Positions 1-64,000 of a stretch of DNA of 64,000 nt are shown here, piece after piece; position 1 is the first letter of the stretch, and each line of letters begins with the position of its first letter. Location: positions 42,792-106,791 of the forward strand of contig CAWGED010000006.1 in NCBI GenBank assembly GCA_963821525.1. The letters are read 5' to 3'. This DNA comes from an uncultured Gemmatimonadales bacterium (GTDB lineage Bacteria > Gemmatimonadota > Gemmatimonadetes > Gemmatimonadales > GWC2-71-9). The notes beneath the pieces were generated by a model. That model was given only the letters and a program-made list of their open reading frames with translations. It had not been told where the DNA came from and searched no databases. Position numbers and translations under genes: made by a program.

Positions 1-2330
1 GACGCCGTTTGGGATCACCGACCCGGTCTTCTCGCGCGACATCGCATTCTACGTATTCACGCTGCCCGGCCTGGCGGCGGCGCTCGGGTTCCTGTCCACC
101 CTCACCACCATCTGTCTCCTGCTGCTGGTGCCACTCTACTGGTTGCGCCGCGATCTCGTCCCGGGCCCCGGCCTGCTTCGGGTCGAACCGTCGGCGGGCC
201 TGCACCTCGCCGTCTTGCTGGCGGTGCTGTTCCTCCTCACCAGCCTCAGGCTATGGCTGGTGGACATCCCGAGTCTCCTCTATTCGAATACCGGTCCACT
301 GATCGGTGCCAGCTACACCGATCTGCACGCCCGGCTCCCGGCTCTGCGACTCACGGCAGTTCTGGCACTCCTGGCCGGCGCCGCCATCCTGATTGGTGGG
401 GTGCGGGGGCAGCTGCTCCGCTACGGACTCTTGGGCGTGGGGGGCTACCTGGCGGTGGCCTTCATCGGACGGGGACTCTTTCCATCGGCGATGCAGAAGC
501 TGGTGGTGGCACCGACCGAGCTGACCCGCGAGACGCCCTACCTGCGGTATCACATCGCCGCCACCCGCCAGGCCTGGGGGCTCGACAGTGTGGAGACCCG
601 CGAGCTGAGCGGCGAGGCCGACCTCACGCTGGCCGATCTGCGCACCAATGCGCCGACCATTGAGAACGTGCGGCTGTGGGACCGGGAGCCGCTGCTGCAG
701 ACCTTCGGGCAGCTCCAGGAGATCCGCACTTACTACGATTTCGTCTCGGTGGACGACGACCGGTACTGGATCGACGGGAAATACCGCCAGGTCTTGCTAT
801 CGCCGCGGGAGCTCAACGTCGGGTCGCTTCCGACCCGGACCTTCATCAATGAGCACCTGACGTTCACCCACGGAATGGGGCTCACCCTCGGACCGGTCAA
901 CCAGGTGACGGCTGGCGGCCTCCCCGTGTTGTTCGTCAAGGACCTGCCGCCGGTCTCGACGGGGTCGCTGACCATTACCCGTCCCCAGATCTATTACGGC
1001 GAGCTCGCCAACGAGTTCGTGTTCGTGGCGACCCGGCAACGCGAATTCGACCATCCCTCGGGCGAGGAGAATGTTTACGCCGCGTACGACGGCACCGGTG
1101 GGGTCCGGGTTGGCAACCTCTTACGGCGCCTCTTGCTCGCCGTCCGCTTCGGCTCCTCGAAGATTCTGCTGTCCCAGGACATCACCAACGACAGCCGGGT
1201 GCTCTATTACCGCGACATCATGGATCGGGCGAAGCGGGCGCTGCCCTTCCTTCGGTTTGATCACGACCCCTATCTCGTGATCAGGGCCGACGGGAAGCTG
1301 CAATGGATTCTCGATGCCTACACCGGGTCAGACGGCTACCCGTACGCTCAGCGGCTCGGCGACGGCACCACCTACCTCCGGAACAGCGTCAAGCTTGTCA
1401 TCGACGCGTACAACGGGTCGCTCGCTGCCTATGTGAGTGCCCCGTCTGATCCGCTGATCCGCACCTGGTCCCGGATCTTCCCTGGAATCTTCGCTCCGTT
1501 GGACAGCATGCCGGCCGACCTGCGGGCCCACATCCGCTACCCCGACGACCTCTACCGGATCCAGACCAGCCTCTATACCACCTACCATATGGATGCGCCG
1601 GAGGACTTCTATCACCGGGAGGACCAGTGGCAGATCCCGGTCGTGCCGGAGGCCGACGCAGTCGGTGCCGTTCATGCGACACATCATCATGCGGCTTCCG
1701 GAAGAGGAGAAAGCCGAGTTCATCTACATGGTGCCCTTCACGCCGAGGGGCAAGGACAACCTGGCCGCCTGGATGGTGGCGCGGAATGACGGTGATGAAT
1801 ACGGCAGGCTTCGGGTGTACCGGCTCTCGCGGCAGAGCCTGGCCTACGGCCCGCAACAAGTTGAGAACCTGATCAACCAGAACACCCAGATATCCCAGCA
1901 GGTCTCTCTGTGGGATCAGCGCGGCTCCCAGGTAATCTGGGGCGACCTTCTGGTGATCCCGATCGAGAAGTCGCTGCTTTACGTCCAGCCGCTCTACCTG
2001 CAGGCGGCAGGCGGCCGGATTCCTGAGCTGAAGCGGGTGGTCGTGGCCTATAAGAATCAGGTGGTGATGCAGGAGACCCTGGATGGGGCCCTGACCGAGC
2101 TCTTCGGCGGCTCGACGAGCGCGGCTCGGAGTCAGCCTACCTCGTCCGACACTACCCGAGCGACCGGCGAGTCGGAGCTCCGCGCCATCCTCGCCGAGGC
2201 ATGGCGCCGATATCAGGCTGCGGTCGCGGCGCAACGGGCAGGCGACTGGGCGCGCTACGGCGAGGAAATCCGGCGGGTGGGCGAGTTGCTGGAACGGCTC
2301 GGCGGTGCAGAACAGGGAGGGCCGCGGTAG
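1..2330 (+). CDS. UPF0182 family membrane protein (5'-truncated by window edge; one frameshift near 1650)
   Basis: The frame open from base 2 (TPFGITDPVFSRDIAFYVF) runs through ORF 128-1789 and continues in ORF 1593-2330. It has family motifs NVRLWD, YYDFVSVDDDRY, HLTFTHG, RPQIYYGE, YLRNSVK and LLYVQPLYLQA. Confidence 0.9.
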
Positions 2331-2395
2331 ACGCAGGGAGACGGGAGACGGGAGACGGGACGACCGTGGTCGAACGGTTGATCCGGCGACGAAAC

Positions 2396-2419
2396 GTAGG
2401 GGCGACCTCGTGGTCGCCC
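2396..2419. repeat. GTAG-type REP palindrome; GCAG variants at 4808-4832 and 4853-4877
   Basis: The sequence gtag-gggcgacc-tcgt-ggtcgccc is a tetranucleotide followed by a GC-rich hairpin, and it recurs three times in intergenic DNA. Confidence 0.7.
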
Positions 2420-2624
2420 GGCGGCGGAAACCGTAAACAACGGGAACAGGGAACAGGGAACAGGGTTGAGCGTGGGGAGTGAAGGCGGCACCTCATCCCG
2501 AGCGCAGCGAGGGATCTAGTCTCCGAACCGAGACACCAAGACACGGATTCGTGGCTTCCCCCTCGCTTCGTTTGGGGCCTCGCAATGACAGCGGTTGACC
2601 ATCGACCATCGACCATCGCCGACC

Positions 2625-3179
2625 TCACCCCACCACCGCATCGAAATACCCCTCCAACTCCAGCACCCACGCCGGGTGCCGATCGTCCGGCTGCCATTCC
2701 AGTCGCTCCGCCAGAATCTCCGGTCGCTCATCTCCGGGACGCCAGCGCTCCACCACCCTGGCGTCGATGTCGATAATCCAGTACTCGACGCCTTCGCGCT
2801 GGTAGACTCGGCGCTTGGTGAGACGATCGTACCGTGCGGTGCTGGGGGACAGGATCTCTACTGCGAGAAGGAGACGCTGGATCTCGGACCAGTTCCGGAT
2901 CCTCCGGCCCTCGTTGAACGGCACCACGAACAGGTCGGGCTGCACTAAGGTGCGCGGGTCGAATTCCACGTCGGACGGTGAGAAGAACACTTCTCCGATG
3001 CCCGTCGCACGGACGTACTCCGTGAGGCGGAAATGGAGTTCTCCGAGGGCGCGCTGATGGGGCGTGCGCGGGGAGGGCGTCACCAGCAGCTCCCCGTCCA
3101 CCACCTCGTAGCGCTTCCCGTCGTCTGGCAGCGCTCGCACCCGCTCCGCGGTCCAGTCCGTTGCAGCAGGCATGGACAT
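2625..3179 (-). CDS. Uma2 (DUF820) family putative endonuclease
   Basis: Motifs RYEVVDGELLVTPSP, VQPDLFVV, LAVEILSPSTARYDRLTKRRVY and EYWIID. Start placed at MSMPAATDW. Confidence 0.9.
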   Translation of the reverse strand: MSMPAATDWTAERVRALPDDGKRYEVVDGELLVTPSPRTPHQRALGELHFRLTEYVRATGIGEVFFSPSDVEFDPRTLVQPDLFVVPFNEGRRIRNWSEIQRLLLAVEILSPSTARYDRLTKRRVYQREGVEYWIIDIDARVVERWRPGDERPEILAERLEWQPDDRHPAWVLELEGYFDAVVG

Positions 3180-3307
3180 AACTTGGGCTCCTCGGCGCCG
3201 AGTGGGCAAGATCGCATGGCCGAGGATAGGGACCGGTGGCCGTGCGATCAGACATACATGTCTTCTGGCGGACGAGGCGGGGAAAACGCGGGAACAGAGG
3301 CTCCGCC

Positions 3308-3370
3308 GTTCCCCCTTCCCAATAGGGAAGGGGGACAGGGGGTTAGGAGGAAGGGGACAGGGGGTGAGGC
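3308..3370. repeat. Dispersed palindromic repeat family A (ttccccctt/ccc...gggaagggggacagggggttagg)
   Basis: Near-identical copies in either orientation at about 3308, 6254, 6803, 8218, 31100, 32812, 51958, 52153, 54611 and 57108, all at gene ends or between genes. Confidence 0.8.
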
Positions 3371-3371
3371 C

Positions 3372-3797
3372 TTACCTCACCACCTGCACATACACCGGGT
3401 GGCCCTCGGCCGCTGACTTCGCCACTGCGTCGGTGATTGCCGCCTGCCAGGTCGCGACCGATGCTGAATCAGGAACCAGCAAGGACGTCGCTCCTTCCGC
3501 TCCTACGGCTCCTTCCGCGCAGGTCACCCGAATCTCCATCGGGGTATAGATCCCCAAGGTCAGGAACCCGACCAGCTCGTTCGCGAAGCTGTGTTGGGTC
3601 TCGACTCGGGACACACCCGTGGTGCACTTCGCAGCCGTCTCGACGGTCTTGGGAGGGACCAAGCCGTAAATCCAGCCGGAGGCCCATGTGTTTACGACCG
3701 TGACGTTGGAGGGCTTGGCACCGGTCTCGATGGTTGCGTGGTAACAGCCGGCAACTACGAGAGCGACTGCCAGGAAGACGTAGGATCGCGAGCGCAT
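3372..3797 (-). CDS. Bor/Iss-like lipoprotein
   Basis: Lipobox VAGC after a hydrophobic signal; WIYGLV...C..GVSRVETQHSF....GFLTLGIYTPMEIRVTC matches the Bor family pattern. Confidence 0.75.
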   Translation of the reverse strand: MRSRSYVFLAVALVVAGCYHATIETGAKPSNVTVVNTWASGWIYGLVPPKTVETAAKCTTGVSRVETQHSFANELVGFLTLGIYTPMEIRVTCAEGAVGAEGATSLLVPDSASVATWQAAITDAVAKSAAEGHPVYVQVVR

Positions 3798-4002
3798 ATC
3801 GATTCCTTTCGATAAGGGGTGGGTCATTGGCAGCGTGGAGGGCCGTGGTATGCTAAGGCTCATACCGAGGGATCAAGACCGCGTCAAGTATGGCGAGGGT
3901 GAGGTGGTGGGCGCCGGGGACAAGCGTCGACGAAGCGCAGGGTGCGCCACGAGGGTGACGTCCGCCTCTCCGATGACAGGGAGAGGGGGACAGGGGGTGA
4001 GG

Positions 4003-4748
4003 TCAGTGCTTATGCACCCACACCTCCTCCGCCTCCCAAAAACATGTTCACATGCACCATCCATCCGAACATGCGGGGCAGGAACACGCCGCCGGCGGCA
4101 TCGCATTCCTCCTTCGTGTTGATGCTCCCACGGGGGCCGAAGCGAGAGTCCATCCGGGCAGAACCCATCTCGTCTCCGGCACCTCTCAACTGAGCTTCCA
4201 GGCGGCAGGCAGATGCTGGTGTGCTGGTGCCATTGCGCGATGCTGAGCGGGAGCCGCTCGTCGAGCTGGTCGAGTGAGAGATCGGGCGGAGCGGTATACA
4301 TCGCCCCGATCAGCCGGAGGCTCCCATCGCGCTGCGGCTGATACAACAGCGCACTGGGTCGAGTGACGTCGAACTCCCTTCGAGCACGGACGGCGTTCGA
4401 CCGGTTGCTGTAGTGATAGACGCCCTGCTTCTTGATCCTGGCCGCGAACATGTGGTACCCATCCGCCTCGGCGACTCTGACATCCTCGTAGCGGGCCAGT
4501 GCCTGCCGAGCGACTTCCGAGACGCTATCGGCGCGCTCCCTGTCACCGGGGCGCTCCGGCCAGTGCGGCGTAAGCCTGAGGTGGCGGCCCATATCCATGC
4601 TGTCGCCCATCATCATCTCGTCGCCCTGATCCCCCATCATCATATGGTCGTGCCCGCCCGGGTCTTGGACCGGCGCCTGGGCCGCGATCCGCGTGGCACC
4701 GAACCCCAATAACAATCCCAAATGCCAGGCTACCTTGCCCGCTCGCAT
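4003..4748 (-). CDS. Secreted hypothetical protein (frameshifted near 4170)
   Basis: Signal-peptide-like N-terminus, a Met/His-rich stretch, then LLYQP..GAMYTAP and WHQHTSIC. The C-terminus GGVFLPRMFGWMVHVN is in another frame. Confidence 0.6.
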
Positions 4749-5142
4749 CGTGCGCTCCGATTTGGCTGGTTGGGAGGTAAGACGGGCGAGGGGGGAGGGC
4801 GTTAATCGCAGGGGCGACCCTTGTGGTCGCCCGGCCGATCAGGGATTCATCTGCAGGGGCGACCCTCGTGGTCGCCCGCCCGATCAGGGAAGAAGCGGGG
4901 AACGGGGAACGGGGGCGTGGATCAGTGCCAGGGATGTAAGAGGAAACACCTCATCCCAGAGCGAAGCGACGAGGGACCTAATCTCCCGACCTTGGCGCCA
5001 AGGTCGGAGATTAGGTCCCTCGTCGCTGCTCCCCTCGCAGCTCGGGGCAGGCTCGGGATGAGGTGCCACCGTTCACTCCTGCGCCGTCTCCCGTCTACCC
5101 CCGTTCCCTGTTCCCCGTTCCCTTTTCCCGTTTTCTTACGGC

Positions 5143-6257
5143 ATGCCTCCCGTCCGCCCCCCCATCGAGCCCATGCTCGCCAAGCTCTCCGACGAGCTCC
5201 CCCCCGGCGACGGCTATCTCTTCGAGCCCAAGTGGGACGGCTTTCGCGCGATCGTCTTCCGAGGTTCCCCCTCTCCCGCTAGGAAGAGTTCCCCCTCTTC
5301 CAGAGGACGATCCTCTTCATCCAAAGCCGAGATCTCAAACCCCTCGACCGCTACTTCCCGGAGCTGCACGAGGCGCTGCTGAAGCTGCTGCCGGAAGGTT
5401 GTGTGGTGGACGGGGAGATCGTGATCCCGACCGAGCGGGGACTCGACTTCGAGTTGCTGCAGATGCGGCTCCATCCCGCGGCATCGCGGGTGGCGAAGCT
5501 TTCAAAGGAGATCCCGGCCTCGTTCGTCGCGTTCGACCTGTTGGCGGCCGACGGCGAGAGTCTGATGGAGGAGCCGCAGGCGAAGCGTCGCGCCAGGCTG
5601 GAGAAGTTGCTCAAGAAGGCTAGGCCGCCGCTCTATCTCACTCCGATGACCCGGGACCGCGACACCGCGGCCGAGTGGCTCAAGGTGTTCGAGGGCGCGG
5701 GACTCGACGGCGTCGTGGCGAAGCGGGAGAAGAGCGCCTACCTGCCGGGTAAGCGTGAGATGATCAAGGTGAAGCACGCCCGCACCGCGGAGTGTGTGGT
5801 CGCCGGGTTCCGCTGGTACAAGACCGATCCCAAGGTGGTGGGTTCGCTGCTGCTCGGTCTCTATGATGACGATGGCGTGTTGCAGCACGTCGGGGTGACT
5901 TCTTCCTTCAGCATGGCGGAGCGAAAGAAACTCGCCGCCGAGCTGGAGCCGCTACGGAAGAATGCTCTGAAGGATCATCCGTGGCGGGAATGGGGCGGGG
6001 CGGGGGAAGGCGAGGGAAAGCGGATGCCCGGGGGACAGAGTCGCTGGAGTGCGGGGAAGGATCTCTCCTGGGAACCGCTCCAGATCGAGCGGGTGTGCGA
6101 GGTGAAGTACGATCATCTCCAGGGCAGCCGCTTCCGCCACGCCACGACGTTTCTCCGCTGGCGGCCCGACAAGCCGCCCGAGGATTGTCGCTACGATCAG
6201 CTGGAGGTGGCGAAGGCGTACGCGCTGGAGAAGGTGTTCTCGACGGGTCAAACCTAA
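5143..6257 (+). CDS. ligC: ATP-dependent DNA ligase, LigC type (frame break at a repeat-like insertion 5264-5312)
   Basis: PMLAK, FEPKWDGFRA (adenylated Lys motif), VDGEIV, FVAFDLL, DGVVAK, KVKHARTAECVVAG and RFRH motifs. Confidence 0.9.
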
Positions 6258-6470
6258 CCCCCTGTCCCCGGCCCCCTCGCTGCGCTCGGGGCGACTTCGT
6301 CGCCTATTGGGAAGGGGGGACGCGCGACCGACAGATCCAGCTGTCTTTCCGGCCGAAGGCCGCATCCTTTCACCAAGGCCGCCGTCACCCTGAGCGAAGC
6401 GCAGCGAGCGAGGGGGCGGAGTTCGGGGTGGCGTACGCAAGCCGGGCGTTAGCCGAAATGCTGGCAAGCC

Positions 6471-6687
6471 CTCATTGGCGAAGAGGCCTTCTCGCAGCGA
6501 CACCGGCACTCGCTTCGAAGCCCTCAGTCCACTCATTGTAAGAGGCCTTCGTCGCACGGACACCGGCACTCGCTTCGAAGCCCTCAGTCCACTCATTGCA
6601 AAGAGGCCTTCGTCGCAGCGACCCGACACTCGCTTCGAGCCCTCAGTCCACTCGAATGAGGCCTTCGTCGCACGGACCTCCGCTTCG
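6471..6687. repeat. About 60-bp tandem repeat, roughly 3.5 copies
   Basis: The unit agaggccttcgtcgca..gacaccggcactcgcttcgaagccctcagtccactcattg recurs at about 6482, 6541 and 6602, with a partial copy at about 6658. Confidence 0.85.
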
Positions 6688-6868
6688 CCGAGCTGGTGTC
6701 TTACCCTACCCCTTCGGCCGCCTCGGGCCTGCGGCCCTCAGCGTGACGGCGGCCTTTATGAGAAGGTGCGGCCTTCGGCCGGTTGGGCAGGCGTCTCGGT
6801 CGCGGTTCCCCCTCTCCCGCAAGGGAGAGGGGGACAGGGGGTGAGGTCAGAGGGAGGGGGACAGGGGG

Positions 6869-8184
6869 TTAGGTCGAAGGCTCACGTGTCCACCCCTCCG
6901 GCCACTTTGGCTCCTCGTCCGGATCCAACGCCTCCTGAACCGGCCGCAACTCCTCCGGCACGTGCTGCAGGTTCACCCGGATCCGATACCACGCCGAGGA
7001 GCGGCCCCGCATCTGATCCACCAGCACATCCGCCGGCTCCAGATGCGACGCCGCCTCGGGGTGACGCGCCTTCCAGCGTTCCATCCCCGCCAGCGCGTCT
7101 TCCTTCTTCAGTGCTCGACCAATCTCGATCAAAGGAAACTTCGAGGTCCGCCGCTTCGACGGTTGTACCCGCGGCGGCTCGCCCCGCTGCTTCCTATAAT
7201 GTGGAGGCCACGGAGCGTCGCCCTGTCCCTCGCGCTCCTGTTGGGCCGACAGCTCGAGCAGCCGGTCGAGTGATCCCGCTTCCTTATCTATCCCCGCGTG
7301 CCGGTCGCCCACCTTGGCAAACCGCCCCGGCATCGTCGCCAGGGTAAAGTCGCCCAGCTCGGCGCTGTCCACTTCGTCCCAATCGAGCGGCGCCGACACT
7401 CGCGCGTCGGGAGTCGGCCGCACCGAGTAGGCCGACGCCACGGTGCGGTCCTTGGCGTTCTGGTTGTAGTCCACGAACACTCCCTGCCGCTCCTCCTTCC
7501 ACCACTTGCTGGTCGCGATGCCCGGCGCCCGCCGCTCGACCTCGCGCGCCAGGGCCAGCGCCGAGCGTCGCACCTGATCGAAGCTCCAGCGTTGTTCGAT
7601 GCGGACGATGACATGCATGCCGCGCGAACCCGAGGTCTTGGGCCAGCCGACGAGCCCCATGTCCTTCAGGGTCGCGCGGACCAGGTGAGCGACCTCTCGC
7701 ACCTGGGTCCAGGGAACTCCGGGGACCGGATCGAGGTCTACCCGCAGCTCGTCGGGATGATCGAGATCGTCGGCCCGAACCGGATGGGGATGCAGCTCGA
7801 GACAGGCGAGGTTGGCCATCCAGGCGAGAGTGGCGGCGTCTCGCGGCACCACTTCATCCGCCCGGTTACCCGAGGGAAACTTCAGCGAGACTACTTCGAT
7901 CCACGCCGGTCGTGAGTCGGCGCCCGCTTCTGATAGAAGTGTTCCTCCCCGATGCCATTGGGATAGCGCACCAGCATGTTGGGTCGCCCACCCGCCCCGC
8001 GCAGCGCCCCCTCGGCGACCGCGAGGTAGTAGTTGACCAGGTCGAGCTTGGTGTAGCCGGGGGTGGGGAAGAGGACTTTGCTGGGGTTGGTGATGGAGAC
8101 TTCGTGGCCGGCGACCGTGAGGGATTCGGGGCCGGTCTTGGGCTTTGAGGGGGACTTTTTGTCTGAGGCGGGCTTCCGGGGCAT
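6869..8184 (-). CDS. Stand-alone LigD-type primase-polymerase (Prim-PolC-like), frameshift near 7915
   Basis: ITNPSKVLFP..TKLDLVNYY, RYPNGI..FYQKRAP, ELRVDLDP, KTSGSRGMHV and FVDYNQNAKDRTVASAYSVR. It is convergent with ligC. Confidence 0.88.
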
Positions 8185-8672
8185 AGGATTTCAACCTACC
8201 CCCATCGGCATTCCAGATCTAACCCCCTGTCCCGCAGTCCTGGACCTAACCCCCTGTCCCCCTTCCCTATTGGGAAGGGGGAACGCGTTCTACGCAGTTC
8301 GAGTGAAGCCACACCCGACGAATCGCCGTCATTGCCGAGGATTCCGAGGATGTGCCGAAGCATTTGGATTCCGTCGCTCCGCTCGGAATGACAGCTATCG
8401 CCGACGAGCTCACCGCGGAACTGATCGCAGCGCGTTCCCCCTTCCCAGTAGGGAGATTGCCGGCGGACCGGGGGCTCGCGCGTCGGACAGGGTGCCTCGC
8501 AATGACCCCACCGCGTCTGGATCGAATCTAGACCCAAAATAGTCCTTGCCTACACCGCGTCAGCCTCCAAAAGTTGCCAGTCACCGCGCCTCGTAAGGCG
8601 TCCAAACTCGCTACTAGAGAATCCCGGGTTGCTGCGGACTCATCGCGGTCGTAACCCGGATAAGAGCCGATC

Positions 8673-10227
8673 ATGGCTCATTCCGATCAGGAACTATTCG
8701 ACATCGCCCGCCGCGCCGCGAAAGCGTTCGCCCACCTGCCCAACGTGCACTCCGTCGGGATCGGTGGACGGGAGCGCGCGGGTAAGCCCACCGGAGAAGT
8801 CGTCCTCAAGGTATTCGTTCGCCAGAAGCTCCCTGGCGATCGGCTCGATCCCGCCGCCGTCATCCCCGCGTCCTTCGAAGGAATCCCGACCGATGTAATC
8901 CCGGCCGGCGATCCCAAACGTCTCGCCCTGGTTTCGGGGGTCGAACCCAAGACTCAAGCCGAGTTCGATGCGGGTTTAGATGAGAGCCGGGAGCGGCCCC
9001 TCATGGGTGGCACCGAGATCGAGCCGGACGATGAGTCCGGCTTCGGGACTCTGGGCCTCATCGTCGAGGCATTAGAGGACAATCGCATGGTGTTCGCGGT
9101 GACCGCCTACCATGTGGTGTTCAACACCCCGCTCCAGGAACGTCCCGCCGAAGTCGGCCAGCCCACCCCCAGCCATAGCTGCACCGCCTGTTGCCGTGGC
9201 GTCATCGGAAAGTTCTTCGGAGGCTATCACTCGGGGATCGTGGAGCCTCCGCCCGGTCCGAAGAAGCTCGACTACGCTCTGATCCGCCTCGATTCGGGGC
9301 TCGAGTGGCTGAACGAGATCAAGGAGATCGGGGTTCTCTTCGATTTCTACGAGCTCAAGGTGAGTGACGTCGTGCCGCTCACTTATCAGGTGCGAAAACG
9401 GGGATGCATCACCCACCTGACCGGCGGCATTGTCCAGGCGATCGGCGTCGCCCGGCCCAGCAGAACCGGTGATCCCGCCTGGAGCCACCGCTGACGAAAT
9501 CGATTCCCTCATGTCCGAACTCTTCAACGAGGAGTCGATCGCGATTCGGCCCAACCCTATCGCTGCCAATCCCGCCGCACCAGTCATCTTCGCGACCCAC
9601 GGAGATTCGGGATCCGCCCTGGTCAATGATGACAATAAGGTCGTAGGACTGCTCTGGGGCGGACATCCAGAAGGACACACCGCGCCCACGGACCGCTTCG
9701 GCTACGGCTGGGGCGTGCCGATCACGTGGATAACAGACGACTGCAAGCAGCGGCTCGGCCTGACCATGCGAATTGTGCCGACCGCCGGCACCGGCATCGT
9801 CAACACGGTGCCTGAATTCGCCGAGGCAGGTTCCACCCTCCGCGCCGAGACCAGCCTGGAGCGGGATCTGGATCAGAGCGAGCGCGGCCGGTTGTTCCTG
9901 CAAGCCTGGCTCCGCCACTCGGACGAATTGAACGCAATCATCCAGAGCCAGCGTCGCGTCGCCACCGTCTGGCAGCGACACAACGGCTCGGCGCTGCTGC
10001 GGCTGGTGGCCCGCGCCCCGTTAGAGCCCAACCTGCCGTTGCCGACCGAAGTAGACGGACTCCCGGTACGCGAAGGACTCCAGGTCTTTCTCGATCAGAT
10101 CGAGCGCTATGCGAGTGATGAGCTCAAGCGGGATCTGAGCCGGCACCGCTCCCTGCTGCTCTCCTTGCCCGGTCACAGCTACACCGAAGTTCTGAGTCAT
10201 TTGCATGGTGGAGACATTCTGCAATGA
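8673..10227 (+). CDS. Trypsin-like (S1, Nal1-like) serine protease 1 with N-terminal prodomain-like module and C-terminal helical domain (frameshift near 9450)
   Basis: Triad motifs VTAYHVV, DYALIRL and GDSGSALV across ORFs 8673-9494 and 9430-10227. No signal peptide is visible. Confidence 0.8.
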
Positions 10228-11680
10228 AGCGGGCCGATGCCGAGTACCGGGACCTGGTGAAGCGAGCAGCGGCGCGATTGGGGAAGCTGCCGGGGGTTCA
10301 CAACATCGGCATCGGGGGGCGGGAGAGAGCAGGGCAGCCGACCGGCCAGCTGGTCCTCAAGGTCTATCTCGAGAAGAAGCGAAGGCCGGAGGAGATCAAT
10401 CCTTCGGAGATGATCCCGAAGGAGATTGAAGGCCTGCCGACCGATGTGGTGGAGACCGGACCGTTCCGCTTGAGCGCCGCTCAGGGCGTACCTCCCTTCC
10501 CGGAACAGGACGCATACAAGCAGGGGGACTTCGGTCGCAAGCGTCCCATCAAGGGTGGGACCCAGCTCGGTGCCGAAGGGAGGACCGGCGATGCCGGGTA
10601 CTCTGGGATTCATGGCCCGCGTCACCGGCGACCCCAAGCGGATCATGGCGGTGACCTGCTTCCATGCGGTCTACCCTACCGGGGTCTTCGAGCTGAATCG
10701 AAAGTGCGGTCAGCCCAATCCTGAGGAGAGTTCTACCAAGTGCTGCGACAATAAGATCGGTCTCTGTGTGGCCGGCCACTACGACGCTCAGCTCGATGGG
10801 GCGCTGGTCCGGGTGGACGGAGGCCAGGAATGGGTGGCGGAGATCCATCAGATCGGTTTCATCAAGGGTCCCCACACCATTACAGCGGACGAGGCGGCCA
10901 GCCTGACCTTCGAGGTGCGCAAGCGGGGCCGGACCTTGCGGCTGACGGGAGGAACGGTGCAGAGCATCGTCGGCAACGGCACGATGAACGATCCGAATAT
11001 GCCGGCCCGGCCCTTCACCAACGGCATTATCGTCAAGCCCAATCCATCGGACGTCAGCACGAATCCCTGGTTCCAGCAGGAAGGAGACTCCGGTGCAGCA
11101 CTGGTGAATGACAACAATGAAGTGACCGGAATGCTGTTCGGCCGCAACGCTCAGGGCTGGGGAATGGCGGAGCCGATCCAGGACATCATCGACAAGTTCC
11201 GCACTGACGACGGGATCACCCTGGAGGTGGCCACCGCGACCAAACTGGGGCAGGTCCAGACCGTGCCCGCGGCCGCAGCCGACGACGCCGGGTCGGGACT
11301 CGAGATTCCTCCCGCTCTGCGCCGGCTGCAGCGCGATCTCGATCGGACCGACGAAGGGCGCGAGCTCATCTCCATCTGGCTGGAGCACTCGCGCGAGTTG
11401 AACCATCTGGTCCATCACGAACCCCGAGTTGCGGCGACCTGGCGACGCGCCGACGGACCTGGATTGTTTCGCCTGGTCATCAACCTGGTGGATGCGCCGG
11501 ATCGTCCGATGCCTCGGGAAATTCGCGGGGTGCCGGCCGAGCACGTGCTCGATGAGTTCCTGCGCGAGGTAGAGCGTTACGCCAGTCCGGAGTTACGGCA
11601 GGATTTGCGGCGGCATCGCCCGCTTCTGACCATGCCTGCCAGGTCGATCCTACGACGATCTCATGAATCAATTGCACTAG
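10224..11680 (+). CDS. Trypsin-like serine protease 2, paralog of the preceding gene (frameshifts near 10575 and 11640)
   Basis: ATGA overlap with the previous stop. Motifs VTCFHAV, DGALVRV and GDSGAALV. The corrected end PGRSYDDLMNQLH* parallels PGHSYTEVLSHLH of paralog 1. Confidence 0.8.
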
Positions 11681-11705
11681 AGGGGCAGGAGACGGGAACG
11701 CAGTC

Positions 11706-14700
11706 ATGGCGGGTCAAGCTGGTACACTGGAGCAGATGGCACTCGAGCTGGCCGGGATTCTCGGCCAGGTCGGTACCCGCATGCGCAGTTCCAATGTCCG
11801 GCAGACGCTGGGACTGCTCGGCGTTTACTTCCCCGAGCAGCTGCTGGCCAACGCGGGCTTCGTAACCGCCACTGATGCGACCGCGACAGCTGCCCAGGCT
11901 ATCGAGCCCGAAGTAACGGCGCTGCTGGCAGCCATCGACGCCGACGATACCGTCCAGATCGCCGCACGAGTAGCAACCGTCCTGGCCAAAACCACTCAGA
12001 CCCTCGCGAGCTTCGCCGACGTCGCCAACCAGCTGCAGGCAGTAGGACCCACACTCCCCGGCGTCACGGCCCAGCAAGTCAACGATCTGGTTGCCGGTTT
12101 TCCCCGGAAACTCCTCGACCTCTTCATCGCTGAATCGCTCGACATCATCCCCGCCGTCGGGGGCACGCTCACCCTGCTCGGCGTGGTCGACAAGGTGGAG
12201 ATCCCGGGAGACCCGGCGAATCCGACCAAGCCTACCTTCGACAAGACGGAAGTCCAGTTGGGCCGGCTGCTCGATCTGGCCAGCAAGCCCGGGCAGTATT
12301 TCACCACCCGCTTTGGATGGGGCAGTCCCGGCTTCGATGGAACCGTGCTCTTGCAGGCGATCGACCGGCTCTTCGAACGCCTGGATCTGCCGTCCACCTA
12401 CTTCCCTCCGTCCGGCGGTCAGCCCGCCAAGCTCGACGCCTTTGCGTTCGACGTCACGGTGGATACCACCGTGTCCCCACCCGGTCTTCGCTTCGATGTC
12501 TTTCTTCCGATCGGCGGAGACGTCGACCTTCCGATTCCGGGTCCGACTTCGGCCTGGGTGTTCCACGCGAAGTTCGATGGAAAGCTCGAGGCCGGCACCT
12601 CTGCGACGTTACGGCCTCCATCCACGATGGAGATCACCTCCAACGCGGAGGTCTCCGGTGAGGCGAAGCTGCTAATCGAGGGTCATCCCGCCTCGCCTTT
12701 CATCCTGTTCGGGAAAGCGGGTGGGAGCCGGCTTGAAGTTGCCAAGGTGGATGGCGAGGTCGGCGTTCGCTTCGACTGGAACAGTGTGACCGGGAAAGCG
12801 GCCGTGGAGCCGGAGATCGGCGCCTCGGTTAGCGGGGGCCGCCTGCTGGTGGATGGCAGCGAGGGTGACGGATTCCTCGCCCGGATTCTTTCCGGCATCA
12901 AAGATCGACGCGCCATTCGATCTCGGGTTTACCTGGAGTCTGGACGGTGGGGTGCAGTTCAAGGGCAGTGGCATGCTGGAGATTCAGATTCCGCTCAACC
13001 TCTCGCTGGGTCCGGTTGACTTCATTCGCGCCTATCTCGGCGCCGGCATCAAAGACGGTACCGTTCCCGTAGAGCTCTCCGCGGCGATCTCGGCCGAAAT
13101 TGGGCCGGTGACTGCGGTGGTAGACCGGCTGGGTCTCCTCGCCACGCTCTCGCTGCCTCCCGGCGGCGGCAATATCGGGCCGCTGCAACTCGATCTCGCG
13201 TTCAAACCTCCCACCGGTGTCGGGCTGGCCATCGATGCCGGGCCGATCAGCGGTGGCGGTTTCATCGCCTTCGACGAACCCAACGGCCGCTACGCCGGAG
13301 TGCTCGCGCTCGAAGTCTTCAGCGTGAAAGTGAGCGCGATCGGGCTCATCGACACCAGGCTGCCCGACGGACGCCCGGGATACAGCTTCCTCATCATCAT
13401 CTCGGTCGAGTTCTTCCCCATCCAGCTCGGCTTCGGCTTCACCCTGAACGGCGTCGGTGGAATCTGCGGCATCCATCGCACCATCAATGCAGAAGCGTTG
13501 CGGCTCGGTGTGTACGCGGGAAGTCTCGATTCGATCATGTTCCCGCGCGATCCGATCCGGAATGCACCCCAGATCATCAGCGACTTGAGCCGGATCTTCC
13601 CGCCCGCGGAAGGCCAGTTCGTCTTCGGCCCGATGGCCAAGATCGGATGGGGCACGCCGACCCTGGTGGAGATTTCCCTGGGCAATCGTCATCGAGCTGC
13701 CGGACCCGATCCGCATCGCGCTGCTGGGGCAGATCGCGGCGTTCTTCCCCGACCGCAGTGTCGCCCTGATCGAGATCCACATCGACTTCGTCGCGATGAT
13801 CGATTTCGGGGCGAAGTTGCTTTCGCTGGACGCCACGCATCCGCGATTCGAGAATCGTGGTCTGGACCCTGACCGGAGACATGGCATTCCGGCTCTGTTG
13901 GGGCGATCAGCCCAACTTCGCCATCGCCTTGGGCGGGTTCCACCCGCACTTCCAGCCGCCTCCCGGTTTTCCCGCGCTTCGCCGCCTCACTGTCGGTCTG
14001 GGCGCCGGCGACTGGATCCGCATCACCTGCTCCAGCTATCAGGCGCTGACCAGCAACAGCCTGCAGTTCGGAGCCCGGGCCGAGCTCTACATCAACGCCG
14101 GTGTCTACGTCAAAGGCTGGATCGGCTTCGACGCCCTGATCATCTACTCACCGTTCTCGCTCGAGGTGGACATCTCCGCCGGATTGGAGATCGGCGCCGG
14201 CGGTGTGAAGATGGCCGGTGTCCATCTCGATGGCACGCTCACCGGCCCCACGCCGTGGCGGGTACGGGGAGAGGCGACGATCTCGCTCTTCTTCTTCGAC
14301 ATCTCCGTCGACGTAGACAAGAAGTTCGGAAGCGAAGAGAAGGCGACTCTCGACCCGATCGATCCCTGGCCTCCGCTGCGCGCCGCTCTCAAGGATCCCC
14401 GCAACTGGACGGCGGTGCCGGCGACGGGAACGCTCAGTGTCGTCACCCTGGCACTGCCTCCGGGGGCCACCGCCACGGTGATCGATCCATCCGGCAAGAT
14501 GACCTGGAAGGAATCGGTGGCGCCGCTCGACCGGACCCTCACCCGCTTCGGCAACAGCACTACGCCGGCGCCGGTCAAGTTCAGCGTCGACCAGGTGATC
14601 GTCGGCGTTGATCCCGCCGAGTACAGCGCGGTGAGCGACTTCTTCGCGGCGGCCCAGTTTGAGGAGCTGACCGACGCCGAGAAACTGTCCCGCGCTTCCT

Positions 14701-15117
14701 TCGAGAGAATGCAGGCGGGCGTCGAAGTGGCGAGTGCCTCGGTACGAGCCGGTCCTTCCATCTCGGCGCCCCTCACCTACGAAACCGAGTATCGCGATCC
14801 GGAGCACGGACCTGTGCTGGCGCCTCTGTTCACGGTGCCGCTCTGGATGCAACAGGGATTGTTGGCGAGCGGCGCCTCCCGTCAAGCCGGCATCATCGCA
14901 GCAGGGACCCGGGCCTACGCGGCTCCGGCCCAGCTGGCCCAGGTCGGAAGAGCAGTTCGTCGTCGTCTCGACCCTGGACCTCTCCATCAAGGGCGAGGTG
15001 ACGGTGCCGACCACCAAGGGCGCGGCCCTGCAGGCATTGAAGGAGTATGTCGCCGGGCGCCCGGGAGAGCGTGAGCAGTTCCAAGTCGTCCCGATGCACG
15101 AACTGGAGGAAGTGTGA
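11706..15117 (+). CDS. Large DUF6603-type protein, about 1130 aa after frame repair
   Basis: Chains ORFs 11706-13019, 12853-13872, 13857-15074 and 14734-15117. Beta-rich Gly/aromatic motifs FKPPTGVGLAIDAGPISGGG, PIQLGFGFTLNGVGG, GGFHPHF and TSNSLQFGARAEL are recognised from memory as DUF6603. Confidence 0.7.
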
Positions 15118-18100
15118 CGCTCACCGTCGGTCAGTTCGCCTATCTGCCGTGGCTCAGGACCGGTGTCGGCGCGGAGATCGCCCGGGTAGATGGCACCCCG
15201 GGCTCCGAGCCCCGGGTCACGTTGCCGATTCGGTGCGGTTCAACGGCGATCCCGGCCTGAGTGATGGCGTCACCCTGGAGCTGTTCGGTCCGGGCGAGGT
15301 CACCGGCTTCGATCCGAGGACCGTGGTGCGCACCTGGCCTAGACCAGGAGTCATGGATGCCGAGTGCAACTATTTCCCGATCATCGAATTCGATCAGGCC
15401 GATTTGCCCTGGCGCTTCACGCCGGCTCGGGCCACGACCGGAGACCGGCTTACTCCGTGGATCACTCTCATCGTTCTGGAAGACAGCGAGATCAAACGGC
15501 TGGTGCCGCCCAGTGGTGACGGGCATCTAGGCTCGGTCGAGATCAAGGATGCCAAGGCGCTGCCGCGCAGCCGGCAGCTCTGGGCCTGGGCGCACGTGCA
15601 GGTAAGCGGAGAAACCAGTGTGGATGCAGCCAAGGCTGCGCGCGCTGATGGCGGCCCGCTCGCCGGCAATCAGGTCGCGGCTGATCGCTCCGCGGCGGAT
15701 GCAACCGAATCACGGCTACACTGCGCTCCTCGTTCCCACTTTCAAGCGCGGCGTGCTGGCGGGTATGGGCCAGGATCCGGGGACCACCGATGCGCTGGCG
15801 CCGGCCTGGAGCGACTCGCCCGGCGGTCCGCTGACGTTGCCGGTGTTCTATCTCTGGCGCTTCGGTACCGGTCCCGATGGAGACTTCGAATCGCTGGCGC
15901 GGCTGATCGAACCCTTCGAGGCGCCCGACTCCATCGGGATTCGCGACATGGATGTATCCGCCGCCTCACCGGCATTCCCTCCGGCGAATACCGGCCCGCT
16001 TGGCCTGCGCGGCATGCTGACCGCGCTCAATACCCCGGATACGCGTGTGGAACCCTGCGGCCCGGCAGACTTGGATCGCCAAGTTGAAGGCGCTGCTGAA
16101 TCTCCCCGCTGACCGGGCGGCGATTCCCAACACGCCGCGCACCGTTACCCCTCCACTCTACGGTCAGTGGCCGGCGGCCACCGACCGCTGCGAGGCCGAC
16201 GTTCAACCGGAGCGACCGCTCTGGTTCCAGGAGTTGTCGGTCGATCCGCGGCTCCGGGTCGGCGGTGGTCTCGGCACTCGGGTGATTCAGGCCAATCAGG
16301 AAGCCCTGATGGCGAGTGCATGGGATCAGGTGGAACGGGTGCGGCAACTGAATGAGGAGCTGCGGCAGGCGCAGCTCGCTCGGGAGCTGGCGCTGCGGCT
16401 TGCGTCTCGCCATGTGTTTGTCGACGGGACGCAAAATGTGCTCTATCTCTCCGCGCCGTTACATGCCAGAGTCATGGCGAGCCCAACCACCATACGCGCG
16501 GTCCTGAATCAGAGTCCGGTTCCCCACGGCGTCCTTGAAGGTGCGTTCCGCCGAGTGTCCAGACCGCTGGGACCGATGGGTCGCCGTCAGGGTCGGCCGG
16601 AACAGTCGCCTCTGGTTCGTGGCTCACTGCTCGGTCGTCTGAACCGTGGCGACCTGAAAGCTGCCGAAGCCACCGGTTACATCACCCACTCTTCCCAGCA
16701 TGAGCCGGGTGGCGGATCAGCCGATACCGGGTGGAGTGACCGACGCCGAAGTGCAATCCGCCCAGCAGCGGGCAAAGGGGATGCGGTTATTCGCCTGGCT
16801 GGTGCTGCTCGTGGCACTGGTGCTGCTCGTGTTCGGACTATGGGCCGTGGCGCTCGCTGTCGCCGCGGATCGGCGGCGGGCTTCAGGTTGCCGCCAATCG
16901 CCAGGCCGCCGCAAGCCAAGGCGCTCGCCGAACAAAAGTCGCGTGAAGACGCCGACCGCCATCGGAGAAGCGAGCGTTCAGCAGGGGCGGCTCTCGGGGG
17001 ACCTGGTCCGCGACGTGGTGCCTCCGGCCAATTACGCACCTCTCGAAGCACCTGCCACCGGTGCGCCGCGCACGCTGCCGACGATTCCAGCCGGCTCGCC
17101 GGCTCCCTCGCCTGAGATCCTGGCCAAGCTCCGCCAGGCGTACGGCACCATGCTCGATCGCATGGCGCGGCCCACGACGCCGATCGCGACTCTGGTGGAA
17201 GCCGATCTGGACGGTATCGCAGCGACCCTCAAGACCAAGCTCGACCCCACCCTGACCATCGCGCAGGCATACACCGGACGCTACGCCCTCGCCGGCGCTG
17301 CAATCTGGGAGCCGTTCGATCCGCTGGAGCCGCTGCTCGCCGCGCCCGAATTTCCCCAGCCGATGTACCGGCCGCTGGCTCAGCTCGACAACGAGTGGCT
17401 GCTGCCGGGATTCGACAAGATCCCGCCCAACTCCGCGACGCTGCTCAAGACCAATCAGCGAATGATCGAGGCGTACATGGTGGGCGTGAATCACGAAATG
17501 GCGCGCGAGCTGCTTTGGCGGGAGTACCCCACGACTCAGCGCGCGACCTATTTCCGCCAGTTCTGGGATACCGCAGGGTACGTCGCGCCACCCGGCGGCG
17601 GTCTCACTCCGGAGCAGCTCAAGGACATCGTTCCCATCCATACCTGGCGGCCGCCAAGCGATCTCAAGGAACACAGTCCCCGTCCCCCGGTGCCGGGCGG
17701 CGACTCCGACTATCTGGTCCTCTTCATCCGGGGCGACCTGCTGCGACGCTACCCGAACACCGAGGTCTACGCCGTGAAGGCCAAGTGGGGTGGGCAGGTT
17801 GACGGCCGAGTCATCGATGACCCTGCCAACGATGTCGAGGCCAAAGAGAAGATCGCGCATCCGCTCTTCTCCGGCTTCATGGATCCGGACGCGAATTTCT
17901 TCGGCTTCGCTCCTTACTAAGGAAGAGGTGTTGGGCGATGGGATTCGGGACGGCGCCAAGCCGGGCTGGTATTTCGTCCTCGCCGAGCCTTCGGGGGAAC
18001 CGCGCTTCGGACTGGACGAACCAGAACCGGATACCCCTGACTCCCAATTCGGTCTGCCGGTGAGTGGCGGCTGGAACAATCTCGGCTGGGCGAACCTGGC

Positions 18101-18308
18101 CGGCAGCCGGGCCACGTTGAACGATTTCCTGAGCCTGAATCTGGATGCTTCACTCCCCGACACAACGCTGGTCTCCGACTCCACGACGACGCGATGGCAT
18201 GCGGACTCGGGTCCCGGACAACACGGTAGCCGCTCGTCCGATCTCGCCTACATCACGTTGCAGCGGCCCATGCGGATCGCGATCCATGCCTCGGAGATGA
18301 TTCCCTGA
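15114..18308 (+). CDS. Large conserved hypothetical protein, about 1060 aa, several frameshifts, one predicted TM segment
   Basis: GTG start overlaps the upstream TGA and has a GGAGGA RBS. Motifs YLPWLRTG, LFGPGEVTG, EFDQADLPWRFTP, WRFGTG..GDFESLA, NHEMARELLWREYPT, RGDLLRRYP and RPMRIAIHASEMIP. Confidence 0.7.
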
Positions 18309-21300
18309 TGGCTGCCACCCCGGTTGATCACCAGCGCGCCCTGCTCGAGGATGCGCGACGCGAGCTCCGTCGCGCCAGGGTCGCTGTCGCTGACGCAGCG
18401 GCAAAGTTGGAGGCGATCAGGCGGGACCGGGATCAAGACCTCCGCCGCCGCGGTGGAAGCCGCCCAGGCGAATGAGGAACGCGCGGCATCCGCGCTCGGC
18501 GCCATCCGGAGAAGAACCAGGGAGGAGTTGGCTTCGCTCGCGGTGGATCTCGGAAACTTTCTCACCCCGACGCCCGAGCAGGAAGTCGCGCGACTCTCCG
18601 CCGGCTATCCCATCGTGCTGCTTCCAGTTCGGATCGAGACCCGCTTTACGGCGGACCAGCTGCTGCTTCGGGTGTATCCCGACGACATCGTAGCCGACAG
18701 CTTCGAGCCGGAGCTGACCGACGAAGAAATCGCCGACGGTCAGGCCTATTGGGACGGGGCATGGCCCGGTGAGGCCGAAGAAAAGCTGGCGTGGAGGGCC
18801 ATCGTTAAGAAGCTCGGTGTACCTCGGGGATCCTGGGTGGTCGAGGCGATGACTCCGAGCAATCTCGACAGCCGTCCGGCCGGTGCTCCCGCCTATCTGC
18901 CGCCGGCGCGGCGTGAATCGAGTTGGACTCGGCCGGCGGAAGCCCAGCTGCTTCCCGATCGGTGGCATGTCCTGCTCGATACCGGCGACGGCGAGCGAAT
19001 CGTTTCGGGCTCTGCGATTCACGAGCCGCTGGCGCTCACCTTCTCTCCCGATCCCGCCGATCCAACCGATCCGCTGGGGGATGACGGACTCCGTCTCTCA
19101 TCCGACGTGCGCTGGACGGTGGACTTCGATCAGGCCGAAAAGGTCGGGATGGGGATCCGGATTCCGCTTTCCAACGCCGAGCGCGGGATGGGCTTTACCC
19201 GAGTCATCGTGTTTGGCGTGAAGTCATCGCTGGCTCCCGACGTCAGTGCCGGCGGAATTCAAGAGCTGCTCGGACACCATCGCCATGGCCGCGGCTTCGC
19301 GTTGCTGCCCCAGGGAACACCGACCAATAACACCTCCGCCGCCACCACTCCGTTTCCACCCAGTGACGGCGACGGCCAGCGAAGCTTCGCGGTCGAGCGA
19401 ACCGGACTACCCGTCGTCGCCGGGCGCGACGGCCCCCGGCTGATCACGGCATTCGGATTGGCGAGCGACACCGCAATCCATCTCGATGGCGCCGACGGAC
19501 GGGAAGCCGAGCGGGGCGCTGCCATGGCGCGGGCGCTCTGGCCGGTGACCTGGGGCTACTTCCTGACCGAGCTCATGAAGCCGGTGTTCGAAACGGACGA
19601 CATCCAGACCGCTCAAAGCTTCTTCGTGAATCATGTGAGAGGGCGGGGACCCTACTCCGCGTTTCGGATCGGCGGCACGCCGTATGGAGTACTCCCCGTG
19701 TCGAGTCTGCAGAGCTGGCAAGCGGCGCGGCAGAGCGATGCCGTTGACCGCGCGCTACCCTCGACCCTGCGCACGCTGAGAGCGATCTGGCTCCAGCAGA
19801 GCGGTCAGGTTCCCAGAGTGGGCCGGACTGGCGATCCCGATCAGGATCTGCTGGAAATCCTCGGTCTCGACGCGAGCACCCGCGAGGTCCGAGTCCGGCC
19901 GGTGCTGGGAGAAGATGCGACCTGGAATCTCTTCGGACTCTGGGGCTGGAACGAGCGCATGGACCGCCTGGCTGGATGCCGGTCAGGCCTTGGCCAACCA
20001 GGTCTTCACCCTGATCGGTCATCCGGAATGGAGACCTCGAATTGCTCAGCTCAACTTCGACCCCAACGCCTGGCCGTTCCGCTATCAACTGGTGACCGAA
20101 GATCCGGTGTCGGAGACGCTGGGTCTCACCCCGAACTACATCGAGTGGATCCGCACCGCTTCGGTGCCGGACCTGATCGCCCAATCGGTTCCCGCCGACT
20201 GGGACCGGCCGGTCTCATTGCTGTATCGTCTGCTCCGCCACGGCGGCCTGCTCGAGTATCAGAACGCCTCCTATCTGCTCGGCGTCCGGTTCCAAACCGT
20301 TGAAGTGGGAGCCGCGGTGGAGCGGGAGATCGTCGGACTGCCCGGCACGGCGCAAGGTCCGAACCGGGTCGAGCAGATGATGCAGCCGATCGGACAGCTC
20401 AGCGGCTCGGCTCCGCTGCACACCTTTCTCTCCGATCCGGCCAACACTGCCATCATTCGCAGTCTGCTGCCCGATGAGCCGGTCGTCGGGTTCCGGGATG
20501 CGTTGGCCGCGCTGTCGGGCGCCAGCACCGCGGAGCTGGAGCGGCTGCTGGGAGAGACGCTGGATGTATCCTCCCACCGGCTCGATGCCTGGATCACCGG
20601 ACTCGCGGCCAAGCGACTCGAGCAAATGCGCTCGGCTCGGCCACTCGGCTGTCATATCGGCGCCTACGGATGGGTTGAGAATCTCCGGCCCCGCCCCGCC
20701 TCGAGCGCGCATCCGGTCCGGCTCTCCGACGGGAGCATGGCGGCGCGGCAGGACGGGAACGGCGGCTACGTGCATGCGCCGTCGATGACCCATGCAGCCG
20801 CCGCGGCGATTCTTCGAAACGGGTATCTCTCTCGAACCGGAGACGATCGCAAGAAGTACGCGGTGGATCTCTCGTCGGCCCGAGTTCGCGCCGGCCGGTT
20901 CGTGCTCGATGCGGTGCGGGAAGGGCAGCCAGTCGGCGCGGTCTTCGGCTATCAGATGGAGCGGGGGCTGCACGATCATAATCTCGACAAATGGATCGCT
21001 CCGCTTCGGGCTCGCTATCCGCTGGTGGCCGGGAAATCCGGTGACCCCGAGGATTTCGATCCCAACGATCCGGATCAACCCAAGGAACACATCGCCGCCC
21101 AAAACGTGGTGGATGGTCTGGCGCTGCGCCGAGCCTATCAGGCAGGGGAGATCCCGTGGGGCCAGTTCGGTCTGCCCAATGGCGGGGCCGACCAGGCGGG
21201 CGTGGAAGCGGAGCTGGTACGGCTCGATCAGACAGTTGATGCAACCTCGGACCTTCTGTTCGGCGAAGCGGTTTATCAACTGGTCAAAGGAAGTCCCAAT

Positions 21301-23004
21301 GTCGCGGCGGCCACGCTGGATGCGATGGCGCAAGGTGTGGTCCGTCCTCCCGATCCTGAAATCGCCACGCAGCCGCGCCGCGGAACCCCTCTGACCCACA
21401 AGATCGCGCTGCTGCTCGGCGGCAGTGGGAAGCCCCTTCCCCCGGGATATCCGGCGCCGACCCCACGCGCCGAGATCGAGCCTCGCATCGATGCCTGGCT
21501 TGGTCAGCTCTTCGGCCCAGCCGATGACTATGAGTGTGGAGTCGAGTTCGGGCCCGAGGAGGCGCCAACCGGCATCACCTCGGTGTCACTGAAGAAGCTG
21601 GCGCTGCGACCGATCGATGTGCTGGTGCTGGCCCGGGCGCGAGCCGATGCGCATCCCGACGCCACCCGAGCAGAAGCGTCTGAGCTGGACCGGCGCATCC
21701 TCGAAGCTGCACACGCCGCGCTGGGTCTCACCGAGGAGACCCCAGGCCGGATCACTTATGGAAGGCCCGATGCGGGGTTCGATCCGGCGACCGACCGCTC
21801 CTTTACCGACCTGCTCGAGTTGGCGCGCACGGCGGCGGACATCATCGCCAAGGGCCGCCCGCTGACGCCCGAGGACCTGGTCGCGGAAGATCGTCCTGAC
21901 GACGCCAAGGCGGCCGATCACCGAACCGGTGACGCCATCGCCCGCGCGACGATTGCGCATCAGGCGTTGGACGCCGTCACTCTGCTGTTGAGTCAGGCGC
22001 TGTCCCTGGCACAGGCGGCATCCGAGGGTGCGCCGTTCAATCTCACCAATCTTCGCAATGCCCTGCGCGCGGTTTCGTCCATGGGGGTAACGGGAGCCTA
22101 TCCGATCTCTTCTTTCGGGCACGACCTGGCGGCACGACAAAAACTCATCGCGCAGGCAGTGAGTGTGGTGGCGGAAGCCACCCGTCGGGTAACGCGGTCG
22201 GGTGCTGTTCTGACTGAGGCGGCGAAGCCGGAACACGCCAGCGACTCTCGCTTCCTCCTGGGGGCCGCGCGAGAGGTGTTGGATATCGTGTGCGGCGCGG
22301 AACTGCCTTTCGCACCGCTGTTCGATGTTCCGGCGCCAGCCGAATTCACCAACGCACTCGCTCACAGCGGGACGGCGGCGTTCATCGACGCTGATCCACT
22401 GGTCCGCAAGGCAGCGCTACAAGACTTCGAGAGAACTGCCCTTCGGGTTCGTCCTCCGTTGGACTCCTGGCGGCGGCTGGAGATCGTGGCCAGCTCGTTG
22501 GGCCGCGGGCGGGCCACGCGCGCTCTGGCCCAGCTTCCCTATTACGCCGGCGCCCGTTGGGTCGCGCTTCCCTTTGCCAGCGAGGCAGACCGGCCCGGGC
22601 CCGGGCGGATCTCGATCCTCTTGTATCAGGCCGATACCCCACCAGTCAACGTGCCATGGGCCGGACTTCTGCTCGATCACTGGACCGAGATCATCCCCTT
22701 TCCCGACGAACAGACCGGAGTCGCTTTCCATTATGACGATCCAGGCGCCGAGGCGCCCCAGACGGTGCTGCTGGCGGTTCCCCCGGTCGCCGAGGCGGAG
22801 CAGTGGTCGCTGTCCTGGTTGACGGAAACCCTGAAGGAAACGCTGGAGATGGCTCGAATCCGCGCCGTCGATGGGGAGCTGCTCGGGGCCCTGAGCCAGC
22901 TGCTTCCGGCGATCTGCCTGGCGGACAGTACTGATGACGTGACGATACGAAGCAATTTTATCGATGCGGTTAGGCTCGAGGTTGAGCTGGTCAGGAGGAC
23001 CTGA
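18308..23004 (+). CDS. Very large conserved hypothetical protein, about 1560 aa, frameshifts near 18440 and 19950
   Basis: TGATG coupling. Coiled-coil-like start, then LLPVRIETRF, PQGTPTNNT, PYGVLPV, SHRLDAW, GAYGWVENL and DHWTEIIP..QTGVAFHYDDPGAEAPQ. Confidence 0.75.
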
Positions 23005-23005
23005 C

Positions 23006-24787
23006 ATGGGCGTTGCAGTGCCGTTCGAAGTTGGAGCACTGGATATCAATCTGCTCTCGCTGACCTGGTGGAACCGGTTGGAGCCCAGGCCGCGGTCGCC
23101 TGAGGTCGCCGATACCCTGGCGGCGAAGATCCGGGATCCGCTGTGGATGCTGACTCGGCAGTGGCAATTCGGTGAATTTCAGGGCGAGGATGCCGGCTCA
23201 CCGGCCTGGGTGCAGATGCGAGCGCGAACCACGCCCTTCCTCGGCTGGCGGCCTCATCTTGATGCGGGCCAGCCTTTGCCGCTCCGGCCTATCACGGCAC
23301 CCCTCGAGGAGCTGGTGGAGACCGAAGGCTTCGCGCCCGATCTGGCGACGCAGGCCGAGTGGGGACTGGCCTTGGCGTCGCTGCTGGAGGATCAGGGTCT
23401 CAACCCAACCCAGCGCGCCGCGGTGTTCGCCGCAGTGCGGGAGGAGTTCCCGCTGGACTCCTCACGGGTGGATCCCAGTGATGCGCGTGCGGCGCGTTTC
23501 CTCAGCGTGTGTGATGGCCGGGCGGTGAATGGAGTTGAACTGGCCGCGAAAGGGAGCCACGCCCGCGCTTCTCGCCAAGCCCGCGGTCGTTCCCTTCGTC
23601 GCTCAGCTTCAGGCCGCGATCACCGCTCTGCAGCAGTCGATCTCCCGTACCCTTGGCCAGATCGGGGCGGATAGCGGGACCTCATGGCACAGCGATCGAC
23701 TGGAGTACCAGGTGGAGGCAGTCGCCGCAGGCCCGACCGGAGGAACCATGTTGTTCCAGTCCACTCCGGACCGGGATGCCACCTTCGAGTGGTTTACCAT
23801 GGACCTCGTCTCCCGGGCAGAAAATCCGGGAACGCCGGATGGTGTCGCGGTTCCGGTACCCGAAGCGATGAGTGTAAGCCGATTGCCCACCTTCGTTCGT
23901 TTCCGCGGCATGCCCAACCATCGCTGGTGGGATTTCGAGCGCGGGTCCAGTGATTTCGGGAGTGTGATACCGGATAAGCGTGATCTCGCCAAGCTGCTGT
24001 GATGGATTTCATGCTGATTCATGGCAACGACTACTTCGTCGTCCCCTTTGATTTTCCGGTGAGCCGAGTCGCGCGGATCGATGAGCTGCTGGTGCATGAC
24101 GTCTTCGGTGGCATCACGCTGGTGGATCGGGCCGATGCGGCGCCCACCCCGCCGGACGCCCGCTGGACCTGTTTCTCGACCTCGATTGCGGATCAGGATG
24201 GGCGGCCGGCTGACTTTCTCCTGCTGCCGCCCAGCGCGGGGCCGGCCCGCCTTGTAGGCGATCAGATAGAAGACGTTCGCTTCGTGCGCGACGAGCAGGC
24301 CAACCTGGTGTGGGCCATCGAGCAGATGACCGAAGGCGGCGAGGGACGGCCCTGGCCGGGACGGGAACGCCACGTCGCCGCCACCGCTCTGGAACCGCCG
24401 CAGGTAGTGCCGGTAACCACCGCGCCACTGCTCTATCGCCTGCAGAGCTTTGTGCCGTGGCACTGGTTTCCAATGCTACCCGTCTCACTCGATCAGTTTA
24501 CCGGCGAAACGGCCCTCGAACGCGGTCAGATGATTCGGCCAGACGGCATCACCAGCCCGGCCCCCATCGGTCGTCTCATTCAGGCTCCACCGAACGGGGT
24601 CTACCGAGTTCGAGAGGAAGCCGTCCCGCGGACCGGACTCAAGGTGGTTCGAGAAGTCGTGCGATGCCGCTGGCTATTGGGGCAGACTCATCTTTGGATT
24701 GCGCGCCGCAAAGGCGTGGGCCGGGGGGAAGGGTCGAGCGGATTGCGCTACGACGAGGCGCGACGCACCCCGCCACCGGCAGAGTGA
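23006..24787 (+). CDS. Conserved hypothetical protein, about 590 aa, frameshifts near 23550 and 24000
   Basis: AGGAGG RBS. Motifs WNRLEPRPR, RDPLWMLTRQWQFGEFQGEDAGSP, FRGMPNHRWWDFE, RDEQANLVWAIE and GEGSSGLRYD. Confidence 0.75.
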
Positions 24788-24832
24788 TGCAGGTGTCAGT
24801 GATCAGGTGTCAGGGAAAGCGGCCTCCCTTCT

Positions 24833-24978
24833 GTCATTGCGAACCGGCGAAGCCGGCGAAGCAATCTCACCCGCTGTCCTTTCCAGAGCCTGCGAAATCG
24901 GGGTTCTTCGAGGGAGGGCGGGTGAGATTGCCACGGCCCCTTCGCTCGCGCTGCTCGCTCAGGGTGCCTCGCAATGAC
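24833..24978. repeat. Dispersed palindromic repeat family B (gtcat....gcgaagcg....aatgac)
   Basis: Terminal inverted repeats gtcattgcga/tcgcaatgac. Related copies at about 2491-2590, 4950-5062, 8328-8392, 26693-26808, 52024-52115 and 54481-54573. Confidence 0.75.
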
Positions 24979-25143
24979 TCAAACCGACTCTTCTAACCGT
25001 CCGCCTTGTCCGCCTGTCCGCCTTGTCCATGAAGGGGCCGGGGCTGGTCCGCCCCCCGCCCATTCGAGCGATACCGCCCCAAACCCTGCTTCCCCACATT
25101 GCACTCCGGTTCTGGTCTCATCTTACCGGAGGATCGCAATACC

Positions 25144-26061
25144 ATGTCCGACACCAACTCACTTCAGGCGCTCTCCGACGCCTTGGCCGGCGCGGTCGAA
25201 CGCGCCGCCCGTTCCGTCGTCGCGGTTCACGCCCGTCCCCGACTTCCTTCGAGCGGGGTCCATTGGCGGGATGGGCTGATCGTCACCACCGACGGCACCG
25301 TCCGCCGCACCGAAGGAATCACGGTGACTCTGCCCGACGGCCGCTCGGTGGCGGCCACACTCCAGGGCCGAGATCCGGGCACCGACTTGGCACTGCTCCG
25401 GATCGAGACTGGTCTGCTTCCCGTCGCCGAGCGCGCGACGACCAGTCTGAAGCCGGGCCACCTGGTCCTGGCCATCGGCCGGTTGGATGAAAACGGTCCC
25501 CGCACGAGCTTCGGCGCGGTGAGCAGCGTCGGCCCCGCCTGGCGCAGCTGGAAAGGCGGGGAGATCGACGCGCAACTGCAATCCGATCTCACGATCTACC
25601 CCGGCTTGGGAGGTGGGGCACTGGTGGACGTCTCCGGACAAATCCACGGCATCAACTCCGGTGGACTGAGCCGGCCGTTCGCGACGACCATTCCGGTTCA
25701 GACGGTGGAGCGGGTGATCACCGCCCTGTTGAACAAGGGTTACGTGGCCCGCGGCTACATCGGTGCCGCACTCCACGCGGTGCGCTTCTCCGACAAGGCG
25801 CGGGAGCGAATGAAGCTGTCGCACGGCGGCGGGGTGGTGGTGCTCGAGGTCGATGGAGACGGGCCGGCCGCTAACGCGGGTATCCTTCTGGGTGATGTGC
25901 TGGTCGGCGCCAACGGCGCAGCGCTCGACAGCCCTGAGGATCTGGTGAACCAGCTCGGGAGCGCCATGGTGGGCCGCAAGCTCAAACTCGACATCGTGCG
26001 CGGGGGCAGCCTGACCAGTGCCGAGCTGGTGGTAGGGGAGCGTCCCCGGAAGACCGCATGA
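25144..26061 (+). CDS. HtrA/S1C-like trypsin domain + PDZ protein with degenerate catalytic His and Ser
   Basis: SSGVHW..IVTTDGTV, TDLALLR, YPGLGGGALVD and a C-terminal PDZ (GYIG..GPAANAGILLGD). Confidence 0.8.
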   Translation: MSDTNSLQALSDALAGAVERAARSVVAVHARPRLPSSGVHWRDGLIVTTDGTVRRTEGITVTLPDGRSVAATLQGRDPGTDLALLRIETGLLPVAERATTSLKPGHLVLAIGRLDENGPRTSFGAVSSVGPAWRSWKGGEIDAQLQSDLTIYPGLGGGALVDVSGQIHGINSGGLSRPFATTIPVQTVERVITALLNKGYVARGYIGAALHAVRFSDKARERMKLSHGGGVVVLEVDGDGPAANAGILLGDVLVGANGAALDSPEDLVNQLGSAMVGRKLKLDIVRGGSLTSAELVVGERPRKTA

Positions 26062-26681
26062 CCGGACTCGCCGCGGCGTTCGACGCCCAGAATCGGCTGG
26101 CGGACCTGGCCGAACGGATCCGGCAGTCGACGGTTCAGCTGCAGGCCGGGCCGCACCAACTCGGCGCGGGCATCGCCTGGGGAGAGGATCTGGTGATCAC
26201 CAACGCGCACGTCGCGGTGGCCGACTCGCTCGAAGTGACCCGTCCGGATCGGCAAAGGCGTCAGGGCCGGCTCGTCGCCCGCGATCCGAAGAGGGACGTG
26301 GCCTTGCTGGAGGTGCCGCGGCTCGACCTCGCTCCAGTTTCACTGGGCGGTTCCGCTCGACTGCGGCCGGGGATGCTGGTCTTCGCCATCGGCCATCCGT
26401 TCGGCCTGGTCGGCGCACTCGCCACCGGCATCGTGCACGCGGTCGGCCCGGCGCCGTCGCAATGGATTCCCAACGTGGTCGCGGGGCGATTGCCGTGGCT
26501 GATGCTGGATATGGAGGTGGCGCCGGGCAATTCGGGTGGCCCGGTGCTCGACGCACATGGAGAGGTGGTCGGTATCACCACGATGATTGCCTTCGGCCTG
26601 ACCCTCGCGGTTCCGGGCGAAGCGGCGTTCCGCTGGGCCTCACACCAGCTCGGCCGCCGTCATTCGGAGCGAAGCGCCTGA
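26058..26681 (+). CDS. Trypsin-like (S1C) peptidase without PDZ
   Basis: ATGA overlap; intact ITNAHV, DVALL and APGNSGGPV motifs. Confidence 0.85.
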   Translation: MTGLAAAFDAQNRLADLAERIRQSTVQLQAGPHQLGAGIAWGEDLVITNAHVAVADSLEVTRPDRQRRQGRLVARDPKRDVALLEVPRLDLAPVSLGGSARLRPGMLVFAIGHPFGLVGALATGIVHAVGPAPSQWIPNVVAGRLPWLMLDMEVAPGNSGGPVLDAHGEVVGITTMIAFGLTLAVPGEAAFRWASHQLGRRHSERSA

Positions 26682-26830
26682 CTCCTGGTGCTGTCATTGC
26701 GAGGGAGCGAAGCGACCGAAGCAATCTCACCCACTCTCCTGGTCAGGAACGCGGGAGAGATTGCCGCGCCCTTCGCTCGCGATGACACTTACTGGGCCTC
26801 GCAATGACGAAGAGCATCGAGTTCTGATCC

Positions 26831-27421
26831 ATGCCCTCCCTTCGCGTCCTCATCCGCGGTTCCCCCCGATCCCTGGCAAACGACCGTGGTCTGCTCGAAA
26901 CCGATCCCGATATCGCGATCGTGACCGATCCCTCCCGTGCCGATGTGACGCTGCTGGACCTCACGGATAATGACGAGCCAACCCTGCTACCGCTGCCGAC
27001 CAATGGCACCCGCGTGCTGATTCTGATCGGTGAGTCGGCTCCCGCGTCACTTATGGCGGAGGTGCTGGCGAGCGAGGCGAGTGTCGTGACGGATGCGGTG
27101 TCGCGCGATCAGTTGGTGAGTGCGCTCCGCGCGGTGGCAGGCGGGCTCATGGTGCGGAATCGCTCAACCGTTCACGATGCCGTGCCGGTGCGCGCCCGAC
27201 CGTTGCCCGCGGATGACCCGTCCGACGCACTCACCCCGCGGGAGCGCGACATTCTTCGTCTCCTGGGCGACGGCCTCGCCAACCACGACATCGCCGCGAC
27301 GCTCGGCCTCTCGGATCACACCGTCAAGTTCCACCTGCGATCGATCTTCAGTAAACTCGGCGCCCACTCGAGAACCGAGGCGGTGAGTGTGGCGGTGCGG
27401 CGGGGGATGCTGTTGTTGTAA
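26831..27421 (+). CDS. LuxR/NarL-family regulator with degenerate receiver domain
   Basis: C-terminal LTPRERDILRLL..GLANHDIA..LGLSDHTVKFHLRSIFSKLG. Confidence 0.85.
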   Translation: MPSLRVLIRGSPRSLANDRGLLETDPDIAIVTDPSRADVTLLDLTDNDEPTLLPLPTNGTRVLILIGESAPASLMAEVLASEASVVTDAVSRDQLVSALRAVAGGLMVRNRSTVHDAVPVRARPLPADDPSDALTPRERDILRLLGDGLANHDIAATLGLSDHTVKFHLRSIFSKLGAHSRTEAVSVAVRRGMLLL

Positions 27422-27541
27422 GGACCTGAGGCCGCCGTCCCCATACGGCGCTGGCTCGGCTGACGAGAGAATGACATTCTTAGGGGTGCTCCGGAAGCTG
27501 GACAGGCGACAACGGTGAGGGGAACCGTGACGAGCGCGGCC

Positions 27542-28636
27542 ATGCTGCAGCAACAGATCCGATTCTGTAAGACGAACGACGGCGTGCGCCTGGCGTACGC
27601 GATCGTGGGCAAGGGACCCCCGCTGGTCAAGGCCTCCAACTGGCTCAGCCACGTCGAATACGACTGGCAGAGCCCGGTGTGGCACCCGTTCCTGGAGCAG
27701 CTGGCCCGGAACCGCACCGTCATCCGCTACGACGAGCGCGGGTGCGGACTCTCGGACTGGAATGTTGCGGACCTGTCGTTCGAGTCGTGGGTACGCGACC
27801 TCGAGACGGTGGCCGATGCGATCGGGCTCAGGCGGTTTCCGCTGCTGGGCATCTCGCAGGGTGGCCCGATCGCGGTGGCCTATACCATCCGCCATCCCGA
27901 GCGGGTGAGCCACCTCATCCTGTACGGCGCCTATGCGCGGGGCCTCCTCAAACGCGATCCGACGCCCATCCAGCGGATGGAGGTGGACACCCTCCTCAAC
28001 CTGATTCGGGTCGGCTGGGGCCGGGAGAACCCGGCCTTCCGGCAGGTCTTCACCTCCTTTTTCATCCCCGGCGGCACGTTGGAGCAGCTGCGCTGGTTCA
28101 ACGAGCTCCAGCGGGTCTCCACGTCGAGCGAAAACGCCGCCCGGCTGATGGCCGAATTCGCCACCATCGACGTGCGAGACCTCGCGCCCAAGGTTACCTG
28201 CCCGACGCTGGTGCTCCATGCGCGGGAGGACGCCCGGGTGCCGTACGAGGAGGGCCGGCTGCTGGCGGCTCTGATCCCGGACGCGCGGTTCGTCACCCTG
28301 GAAAGCCGGAACCACCTGCTGCTCGAAGGCGAGCCGGCGCTACGAAAGTTCATGACCGAGGTGGACGGGTTCCTCGGCACTTCGGTGGAGCCGGCGGCCG
28401 GCGCGATCCCGGCGGTCTCATTCGCGGCGCTGACCGCGCGCGAGGCGGAGATCCTGGACCTCATCGCACGCGGCCTCGACAACACGGAGATCGCCCATCG
28501 ACTCCAGATCAGCGCCAAGACGCTGCGCAACCACATCACCAACATCTTCGCCAAGCTGGGCCTGACCTCCCGCGCGCAGGCCATCGTTAAGGCTCGGGAC
28601 GCAGGGCTGGGCCTCGCGGGCCCCGACCCCTCCTAG
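27542..28636 (+). CDS. Alpha/beta-hydrolase fold + LuxR HTH transcriptional regulator
   Basis: DGVRLAYA, RYDERGCGLSD and GISQGG nucleophile elbow; C-terminal LTAREAEILDLIARG..KTLRNHITNIFAKL. Confidence 0.88.
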   Translation: MLQQQIRFCKTNDGVRLAYAIVGKGPPLVKASNWLSHVEYDWQSPVWHPFLEQLARNRTVIRYDERGCGLSDWNVADLSFESWVRDLETVADAIGLRRFPLLGISQGGPIAVAYTIRHPERVSHLILYGAYARGLLKRDPTPIQRMEVDTLLNLIRVGWGRENPAFRQVFTSFFIPGGTLEQLRWFNELQRVSTSSENAARLMAEFATIDVRDLAPKVTCPTLVLHAREDARVPYEEGRLLAALIPDARFVTLESRNHLLLEGEPALRKFMTEVDGFLGTSVEPAAGAIPAVSFAALTAREAEILDLIARGLDNTEIAHRLQISAKTLRNHITNIFAKLGLTSRAQAIVKARDAGLGLAGPDPS

Positions 28637-28841
28637 CCACCTGCCTCTCTGGTCTCCGGGGATCCTCCGGACACCCGGCGTGGGACAGCGGTCCCACGAA
28701 AATCGCCTCTCGGTCGAAAACTCAAACCTGATCTGGGACCGTGGCTTCATGTCTGGCCCGGTGCCCTGGCGTACGTTGTGCCCGCGCTCGGAATTGGCCG
28801 ACGCGCGAGGAGAACGTCACGCTCGACTGGAGATTCCGACC

Positions 28842-30254
28842 ATGGCCCGCTGGAAGCCTGACCCGACCTTTTACGCCAGCCCGGCTCTCGCCGGAGAGGC
28901 GCCCCCGGAAGACCTCGCCTACGTCGCCCTCCTCGCCTCGGTGGGGAGCGGCAAGCCCGACGCGATCGGCGTTGTGGATGCCAACCCGGCATCGTCCGGC
29001 TACGGCCGCCTGGTGGGCCAGGTGGACCTGCCCGAGGGCGGGAACGAGCTCCACCACTTCGGCTGGAACGCGTGCAGCTCGCACCTCTGCCCCTACGCCC
29101 CCAACGCCCACGTCGAACGCCGCTACCTGGTGGTGCCGGGCACCCACTCGTCGCGGATCCACATCATCGATACCAAGCCCGATCCGCGGCGTCCGGAGCT
29201 GGTGCGCGCAATCTCGGGCGAGACCGTGATGGCCGCGACCGGCTACGCCGCCCCGCACACGGTGCACTGCGGCCCCGACGGGATCTACCTGAACGCGCTG
29301 GGCGCCGTGGGTGGCGACGGTCCGGGCGGCATCTTCATGCTCGACCACGACACCTTCGAGGTGAAGGGGCGCTGGGAGCAGGAGCGCGGCCCGCAGCACC
29401 TGGCCTATGACTTCGCGTGGCATCTGGGCCACGACACGATGATCACGAGCGAGTGGGGCACGCCGAACATGGTGAAGGACGGCGTCAATCCCGAGCTGCT
29501 GCTGGCGGGCAAGTACGGCCACGCGCTCCATGTATGGGACCTGCGGCGGCGGCGCCACCTCGAGACCCTGGACCTCGGCGCCGAGCAGCAGATGGTGCTC
29601 GAGCTGCGTCCGGCGCACAACCCGGCGCGGGCCTACGGCTTCGTCGGCGTGGTGATCTCACTCAAGGATCTCTCGTCGTCCATCTGGATGTGGTACCGGG
29701 AGAGCACCAACGGCTCGGCACGCTGGAAGGTGAAGAAGGTGATCGAGATCCCGGCCGAGCCCGCGGCGGCCGAGGACCTGCCGCCGCTGCTGCAGGGATT
29801 CAAGGCGGTGCCGCCGCTGGTCACCGACATCAACCTCTCCGTGGATGACCGGTTCCTCTACGTGTCGTGCTGGGGCACCGGTGAACTCCGACAGTACGAC
29901 GTGAGCGATCCATTGCGGCCGGTGCTCACGGGCACGACGCGTATCGGCGGCATTGTGCGGCGGACGGCGCATCCGAGCGCCCCGGACCGCCCGCTCAACG
30001 GCGCACCGCAAATGGTCGAAGTGAGCCGCGATGGCCGGCGGGTGTACCTCACCAACTCGCTCTATACGCCCTGGGATGCGCAGTTCTATCCGGACGGAAT
30101 TCGCGGCTGGATGGTCAAGCTGGACGCGGACCCGAAGGGCGGGATGGCGCTCGACCCACGCTTCATGGTCGAGATGGAGGAGGGCCTGCGGCCGCACCAG
30201 GTGCGGCTCCAGGGCGGTGATGCCTCATCCGACTCCTTCTGTTTTCCCTCATGA
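28842..30254 (+). CDS. Selenium-binding protein SBP56 / methanethiol-oxidase-like beta-propeller
   Basis: WKPDPTFY, NELHHFGWNACSS, PHTVHC, SEWGTP, TDINLSVDDRFLYVSCWG and GGDASSDSFC. Confidence 0.92.
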   Translation: MARWKPDPTFYASPALAGEAPPEDLAYVALLASVGSGKPDAIGVVDANPASSGYGRLVGQVDLPEGGNELHHFGWNACSSHLCPYAPNAHVERRYLVVPGTHSSRIHIIDTKPDPRRPELVRAISGETVMAATGYAAPHTVHCGPDGIYLNALGAVGGDGPGGIFMLDHDTFEVKGRWEQERGPQHLAYDFAWHLGHDTMITSEWGTPNMVKDGVNPELLLAGKYGHALHVWDLRRRRHLETLDLGAEQQMVLELRPAHNPARAYGFVGVVISLKDLSSSIWMWYRESTNGSARWKVKKVIEIPAEPAAAEDLPPLLQGFKAVPPLVTDINLSVDDRFLYVSCWGTGELRQYDVSDPLRPVLTGTTRIGGIVRRTAHPSAPDRPLNGAPQMVEVSRDGRRVYLTNSLYTPWDAQFYPDGIRGWMVKLDADPKGGMALDPRFMVEMEEGLRPHQVRLQGGDASSDSFCFPS

Positions 30255-30904
30255 TCTCGCCAGCGACCTGGCCGTGGGCGGCCCTCGCAGTGCTGGGCGG
30301 CGTCCACGGCCTCAATCCCGGCATGGGCTGGCTGTTCGCGGTCGCGCTAGGGATGCAAGAGAAGAATCGTCGGGCGGTCTGGGGCGCCCTGCTGCCGCTC
30401 GCGGCAGGGCACGCGCTCGCCATTGCCACTGCCATCGCCGTGGCGGGCGCGGTTGGCCTGGTGGTGCCGACCGGCAGCATCCGTTGGATCGTGGCCGCCA
30501 CCCTGCTCGTGCTCGGTGTGGTGCGGCTGCGGCGCCACCGCCACCCCCGCTGGGTGGGCATGCGGGTGGGTGCGCGGGATCTCACGCTGTGGTCGTTCCT
30601 GATGGCGTCGGCCCACGGGGCGGGGCTCATGGCCCTTCCGTTCGTTCTGGCCGCGACGGATCCGGCCGTCGCCGAGCACCACCACGCCCACGGCGCGGCG
30701 ATGTCCTCCCTGCCGCCGGGCGCAATGACCGGTCTGCTGGCCACCGCGGCCCACACAGTCGGCTACCTCGTGGTGCTGGCGCTGATGGCCGCGCTGGTCT
30801 ACGAGCGGCTCGGCCTTCGACTGCTCCGGACCGCATGGGTCAACCTCGACCTGGTCTGGGCCGGTGCCCTGACGTGCACTGCGGTACTGACCGTGCTGGT
30901 CTGA
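30251..30904 (+). CDS. Integral membrane protein coupled to SBP56
   Basis: ATGA overlap; multiple TM helices with HGLNPGMGWLFAVA, WSFLMASAHGAGLM and WVNLDLVW. Confidence 0.8.
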   Translation: MISPATWPWAALAVLGGVHGLNPGMGWLFAVALGMQEKNRRAVWGALLPLAAGHALAIATAIAVAGAVGLVVPTGSIRWIVAATLLVLGVVRLRRHRHPRWVGMRVGARDLTLWSFLMASAHGAGLMALPFVLAATDPAVAEHHHAHGAAMSSLPPGAMTGLLATAAHTVGYLVVLALMAALVYERLGLRLLRTAWVNLDLVWAGALTCTAVLTVLV

Positions 30905-31143
30905 AAGCCGGTTACTGGGGAAGATCCTAGCAAAAGCGGGAACAGGGGAACGGCGAACAGGAACGGGAGAAGCGAGAGCCTGTCCCGAGCAAGGCGAGGG
31001 AATCCAAATGCTTGGAAGTCGCGGAATCTTCGGCATCGGGATTCCTCGTCGCTTCGCTCCTCGGAATGACATCGGTCGTTCACTGAAGTGCGTAGAACCC
31101 GTTCCCCCTCGCCCGCTAGGGAGAGGGGGACAGGGGGTGAGGT

Positions 31144-32576
31144 TTACAACCCGAGCGAGCCCACCACGTTGATACGGCCTTTACCATAGAGTGCGTCGGT
31201 CCCCGCCGCACCGAGGTCGTCCGAACCGGCCTGGATCGCGTTCTTGATGGCACCCGGGTCCCGTCCGTACTTCTCGACCAGGAGTGCCGCCAAGCCCGAC
31301 GTATGTGGAGCAGCCTGGCTGGTGCCCTGAACCCCCAGGACGAACGTGCCCGTGCCGCAGATCCCCAGACCGGGGACCAGGCTGAAGTGGGTGCATGCGG
31401 CGTACACAAAACTCACGCCCGCGGTGAGCGTGCCCCAGCCGCCCGGCGAGGCCACGTTGATGACTGAGCGCCCGAAGTTGGAGTAGGCCGCGACCGCGTC
31501 GATGTTGGTGTAGGGGCCGTTCACGCTGGCCTGCGCCGTGGGTCCCGTCGCGGACACGCAGATCACTGCCGGAGTGTTGCAATACGTCTTGTAACCGCTC
31601 TTGTCGTGGTCCAGGTCGATCGCGGCATTCCCAGCCGATACCACGATGGTCACGCCCTGATTCTTGGCAAAATTGAACGCCCGGTTGATGACCGATACGA
31701 AGCCGGGGAAGTTCTTTTTGTCGAACGAGCCGCCGAGGCTCATGTTGATCACATCGACGCCGGCTCCGTTCGGACCAAGGGGCGACGCCGCGTACATGAG
31801 GCCGTCAAGAACGCTGCTGCCCACGCTGGATCCGTTGGCGCCGAGCACCTTCACGGCGACCAGGGTGACCCTGGAGGTGACCCCAGCCGCGGCCAATGCG
31901 TTGCTGCTCACGGTGGCGGCCACGTGGGTGCCATGGAAATGCAGGTCGATCCAGTCCGGTTGACCCGGGAAGTGCGCTGCCACCAGGGCCGCATCGCCGG
32001 GGACGAAGTTTCGGGAGGCGGCCATGTCGACCCGGCCCTGCAGATCGAGGTGGGTGTAGTCGATGCCGGTATCCAGAATGCCGACCCGCGTGCTGGCGGA
32101 CCCGAGCTTGCCCTGGGCCCAGGCGTCATTCGCGTGAATGGCGCGCATGCCGTTCCACTGGCGGGGGAAGAAGAACGCGGTGGCCGGCGCCGATGGGCTC
32201 TCCACTGCATCCGAGGCGGCCGCCTCGGCCTCGGTGACGGCGACAGGGGCATCCAGCTCGATATCGAGGTCAGGAATCGCCTGTACTACGCTGCCCTTAC
32301 CCACCAGGCTCGTGGCCTGCGCGTCAGTCAGCCCCTCGGCATAGGCCACGCCGATCTGGGAGTAGGTCGTGGAGACGTGCCGCCCATCGCCTGAACCCGG
32401 CTCGCGAAATCGGACGGAATCCAGTTACCGCTGAAGGCGACAATGTGGCGGCCGTTGCCGGCGGCTGCGGCCCGAGCGCCGACGGGGGTCAGGCTCGGCG
32501 ACGTGGATTCATCGCGACAGGCGACGAGGGTGGCAAGGATGAGTGCGGCGAGGGCTGATCTGGTGATGCGACTCAT
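31144..32576 (-). CDS. S8 (subtilisin-like) peptidase lipoprotein, frameshift near 32370
   Basis: Lipobox LVAC; catalytic motifs ILDTG, HGTHVA, SAGN and GTSQAAPH. Confidence 0.9.
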
Positions 32577-33075
32577 GAAAACCTCCTGGAAAGGCGGCGG
32601 GGGGATACGGATTTGGGATACGGATCGGTGGTGCGGATCAGCCGCTGCGGATAGAGAAGTTCAGATCCGGCGAATCGGTGCGGCGGACCGCGGGTACGAT
32701 ATTCCAGATGACCCGGGCGGGCAGTGATGCGGATCTCTTGCGGGAATCTTTCGGCGTCGAGGCGGGGAGACGGGTGTGAGCGGTGTCTGCGGGAATCGTT
32801 CGGCGTCGAGGACCTGAACCCCCTGTCCCCCTTCCCGAATGGTGAAGGGGGAACCGTGTCCGAGAGCTCCTCGAATAAGTAATTTGCGAAGTTCGGTCAT
32901 TCCAGGGAGCGCAGCGAGAGCCTGTCCCGAGCGTAGCGAGGGGAAGCAATCTCACCCGCTATCCATGTCTACCTGCGCAGAGGGAAACGGGGGTCCTCGG
33001 TAGGGAGGCTGGGAGAGATTGCTTCGCCCCTGAGCGGGGCCTCGCAAGGACACCATGGGCGAGCCGCCGAGCCGT

Positions 33076-34590
33076 TCACCTGGCCTCCTCCCTCGCCCGC
33101 CCCGGCAACGTGATCCGGTAGTCCATCCCGAACTCCGCCGGATACTCGAACGCAAGCCTTCCATTGTTCTCGGCGATTATCCTCTGCACGATCGCAAGGT
33201 CGACGGCGTCTCCCCTCTTTCTGTGCCCAGGGAAATAGGAATAGACCCACTTCTCCAAGGCGGTTTGCGGACTCCCCCGACAGCTCACCATCATGGTCAC
33301 GCCTCGCGTTGGGTCCACAAGATCAGCTTGGGCCGAGACCGTGACATATCCCTTGGCCGGCGTGCACTTGACTGCATTGTCGATGACGAGTCCGAGTGCC
33401 TCGGACAACTGAGCCGGGTCTATTGCGACGGCTGGCAGCTTGGAAGAAATGTCGGCGTGCAGCTTGATCCCCTGGCGTTGAGCGCGCTCCTCGAGCGAGC
33501 GTACCAGGTCACGAATCATGTCGCTGGGGTCGAACCCGGCCACGCCGATTGAAACACGCGGGATGATGCGATCGGCCTCCTCCTCCAGTGGTCGCGCATA
33601 GCGCTCCGATGCCAGGGCGGTGATGGCGGTGCGTATGGCCTCGGTTCCTTCTTGAGCCGGCACCGTGAAATCCTGTCCCGCCTCCTCAGGATCGGCATCC
33701 CAGGCGTCGAACCGATCGAGTATCTGGAGGACCGACGGCACCACCGCTCCCGAGCGTTCACTGAACCAGTAGCCGAACAGGTGCCAGAGAGTGCTTTGGA
33801 ACCGGGGGTCACCATCGAGTGTCCCGAGAGCCCGGTACAGTCCGTCACTGAGAAAGAGGAATCCGCGCAGCCCCCGCAGGGCATCATCGAGGATGTCCCG
33901 CTGTTCGCGGGGTCGCGCCAGCCGCTCGGCCAACTGTGCCGGCTCGCTGACGACTTGGAACAGGTGCTCCCGCGTGTAACCCCTGATCTGAAAATCGTCC
34001 GCCAAAGCCAGAAAGACCTGCACCTCCGGATTGCGGATGAAACGGGTCTCGAGTTCGAGAATGCGCTGCAAGGCGGCGACTTGGCGAGGCCCGCGGTGCA
34101 CCTGAACGGAGCCAAAACCCTCGAGGCGGGCACGGAATAATTGAGGAAGCAGCAGTGGATAGTGCGACTCGTAATACGTTCGGACTTCCCGGCGTTCCAG
34201 GATCCGGGTTGCCTGCGCCCGAAACTCACCGTCCATCGGCGCTACATAGTCGACCTGTGTCGCAATCTCCAGAACGGAGTAGCAGGTCAGCAGATCATCC
34301 AGTGCCGCACGATCAATAATCTCCTGAGGATCGCTGATCTTTCTGGTCCGGTGGTCCCGGAGTACCACCTCGAGATCCCTTGGGTAGGTCTGGCGCTCCA
34401 CCGAGTCGAAGAGGTCGATCGCCCGCGGCGCCTCCGTGTCGTCGTAGTAGAGTTGCAGCAGGTCCTGGAGATTGTGGTACTGAAGTTCAGAGGAGATCTC
34501 GAAAGGCGTGTCGAGGTCCGGTACAACCGGCTCGATCCATTCCGCTTCGGGTTCGTCCGGTTCCGGGTAACCTTGTTCTTGCTCGGCCAT
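33076..34590 (-). CDS. Unknown helical domain fused to a degenerate HATPase_c domain
   Basis: C-terminal DPAQLSEALGLVIDNAVKCTP..LAIVQRIIAENNGRL...YRITLP resembles HATPase_c, but the G boxes are altered and no H-box is seen. Confidence 0.65.
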   Translation of the reverse strand: MAEQEQGYPEPDEPEAEWIEPVVPDLDTPFEISSELQYHNLQDLLQLYYDDTEAPRAIDLFDSVERQTYPRDLEVVLRDHRTRKISDPQEIIDRAALDDLLTCYSVLEIATQVDYVAPMDGEFRAQATRILERREVRTYYESHYPLLLPQLFRARLEGFGSVQVHRGPRQVAALQRILELETRFIRNPEVQVFLALADDFQIRGYTREHLFQVVSEPAQLAERLARPREQRDILDDALRGLRGFLFLSDGLYRALGTLDGDPRFQSTLWHLFGYWFSERSGAVVPSVLQILDRFDAWDADPEEAGQDFTVPAQEGTEAIRTAITALASERYARPLEEEADRIIPRVSIGVAGFDPSDMIRDLVRSLEERAQRQGIKLHADISSKLPAVAIDPAQLSEALGLVIDNAVKCTPAKGYVTVSAQADLVDPTRGVTMMVSCRGSPQTALEKWVYSYFPGHRKRGDAVDLAIVQRIIAENNGRLAFEYPAEFGMDYRITLPGRAREEAR

Positions 34591-34605
34591 GGAGTCCTAC
34601 CGCAT

Positions 34606-35440
34606 CTAGATGTGAGGCAGCAGGTGGCCGATCGGAATGGCATACCCTGAATCCGGTTTGCACACGCCGATATGCCCCATACCCTTGACGACTTTGGGAC
34701 CCGGATCGGCGCAGAAGCGCACCGCTTTGACGATCCGATCCTTGTCTCCCATCACGACTACCTTCGCCTTGAGAGCCCCGAAACTGCCTTTCAGAAGCAG
34801 CGCATCGGTGTCCTTCTCCAGCTTCTTGAGAGCGTCGGAACCGGGTTCGAGATCGGACAGCACCTGGGCGAAGGCCTTGGCGCCAGACTTGGCCAGCGCA
34901 CCGAAACGGGCAGGGAATGCGTTCATGGCTTCATCGGCGAGCGGCAGTATCGCCGCCCCCGTATGCGCCGGGGCGAAGAGAACCAGGGCAATCCTGGAGA
35001 TCCAGGTCGCGGGAGGCGTGTCCATTGCAGCTTGAATCAGGGCCTCGCGGACCACGATGGCGCCGAGGGAATGCGCCACCAGGGTTATTGCCTGGTACTG
35101 GAAGAGCGGGTCGGAGCGACGCGCGTCCTTGAGCGTTGGCTGAATTGCCTGCGTGTAGGGATCGGTAGCGAGCGCCTGCAGAAACTCGAGAAACTGGGCG
35201 GCGCTGACTGGAGCCTGCTTGGTGAGCGAGTCGTATCCGTAGAAGAGAAGATCGCGGCCGGCACACTGGGGCTGCAGCGGTAGCAGACTGAGAGAACTGG
35301 TCCCAGGTCGCCTCGGCCTGGCCTCCAAACCCATGCACGAAGACGACCGCACGTCCTACCGGCTGTATAGCCCAGCGAACGCTGCTTTCATCGCCCCACG
35401 GGAGTGGTCGCGACTGGTAGTGGGTCTGCGCCTGCGTCAT
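34606..35440 (-). CDS. Alpha/beta hydrolase (esterase/lipase-like), frameshift near 35290
   Basis: VVFVHGFGG, FYGYDS, LVAHSLGAIV, LFAPAHTG and GHIGVCKP. Confidence 0.8.
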
Positions 35441-35468
35441 AGTAGGTCCTGCCAAGATACTAATGATG

Positions 35469-37955
35469 TCACCCAACCATCGCCCCCAACTCCCCACTCA
35501 GCCGCTTCCTCGGCTGCGCCGTTGACCCGATCACCGCCCCGATCGCCTCCTCCATGTTGGGCCACCGGTCCTTCGGGTCCTTGGCCAGCATCCTCATCAC
35601 CGCACTCTCCAGCTGCTCCGGCACCTCGGGCTGGCGCTGCCGAATCGGCTCGGGGATGGCGTGGAAATGTTCGAACATGATTGCCATGGCCGAGTCGCCC
35701 CGGAAGGGTTGGGTACCGGTCAGGGCCTCATAGGTCAGCACCCCGAGCGAATACTGATCGGAGGCGCCGGTGATTTCCTTCCCGGCACACTGCTCCGGGC
35801 TCATATACGCCGGAGTACCGATGACCGCACCGGTCCGCGTCTGGTTGTCAGACTCGGTCACCTTCGAAATCCCGAAGTCGGTGATCAGCGCTATGCCATC
35901 GCGATCGATGAGAATGTTCCCCGGCTTGATGTCGCGATGGACGATCCCGCGCCGGTGGGCATAGGCCAGCCCCTGTCCGACCTGTGACACCACCTCTGTG
36001 GTCATCGCCGAGTTGAGCCGCTTCTTGTCCCCGATCAGATGGCTGAGCGAGCGGCCATCCACGTACCGCATGACGAAGAACATGAGTCCTGCCATGTCCC
36101 GCACCGCGTAGATGGGCACGATGTTGGGATGCGAGAGCGACGCCATGACGCGAGCCTCGCGCTTGAACCGCTCGACGAATTCCTGATTCCTGAGGCCCGG
36201 CGCCAGGATCTTGATCGCCACTTTTCTGGCGAGCGCGATGTCATCGGCCAGGAACACGGTTCCCATTCCGCCGGTCCCGATCAGACCACGAATCTCGAAC
36301 TCGCCATTCAGGACATTGCGGAGATAGCCCTCCAGCTGCTCGGGACCGCCATACGGCCCAGACCAGCGGCGGGTCATCATGGTTGCGTCGGTCGGCGGAA
36401 CGGCCTCGGTGGGGAAGATGGTCCGATCGGGTGACGGTGAAGGGGCGGGTGGCGGCGGCGCCGACGCCATCATTGTCCGGTTCAACTCCGAGGCGGACTC
36501 GATCACCGGATCCTCCGCAAACCGGGGCACAATTCCCGTCCCCAGCACTTCGCGACCCTGGGCCACCTCCTGTCGGGCCTGGGGCGAAAGGACGAGCATC
36601 TTCCCCGACGGCACGAACAGTCCTGCCTCGAGCAGTACCAGAAGCAATCGATTGACGATCGCCTCGTGATCCCGTGGGCGGATGCCCGAAGCGATCTTCC
36701 CCAGCGCCGACATCGGACTCTGCGACGGTACCGAACCCCGTGCGACGATGTCTCGAGCCACGGTGAGCACGAAGCGCCGGCAGCGGTCCTGGTCTGCCGC
36801 CGCCATCGCGCCGAGTGGACTGCCCAGCATCTCGTCCTCATTGAGATGCAACAACTCGTGCAGGGCGCTGTAGAACTCGATCGTGGCGACGGCTTTGTCG
36901 TCGAACTTGAGCATCGCCTCTCCGTCTCCACCCACCTCCACCCGCTGTTCCATCAGCTCGACGCAGCGGCTGGGGAATCCCGGTACTCATGAGGGTCAGG
37001 TACCGGGTGAGCTTGGGAAAGAGTGCCAGTGCCTCGGGAGACGCAGCAGGCAGATCGATGTGCCGCTCCAGCAACTGGGGCAGCTCGTCCCAGAGACAGG
37101 TGAGATAGATGTCGAGGAACGGCGGAAGGTCCTCGTGCCCTGCCTGCCGCCTGGTCTGCCACCTGGCTCTCACCTGCGGTGGTGCCACGACGAGGAAGAT
37201 CGAATTCGGCGCCCGGAAGAGATTGGCCAGACTCGCCATCACATCCCAGTCCTCGATCCGATCGATCACCACCACGACCATCGGGGGCGTTCTCGCCGGC
37301 GACGTGGTAAAGAGCCGCCGCAACAGAGGAACCCGGGAGAGACGGGGAACTGCGGTGATGGAGCTGATCAGGCTGTCCCAGCTCGAGCAGCGTGCTCTGA
37401 ATGTCGTAGGGGAGGTAGACCGCCTTGCGGGTTTTCTCGACCGACTCCTGGGCGCCGAGCTCCAACTTAAGGGGGACATCTGATTCCGATTGTCGGGTTC
37501 AGGCTCCGCTTGCTGCCGACCGTCTCCTCGACTGCGCTGGTGGCCACTCCCTGGTAAGCCTCGAGCAGTCGCGTGTGGTGCGATTTGGAGAGATCCAGTT
37601 CCGAAGCTTCCACCATCCACTTCAGGTGCCAGAGGAGTCGCTTGGAAATCACCTCGGCACCAGCCAGGGCTTGGGCTCGAAGCTCGAGCACCACCAGATC
37701 CGTCTTCCGTCCCCGTTCGTCGGGCTGGGCGAGCAGGGCTTGCAGCTCGTACAGAATGCGGCGGACGAGGGAAGTCTTGCCGACGCCGGAGTAGCCGCTG
37801 ATCAGGAACCGGCCGGTCCCATGCTCCAGCAGATAATTGATGACCCGCTGGCGGGGCCCGTCCCGCCCGAGTAGCGCGTCAGGATCGGCGCCATCGAGCG
37901 GTTCCAGGTTGAACGGGATGTCGGTGAGAGGGAAACTGACCCCGCCCTTACTCAT
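35469..37955 (-). CDS. P-loop NTPase (STAND/AAA-like) fused to a C-terminal Ser/Thr protein kinase; frameshifts near 37475, 37375 and 36975
   Basis: Walker A ISGYSGVGKTS, Walker B-like VVVVID, a GIP motif and a Pro-rich linker, then kinase motifs IGTGGMG, VAIK, HRDIKPGN, DFG and [10 protein letters not shown]. The fusion is inferred from frame repair. Confidence 0.7.
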
Positions 37956-38751
37956 GCAAGGGACGCCTGCGTGAAAGCTTAGCCAACAGTGGGGTTTGGC
38001 CTCGGCGAGGGCAAGATGGGCGGCCAAGGGGTAAACGGTGAACAGTGAACCGTGAACGGGGCCGGTCGAAGGCCGCACTCACTTGTTAAGGCCGCTGCGG
38101 CGGGAAGAAGCAGTCTCCTTGGGTTGCTTTCGGAGAGGGATTGCTTCGGTCGCTACGTTCTCCTGCAATGACCGAGCCGTGGAGCCGCCGAGATGCCGGA
38201 ACCAGCATCACGTGGCATGAAGTGCCCAAAATTTGGTCGAGGCATAGTCCTTTGTGCCGAGATCACAGGGTGTGGGTTCTTGACGCGCCAAACCCATTCC
38301 ATACCTTAGCGCGGTCGATCTGGTCCCAGATGGAAATGGGGCCATTGTTGTCATAGAGCCGGGTATTGTAGAGGGTCTGAAGGTCGATGGTAAACACGTC
38401 GAAGTTAGGGCCGGTGGGTGTGCAATGCCGTGTGGCAGGAGATCCGCGCGACCTCCGGCGAAGCCTGTCACCGAACCCTCACCTCTCTCCTCGCCTCACT
38501 CTCCGCTGCACTTTCCTCATCTCGAGTTGCGGACATCACTCCCGCAACAATCCCCAACACACAAGCCGTACTGTCGTCCGCGATCATCGCGTCGGCGCTC
38601 GCTGGTCTCCCATTGTAACGATCTCCCCGCCCCGCGACTTCCGCTTCCATAAGAGCGCCCTGCGGTATCCGCTAAGCATCGTAACCCAGCACGGCCAATT
38701 GCCTCGCCCACCCACCAGAGCGACGCGGCAGCGGACACAAGGAGTTCTCCC

Positions 38752-40390
38752 ATGAAGAAACGCTCGTCCCGGGCCCGTGCGAAGTCGTCAGGACTCGCAG
38801 CGTTCCACGATGCCAAGGAGCGGCTCTCTGCTCAGTACGTCCGCTCTTCCACGCTGACGGCGGCCGAGTCGCTTCGCAGGACGGGGCCAGACCCCGCTGC
38901 GAATGTGGTGGGCGTGGGTATTGGCGAGAAAGTCACCCGGGGGCGAGCTGACCGGGCGTCGTGCCCTGAAAATCCTGGTGCGTCACAAGCTTCCGCTCGA
39001 AGCAATCGAGGAGCGGTTTAAGCTGCCGACGACTGTCGATGGGCTGCCAGTAGACGTCGAGGAGGTGGGACTCATCGTGGCATTCGCGCCGCCGATCCCC
39101 AACCCCAGGACGCGGCTGCGGCCCGCACCGCCGGGCAGTTCCGTCGGGTTCAAGGATCCCAAAAACAAGTTCAAGATGGCGGGCACCTTCGGGGCTCTGG
39201 TGCGCAACTCCTCGGGTGTGTTCATCCTCAGCAACAACCATGTACTTGCCGATGAGAACAAGTTGGCCCTTCAATCCCCCATCTTCCAGCCTGGCTTGCT
39301 CGACGGTGGCAACACGTCCAAGGACAAAATCGCGGCACTCACTCGCAGGATTCCTCTGCGCAAGACCAAAAACAGCGTCGATTGCGCGATTGCCAAGGTT
39401 GTCGCCGTGGCCCAGGTCACGTCCGCCATAATCAAGATCGGGCCGCCTACCGGTGTAAAGAATGCCGCCTTGAAGATGAACGTGCACAAGTTCGGTCGGA
39501 CCACGAGCTACACCACGGGCAGCGTCACCAGTATCGATACCGATGTGAACGTGCAGTACGATTCGGGTGTGCTGGCCTTCAAAAGCCAAGATCATGATCA
39601 AGGGAGATGGAGGACGTCCCTTCAGCGCGGCCGGGGATTCTGGCTCGCTGATTCTGGAACGCTCCTCTGGTAAGGCGGTCGGGCTGCTCTTCGCCGGTGG
39701 CACGACGGCGACCTTTGGCAATCACATCCAGGATGTACTACGCGCCCTCGGTGTGACCCTCATCCAAGGTCAGTTTCCGGCACCTTCACCCAGCGCGAGT
39801 GCCTCTCCCAGCGCCAGCGCCTCTGCGAGCGCCAGCCCCTCGGCCAGTGCAAGTCCATCGGCCAGTGCGAGCCCGTCTGCCAGCGCGAGTCCGTCTGCCA
39901 GCGCGAGTCCCTCGGCCAGTGCGAGTCCGTCGGCCAGTGCGAGTCCGTCGGCCAGTGCGAGTCCGTCCGCCAGATCGTCGCCAGCAGTCCGTCCGCCAGC
40001 GCGAGCCCGTCCGCCAGCGCGAGCGCGTCGGCTAGCCCCAGTGCTTCGCCCAGTGCCAGCCCGTCGCCCAGCGCGAGTCCATCTCCCAGCGGCAGTCGGG
40101 CGACGAAGTCCCACCCACATCGGCCTCACGTCAAACGCCATGCCCACCTCCCCCACATGCACCATCCTCACCCGCACAGTCCGATCGCCGAGGAAATCAT
40201 CGAGCGGGCGGTGACGGAAATGGTGGGACCGGCCCCTGCTCCACAGGCCGAGCGTGCGGCTGAAGCCCAGGTCGAGGGAGTTGTCGCCGAGGTGATAAAG
40301 GAAGTTGCGGAGTCGAAGCGGACCTTGCCCCGCATGCGGGGTCGAGTCAGCCGGAAAACCAGGAAGGCCCGATCGAAAGGCCGGGGATAA
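38752..40390 (+). CDS. Trypsin-like (Nal1-like) serine protease 3 with (ASPS)n, His/Pro and basic C-terminal tail; frameshifts near 38940, 39590 and 39980
   Basis: NVVGVGIGEK..LPVDVEEVG N-module; triad LSNNHVL, VDCAIAK and GDSGSLI. The tail in ORF 40157-40390 ends in a TAATG overlap with the next gene. Confidence 0.75.
39787..40095 (+). repeat. Coding Ala-Ser-Pro-Ser low-complexity repeat
   Basis: Repeated gccagtgcgagtccgtcg-type 18-nt units encoding ASASPS with synonymous variation. Confidence 0.85.
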
Positions 40391-41235
40391 TGGGGCGGCC
40401 GCGGTCGGCGTATCTCCTCTGTACTCTCCCCCGGTCGGGGAGCTGGATGCTGGCGCATGGGCTCCGAGTGACCGGAGTCGCCGGCCGGCCGGAAGAGTAC
40501 TTCTGGGAGGATCTGCGTCCGGCCTACGCCAAGCATTGGGGACTCTCACCTGAGGTGTCGCAAAGACGGTTCCTTCGCGCCGCCATTCGTGCCGGCACTA
40601 CTCCGAATGGGATGTTCGGGGCGAAGGTGCATTGGTTCGAGTTGCAGCAACTGCTATGGCGCCTGCGCCAGAACTCCGGAGCCCAGAGGCGCTCGGCCCG
40701 TCGGCTGATTAACGAGGCACTCGACAAGCCAAGTTTCGTGCGACTGGTCCGGGAGGATAAGGTCCGCCAAGCACTCTCATATCACAAAGCGCTGGTCTCC
40801 GGAGAATGGTGGAGGGCTGGGCAATCCCACCCTGTAAATAGAGCGGTGGGCTCCGTCGATTTCCGGCTGGTCTGGGAACTCGAATCCCTGCTCGCCAGCC
40901 ACGAACGACTGTGGACCCGATTCTTCGCGCAACACCGGATCACCCCGCTCGTCGTGACTTATGAGGAGCTATGCGTCAACTACCGGGAGGTACTGCGGCG
41001 CGTGCTCACCTTCATCGGAGTGGGACGCATCGATTCGGCAGACCTCGGCGAACCGGTGCTCGAGCAACAGGCCGATGAAGACACGGAGCTGTTGGTACAT
41101 GACTACATCACGACGCAGCGATCGGCCGTTCCGCTCCGAACCGAGCCTAACGGCGCGGGGCGGGTACTCCAGGGGGCATCGACAAACGGGCATCGGGTCG
41201 ATGGCCGGGCCTACTCCTTGGCTACCGGGTCGTGA
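40390..41235 (+). CDS. Stf0-family sulfotransferase
   Basis: YLLCTLPRSGSW (PAPS-binding), GRPEEYF, TPNGMFGAK, REDKVRQALS and VTYEEL. Confidence 0.88.
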   Translation: MGRPRSAYLLCTLPRSGSWMLAHGLRVTGVAGRPEEYFWEDLRPAYAKHWGLSPEVSQRRFLRAAIRAGTTPNGMFGAKVHWFELQQLLWRLRQNSGAQRRSARRLINEALDKPSFVRLVREDKVRQALSYHKALVSGEWWRAGQSHPVNRAVGSVDFRLVWELESLLASHERLWTRFFAQHRITPLVVTYEELCVNYREVLRRVLTFIGVGRIDSADLGEPVLEQQADEDTELLVHDYITTQRSAVPLRTEPNGAGRVLQGASTNGHRVDGRAYSLATGS

Positions 41236-42006
41236 CAACGCCGCGGTTCGACACGCAGCGTCCTGCGTCGGTTCTCGCCAATCGCCGGTGGGTAAAAAAC
41301 GTCTTTCCCTATACCTACTACACCGCGAGCAACGTGTTCACGCCCAGGATCTACCAGATGTTCGAGTCGGCGTTCCGCGAGCACACGAACGGGCGGCAGC
41401 AGTACATGGACAAGCACGATACCGTACGGGGTGACTCTGACTCGAGGCGTGGACGGGCCGCTGGGCTTCTTTGCGTCCCGCGGATGGTACCGAGATGATC
41501 GCCCGGCTGGTCGGCATTCAAGGCCACCCCACACCTGAACATCGGACTCCACCATCACGAGCCCGGCGAGCGAGAACGGCTTCGTGCATAACGACCTGAA
41601 TCCGGGCTGGTTCGTCGACTACGAGAGCGACCAGGGAACCGCGCTCGCGCAACCTGGATTTGTGCAGCTACACCACCGGTGAGGCGACGAAAGCGGAGAT
41701 CAAGCCCGAGAAGGACCGTCCGGGCCGCGGCATTGCTGTTCATGTTGCCAACCCACCCTGGAAGCCGGGGATGGCGGAGAGACTCGGCATCTATCGTCAG
41801 GGGAGTGATCGATCCGGAACGTCCACTCGAGCGCTGTCCCGCCGATCAACAACTCGATTCTCCTGTTCGAGTGCACTCCCTGGTCGTTCCATAGCTTCAT
41901 TCAGAACCGGCGCACCGCGCGCAACAGTCTCGTCATGTGGTGGCACCGCGAGCCGAGCGACGTGGTGCGTCGCTGGGGTGCCGATTCAATCGTCGATTAT
42001 CGGTGA
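41232..42006 (+). CDS. 2OG-Fe(II) oxygenase, several frameshifts
   Basis: GTGA overlap. After frame repair it reads HHHEPG..VHNDLNPGWF (HxD), FECTPWSFHSF (distal His) and RNSLVMWWH. Confidence 0.7.
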
Positions 42007-42805
42007 GGCTTAGGGATGCGGACCGGACCAAGCGGGTGTGCATGCTCACCGGTGCGGGGGGCACGTTGGGGAGCGCGTTCTGCAGACTGTACGGAGAACG
42101 TTACGATATCGCGCCGTGTACCGGACGCGGCCACCTCCGGTGGCGTCGCAGCAGCGCTGGTTCATGGACCCTGTGACGGGGCGCCGGGTCAGGAGGGCGA
42201 ACCGGCCGATGGTCTTCGAAATCCAGGCCGATCTGTCGCTGGCGCACGAAATCGATCGCGTGGTGGACGTGACACTGGCGCGGTTCGGCCGAATCGACTT
42301 GGTGGTCAATGCCGCAGCCCTCGTGAAGGACGCGCCGTTCCTCGATCCGCCCGGTTCGAGGAGGCGCTGGGGAGCAGCTGCTGGTGAACAGCCTCGTGCC
42401 GCACCGGCTCACGGCCAATATCTCGATGAAGTTCTGGCGGGGCCGCCGGGCGGCCAACCTGCGCGCAACCGGAACGTCGTCAACGTATCGAGCGTGTCCG
42501 GCTTATTCATTTATCCTCGCTCGCGGCCGCGGCGCGCCTACGGCGCCTCCAAGGCAGTCATGAACTTTCTTTCCTGTCAGATGGCGAGCGAATGCAGGCG
42601 TTTCGGTGTGCGGTCAACGTGGTCGCGCCGACCACGTTCCCGAAGCTCGGTCCCGACCAAGCGGGTGGCCGCGGCCATCGTCGGACTCGACCGACGCAGG
42701 ATGAACGGCCGGATCCTGGTGATCGCGCAGACAGGCAGCCGCTACGCGCCTGACAGCGCCACCGTGGCGGAGCGCTCGAAGCGTCTCCCCCGAGCTGGAG
42801 ACTGA
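42003..42805 (+). CDS. SDR-family oxidoreductase, frameshifted
   Basis: GTGA overlap; LTGAGGTLG, FGRIDLVVNAA, VNVSS and YGASK. Confidence 0.8.
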
Positions 42806-42809
42806 CAAC

Positions 42810-43070
42810 ATGGTCGTCATTGGCCGCGGGCACAACGCATCAAGGAGAAGCATTCAGAACAGCTCATGTCACGTCCGGGCAGTATCGGGAGTCGGCGTGG
42901 AACAGGATGCTGATGGGACGCCGGTAGTTGTGATCCACACCGATCCCCGGGCAGCGGCGCACCTGGCCGACCTGCCGTCCGAGCTCGAAGGTGTGCCGGT
43001 GCGAATCGTCGAGGACGTGCCGTTCCGCAAGCAGGGCCGCGGCGCGGGCGAGGCAGCTGAACAGTTCATC
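42810..43070 (+). CDS. Small stand-alone protein resembling the N-terminal module of the Nal1-like proteases
   Basis: After frame repair it reads IKEKHSEQLMSRPGVSGVGVEQ..LPSELEGVPVRIVED, paralleling HLPNVHSVGIG..IPASFEGIPTDVI. The end coordinate is approximate. Confidence 0.55.
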
Positions 43071-43245
43071 GGCAGGTACATAGACCAGTCAACACTTCAC
43101 CGCGCCCCTTGCCCGTGCCTCGGGCGGCTGGCCGCGAAGCGTGGGAGGTGATCCAGTCGATGACAGCATAGACCCCGGAGCTGCGAACAAGAAGGCCTCG
43201 GCCTGACGAGCTCGCTCGGCGAGAGGTCGCGCGCTGCGACCGCGC

Positions 43246-44774
43246 ATGGAACCGCCCTCGCCTCCAGGGCCACCGGGAGACCCACCGACGCGGCGCCGAC
43301 ACCACCCGGACCACCGCCCGGTCCGCCGCCGGGACCACCACCCGGTCCGCCTCCGGGACCACCGCCCGGTCCGCCTCCGGGACCACCACCCGGTCCACCT
43401 CCAGGACCGCCGCCACCTCCACCACCGGGACCGCCGCCACCCTCCACCACCGCCGCCGCCACCACCACCGCCGCCGCCACCACCGGGACCGAGTGGCAGC
43501 GCAGGCCCGAGTGGAAGCGCTGGTCCAAGCGGAGGCCCGAGCGGGAGCGCAGGACCCAGCGGTAGTCCGAGCGGGAGCGCAGGCCCCAGCGGCAGTCCGA
43601 GCGGGAGCGCAGGACCGAGCGGGAGCCCGAGTGGGAGCCCGAGTGGGAGTCCGAGTGCGAGCCCGAGTGCCAGTCCCAGTGCGAGCCCGAGTGCCAGTCC
43701 CAGCGCAAGTTCGACTCCCAGTCCCAGTGCGACTCCGACACCGAGCCCGACGGCTACTCCAACGCCCAGTCCAACGCCAACGCCGGTGCCGCATCCGCAT
43801 CCGCACCCGCATCCGCATCCGCATCCACATCCACACCCGCACCCGCACCCGCATCCGCATCCCCACCCGCACGCGGCATCCACATCCGCACCCGCACGGG
43901 CATCCACATCCGCACCCGCACGGGCACCCACATCCCCACCCGCACGGGCATCCACATCCGCACCCGCACGGGCACCCACATCCCCACCCGCACGGGCATC
44001 CACATCCGCACCCGCACGGGCATCCGCACCCGCACGGGCATCCGCATCCGCACGGGCATCCGCATCCGCACGGGCATCCACATCCCCACCCGCACGGGCA
44101 TCCGCATCCCCACCCGCACGGGCACCCACATCCCCACCCGCACGGGCATCCGCATCCCCACCCGCACGGGCATCCGCATTCCCCACCCGCACGGGCATCC
44201 GCATCCCCACCCGCACGGGCACCCACATCCCCACCCGCACGGGCACCCACATCCCCACCCGCACGGGCACCCGCACCCCCGCCCGCATCCGCACGTGCAC
44301 CCGCATTTCCCACGTGCGCAGGGCCGTCCCTATCGGTGGATACGCCGCCGTAGAAGGCTCCGTATGCACCCTCGCGCTCGGTTCCGCCGATACGCGTACC
44401 GTTGGGCCGGGTGGATGCCGAGGAGGGTCAGGCGGATGCTCGCACGGCGGAGACGTGCGATCCGGCGTCGCTTTCCGCCGCCCTGGATTCCGCCGATTCG
44501 ATGGCGTCGGCGGCGGAGGCCACACCGCCTGGCTCACCCACCGCGGCGTCGTCGGCCGCATCGGAGGCTGGGGGCTCACGTTCATCCGCCCCTTCGCAGG
44601 AGACGGCGTCGCCCTATCGCCGTCCGCGTTCACCCACGCCGCCGGGTTCACCCGCGCCGCCGGGTCCACCCGCGCCGCCGCGTGAGGGCTCGGGCACGGC
44701 GTCTCAGGCGTCGCCTGCGCGTTCGGCGGGCAGTACGCCGGGCCGCCCGCAGTAGGAGGAGGTCTCGTAGGTGA
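43246..44774 (+). CDS. Low-complexity block-repeat protein, about 500 aa: (GPPP)n, poly-Pro, (GPSGSA)n, (SPSA)n, (TP)n, (HP)n, (HPHPHG)n, Arg-rich tail
   Basis: Reconstructed across ORFs 43246-44685, 43493-44353 and 44295-44774. Repeat variation is synonymous in the + frames (ccN, agY, caY), and the gene is co-oriented with its neighbours. Confidence 0.6.
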
Positions 44775-44866
44775 GATGAGTTGAAGTAACCGGGCGCCTC
44801 GGGCCGAGGTCGTATTCCTGACCTGGGCTCGGGTCGCTCGGGTGTACCTCCAATTGCGAACACTCA

Positions 44867-45775
44867 ATGGTGAAAAGTCCTTCGCCTCGCCCGGTTGACC
44901 TGAGCGTGATCGTGGTCAGCCACAATGAAGGAGAGCTCCTCGAGCGCACTGTCCGCAGCCTGATCGCAACTCTGCCGGAGCAGGGCACCGAGGTCATCAT
45001 CGTGGATGATCAGTCCGACGACGACAGTACTGTTTTCCTCAAAAGGTTGGATCGATCATCGGTGCGGCTGATCAGGTCACCCGAGCGCCTCGGCATTTCA
45101 GCAGCTCGGAACCTGGGAGCGAGGTCAAGTTGCGGTGAGGTAATCGTCTTCAGCGACGCCCACGTCCACGTGTACCCGGGTTGGGCAGAGCCACTCTGGC
45201 TCACGGCTCTGAAGCCGTTTGTGGGCGCTGTGGCGCCGGAGGTGCATTCGATGCACGAGCCTCATATCAAGGGGTACGGCTTCACCTGGCGTGATCCGTC
45301 GCTGAAGATGCACTGGCTGCGCCGCGGGGGCACGGCACCCTACCCGGTGCCTTTTCTGTGCGGCTGCTTCGTTGCCTTGAGCCGCACTCTGTTCGAAATG
45401 ACCGGGGGCTTCGATGAGGGCCTGATCCGCTGGGGGTCGGAAGACGCTGAGCTCTCGCTTCGGCTTTGGCGCATGGGATACGAATGCCATGTAGTGCCTC
45501 GATCGTCCGTGGCGCACCTGTTTCGGAGGAGATTCCCTTACCAGGTGAGCTGGGAAGGGATCTTGCACAACACGCTCCGGCTTGCCACCGTCCACTTCGG
45601 ACCCAGGGCCCTCTCCCGCGTCATGCAGCACTGGAACGACCACGCCGCGCTTCCCCGGGCCACGGCGACGCTCTGCCTGAGCGACGTTTGGAGCCGACGC
45701 GAAAAAGTCCAGCGAACCTGCCGGTACCCCGACACTCGGGTCTTGGACCGCTTCCGAATCGAGGCGTTGTCGTGA
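44867..45775 (+). CDS. GT-A fold glycosyltransferase (GT2-like, with ppGalNAc-T-like motifs)
   Basis: IIVDDQSDD, LGISAARNLGA, FSDAH, GGFDEGLIRWGSEDAELSLRLW and VAHLFRRRFPY. Confidence 0.88.
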   Translation: MVKSPSPRPVDLSVIVVSHNEGELLERTVRSLIATLPEQGTEVIIVDDQSDDDSTVFLKRLDRSSVRLIRSPERLGISAARNLGARSSCGEVIVFSDAHVHVYPGWAEPLWLTALKPFVGAVAPEVHSMHEPHIKGYGFTWRDPSLKMHWLRRGGTAPYPVPFLCGCFVALSRTLFEMTGGFDEGLIRWGSEDAELSLRLWRMGYECHVVPRSSVAHLFRRRFPYQVSWEGILHNTLRLATVHFGPRALSRVMQHWNDHAALPRATATLCLSDVWSRREKVQRTCRYPDTRVLDRFRIEALS

Positions 45776-46644
45776 TGCCAGTAGCTTCAGCGTTCCATCT
45801 TCTTCCCGAGATCGGTGTTTACATCATCGGGATGCACCGGAGCGGCACCTCCGTTACGACCCGCCTGGTGAATCTCTATGGCGTCCAGCTTTGTCTCGAC
45901 AACGATCTGTACGCCGGTGTCAAGGGAAATGAGCGCGGTCTCTGGAAGTCAAAATCGCTGGTCCGATTCAATGATTCGCTGCTGCACCAACTGGGGGCGG
46001 AGTGGTGGTGTCCACCGCGGCCCAACCGGGTGTGGCCCCAGCATCCCAGTCTTGAGCAGCCCCTCTCCTTGGGACGCGCTCTATTCCAACGTCTACATCC
46101 GACGAAGCAATGGGTGTGGAAGGATCCTCGAACCTGTATCACGCTGCCCTTCTGGCTCCGCGCATTGGAGGCGAAACCTGTCGCGGTGTTCGTGCTGCGG
46201 CATCCGCTGGAAATCGCGGCCTCGCTGCTCGCGCGCAACAAGTTCGACCTTGAGCTTTCGCTAGCGCTGTGGGAACGGTACCTGCAACACGCCTTGCCTC
46301 ACCTGCACGGGTTGCCGGTCACGGTAGTGCGGTTCGAGGCGCTCCTGAACGACCCGGTTGGCTGCTCTGCCTCCATCGCCGCTTTTCTCGGGCGCCACGG
46401 AGTCGCCGTCGGCCCGTCGCCCGATCCCTCTGCGATACGTGGCTTCGTGGAGCCCTCCCTGCGGCACCACACTACTGAATGGGACAGGTCATCGAGCGGG
46501 AGCCTATCCTCATCGCAACAAGCACTTCATGAGAGGCTGCTCGCTGCCGCCGGCGATCATGACCGGTTCGATGCGGCCTCCCTGCCGGTCGAAACCGTGA
46601 AGACCGACACCCTCTTCGCCGGACTGCAGCACCGGTACCACTGA
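45775..46644 (+). CDS. Sulfotransferase-family protein
   Basis: TGATG coupling; IIGMHRSGTS, WVWKDPR, RHPLEIAASL and VRFEALL. Confidence 0.85.
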   Translation: MPVASAFHLLPEIGVYIIGMHRSGTSVTTRLVNLYGVQLCLDNDLYAGVKGNERGLWKSKSLVRFNDSLLHQLGAEWWCPPRPNRVWPQHPSLEQPLSLGRALFQRLHPTKQWVWKDPRTCITLPFWLRALEAKPVAVFVLRHPLEIAASLLARNKFDLELSLALWERYLQHALPHLHGLPVTVVRFEALLNDPVGCSASIAAFLGRHGVAVGPSPDPSAIRGFVEPSLRHHTTEWDRSSSGSLSSSQQALHERLLAAAGDHDRFDAASLPVETVKTDTLFAGLQHRYH

Positions 46645-46679
46645 GGCCTCGGAGCACGGGCCCGATCCGACGGCTCGAG

Positions 46680-47696
46680 GTGTTGCGGGCCCAGTACGAG
46701 ACTCGGCGCCCGTCAGCGTCGAGAGGGGTAGATGCCACGTTGGTCGTTATCACTAGAAATGAAGGGCAGGCCCTGCGCCATACTATCGATCGCCTACTCC
46801 AAACCGCACCAGCCTCCACCGAGGTTGTGGTCGTCGACGACGGGTCGACCGATGGTAGTATCGACTTCCTCACCGCCAGCCATTCCCCGATTCGGCTGGT
46901 GCGCTCCAGTCGACAGCTGGGGATCGCACGGGCCAGGAATCTCGGCGTGCGAGAGGGCAGAGGCGAGCTCATCGTGTTCTGCGACGCCCATCTGGCGCCC
47001 GCGAAGGATTGGCTCCGCCCCCTCGCCGAGGCGGTTCGTTCACCCGGCGCCGGTGCGGCAGGTCCCTGCCTGGCTTCCTACACCAAACGCAGCGTCAAAG
47101 TGTATGGACTCCGTTTCGTGGACGACGTGCTCAACGTAAGGTGGCTTCCTCCGCAGCGCACCGAGCCGTATCCGGTTCCTCTTCTCGCAGGATGCGTTCT
47201 GGCAATCAGGCGGGAAGTCTTCAATGAGATCGGTGGCTTCGACGACGGCATGTTCGGCTACGGGTCGGAAGACCTGGAGTTGTGCCTGCGGCTCTGGCGC
47301 TCGGGACTCGACTGCCTGGTCGTACCGGAATCCGAGGTCGCACATCGCTTCCGGGGTGCGGGAACCCGGCACATTGATCAGGAGCTGAGCCTCTTCAACC
47401 TGCTCCGGATGGGCATCCTGCATCTCGGGGAGCAACGCCTCATTTCGTTTCTGAACGCGCTGCGACGGAACGCTGCCTTTCCCGAAGCCATGGCACGAGT
47501 GCTCTCGGGAGACACCTTTCGTCGGCGGGCGCAGCTGGGCGGAATGATGCAGTTCGATGATGCGTGGTTCTTTGAACGATTCGCGACTCCGATGCCCGGC
47601 TCGGTGGAATCCAGCAACGGCAAGCATCGCGAGTTCAGCCACAACGGCGCGAAAGTCCGCAGCCGAGGAGGTTCCGATGGGGTACCGGCATCTTAA
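46680..47696 (+). CDS. Second GT-A fold glycosyltransferase, paralog of 44867-45775
   Basis: VVDDGSTD, LGIARARNLG, FCDAH, GGFDDGMFGYGSEDLELCLRLW and VAHRFR. Confidence 0.88.
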   Translation: MLRAQYETRRPSASRGVDATLVVITRNEGQALRHTIDRLLQTAPASTEVVVVDDGSTDGSIDFLTASHSPIRLVRSSRQLGIARARNLGVREGRGELIVFCDAHLAPAKDWLRPLAEAVRSPGAGAAGPCLASYTKRSVKVYGLRFVDDVLNVRWLPPQRTEPYPVPLLAGCVLAIRREVFNEIGGFDDGMFGYGSEDLELCLRLWRSGLDCLVVPESEVAHRFRGAGTRHIDQELSLFNLLRMGILHLGEQRLISFLNALRRNAAFPEAMARVLSGDTFRRRAQLGGMMQFDDAWFFERFATPMPGSVESSNGKHREFSHNGAKVRSRGGSDGVPAS

Positions 47697-48540
47697 CCGG
47701 AATGCGTGGTCATATCTCGTCGAGCGCCGGGAGGAATCAACCCGCCCCTATGGCCCGGCCGAGTTCAGTCAGGCCCAATACTGGCTGGACTCGAGCGACT
47801 GGATTCCATGGGAGGAGGTGAACCGGGTGCTCTGCCTCGCCTCGGGTGGCGGCCAGCAGGGTCCGCTCTTCGCATCCCTCGGGCTCGACGTAACCGTGTT
47901 CGACCTGAACCCGGATCAGCTGCGAACGGACCAACGCACCGCCCGGCGACATGGATTGTCGCTGCACTGTGTTGAAGGAGACATGATGGACCTCTCCCAG
48001 CTCCATGGCGGCGACTTCGACCTCGTCTATCAACCGATCTCCTCTCTCTACGTGCCCGACATCCGGAAGGTCTACCGGGAGATTTACCAGGTGCTGAGAC
48101 CCGGGGGCTACTACTGGGTGGAGCACTGGAATCCGGTGCAGATGCAGCTGTCAGAATCGAAACCCTGGGACGGGGAAGCGTACCGAGTGGTGTACCAGCA
48201 GGACACCGGTCAGCCGCTGGCGTGGGAGATGTCGACCAAGAAAGGCCAGTCGGCCATCTCGTGGAACTACATCCATTCCCTGGAGGCCTTGATCGGAGGG
48301 ATCTGTGAAGCTGGAATGGTGATTCTGCAATTCGGAGAGCGCCATGATGGCAACCCGTCGGCTCGCCCCGGCAGCAACGCTCACATGTCGGCCCACATTC
48401 CCAGTTTCTACTCGGTCTTCGCGGTGAAACCGGGGGCGCAGCCTCGGCGCCGGAAGCCGCGGCCCGGGGCGTTGCGATCAGGGAAGCCGGGTCGCGCGGG
48501 AGGCGAAACGGGGCCTAACAGGTCACGAAGTGCCGGCTAA
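47677..48540 (+). CDS. Class I SAM-dependent methyltransferase
   Basis: VLCLASGGGQQG, VTVFD, GDMMDL, FDLV and VLRPGG; GAGGAG RBS upstream. Confidence 0.88.
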   Translation: MGYRHLNRNAWSYLVERREESTRPYGPAEFSQAQYWLDSSDWIPWEEVNRVLCLASGGGQQGPLFASLGLDVTVFDLNPDQLRTDQRTARRHGLSLHCVEGDMMDLSQLHGGDFDLVYQPISSLYVPDIRKVYREIYQVLRPGGYYWVEHWNPVQMQLSESKPWDGEAYRVVYQQDTGQPLAWEMSTKKGQSAISWNYIHSLEALIGGICEAGMVILQFGERHDGNPSARPGSNAHMSAHIPSFYSVFAVKPGAQPRRRKPRPGALRSGKPGRAGGETGPNRSRSAG

Positions 48541-49324
48541 CCTTCCGTGAAACCGCCTCGCGGCGCTGCGGGGTCGTGATACCATAGCCGAACGCCTGCG
48601 CCAGGCGCTCGATTCCCGTCTCCGCCAGCTCAGCGAGAGCCTGGGGACGAGTCTCCCAGCGCTTGAAATAGGCTTCATTGACGTCCGGGCGAAGTCCCTC
48701 GATGGAGAGTGGCCCCTCCAATCCCAGAAACTCCAGGACCCTTCCGAGCACCTCAGCGGGCCTCTCCACCAGATCCTCATACCGCACGAGGACCACCTTG
48801 CGGAGGGCCGGAGCGTCCTCCAGGAGCAGGCGATGGCAGTGTGCCCAGTGCTGGACCAGCGAAGCGAGACTCGACTTGCTCCATTTGAGTGTCGCCTCGG
48901 CAACAGCAATCGGGTGCCGGATGATCAAGACGAAGTGAGCTGGCGGGAAGAGCGCTTGGAGCAATCGGGTCCGGAGCAGGTTGGGTGGCGACTTCTCCAG
49001 GAGAACCGGGCGAGATGAATCCCAGTAGGGCAGCCAGGATGCCAGGAGCCGGTCCCGATTGCCGGGAGTACTGAGCGGTGATTCTTCTGTCAGATGCGCG
49101 GCTGGCGAGAATCCAAAGCGTCCCGGACCACCGATCGCGAGCGCGCTGGGAAGAACGTCCTGCAAGTGCTGGCCCTCATCTTCGGGAACCCTGGATCTGC
49201 TGAGGCCGCTGACCGCCGCATGGGAGGCCAACCCGCGAGACAGCATGCTGGTGCCGCTGCGGTGAAGCCCCCCGACAAACACGAATCGGTGGCGACGGAC
49301 GAACCCGCCATCCAGGCGCAACAC
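48515..49324 (-). CDS. Sulfotransferase-family protein
   Basis: FVGGLHRSGTS, EDEGQHLQ, LEKSPPN, IRHP and VRYEDL. Confidence 0.85.
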   Translation of the reverse strand: MLRLDGGFVRRHRFVFVGGLHRSGTSMLSRGLASHAAVSGLSRSRVPEDEGQHLQDVLPSALAIGGPGRFGFSPAAHLTEESPLSTPGNRDRLLASWLPYWDSSRPVLLEKSPPNLLRTRLLQALFPPAHFVLIIRHPIAVAEATLKWSKSSLASLVQHWAHCHRLLLEDAPALRKVVLVRYEDLVERPAEVLGRVLEFLGLEGPLSIEGLRPDVNEAYFKRWETRPQALAELAETGIERLAQAFGYGITTPQRREAVSRKVSRHFVTC

Positions 49325-50395
49325 CTAGACGCCTCCCGAAGTGGAGTAGTGAACAAAGAGTCGCCGGAAGTAACGCCGGTAGGCTCCTGCCACCGCTGGC
49401 GAGCGGATGAAAAGCACGTCTTCGTTGTTGGTCTCGGCGCTGGTGGAAAAGTTGTAGCTCCCCGTGATTACCGTGTGATCGTCGAGAATGAAAGTCTTCA
49501 GGTGGTGGAAATCGTTGAGTCCCCCCGGCAGAGTCATGAAAGGATGGGAGCGGACTCCGACAAACCGTTGATCGCCCAGATACCACCAGTACAGGCGGGG
49601 ATCGGGTGATTTCACGAACGCGAGGGCGTCCTTCATGCCGTTGACGTCGAAGATGCCACGGATATCGGCGCCAGGATCCGCGAAACGGGTGAGAGCCTCG
49701 CCGATTTCCGGGTCGCTCAGCTCGAATGCCATCATCCGCACTTTGGTTGCTCGTCCCAGGGCGCTGGCGATTGCGTTCTCGACTTTGGTTCCTGCCGTGG
49801 GTTCGAAGAAGGGCCACAGCCAGGCCCCGGGGACATCGCCAATCCGTCGCCGGCTCAAGGCGATTGGCAGAGCGAGCGCCTGGGTCGGCTCGGCCCAGAT
49901 CAGGTCGAAGGCCTGCCCATATCTGCGGGCCAGCTGTTGCGAGTGGACGACGATCCAGTTGTTGTCCTGAAGCTGGAGAGCGCCAGTGGTAAAGTTGCCG
50001 GTTCCGGTCCAGATCGACTTTCGGTCGCGGATGAGGAATTTGTGGTGAAGGTAGGTCTTCGAGGTGCGTCGGATTTTGCGCGAATGCTGGAGGAGGCCGA
50101 ACTCATCGAGGGCTGCCTCGGTACCGTTAGGCTTTGGATCGGCCCCGGGCTTGAGCTTCTCGGGCTCCCCAGCATCGAAGGCCACTCGGACGCGGCACCC
50201 TTCTCGCATCTTCCGGCGCAGGGCGGCGAGAACTTCAAGGTCGCGCAGGTCGTAGATGGCGCAGTCAATCGACCGCTGGGTGGCTGCCACGAAGTCAACC
50301 AGGCGACTGGTCACATCGCCGGTCAAACCGGCCCGCTTCGAGGTGAAGAAGATCCGGATCCCGGGAACGGCGAAGGTATAAAGCGGCTGGCGCAT
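49325..50395 (-). CDS. Phospholipase D-like protein with two HKD motifs
   Basis: HHKFLIRD..WTGTGNFT and HLKTFILD..ITGSYNFS..NNE. Confidence 0.85.
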   Translation of the reverse strand: MRQPLYTFAVPGIRIFFTSKRAGLTGDVTSRLVDFVAATQRSIDCAIYDLRDLEVLAALRRKMREGCRVRVAFDAGEPEKLKPGADPKPNGTEAALDEFGLLQHSRKIRRTSKTYLHHKFLIRDRKSIWTGTGNFTTGALQLQDNNWIVVHSQQLARRYGQAFDLIWAEPTQALALPIALSRRRIGDVPGAWLWPFFEPTAGTKVENAIASALGRATKVRMMAFELSDPEIGEALTRFADPGADIRGIFDVNGMKDALAFVKSPDPRLYWWYLGDQRFVGVRSHPFMTLPGGLNDFHHLKTFILDDHTVITGSYNFSTSAETNNEDVLFIRSPAVAGAYRRYFRRLFVHYSTSGGV

Positions 50396-50518
50396 TGATG
50401 CCGTCCACGATTGGTGCTTGGCGGTAATCTACTGCGAGTACCCGTGCGTTCCAGATGATCGGCCGCTCGCAACGATTGGCACATCCCCCAGTGGGCAAAG
50501 GGAAGAAGGGTGAGGTAT

Positions 50519-50549
50519 TATTGACTTATCAGTCAATATACGCTACTTT
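50519..50549 (+). promoter_or_regulatory. Sigma70-like promoter overlapped by a putative TetR operator
   Basis: TTGACT-N17-TACTTT; perfect inverted repeat tattgact-tatc-agtcaata (50519-50538). A related ttgac-N6-ttcaa site lies at 51152-51167. Confidence 0.65.
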
Positions 50550-50555
50550 CTCCCC

Positions 50556-51131
50556 ATGCCTCGCCCCCGTGAATTCGACCCCGACCTCGTCCTCGACCGC
50601 GCCGTCGAGCTCTTCTGGGCCAAAGGCTATGAGGGCACCTCGATCAGCGACCTCGAGGAACACCTCGGCATGGGGAGGCAGAGCCTCTACGGAGCATTCG
50701 GAGACAAGCACGAGTTGTATGTGAAGGCGATGGACCGCTACGCCTCCTCCCAGTCGTGGACCAGGAAGGATCTGCTCAAGCCCGACGCCGGGGTGGAGGA
50801 GATCAGGGAGTATTTCAAGGGACTCATTTCCGCGGTAACGCAGGAGCCAAGGCGGTCCTGCATGCTGATCAACGCCGCCATCGAGGGCGATTGTGAGCAC
50901 CCGAAAGTGGCGGGGCGCTGCACCGACAATCAGCAGAACCTGACCCGCGCCTTTCGCCACGCCCTCGAGGGTGCAATTGCCAAAGGGCAGCTGGACCGGA
51001 AGACCGATACCAATGCCCTGGCCCTGGCGCTGGTCAGCCAGTCCTTCGGCCTCAACGTGATGGCGCGGAACGGGGCGTCCCCGGCGACCCTGGCCAAGGT
51101 GGCCGAAAGCATCATGCAGGTCTTCAAGTAG
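50556..51131 (+). CDS. TetR/AcrR-family transcriptional regulator
   Basis: MPRPREFD..AVELFWAKGYEGTSISDL...GMGRQSLYGAFGDK. Confidence 0.93.
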   Translation: MPRPREFDPDLVLDRAVELFWAKGYEGTSISDLEEHLGMGRQSLYGAFGDKHELYVKAMDRYASSQSWTRKDLLKPDAGVEEIREYFKGLISAVTQEPRRSCMLINAAIEGDCEHPKVAGRCTDNQQNLTRAFRHALEGAIAKGQLDRKTDTNALALALVSQSFGLNVMARNGASPATLAKVAESIMQVFK

Positions 51132-51184
51132 CTCTCTTTTTTGAGTTGTTATTGACCAGTCGTTCAACATTAAGGAGTAATGCA

Positions 51185-51943
51185 ATGAGTGGACAGAAGA
51201 TTCAGGGCAGCATTGCCCTGGTGACCGGCGCCAATCGAGGGATCGGCAAGGCGATCGTGGAAGCGTTGCTGGAGCGGGGGGCGAAGAAGGTGTACGCCGG
51301 CGCCCGGAGGGTAGAGGCGCTTCAGGACCTTGTGGCTCGGTACAATGGCCGCCTGGTGCCGCTGTCGCTGGATGTGACCGACGTGGTCCAGGTCGGTGAA
51401 TTGAGCGCCAAGGCCGGCGACGTGACCCTGGTGATCAACAACGCCGGCGTTGCCGCCGCGGCGATCGGCGCCCAGATCACCGATCCCGCCATTCTCCCGG
51501 CCGCCCGCGCCGAGATTGATGTCAACTACTTCGGGACGCTGTATGTCACCCAGGCGCTGGCACCGGTCCTCGCGAAGAACGGGGGCGGCACCATCGTGAA
51601 CATCGGCTCCGTCGCGTCCCTCACGTCCTTTCCGATTCTCGCCTCCTACAGCGCATCGAAGGCGGCATTGCGCTCTCTCACTCAAGCCTCGCGAGCGCAC
51701 CTGGCCGCTCAAGGCACGCGGGTGATCGGAGTGTACCCGGGCCCCGTCGACACCGATATGGCCGCGGACATCCCGCTGGAGAAGGCCGCACCATCCAGCG
51801 TCGCGGCAAACATTCTCGGTGCCGTGGAAGAGGGCATCGAGGAGGTGTATCCCGACCCGATGGCAGTGGAAGTAGGGCGGGAGTTCGAATCCAACCCGAT
51901 GGGGCTGGCACGCCGGATGTCGGGTGCGGTGGCGGTTGCTTAA
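51185..51943 (+). CDS. SDR-family oxidoreductase
   Basis: VTGANRGIG, INNAG, YSASK and PGPVDTDM; TAAGGAG RBS. Confidence 0.93.
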   Translation: MSGQKIQGSIALVTGANRGIGKAIVEALLERGAKKVYAGARRVEALQDLVARYNGRLVPLSLDVTDVVQVGELSAKAGDVTLVINNAGVAAAAIGAQITDPAILPAARAEIDVNYFGTLYVTQALAPVLAKNGGGTIVNIGSVASLTSFPILASYSASKAALRSLTQASRAHLAAQGTRVIGVYPGPVDTDMAADIPLEKAAPSSVAANILGAVEEGIEEVYPDPMAVEVGREFESNPMGLARRMSGAVAVA

Positions 51944-52193
51944 CCTAATCCCACGGATACCCCCTTCCCAAGTGCGGGATAGGGAAGGGGGAACGCGTCT
52001 GGATGCATCTGCGAGAAAGCACCGTCATCCCGAGGCGCGAAGCGACGAGGGATCTAGGCTCCTTACCCTGGCATTGGGATAGGACATCTAGATCCCTCGC
52101 TGCGCTCGGAATGACAACTTTCGGTACTACTTGTCGAGGAGCCCTCGGACTCCGTTCCCCCTTCCCAATAGGGAAGGGTGACAGGGTTTTAGG

Positions 52194-54458
52194 TCAGGAG
52201 CACCCCGACTCCCTCAACAGTCCCTGAAACCTCGGCTCCTCCCGCAACCAATCCCAATCCGGATCGGCCTGGAGAAACACGCACCACCCCGAGCGCCGGT
52301 CGCAGGCCCGCTCCCAGAGCCGGAACCCCGCGTCGTAGTCTTCCAGCCCGAAGAGAATCAGCGACTGGAATATCTCCGGCACGTAGCCTCGGGTTGCCAG
52401 CTCGCGTAACTCAGCGAGAAATGCCCCGGCTTCGGAGCGGCGCCCCAATCTCCCATGGGCAGCACCCGCGTAGGCCAGAAAGATCGGCCGGCGGCCAATG
52501 GCCTGCATCGCCCGCTCTGCAGTGGTGACTAGCTCCTCGAAACTCCTTCGAGCCGACGCGTTTCGCGCCAGCGTCGCGTAGCCTTGGTACGAATCGGGAT
52601 TCAGCTCGAGATGGGCGCGGAGCACCTCGGCGGCCTCCTCGAGTCGCCGGGCGTAGTGGAGACACCGGCCCACACTGACCTGGATCGTGACCGATAGCGG
52701 ATCGGTCACCTGAGCCCGGCGAATCACCTGCAGTGCCTCCTCGGCGTGACCCGTGATGCAGAGGAACAAGGCGTACCAGTGCTGGGCCGGACCGCTCGAG
52801 CCGAGCGCCATGCCTCGATCGTACTCCCGCTGCGCGAGATCCCAGTCCCAATCGTAGATCGTCGCCACGATCCCGCGGGTGAGATGCGCATCCGCTAAGC
52901 CGTCGTCCAGCTCGACGGCCCTCAGTGCCGCGGCCCTCGCAGGCGGAATCGCCTGCTCCGGCGGCAGGACACCAAACTCTTCCAAGCCGAGCATCGCGTA
53001 GGCGTATCCCAGCCAGGCGTGGGCGTGGGCATAGTTGGGATCGAGCTCGAGGGCTTGCTGGAAGAAGGTGAGCGCCTGGGCAAAACCCTGGGGCGTCGCC
53101 TCGTCCCACGCGTGCCGGCCTCTCAAGTAGAGGTTGTACGCCTCCGGCTTCCGCGGTCTGCGGTGCGACCAGCTGCGGGGGCGTGGTGACGGTGCGGGTG
53201 AGGTTGCTCGAGATCGCGCGGGCCAGCTCGTCCTGCACCGCGAACACGTCCGCCAGTTTCCGGTCGTAGCTCTGGGACCAGAGGTGATAGCCGTCGGCCG
53301 CGTTGATCAGCTGGGCGGTGACCCGCACCTGGTCGCCCGCCTTGCGCACGCTGCCTTCGAGCAGGGTCCGCACTCTCAGGCGCTCGCCTATTTCGCGGGC
53401 ATCCACGCTCTTTCCCTTGAAGGCGAACGCCGAGGTCCGTGCGGCGACCCGGAGGCTGGGGACCTGGCTCAGGGCGTTGATGATCTCCTCGGTCATCCCG
53501 TCACTGAAGTATTCGGTGTCGGGGTCCGCGCTGAGGTTGGCGAAGGGGAGCACCGCAATGGACGCTTCAGGCGCTGTCTCCTGCTTGGCACTCGCGGTTC
53601 TCGCATTGCCTGCTGGGCGACAATGGCTCCGGGCTGGAGAGCAGCGCCGAACTCGGCCGCGCTCGGGAAGCGGTCGCGCGGTTCGGTCTCCAGCGCTCGG
53701 GAAACGGCGGCATCGATGGCAGGCGGAATCTCACCATCAACGCTGCGAAGCGATGGGGCAGGGTCCACCAGCCGGCGCAGCATGACCGATCGCACCGTGA
53801 GCCCTCCGAAGGGAGGTTTCCCTGCCAGCGCCTCGAAGAGCAGGCACCCCAGGCTGTAGATATCGGTTCGTCCGTCCAGGTCCCCGTCGCGGGAGATCTG
53901 CTCCGGGCTCATGTAGTCCGGGGTGCCGAGGATGTGGCCGGCGGTCGCTTCACCAACCTCCGCTTCGGAAATCGCGCGGGCGATGCCGAAGTCGGACACC
54001 AGGGCGTGACCGGATCCCAGCAGCACATTCTCCGGTTTGATATCGCGATGGATCACCCCGCGGGTGTGCGCGTAGTCGAGTGCATCCGCCACCTCACGCG
54101 CGATCTTCAACGCCTCCTCGAGCGGCAGCCGGCCTTCGCGATTCAGTCGCGCCCGCAGCGATTCGCCCTCGATGTAGGCCATGACGTAGTAGAGCTGCCC
54201 ATCGTGGCTTCCCGAGTCGTAGACCGGCACGATGTGAGGATGAGTGAGACTCGCGGCCAGCTTGATCTCGCGGAGGAACCGCTCGCTCTGGAGCGAGTAT
54301 GACAACTCCGGCTGGAGCACCTTGAGCGCAACCGGCCGCTCGTGCTTCCGATCTCGCGCCAGATACACCATCGCCATCCCGCCGCGACCGAGTTCCCGCT
54401 CGATGAGGTAGCGGTTCTCGAATTCGGCGCCGATTTCGACGATGGTATCGACTTTCAC
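52194..54458 (-). CDS. Ser/Thr kinase + TolB-like domain + TPR protein; frameshifts near 53555 and 53145
   Basis: [15 protein letters not shown] and DFG; LPFANLSADPDTEYFSDGMTEEII; TPR-like helices. Confidence 0.88.
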
Positions 54459-54645
54459 CTAACCCCCTGTCCGGGAGGCTGTCATTCCGAGCGAAGCGAG
54501 GAATCTCAGTGCCTGCCTTTCATCGGCCCGTAGGCACTGAGATTCCGTGGTCGCTTCGCGCTCTCGGAATGACAACGTTCAGTTTCCTCGCTACAGACGG
54601 CTAAGGCTGCGTTCCCCCTTCCCAATAGGGAAGGGGGACAGGGGG

Positions 54646-56945
<2,300 letters not shown>

Positions 56946-57266
56946 GGGCGAACGCGCCTTCAACCTAATCCCCGACACCTGACCCCTGACACCTTTACCG
57001 AGGTCCGCGTGTCACGGTGGATGAGGTACTAGGGATCAGGTGTCAGTAAATCCTCGTCGCTTCGCCATTCGGACCGATCACGTTCTCTTCTCCCACCCCA
57101 CAGGCTGGTTCCCCTTCCCAATAGGAAGGGGGACAGGGGGTTGGTATAAGCAAAGGGGGACGGGGTTTACGTAACGAAGAGCAGGGGTAGGTGGCCCTAT
57201 CCTTGCGGGTTCACTTCACAGTTTTCAGCTTCAGTCGGACTCTCCAACCTCTTCTGTGGCAATCAC

Positions 57267-58265
57267 ATGGCGCCCGCGAGCTTCAACCCGGCAATGGTCA
57301 TCGGCTTCGGCCTCGGCGTCGGGATTCTGGTGGGAATGACCGGAATCGGCGGTGGTGCGTTGATGACGCCACTCCTGGTGTTGTTCGTTGGCACCCCGCC
57401 GGCGACCGCCGTCGGAACCGATCTGGTCTACGGTGCAGTGACCAAGACGGTCGGCGGCTTCAAGCACATGAAGCAGAAGACGGTGGACTACGCCCTCTCC
57501 TGGTGGATGGCGGTGGGCTCGGTGCCGGCCGCGGTCCTCGGCGTATATGTCGTCGGTGTGCTGCGAAAAAGTCTTGGCGGTCCCACGTTCGATCACACGA
57601 TGCTCTTGCTCCTGGCCGGTGCGATCGCCTTCACCGGTGCGCTCACTCTAATCCGCGCGATTTTCCTCAAGCAGCTCATCGCCCGCGAGCGGGATCATGT
57701 CGAGATGGAAACGCGGCACAAGATTGCGGCGGTGCTGCTGGGCCTCTCGGTCGGCTTCGTACTGGGAATCACCTCGGCGGGAAGCGGATCGCTCATCGCG
57801 CTGGGCCTGATCCTGCTCTTCCGGCTGAGCCCCTACAAGGTGGTCGGCACCGACATCTTCCACGCGGCGATCGTGCTTTGGGCCGGCGGCATCGCGCACA
57901 TCATCGCGGGGAACGTAGACTGGGCCTTGGCTGGCACCATTCTCATCGGCTCCGTGCCCGGCGTCTGGCTCGGCAGCCACATGTCGGTTCGCCTTCCCGC
58001 CGGCACACTCCGCACCATACTCGGCGTCGTGCTCATCGGTGCCGCGATGGGACTCGGCTCCAAGGCCGGGCTCCCCATTCCACCCTGGGCCATCGCCGTC
58101 GTCCCCGGCATCCTCGCCGTGATCGTGCTGTGGGAACGGTTCCGCAATCGGGTGCACCGGCATGAGGCGGATACGGTGGCGCAGTATCCGGGGACTGAGC
58201 GGCGCAGGCACAGTGGGGGAAGTTGGGAGAAGGGTGAGAGGAGAAAGGAGAAGAGAGCAGTGTAG
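57267..58265 (+). CDS. TauE/SafE (TSUP) family transporter
   Basis: GMTGIGGGALMTP, AVGTDL, GITSAGSGSL and VGTDIFHA; multiple TM helices. Confidence 0.9.
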   Translation: MAPASFNPAMVIGFGLGVGILVGMTGIGGGALMTPLLVLFVGTPPATAVGTDLVYGAVTKTVGGFKHMKQKTVDYALSWWMAVGSVPAAVLGVYVVGVLRKSLGGPTFDHTMLLLLAGAIAFTGALTLIRAIFLKQLIARERDHVEMETRHKIAAVLLGLSVGFVLGITSAGSGSLIALGLILLFRLSPYKVVGTDIFHAAIVLWAGGIAHIIAGNVDWALAGTILIGSVPGVWLGSHMSVRLPAGTLRTILGVVLIGAAMGLGSKAGLPIPPWAIAVVPGILAVIVLWERFRNRVHRHEADTVAQYPGTERRRHSGGSWEKGERRKEKRAV

Positions 58266-58739
58266 GGTGAACGAGCCGCCGAAACAAAACTCTTGCGCAT
58301 TTCGATCGTATTTGCTATCGTCGGTGCCGCTTCACCGGGAGTCGCGTCCCAAGGTCTGCAGCGAGCCAGGCTATTCGCTGGGGGAGACCATGGACGCGAC
58401 TCTTTCTTTTTTGGGATTCCCGATGTCGTTGATGCGTGGAGGTTTGACTGTTTCATGACTGCCGCGTTGTTGATTCAGCGAGGTTTTGAGGTGGACGGTC
58501 TCGTGGCCGCCGCTCCGGGCGTAGCATGCCTGGCAGCCAGGCGCGAGCCCGGTCTGGATCGACTGGGCGCAGTCATTAGAGATTTGCGGCTCGGACAAAA
58601 CAACAGCGTGCAGAGGGGAGGGACGGACCGAGGGCCGTGAGGTCCATGGCCTGAATCCCACTCCCAGGGGATGAACGATCGCCCCGCCTGCGCGCTTGAC
58701 GCCGGGTGGGGCGATCGGCGTTTCAGAGTATCTGCCCCG

Positions 58740-58751
58740 GCTCTTTGACAA
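58740..58751 (+). promoter_or_regulatory. boxA-like antitermination motif
   Basis: GCTCTTTGACAA compared with the rrn boxA core GCTCTTTAACA. It lies directly upstream of the repeat/tRNA array. Confidence 0.5.
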
Positions 58752-58865
58752 CCGTTGGGGAATTTTAGGGAATTTCAGATTGAAGATTTCAGATTGAAGA
58801 TTGGGTGAACAGCCCGAGCCGCCGAGCCGCCTGCTCGCGCACCCCAAATCTTCAATACAGACTGA

Positions 58866-58943
58866 ATGGCCGGCGGGCGGTCAGCGTTCTCACACGAGAT
58901 CACGCGACTCCCGGGTGGGGGCGTTGGTCGTTCGCCGTGCCAT
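58866..58943 (+). ncRNA. Candidate structured RNA: 28-bp G-U-rich hairpin
   Basis: atggccggcgggcggtcagcgttctcac pairs with gtgggggcgttggtcgttcgccgtgccat, with one bulge and eight G-U pairs on the + strand. Confidence 0.5.
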
Positions 58944-59046
58944 TTGCAGCAATTTCAGATTGAAGATTTCAGATTGAAGATTGAGAGGACAGATCAGAGA
59001 TGCTGTTGTTCAATCTGCAATCTGCAATCTTCAATCATCAATGCTC

Positions 59047-59119
59047 GGGCTGGTAGCTCAATCGGAAGAGCACCCCTCTCGCACGGGGGAGACTCTGGGT
59101 TCGAATCCCAGCCGGTCCA
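59047..59119 (+). tRNA. tRNA-Ala(CGC), CCA not encoded
   Basis: Acceptor GGGCTGG/CCGGTCC with G3-U70, D stem GCTC/GAGC, anticodon arm CCCCT-CTCGCAC-GGGGG, T arm CTGGG-TTCGAAT-CCCAG, discriminator A. Confidence 0.9.
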
Positions 59120-59265
59120 TGATGGAATTTCAGATTGAAGATTTCAGATTGAAGATTGCGAGGACACTTTCCGAGAAGCTGTTTTTCAATCTGCAATCTT
59201 CAATCTGCAATCTTCAATGATTACGGCACGCCGCACGAACTCTCACATTCCACCTTGGGGGCGCT

Positions 59266-60123
59266 ATGAAGATCTTTGGAATGCACGACGACACGACGCG
59301 GGCGCAGCTGGCCAAGGTGGCGGAGCGAGCCCGCAAGGTCGCCCTGATGGCGGACGGCCATGTGGGCTACGTCATGCCGATCGGTGGTGTCGCCGCGTAC
59401 GACAACGCGGTCTCGGTCGTGGGCGTGGGCTTCGACATCGCCTGCGGCAATGCCGCAATCCGGACCGACAAGACGGTCGATGATCTGGGTAACACGGGCA
59501 CCCAGGTGGCTCGGCGCTTGACCAATCTGGCGGACGAAATCGCCGAAACGCTGAGCTTCGGCGTGGGCCGGAAGAACCAGTCAGACGACGCGCCGGTGAA
59601 TGACCCGCTGTTCGAGGATCCCGCCTGGAGCGCGGTGCCCGCCAAGCATCGTCAGGCGCTGCAGGTGAAGGCGCGCCAGCAGCTGGGTACCGTCGGAAGC
59701 GGCAACCACTACGTCGACGTCTTCGCCGACGAGACGGGTGCGCTGTGGGTTGGTGTCCATTTCGGCAGCCGGGGTTTTGGCCACACCGTCGCCTCGAATT
59801 TCCTGGCGCTGGGCCAGGGAGCGAAGTGGGGTGAGAGGGTGCCGGAAACCGAAGTGCTCCTGTCGCTGGATCAGCCGATGGGCCATGACTACTGGCACCT
59901 GATGGAGCTGGCGGGCCGGTATGCCTATGCGGGCCGGGAGTGGGTGGCCCGGAAGGTCGTGTCGCTCCTGAATGCCCGGGAGATGGAGCTGGTGCACAAC
60001 CACCACAACTTCGCCTGGAAGGAACAGCACGAAGGTGAGGAGCTGGTGGTGGTGCGCAAGGGTGCGACACCCGCCTTCCCCGGTCAGCTTGGCTTCATCG
60101 GAGGTTCGATGGGAGACGACGCA
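59266..60123 (+). CDS. rtcB: RtcB family RNA ligase, 3'-truncated
   Basis: LMADGHVGY.MPIGGV, VGFDIACG, LGTVGSGNHY, HFGSRG, HNHHNFAW, VRKGATPA and GGSMGD. The expected HGAGR C-terminal part is missing. Confidence 0.9.
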
Positions 60124-60897
60124 AGAGGCGCCGCGACCACGTCAACCAGCCCCGATTCCTGGTAGTTCGACCAGTAGAACTGGGCGAGTGCGAACGAGAG
60201 GGCCGCTGACGGCCAGGGCCGGCCAGACGGCAAGGGTCTCGCGCCAGCCCACCATGCTCCGAACGAGCCAGAGGGGAAGGATGGGCCGAGAGCGGGGGCA
60301 GGATTCGCCCCGTCATGGCGCTCAAGGCCGTCTCGGGCAACCCAGTGACGCCCGCCAGGACCCGAATCGGGTTGCCGACGCCCCCCCAGGCCACCGGCAC
60401 GGTGTTGGCGACGAGGCAGAGCGTCGCCGCCTGGAATGGGTCGAACCCCAGCCCGATCAAAACGAGCCCTGCGATGGCCACGGGCCCACCGCCGCCGCCG
60501 GTGACCTTCAGGAACGCCCCCGAAGCAGAACGCGATCAGAGGGATGGTCCGGGGCGCTTGTCCGACGACAGCACGGCGATGGACTCCTTCATCACCCGGA
60601 ACTGACCCGTCTCCACCGCGATCTCATAAAGGAAGATCGACGCGATGATGATCCAGGCGATCCGAGAAGAAACCGAACTGCACGCCCAACGCGGCACGAT
60701 GCGGGCGATCTGCGTCGTCGGCATGCCGAAGACGACCCAGGCCAGGAGTACGCCGCGATCATCCCCGCCATCGCCGCCACCCACACCCGCCCCGCGGCGG
60801 CAGGAGCACGAAAAACAGCGTCAACACCGGCACCGCCGCCACGAGCGTGGAGAGGGGCCAGGAGTTGGGGGTCGTAGTTCTGGTTGCAGGTGGTCAT
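60124..60897 (-). CDS. L-lactate permease, 3'-truncated and frameshifted
   Basis: Fragments NQNYDP, IAWIIIASIFLYEIAVETGQF, LVANTVPVAWGGVGNPI, AMTGRILP and QFYWSNY. Confidence 0.75.
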
Positions 60898-61034
<137 letters not shown>

Positions 61035-61046
<12 letters not shown>

Positions 61047-62275
61047 CCGAAGCCACTCAGCGCAATCCGCGCCGCGATGAAGGAGGCAAACACCCGTGGC
61101 CCGCTCTTCTCGAGGGCCGAGTTCGGCATCAGGCAGGTCCGGACGCCGGGGCCGCGGGAGAAGTACTGGCGGTAGATCGCGTTCATGGCGCTGGTAGTCC
61201 TTCATGTCGCGCAGGTAGACGCATCCCGAGACGATGTCTTCGAGCGTCAGCCCGGCCGCCTCGAGGACCGCGACGTGGTTCCGCGCCATCTGGTGGACCT
61301 GCTCGTCCAGGTCGCCCGCCGCGACCCCTCCCGTGGGATTCGGAGCCGGAGAGCCCGGACATATACAGCGTGTTCCCCGCCCACACGGCGGGACTTGCCG
61401 TCACGGCGCCTCGATCGGCCCGACCTTCATGCCGGCCGGCGGACGACCTTGCGGCCGGCCAGGTCGGTCGTGGCGATGCAGGTGACCTCGACGTGCGATC
61501 CGCCCGGGATCCAGTCGACGAACACGGTGGCGCAGGCGGGCTCGTTGCCGTCGTCGAAGAACTCGTTGTAGACCTTGTTGGCCACGCTCGAGGTTGTCGT
61601 AGCTTGTCGAGGAAGACGTGGCTCATGACGACGTTCCGGAAGTCCAGCCCGGCCTGCTTGAGGGTCGTCTCGACGTTCCGCATCGCCTGGCGGACTTGCT
61701 CCTCAAACGTCGCGGGGTGGCCGCCGCCGGGAAGCTGGTCGCCTTTGCCCGAAACGTAGAGCGTGTCGCCCGCCAGGATCCCGGGCTGAACGGGAAGCCC
61801 GCGGGGGGTCGCCGATCCGCTTCTGCTCCGCCGAGGTCGCCGTAGGCGATGCAGGTGATCTCGAGCCGCGACTCGCCGGGCACCTGGGAGACCCCCAGCG
61901 TCGTCCGCGCCGGCGGGTCGTCGGGGAAGAACTCGGCGTAGTGCTTGTTGAACTCGGCGTACTTGTCGCGGTCTTCCAGATAGACGAACGACTTGACCAC
62001 GTGCTTCATGTCGAGGCCGGCCGACTGCAACGACTTCCGGATCTCGTTCAGGCAGTTCTTGACCTTCTCCGGGAACTCCGCGTTAGGGCGATAGTCGCCC
62101 TTGCCCGCGATGTACAGGGTCTTCCCGACCATGACCCCCGGTGCGAACAGCCCGGACGGCCGCTTGCCATCCTGGCGTGATGAACCGCTTGGCGGGGACC
62201 TGGCCGATCGCCGGCCCGGGCCTGGCCCAGGGCGATGAGTGTACACGTGAGAACGGCGAAATGGGCTCTGCTCAT
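61035..62275 (-). CDS. Multi-domain RidA (YjgF/UK114) family protein with signal-like N-terminus, frameshifted
   Basis: Three successive RidA-like units: TLYIAG..PPARTT..LEITCIA; RNVETTLKQAGLDF; NTLYMSG..LEAAGLTLEDIV..YLRDM. The end coordinate is approximate. Confidence 0.75.
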
Positions 62276-62504
62276 GTTTCCGACCCCTTTTCTTGCCGGA
62301 TGGAGGGGACTGACTCGTCAACTTCGACGCCCGGTCTGTCGGAGCCGTTCAGCACATCCCATGACCGAACCCAGCGAGGCGGTGCGGCAGGCAAGTCTTC
62401 CTCCGGACCGGGCGGGCGGAGGCTCGACACGGGCCCACCATAACCCGGAGTATTCGGGATACCCGCGGACGGCCATCGATCTTCAGACTTAGCACAGGGG
62501 AAAC

Positions 62505-63810
62505 ATGAGAATCCTCCAGCTCTTGCTCTGCCTGCTCATGGTGCAGGTCAGCACTGTCCGCCCAGCAGCCCTACGACCTCCTGCTCCGCGGCGGGCATGT
62601 CATCGACCCCAAGAACGAGATCGGCACCGTCCGCAACGTGGCCATCCGTGGAGGCAAGATCGCGGCCGTGGCGGCGTCGATCGAGCCGTCGAAGGGTTTT
62701 CCAAGGTCGTCGACGTCTCCGGTCTTTACGTCACGCCGGGGCTGGTCGACATCCACGTGCACGTCTACGCCGGGACCGGCGAGCGCAGGTCGTACGCCGG
62801 AGACAGCAGCGTCTACCCGGACGGCTTCACCCTCCGCTCGGGCGTCACGGCCGTGGCCGACGCCGCTGCGCAGGGCTGGCGGAACTTCGACGACTTCAAG
62901 CAGCGGATCATCGACCGGGCCAGGACCCGTGTTTTTGTCTTTCCTCAACATCGTCGGTGGCGGCATGCGCGGGTCAGGGGACCGAGCAGAACATCGCCGA
63001 CATGGAGGCGAAGCCGGCGGCCGAGAAGGCCCTCAAGCACAAGGGGCTGATCGTGGGCATCAAGACGGCCCACTACATGGGCAAGGACTTCTTCGACGGT
63101 CGATAGCAGTGAGGCGGGGACGATCGCCGGCATCCCCGTGATGGTCGATTTCGGCAGGGCGTATCCGACCAAGTCGGTTGCAGGACTGCTCGCGAAGAAG
63201 CTGAGACCGGGGGACATCTACACCCACGTCTACTCCGGACTGCCAGGCGAGCTCGACCCCTCGGGGCACGCCAATCCGGGCCTGATCGAGGGACGCAAGC
63301 GGGGCGTGCTCTTCGACGTCGGCCATGGCGCGGCGAGCTTCACCTGGCACGTGGCCGTGCCGATCGTCAGGGAAGGCTTCCTCCCCGACACCATCTCAAC
63401 GGACCTGAGCGCCAACTTCCTCGGTTTCCGGGGCCAAGGACATGCTCAACGTGATGAACAAGTTCCTGGCCATGGGGCTCACGGTCGACGGCGGTGATCC
63501 TCCGCTCCACCTGGAATACGGCGCCGAGCGATCCAGCGGGAGCAACTCGGCCACCTCTCGGTCGGGTCACCGCTGACCTGGCCGTGCTGAGGCTCGACGG
63601 GGGAATTTCACGGGATTCCTCGACGCCTACGGCGGCCGGCTGAAGTCGGGAGGAAGAAGCTCTCTTGTGAGATGACCCTCCGGGACGGCAAGATCGTCTT
63701 CGAGCAGAATGGCCTGTCAGGTCCCGACTGGACCACGCTGCCGGGCGGCTATCGCGCCTTCGGGCGACCCTCGCTGGGACGGCAACCGCAGCTCCAACGG
63801 TGGATTGAGC
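62505..63810 (+). CDS. Amidohydrolase/dihydroorotase-like metallohydrolase, heavily frameshifted
   Basis: LLRGGHVIDP, TPGLVDIHVH, GIKTAH, MVDFG, LRPGDIYTH, FDVGHG and PDTISTD. The end coordinate is approximate. Confidence 0.8.
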
Positions 63811-64000
63811 CGGCTGCTGATCGACCCGCTGGACCCGAGGTTGGACCGGGATGAGGACAAGTAGGAGGGAGCTCCCGCTCCCGACCGAATTGGCAGCGAC
63901 CGGGAGTGTGAAGTTGGAGTGGCGTAACACTGCCCTTGCACGGCTTGTGCACACCGGCCGATTCTGTTGCGCTTTTCCCCCCCCTTGCGAAGGGGGGGCG

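Follow-up and report, generated by a model that had tools for sequence, protein, structure and literature searches.

What do the enzymes of this locus modify? The window, a stretch of 64,000 nucleotides from an uncultured Gemmatimonadales bacterium of soil, contains a strain-specific, variable island of 12.5 kb (38017..50516, no strand assigned), in which genes for sugar-transferring and sugar-decorating enzymes lie beside repetitive low-complexity DNA. The original prediction was that this repetitive DNA encodes two Ser/Thr/Pro-repeat proteins, hydroxylated, glycosylated and sulfated by the neighbouring enzymes in the manner of extensins and mucins. The reading that we tentatively favor is that of a horizontally acquired cytoplasmic cassette, whose enzymes would most likely act on the adjacent Pro/Ser/Thr-rich low-complexity polypeptides; that the acceptor would be a protein is suggested by two things, family resemblance and adjacency. 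If true, the island would represent a variant of protein O-glycosylation.

The island as a unit and the quality of its sequence

A genome of the same genus (G003:C15) matches the flanks of the island at 94-95% identity, and has a different 4.9-kb segment in place of 38017-50516 (blastn, L139 against the window), made of DNA unrelated to that of the island. The 11 genes, repeat genes included, are one co-inherited variable block. Overlapping junctions of the kind that had been described are seen (GTGA between the Stf0 and oxygenase genes, GTGATG between the first glycosyltransferase gene and the sulfotransferase gene that follows it); in addition, the phospholipase D (PLD)-like gene and the last sulfotransferase gene abut, and the small ORF starts 4 nt past the stop of the short-chain dehydrogenase/reductase (SDR) gene. 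In line with the original observation, a scan of ORFs from 33 to 57 kb revealed no flippase, polymerase or ABC exporter, and no signal peptide or sortase signal was seen in the same ORFs; within the island there are no genes for a lipid carrier, acyltransferase or RiPP maturase. The genome encodes an APS kinase (C5:58693-59133, 182 bits), consistent with a supply of PAPS. The 4.33-Mb genome has 10 loci with tandem repeats spanning 150 bp or more, and three of these lie inside the island.

Each of the genes for the protease, the oxygenase and the SDR is broken across two to three frames of the window sequence, as would be expected if the island were a decaying relic and these three were true pseudogenes, an explanation to which we give very little credence. 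Short-read contigs from four runs, representing near-identical strains (95-99% alike to the window), lack the single bases at 39588, 41424, 41494, 41517, 41562, 41656, 41705 and 44179, and carry one extra base after 46640 and one after 48483; because the extra bases of the window are absent from these contigs, the frame breaks are attributed to assembly indels and not to pseudogenes, although short-read cover is too thin to fix frames in 41692-43387. Conserved genes throughout the window are likewise split (for example UPF0182 and DUF6603), a kinase gene that is fragmented here is one 828-aa ORF in G003, and the broken oxygenase has an intact 255-aa homolog, P0160, at 95% identity. The genome, 81% complete in 19 contigs, has what we infer to be the typical features of an indel-rich long-read assembly.

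Glycosyltransferases of a polypeptide-transferase type

The two paralogous glycosyltransferases of the original prediction are present and 41% identical. GT1 (44867..45775, + strand) is a soluble GT-A glycosyltransferase of a GT27-like DxH family, and both it and GT2 (46680-47696, + strand) match Pfam GT2/Glyco_transf_7C. Among 29 family sequences the columns D97, H99, E192, D193, E195, H217, F219 and R220 are invariant; the family has the DxH metal motif, WG-x-ED-x-E and C-terminal His found in polypeptide O-glycosyltransferases, and the best 15 of 48 distinct PDB sequences matched by the family profile are all ppGalNAc-transferases (E 1.7e-44 to 4.7e-36). According to one account, DxH in place of DxD is confined to GT27 and GT60, both polypeptide Ser/Thr O-glycosyltransferase families (PMC7185993). 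These similarities support placing the island enzymes in a GT27/GT60-like DxH clade of polypeptide O-glycosyltransferases. They share with the eukaryotic mucin-type GT27 enzymes the GT-A domain and the Gal/GalNAc-T-like form of the WGxEDxE motif, but differ from ppGalNAc-transferases in being soluble, about 300 aa long, and devoid of a ricin-type lectin domain and membrane anchor, and are therefore presumably cytoplasmic.

The family is widespread in soil metagenomes, with at least 445 members, and some relatives are multi-GT fusions of 770-1055 aa that look like oligosaccharide builders. The best NCBIfam match of both GT1 and GT2 is MftF (E 8e-34 and 8e-35; 117-120 bits against a cut-off of 280), which glycosylates a small peptide-derived cofactor.

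Sulfotransferases, methyltransferase and the nature of the acceptor

Three sulfotransferases had been claimed, and Pfam recovers one Stf0 and two Sulfotransfer_3 proteins. The Stf0-family PAPS sulfotransferase (40390..41235, + strand; PF09037, E 5.6e-36, 124.7 bits) scores 109.9 bits on the trehalose 2-sulfotransferase model, whose cut-off is 400, and is thus not an equivalog. One Sulfotransfer_3 enzyme occupies 45772-46644 (+ strand); the other, ST3b (48515..49324, - strand; Pfam E 9e-23), also has weak matches to CurM-ST and TPST (E 1e-5 to 3e-3). With the base added after 46640 as in the X1 contig, the former joins GT2 in an ST-GT2 fusion of 641 codons (45772..47696, + strand), collinear with a 619-aa ST-GT fusion at the related locus L097. 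A class I SAM methyltransferase follows at about 47677..48540 (+ strand), its C-terminus altered by the missing base after 48483, and a two-domain HKD (PLD-like) protein of the Nuc/Zucchini/DrmC-like kind, identified by Pfam and syntenic in L097, lies at 49325..50395 (- strand); the methyltransferase, SDR and PLD domains of the original prediction are thus all present. Among the glycosyltransferase relatives in the matches listed, 27 of 49 longer proteins and 5 of 120 of near-equal length carry a Stf0 or Sulfotransfer_3 domain, and one of these relatives also has a methyltransferase domain; none of the 49 is fused to an oxygenase. Fusions of this kind support a functional coupling of glycosyltransferase, sulfotransferase and methyltransferase.

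Such a coupled set might also serve a different acceptor: a cassette building a sulfated, methylated oligosaccharide on a free sugar (as Stf0 on trehalose), a lipid, or an MftF-like small peptide-derived molecule, with the repeat genes serving another function of the island, for example the protease system. We consider this a real possibility, if not a probable one. The Stf0 family is named after a sulfotransferase of a free disaccharide, MftF heads the NCBIfam matches, multi-GT fusions occur among the relatives, fusions of glycosyltransferase, sulfotransferase and methyltransferase require no protein partner, and an HKD enzyme suits lipid or phosphodiester chemistry. Against these stand scores far below the equivalog cut-offs for MftF and Stf0, the polypeptide transferases at the top of the PDB matches together with the DxH motif, the lack of lipid-carrier, acyltransferase, flippase and RiPP maturase genes in the island, and the inclusion of the repeat genes in the same variable block.

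Gene context in relatives bears on both readings. L097 keeps the gene order of the island (GT, ST-GT, methyltransferase, then sulfotransferase and PLD on the minus strand), a conserved core that can be read without a repeat gene; its contig ends 339 bp upstream of the glycosyltransferase gene, in a short GC-rich low-complexity stretch with no clear frame. In a second lineage of one genus (G351 and G304), whose glycosyltransferase is 38-39% identical and scores 269 bits on the family HMM, the start of the glycosyltransferase gene and the stop of the gene before it overlap. The product of that preceding gene has a Thr/Pro-rich stretch and tandem repeats, a linkage that speaks against a non-protein acceptor. 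Both of the two independent readable contexts are positive for the expectation that homologous clusters contain Ser/Thr/Pro-rich ORFs.

Oxygenase, SDR and small gene

The 2OG-Fe(II) oxygenase gene (41232..42009, + strand; OGFOD1/P4H-like) carries at least six single-base insertions in the window, where its fragments lie in three frames with a best Pfam E of 0.16; six deletions restore the frame. The claim of such an enzyme is borne out by P0160, which passes the Pfam cut-offs for 2OG-FeII_Oxy_4 (PF13661, E 6.3e-8) and Oxy_3 (PF13640, E 5.4e-6) and in the PDB matches OGFOD1 (E 2e-5), with P4H appearing only faintly (E 0.14). Judged by these matches, the island oxygenase is a member of the OGFOD1/P4H branch. 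The SDR gene (41960..42805, + strand, start approximate) has its TGxxxGxG motif in 41895-42176 and the remainder in 42038-42805 and 42430-42753. The following 42810..43151 (+ strand, 113 aa, codon LLR +0.15 in this frame) is a separate small gene with a family of its own: stand-alone domains of about 75 aa in 21 relatives of 59-255 aa, with no Pfam match at cut-off and one sub-threshold CaKB match on P0148. This domain has a weak similarity to the N-terminal module of the protease.

Protease tail and repeat gene

The trypsin-fold, Nal1/DegQ-like serine protease (38752..40214, + strand; Nal1_C E 0.028, DegQ E 0.035) extends over three frames of the window (38752-39021, 38903-39673 and 39567-40214), with a putative first frame change near 38950; once base 39588 is removed, as in the X2 short-read contig, the frame that begins at 38903 stays open for 436 codons. 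It has the His, Asp and Ser (GDSGS) motifs and ends in a (SPSASA)n tail, encoded by an 18-nt tandem repeat (39762..40115, + strand) with its highest synonymous diversity in + frame 0. Of the two repeat proteins originally proposed, (ASPS)n as a separate protein is rejected, being this tail, and the second repeat region is kept as a candidate, its longest array probably being (HP)n.

The second region is a candidate low-complexity gene at 43246..44774 (+ strand), oriented as in an operon with the small ORF on one side and GT1 on the other, with a candidate start at ATG 43246 and candidate stops at 44353, 44685, 44755 and 44774. Its repeats (43296-44305, about 1.1 kb) are open in all six frames, and the + reading with the best support passes from window frame 0 to 1, to 2 and back to 0, giving (GPPP)n in 43296-43440, polyP to 43496, (GPSGSA)n/(SPSA)n/(TPSP)n to 43760 and (PH)n/(HPHPHPHG)n to 44305; the window frames of (GPPP)n and (TP)n differ. 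(HP)n, not Ser/Thr/Pro, is the most likely reading of the long 3' array; so read, this longest array would offer no Ser or Thr, which weighs against the favored reading of the island.

Could this DNA be translated in another frame or strand, as (HP)n throughout or as a Gly/Cys-rich minus-strand product, or not at all, its adjacency to the enzyme genes being incidental? We think this unlikely. In its favor, besides the six open frames, codon-usage scores prefer no frame over the others, either in the repeats or in the tail (44306-44774 scores positive in none), the (GPPP)n frame has no canonical start codon, and all four strain SNPs in 44537-44786 hit the third codon position when read in the Arg-rich frame 0; moreover, a minus-strand frame sharing third positions with (HP)n reads (CGCPCGWG)n with almost exclusively synonymous variation. 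However, this Cys-Gly frame has no start codon giving 60 aa in L097, and the periods of all seven repeat families are multiples of 3. Variation in the best + frames is synonymous (the array 43880-44178 uses His, Pro and Gly codons only), and synonymous diversity is highest in + frames for every section but one, the short polyP 43441-43496, in which a Gly frame of the minus strand comes out marginally above (1.17 vs 1.13). The +1 drift matches the insertion errors elsewhere in the window, base 44179 being missing from three 54-nt contigs (weak evidence), an in-frame indel of 18 bp distinguishes one strain variant, and repeat family D2 occurs in the protease tail (39762-40115) and at 43606-43765 in one codon register and the same orientation. 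In periods, synonymous variation, in-frame indel and register with the protease tail, the repeats behave as coding sequence would.

Proposed modification and known systems

The co-inherited block, the glycosyltransferase clade, the kind of oxygenase, the fusions and the second lineage lend partial support to the modified-protein interpretation of the original prediction. This support does not extend to two further parts of that prediction, a structural polymer as the product and its processing by the co-encoded protease. Under our preferred reading of a protein acceptor, the oxygenase would hydroxylate prolines in the (GPPP)n/polyP part, the glycosyltransferases would attach sugars to the repeat gene product at Ser/Thr (or Hyp), and the sulfotransferases and methyltransferase would then decorate these sugars. 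Mucins carry sulfated glycans and, as in the island, Pro/Ser/Thr-rich tandem repeats, which here adjoin the enzyme genes; in contrast to the mucin system, the sulfotransferases are of the bacterial Stf0 and Sulfotransfer_3 kinds, often fused to glycosyltransferases in relatives.

In the Skp1 pathway of Dictyostelium and Toxoplasma, prolyl hydroxylation and glycosylation are carried out by the cytoplasmic P4H and Gnt1 (GT60) (PMC3515798), and GT60 and GT27 are kin with DxH common to both (PMC7185993). The island resembles this pathway in pairing a 2OG prolyl-hydroxylase-like enzyme with a DxH-type polypeptide glycosyltransferase, but that pathway, which acts in oxygen sensing, targets a single proline of a single folded protein, whereas the island offers long repeats as candidate acceptors and adds sulfotransferases and a methyltransferase. 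Its oxygenase, moreover, is nearer to OGFOD1 than to P4H.

Serine-rich repeat adhesins of Gram-positive bacteria are glycosylated in the cytoplasm by GtfA/GtfB (GT4-type), encoded by neighboring genes, and exported by an accessory Sec system with SecA2/SecY2; we know of no sulfation or hydroxylation in these systems. The likeness would lie in a ribosomally made Ser-rich repeat protein encoded alongside its modifying enzymes, and the difference in the genes for GT4-type GtfA/B and SecA2/SecY2, which were not found in 33-57 kb. MftF, like the island enzymes, is a glycosyltransferase working with a sugar methyltransferase; its substrate is a small cofactor and the island's candidate a repeat protein, and genes for a mycofactocin precursor or a radical-SAM enzyme are absent from the island. 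Besides the repeat gene product, the island glycosyltransferases may perhaps also act on the (SPSASA)n tail of the protease. The protease, proposed as the processing enzyme, itself carries one of the repeats.

Island borders and assembly quality

The original prediction, of a bacterial mucin- or extensin-like sulfoglycoprotein system at 38752-50395, falls within a larger variable block at 38017-50516, since a genome of the same genus (G003) is 94-95% identical to the window over 35472-38016 and again from 50517, but differs in the interior, where it has 4.9 kb of unrelated DNA including a 1073-aa FG-GAP/TSP3-like gene. The unity of the island is seen directly in this comparison, and its gene junctions are tight (GTGA, GTGATG, abutting genes); neither flanking direct repeats nor mobility genes were found at its borders. 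A second block of about 10.7 kb (24803-35471) is missing from G003 save for a 170-bp piece at 30933-31098, and its genes encode two HtrA-like proteases with PDZ domains, two LuxR-type regulators, an SBP56 selenium-binding-like protein, a subtilase, a hydrolase and a HATPase protein. The region at 13815-24802 is kept at 95% in G003, and the window between 8000 and 25000 carries a series of very large ORFs (e.g. 19780-23001, 1074 aa) in which DUF6603 is the only Pfam match.

The window covers the final 64 kb of contig C6, one of 19 contigs in a 4.33-Mb genome (81% complete, 64% G+C), and split genes occur throughout it: UPF0182 (2-1786 and 1458-2327) and DUF6603 (12790-13869 and 13800-15071) are divided between frames, and an AAA_16-kinase that lies in three pieces at 35472-38078 is a single 828-aa ORF in G003. 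For comparison with 38300-51000 we used short-read contigs from four public rhizosphere runs (95-99% alike). One base each is missing from these contigs at 39588, 41424, 41494, 41517, 41562, 41656, 41705 and 44179, and they carry one additional base after each of the positions 38315, 46640 and 48483; the extra window bases fall outside homopolymers. Because the contigs differ by single bases and genes are split throughout the window, we attribute the frame breaks to errors of assembly, for the most part insertions, rather than to pseudogenes, and gene calls from this Gemmatimonadales genome require frameshift-tolerant reading. The same read evidence contradicts the view of the island as a decaying relic, which we regard as very improbable. 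Short-read cover is thin, or consists of 36-54-nt unitigs, at 41692-43387 and in the inner repeats.

Glycosyltransferases resembling polypeptide GalNAc-transferases

The two glycosyltransferases (GTs) of the island, GT1 (44867-45775) and GT2 (46680-47696), belong to a large family: among proteins of similar length, GT1 has at least 445 relatives at E 1e-3 or better, many of them 45-78% identical and nearly all metagenomic, coming from soil and rhizosphere metagenomes. In an alignment of 29 members, including both window paralogs, the motif D97-x-H99 (DxH for DxD) is invariant, and so are six further residues: E192, D193 and E195, which belong to a WGxEDxE motif, and H217, F219 and R220. HMMER alignments line up these six with their counterparts in polypeptide GalNAc-transferases (ppGalNAc-Ts). 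The DxH motif is also present in a homolog from another genome (G304). When the family profile was compared with the PDB, the best 15 of 48 matched sequences were all ppGalNAc-transferases (E 1.7e-44 to 4.7e-36), with chondroitin synthase ranking behind them (2e-24). According to a survey of the GT-A fold (PMC7185993), DxH in place of DxD is specific to GT27 and GT60, both of which O-glycosylate Ser/Thr of polypeptides.

GT27 proper, the animal ppGalNAc-Ts, have a C-terminal ricin-type lectin domain and an N-terminal membrane anchor, whereas GT1 and GT2 (302 and 338 aa) end after the catalytic domain, with no Ricin_B match and no hydrophobic N-terminus. Because both features are absent, the bacterial enzymes lie outside GT27 proper, and it is from their sequences that we predict them to work like members of that family. 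The best NCBIfam model was the mycofactocin glycosyltransferase MftF (TIGR03965), with scores of 117.3 and 120.5 against a cut-off of 280 bits, over positions 68-286 of the 467-position profile. L013 and L015, more distant multi-GT loci that contain no island genes, reach 194-207 bits with the family HMM.

Association with sulfotransferases and a methyltransferase

Once the base found after 46640 in a contig of one short-read run (X1) is added, a sulfotransferase (ST) and GT2 form one 641-codon protein on the + strand (45772-47696), and this fusion is 49% identical over 601 residues to a 619-aa ST-GT fusion on a 12.3-kb metagenome contig (L097). The gene order of L097 is that of the island (GT, ST-GT, methyltransferase, and on the other strand ST and PLD) at 50-75% identity. 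In the window, the ninth island gene encodes a class I methyltransferase (47677-48540, + strand); it is followed on the minus strand by a Sulfotransfer_3 protein (48515-49324) and then a two-domain HKD/PLD-like protein, both assigned by Pfam. A further sulfotransferase (40390-41235, + strand) belongs to the Stf0 family (Pfam Stf0, 124.7 bits) and falls below the equivalog cut-off for trehalose 2-sulfotransferase (NF047724; 109.9 versus 400 bits). An APS kinase is encoded in the genome.

Fusions of this kind are directly observed in other members of the family. An Stf0 domain occurs in 5 of the 120 near-length GT1 relatives listed, and Stf0 and/or Sulfotransfer_3 in 27 of 49 longer ones, among which P0199 adds a methyltransferase; the other 22 include several multi-GT proteins. 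Also among these are one relative with a tubulin-tyrosine-ligase-like (TTL) domain (P0195) and one with an FHA domain (P0209), both of them protein-directed modules. A sulfated, methylated glycan built on a non-protein acceptor is a serious if somewhat doubtful alternative, to which the multi-GT fusions and the resemblances to MftF and Stf0 lend weight and beside which the likeness to ppGalNAc-Ts has to be set. Even with such an acceptor, the GT-ST-methyltransferase module would still suggest that rhizosphere bacteria make a sulfated, methylated glycoconjugate not yet described.

Protease, oxygenase and small genes

The first gene of the predicted system encodes a trypsin-fold serine protease (38752-40214, + strand) with weak similarities to Nal1_C and DegQ, and without base 39588 it forms a single 436-codon frame in which His, Asp and GDSGS motifs precede about 11 SPSASA units. 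This single frame turns the (SPSASA)n array, one of the two repeat proteins originally proposed, into the C-terminal tail of the protease; the other proposed protein is retained as coding-like repeats. At 39964, contigs in all four runs match the window rightwards but leftwards carry an identical, unrelated stretch of 30 letters, so that the sampled strains depart from the window in the 3' part of the protease repeat array or at its junction. Elsewhere in the window, an ORF at 8664-9491 begins with a small module also found in the island protease.

The gene of the 2OG-Fe(II) oxygenase (41232-42009, + strand) is frame-broken in the window, and six deletions restore a frame that agrees within a few residues with P0160, an intact 255-aa homolog from another metagenome (95% identical). 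P0160 exceeds the Pfam cut-off of 27 for 2OG-FeII_Oxy_4 and Oxy_3 (33.5 and 27.7 bits), and of the HxD...H iron motif, HND and a His further downstream are visible. Among PDB entries, P0160 comes closest to the protein prolyl hydroxylase OGFOD1 (E 2e-5) and faintly matches P4H-alpha (E 0.14). Judged from this intact homolog, the island enzyme is a 2OG-Fe(II) oxygenase of the prolyl-hydroxylase-like branch.

Putative frames of an SDR follow (about 41960-42805, + strand), spread over two to three frames, and then a small gene (42810-43151, + strand) that scores well for codon usage. The latter has 21 relatives, mostly stand-alone proteins of 59-103 aa without a Pfam family at cut-off, and its domain is weakly similar to the N-terminal module of the protease. 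We considered it as the N-terminus of the repeat protein and dropped the idea, because the relatives end right after the domain. A known defence system was also dropped as an account of the island, the PADLOC matches being only generic (DrmC-like, kinase, methyltransferase).

A candidate repeat protein

The candidate repeat gene runs on the + strand from 43246 to about 44350-44774 and shows coding-like behaviour in its repeats. Tandem-repeat periods in 39790-40091 and 43300-44680 are 6, 12, 15, 18, 24, 30, 36, 48, 54, 60 and 72, all multiples of three, and the repeat DNA is open in all six frames; the island holds three of the ten tandem-repeat loci of at least 150 bp genome-wide. For each section we compared codon entropy with amino-acid entropy, taking as best the frame in which variation is most nearly synonymous. 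The protease tail (39790-40091) reads as (SPSASA)n in + frame 0. Within the candidate gene, 43296-43440 reads as (GPPP)n in + frame 0 (37 Pro and 10 Gly), 43441-43496 as polyPro in + frame 1 (where a minus-strand Gly frame scores marginally higher, 1.17 vs 1.13), 43497-43760 as GPSGSA, SPSA and TPSP units in + frame 1, 43880-44178 as His, Pro and Gly codons only in + frame 2 (27 CAC, 22 CAT, 23 CCG, 8 CCA, 6 CCC and 13 GGG), and 44180-44305 as the same (HP)n pattern in + frame 0.

This drift through frames 0, 1, 2 and 0 is the pattern expected from single extra bases, one of which is visible near 43872-43876 as a broken repeat unit; base 44179 is absent from three 54-nt short-read contigs, which is weak evidence. 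Putative frame changes lie near 43290, 43441 and 43875, and the gene model needs three to four frame corrections, one of them with (weak) read support. The SPSA array matches the coding tail of the protease in the same orientation and codon register, and a strain variant on a metagenome contig (L096, 98% identical) is distinguished by an in-frame indel of 18 bp. Against this, the (GPPP)n frame lacks a start codon (the ATG at 43246 is in frame 1), and each of the four SNPs that separate the strains occupies a third codon position of an Arg-rich frame 0. Log-odds of codon usage, trained on 351 long ORFs, pick out real genes but do not decide between the frames of the repeats or of the tail at 44306-44774, where no frame scores as coding. 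The minus strand of the repeats, moreover, gives near-synonymous Gly-rich and Cys-Gly readings. Weighing synonymous variation, frame drift, register and indel against this counter-evidence, we consider a + strand protein rich in Pro, Gly, Ser, Ala, Thr and His, of about 370-500 residues with approximate ends, to be likely, and it is unlikely that the repeat DNA is not translated as assumed. No signal peptide was seen. The predicted Ser/Thr/Pro repeats are recovered in the SPSA, TPSP and GPSGSA sections and not in the longest array, which, with its His, Pro and Gly codons, offers His and Pro and not Ser/Thr.

A minus-strand (CGCPCGWG)n protein was considered and dropped, and a small residual chance is left to a metallothionein-like reading of that strand, which in L097 is without a start codon. 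The (CCGCAC)n-type repeat concerned occurs at 43789-44305 of the window and 100-250 of L097, its minus strand reading as (CG)n or CGCPCGWG; the minus-strand CGCPCGWG frame and the (HP)n frame have their third codon positions in common.

Contexts and distribution of the family

Besides the window, three contexts were readable: L097 and the genomes G351 and G304, which represent separate species of a single genus. In L097, only 339 bp precede the GT; this stretch is GC-rich, contains a short (HP)/(SAPAP)-like low-complexity piece and has no clear frame. Codon-usage log-odds give no frame for this end, and BLASTP found no alignment between its (HP)n frame and the window tail. In G351 and G304, the GT (38-39% identical, 269 bits on the family HMM) belongs to a locus that resembles a contractile injection system and also encodes Baseplate_J, Tail_P2_I, a CIS tape measure, a collagen-repeat protein and an AAA protein. 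The start of the GT gene shares bases with the stop of another gene, which encodes a protein with a Thr/Pro run and a four-fold tandem repeat. This Thr/Pro-rich protein may be a glycosylated fibre or tail component. The expectation that repeat ORFs would stand beside homologous GTs thus finds support in both independent lineages that were readable, a small sample, each with a Pro-rich low-complexity gene directly upstream. In these loci (L131, G351:C55:50000-69999; L132, G304:C196) the Tail_P2_I gene is of Tail_P2_I/NHL and the AAA gene of WHD-AAA type, and the tandem-repeat protein has an HHH domain. We also considered whether the window has a contractile-injection locus comparable to the one in G351 and dropped the idea, the GTs alone being common to both.

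There are few genomic contexts to compare because the GT family was not found in the genomes searched. The close family was not found in the whole genomes of 40 relatives (best match 33% identical); two of 400 further genomes of the same class match the GT at 1e-40, none of 400 from the same phylum at 1e-45, and none of 401 from the class of an Acidimicrobiales MAG at 1e-50. Scanning genome contigs with the family alignment (generic patterns) gave a best locus 34% identical and no family member among the matches listed, and a scan of metagenome contigs relying on exact peptides of the query gave 32 loci, with L096 (99%) and L097 (63%) as the only family members. A phage collection yielded no GT match at 1e-10 and one unannotated weak match at 2e-8.

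Proposed mechanism and relation to known systems

Given the adjacency of these genes, which is observed directly, we hypothesize, with confidence a little short of even, that the oxygenase, the DxH GTs, the sulfotransferases and the methyltransferase together modify the repeat protein in the cytoplasm. The oxygenase would hydroxylate prolines of the repeat protein; the GTs would place sugars on its Ser/Thr (or hydroxyproline), perhaps also on the SPSASA tail of the protease; and the sulfotransferases and methyltransferase would then modify those sugars, whichever they may be, every step being cytoplasmic. Tentatively, and with some doubt, the product can be pictured as a bacterial cytoplasmic mucin/extensin-like polymer, a Pro/Ser/Thr/His-rich repeat protein that is hydroxylated, O-glycosylated in GT27-like fashion, sulfated and methylated, with the family as a prokaryotic counterpart, and possibly forerunner, of eukaryotic mucin-type O-glycosylation. 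If the acceptor is a protein, the island would offer a simple route to defined sulfated glycoproteins, explain what a large family of unannotated fusions of GT and sulfotransferase (at least 445 relatives) does, and give a clue to the origin of the polypeptide GalNAc-transferase fold.

Mucin-type O-glycosylation, the glycosylation of hydroxyproline and the sulfation of glycans count as hallmarks of eukaryotes. Bacterial cytoplasmic O-glycosylation of Ser-rich repeat proteins is represented by the serine-rich repeat adhesins, whose repeat gene is accompanied by SecA2/SecY2/Asp and the GT4 enzymes GtfA/B; by contrast, Pfam found neither SecA2/SecY2/Asp export genes nor GT4 GtfA/B among the ORFs at 33-57 kb. 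In the protist Skp1 pathway (PMC3515798), prolyl hydroxylation is followed by a DxH-type GT. Literature listings yielded no account of a cluster in which genes for repeat proteins are accompanied by a GT27-like transferase, PAPS sulfotransferases, a P4H-like oxygenase and a methyltransferase.

As originally predicted, no polysaccharide export or polymerization machinery accompanies the island: Pfam found no initiating phosphoglycosyl transferase, flippase, ABC exporter or polymerase in the ORFs scanned at 33-57 kb, and the only transporter seen is a TauE-family protein (57150-58262). Its gene, of the TauE/SafE family of sulfite/organosulfonate exporters, is separated from the island by 6.6 kb on the downstream side and is not part of the variable block.
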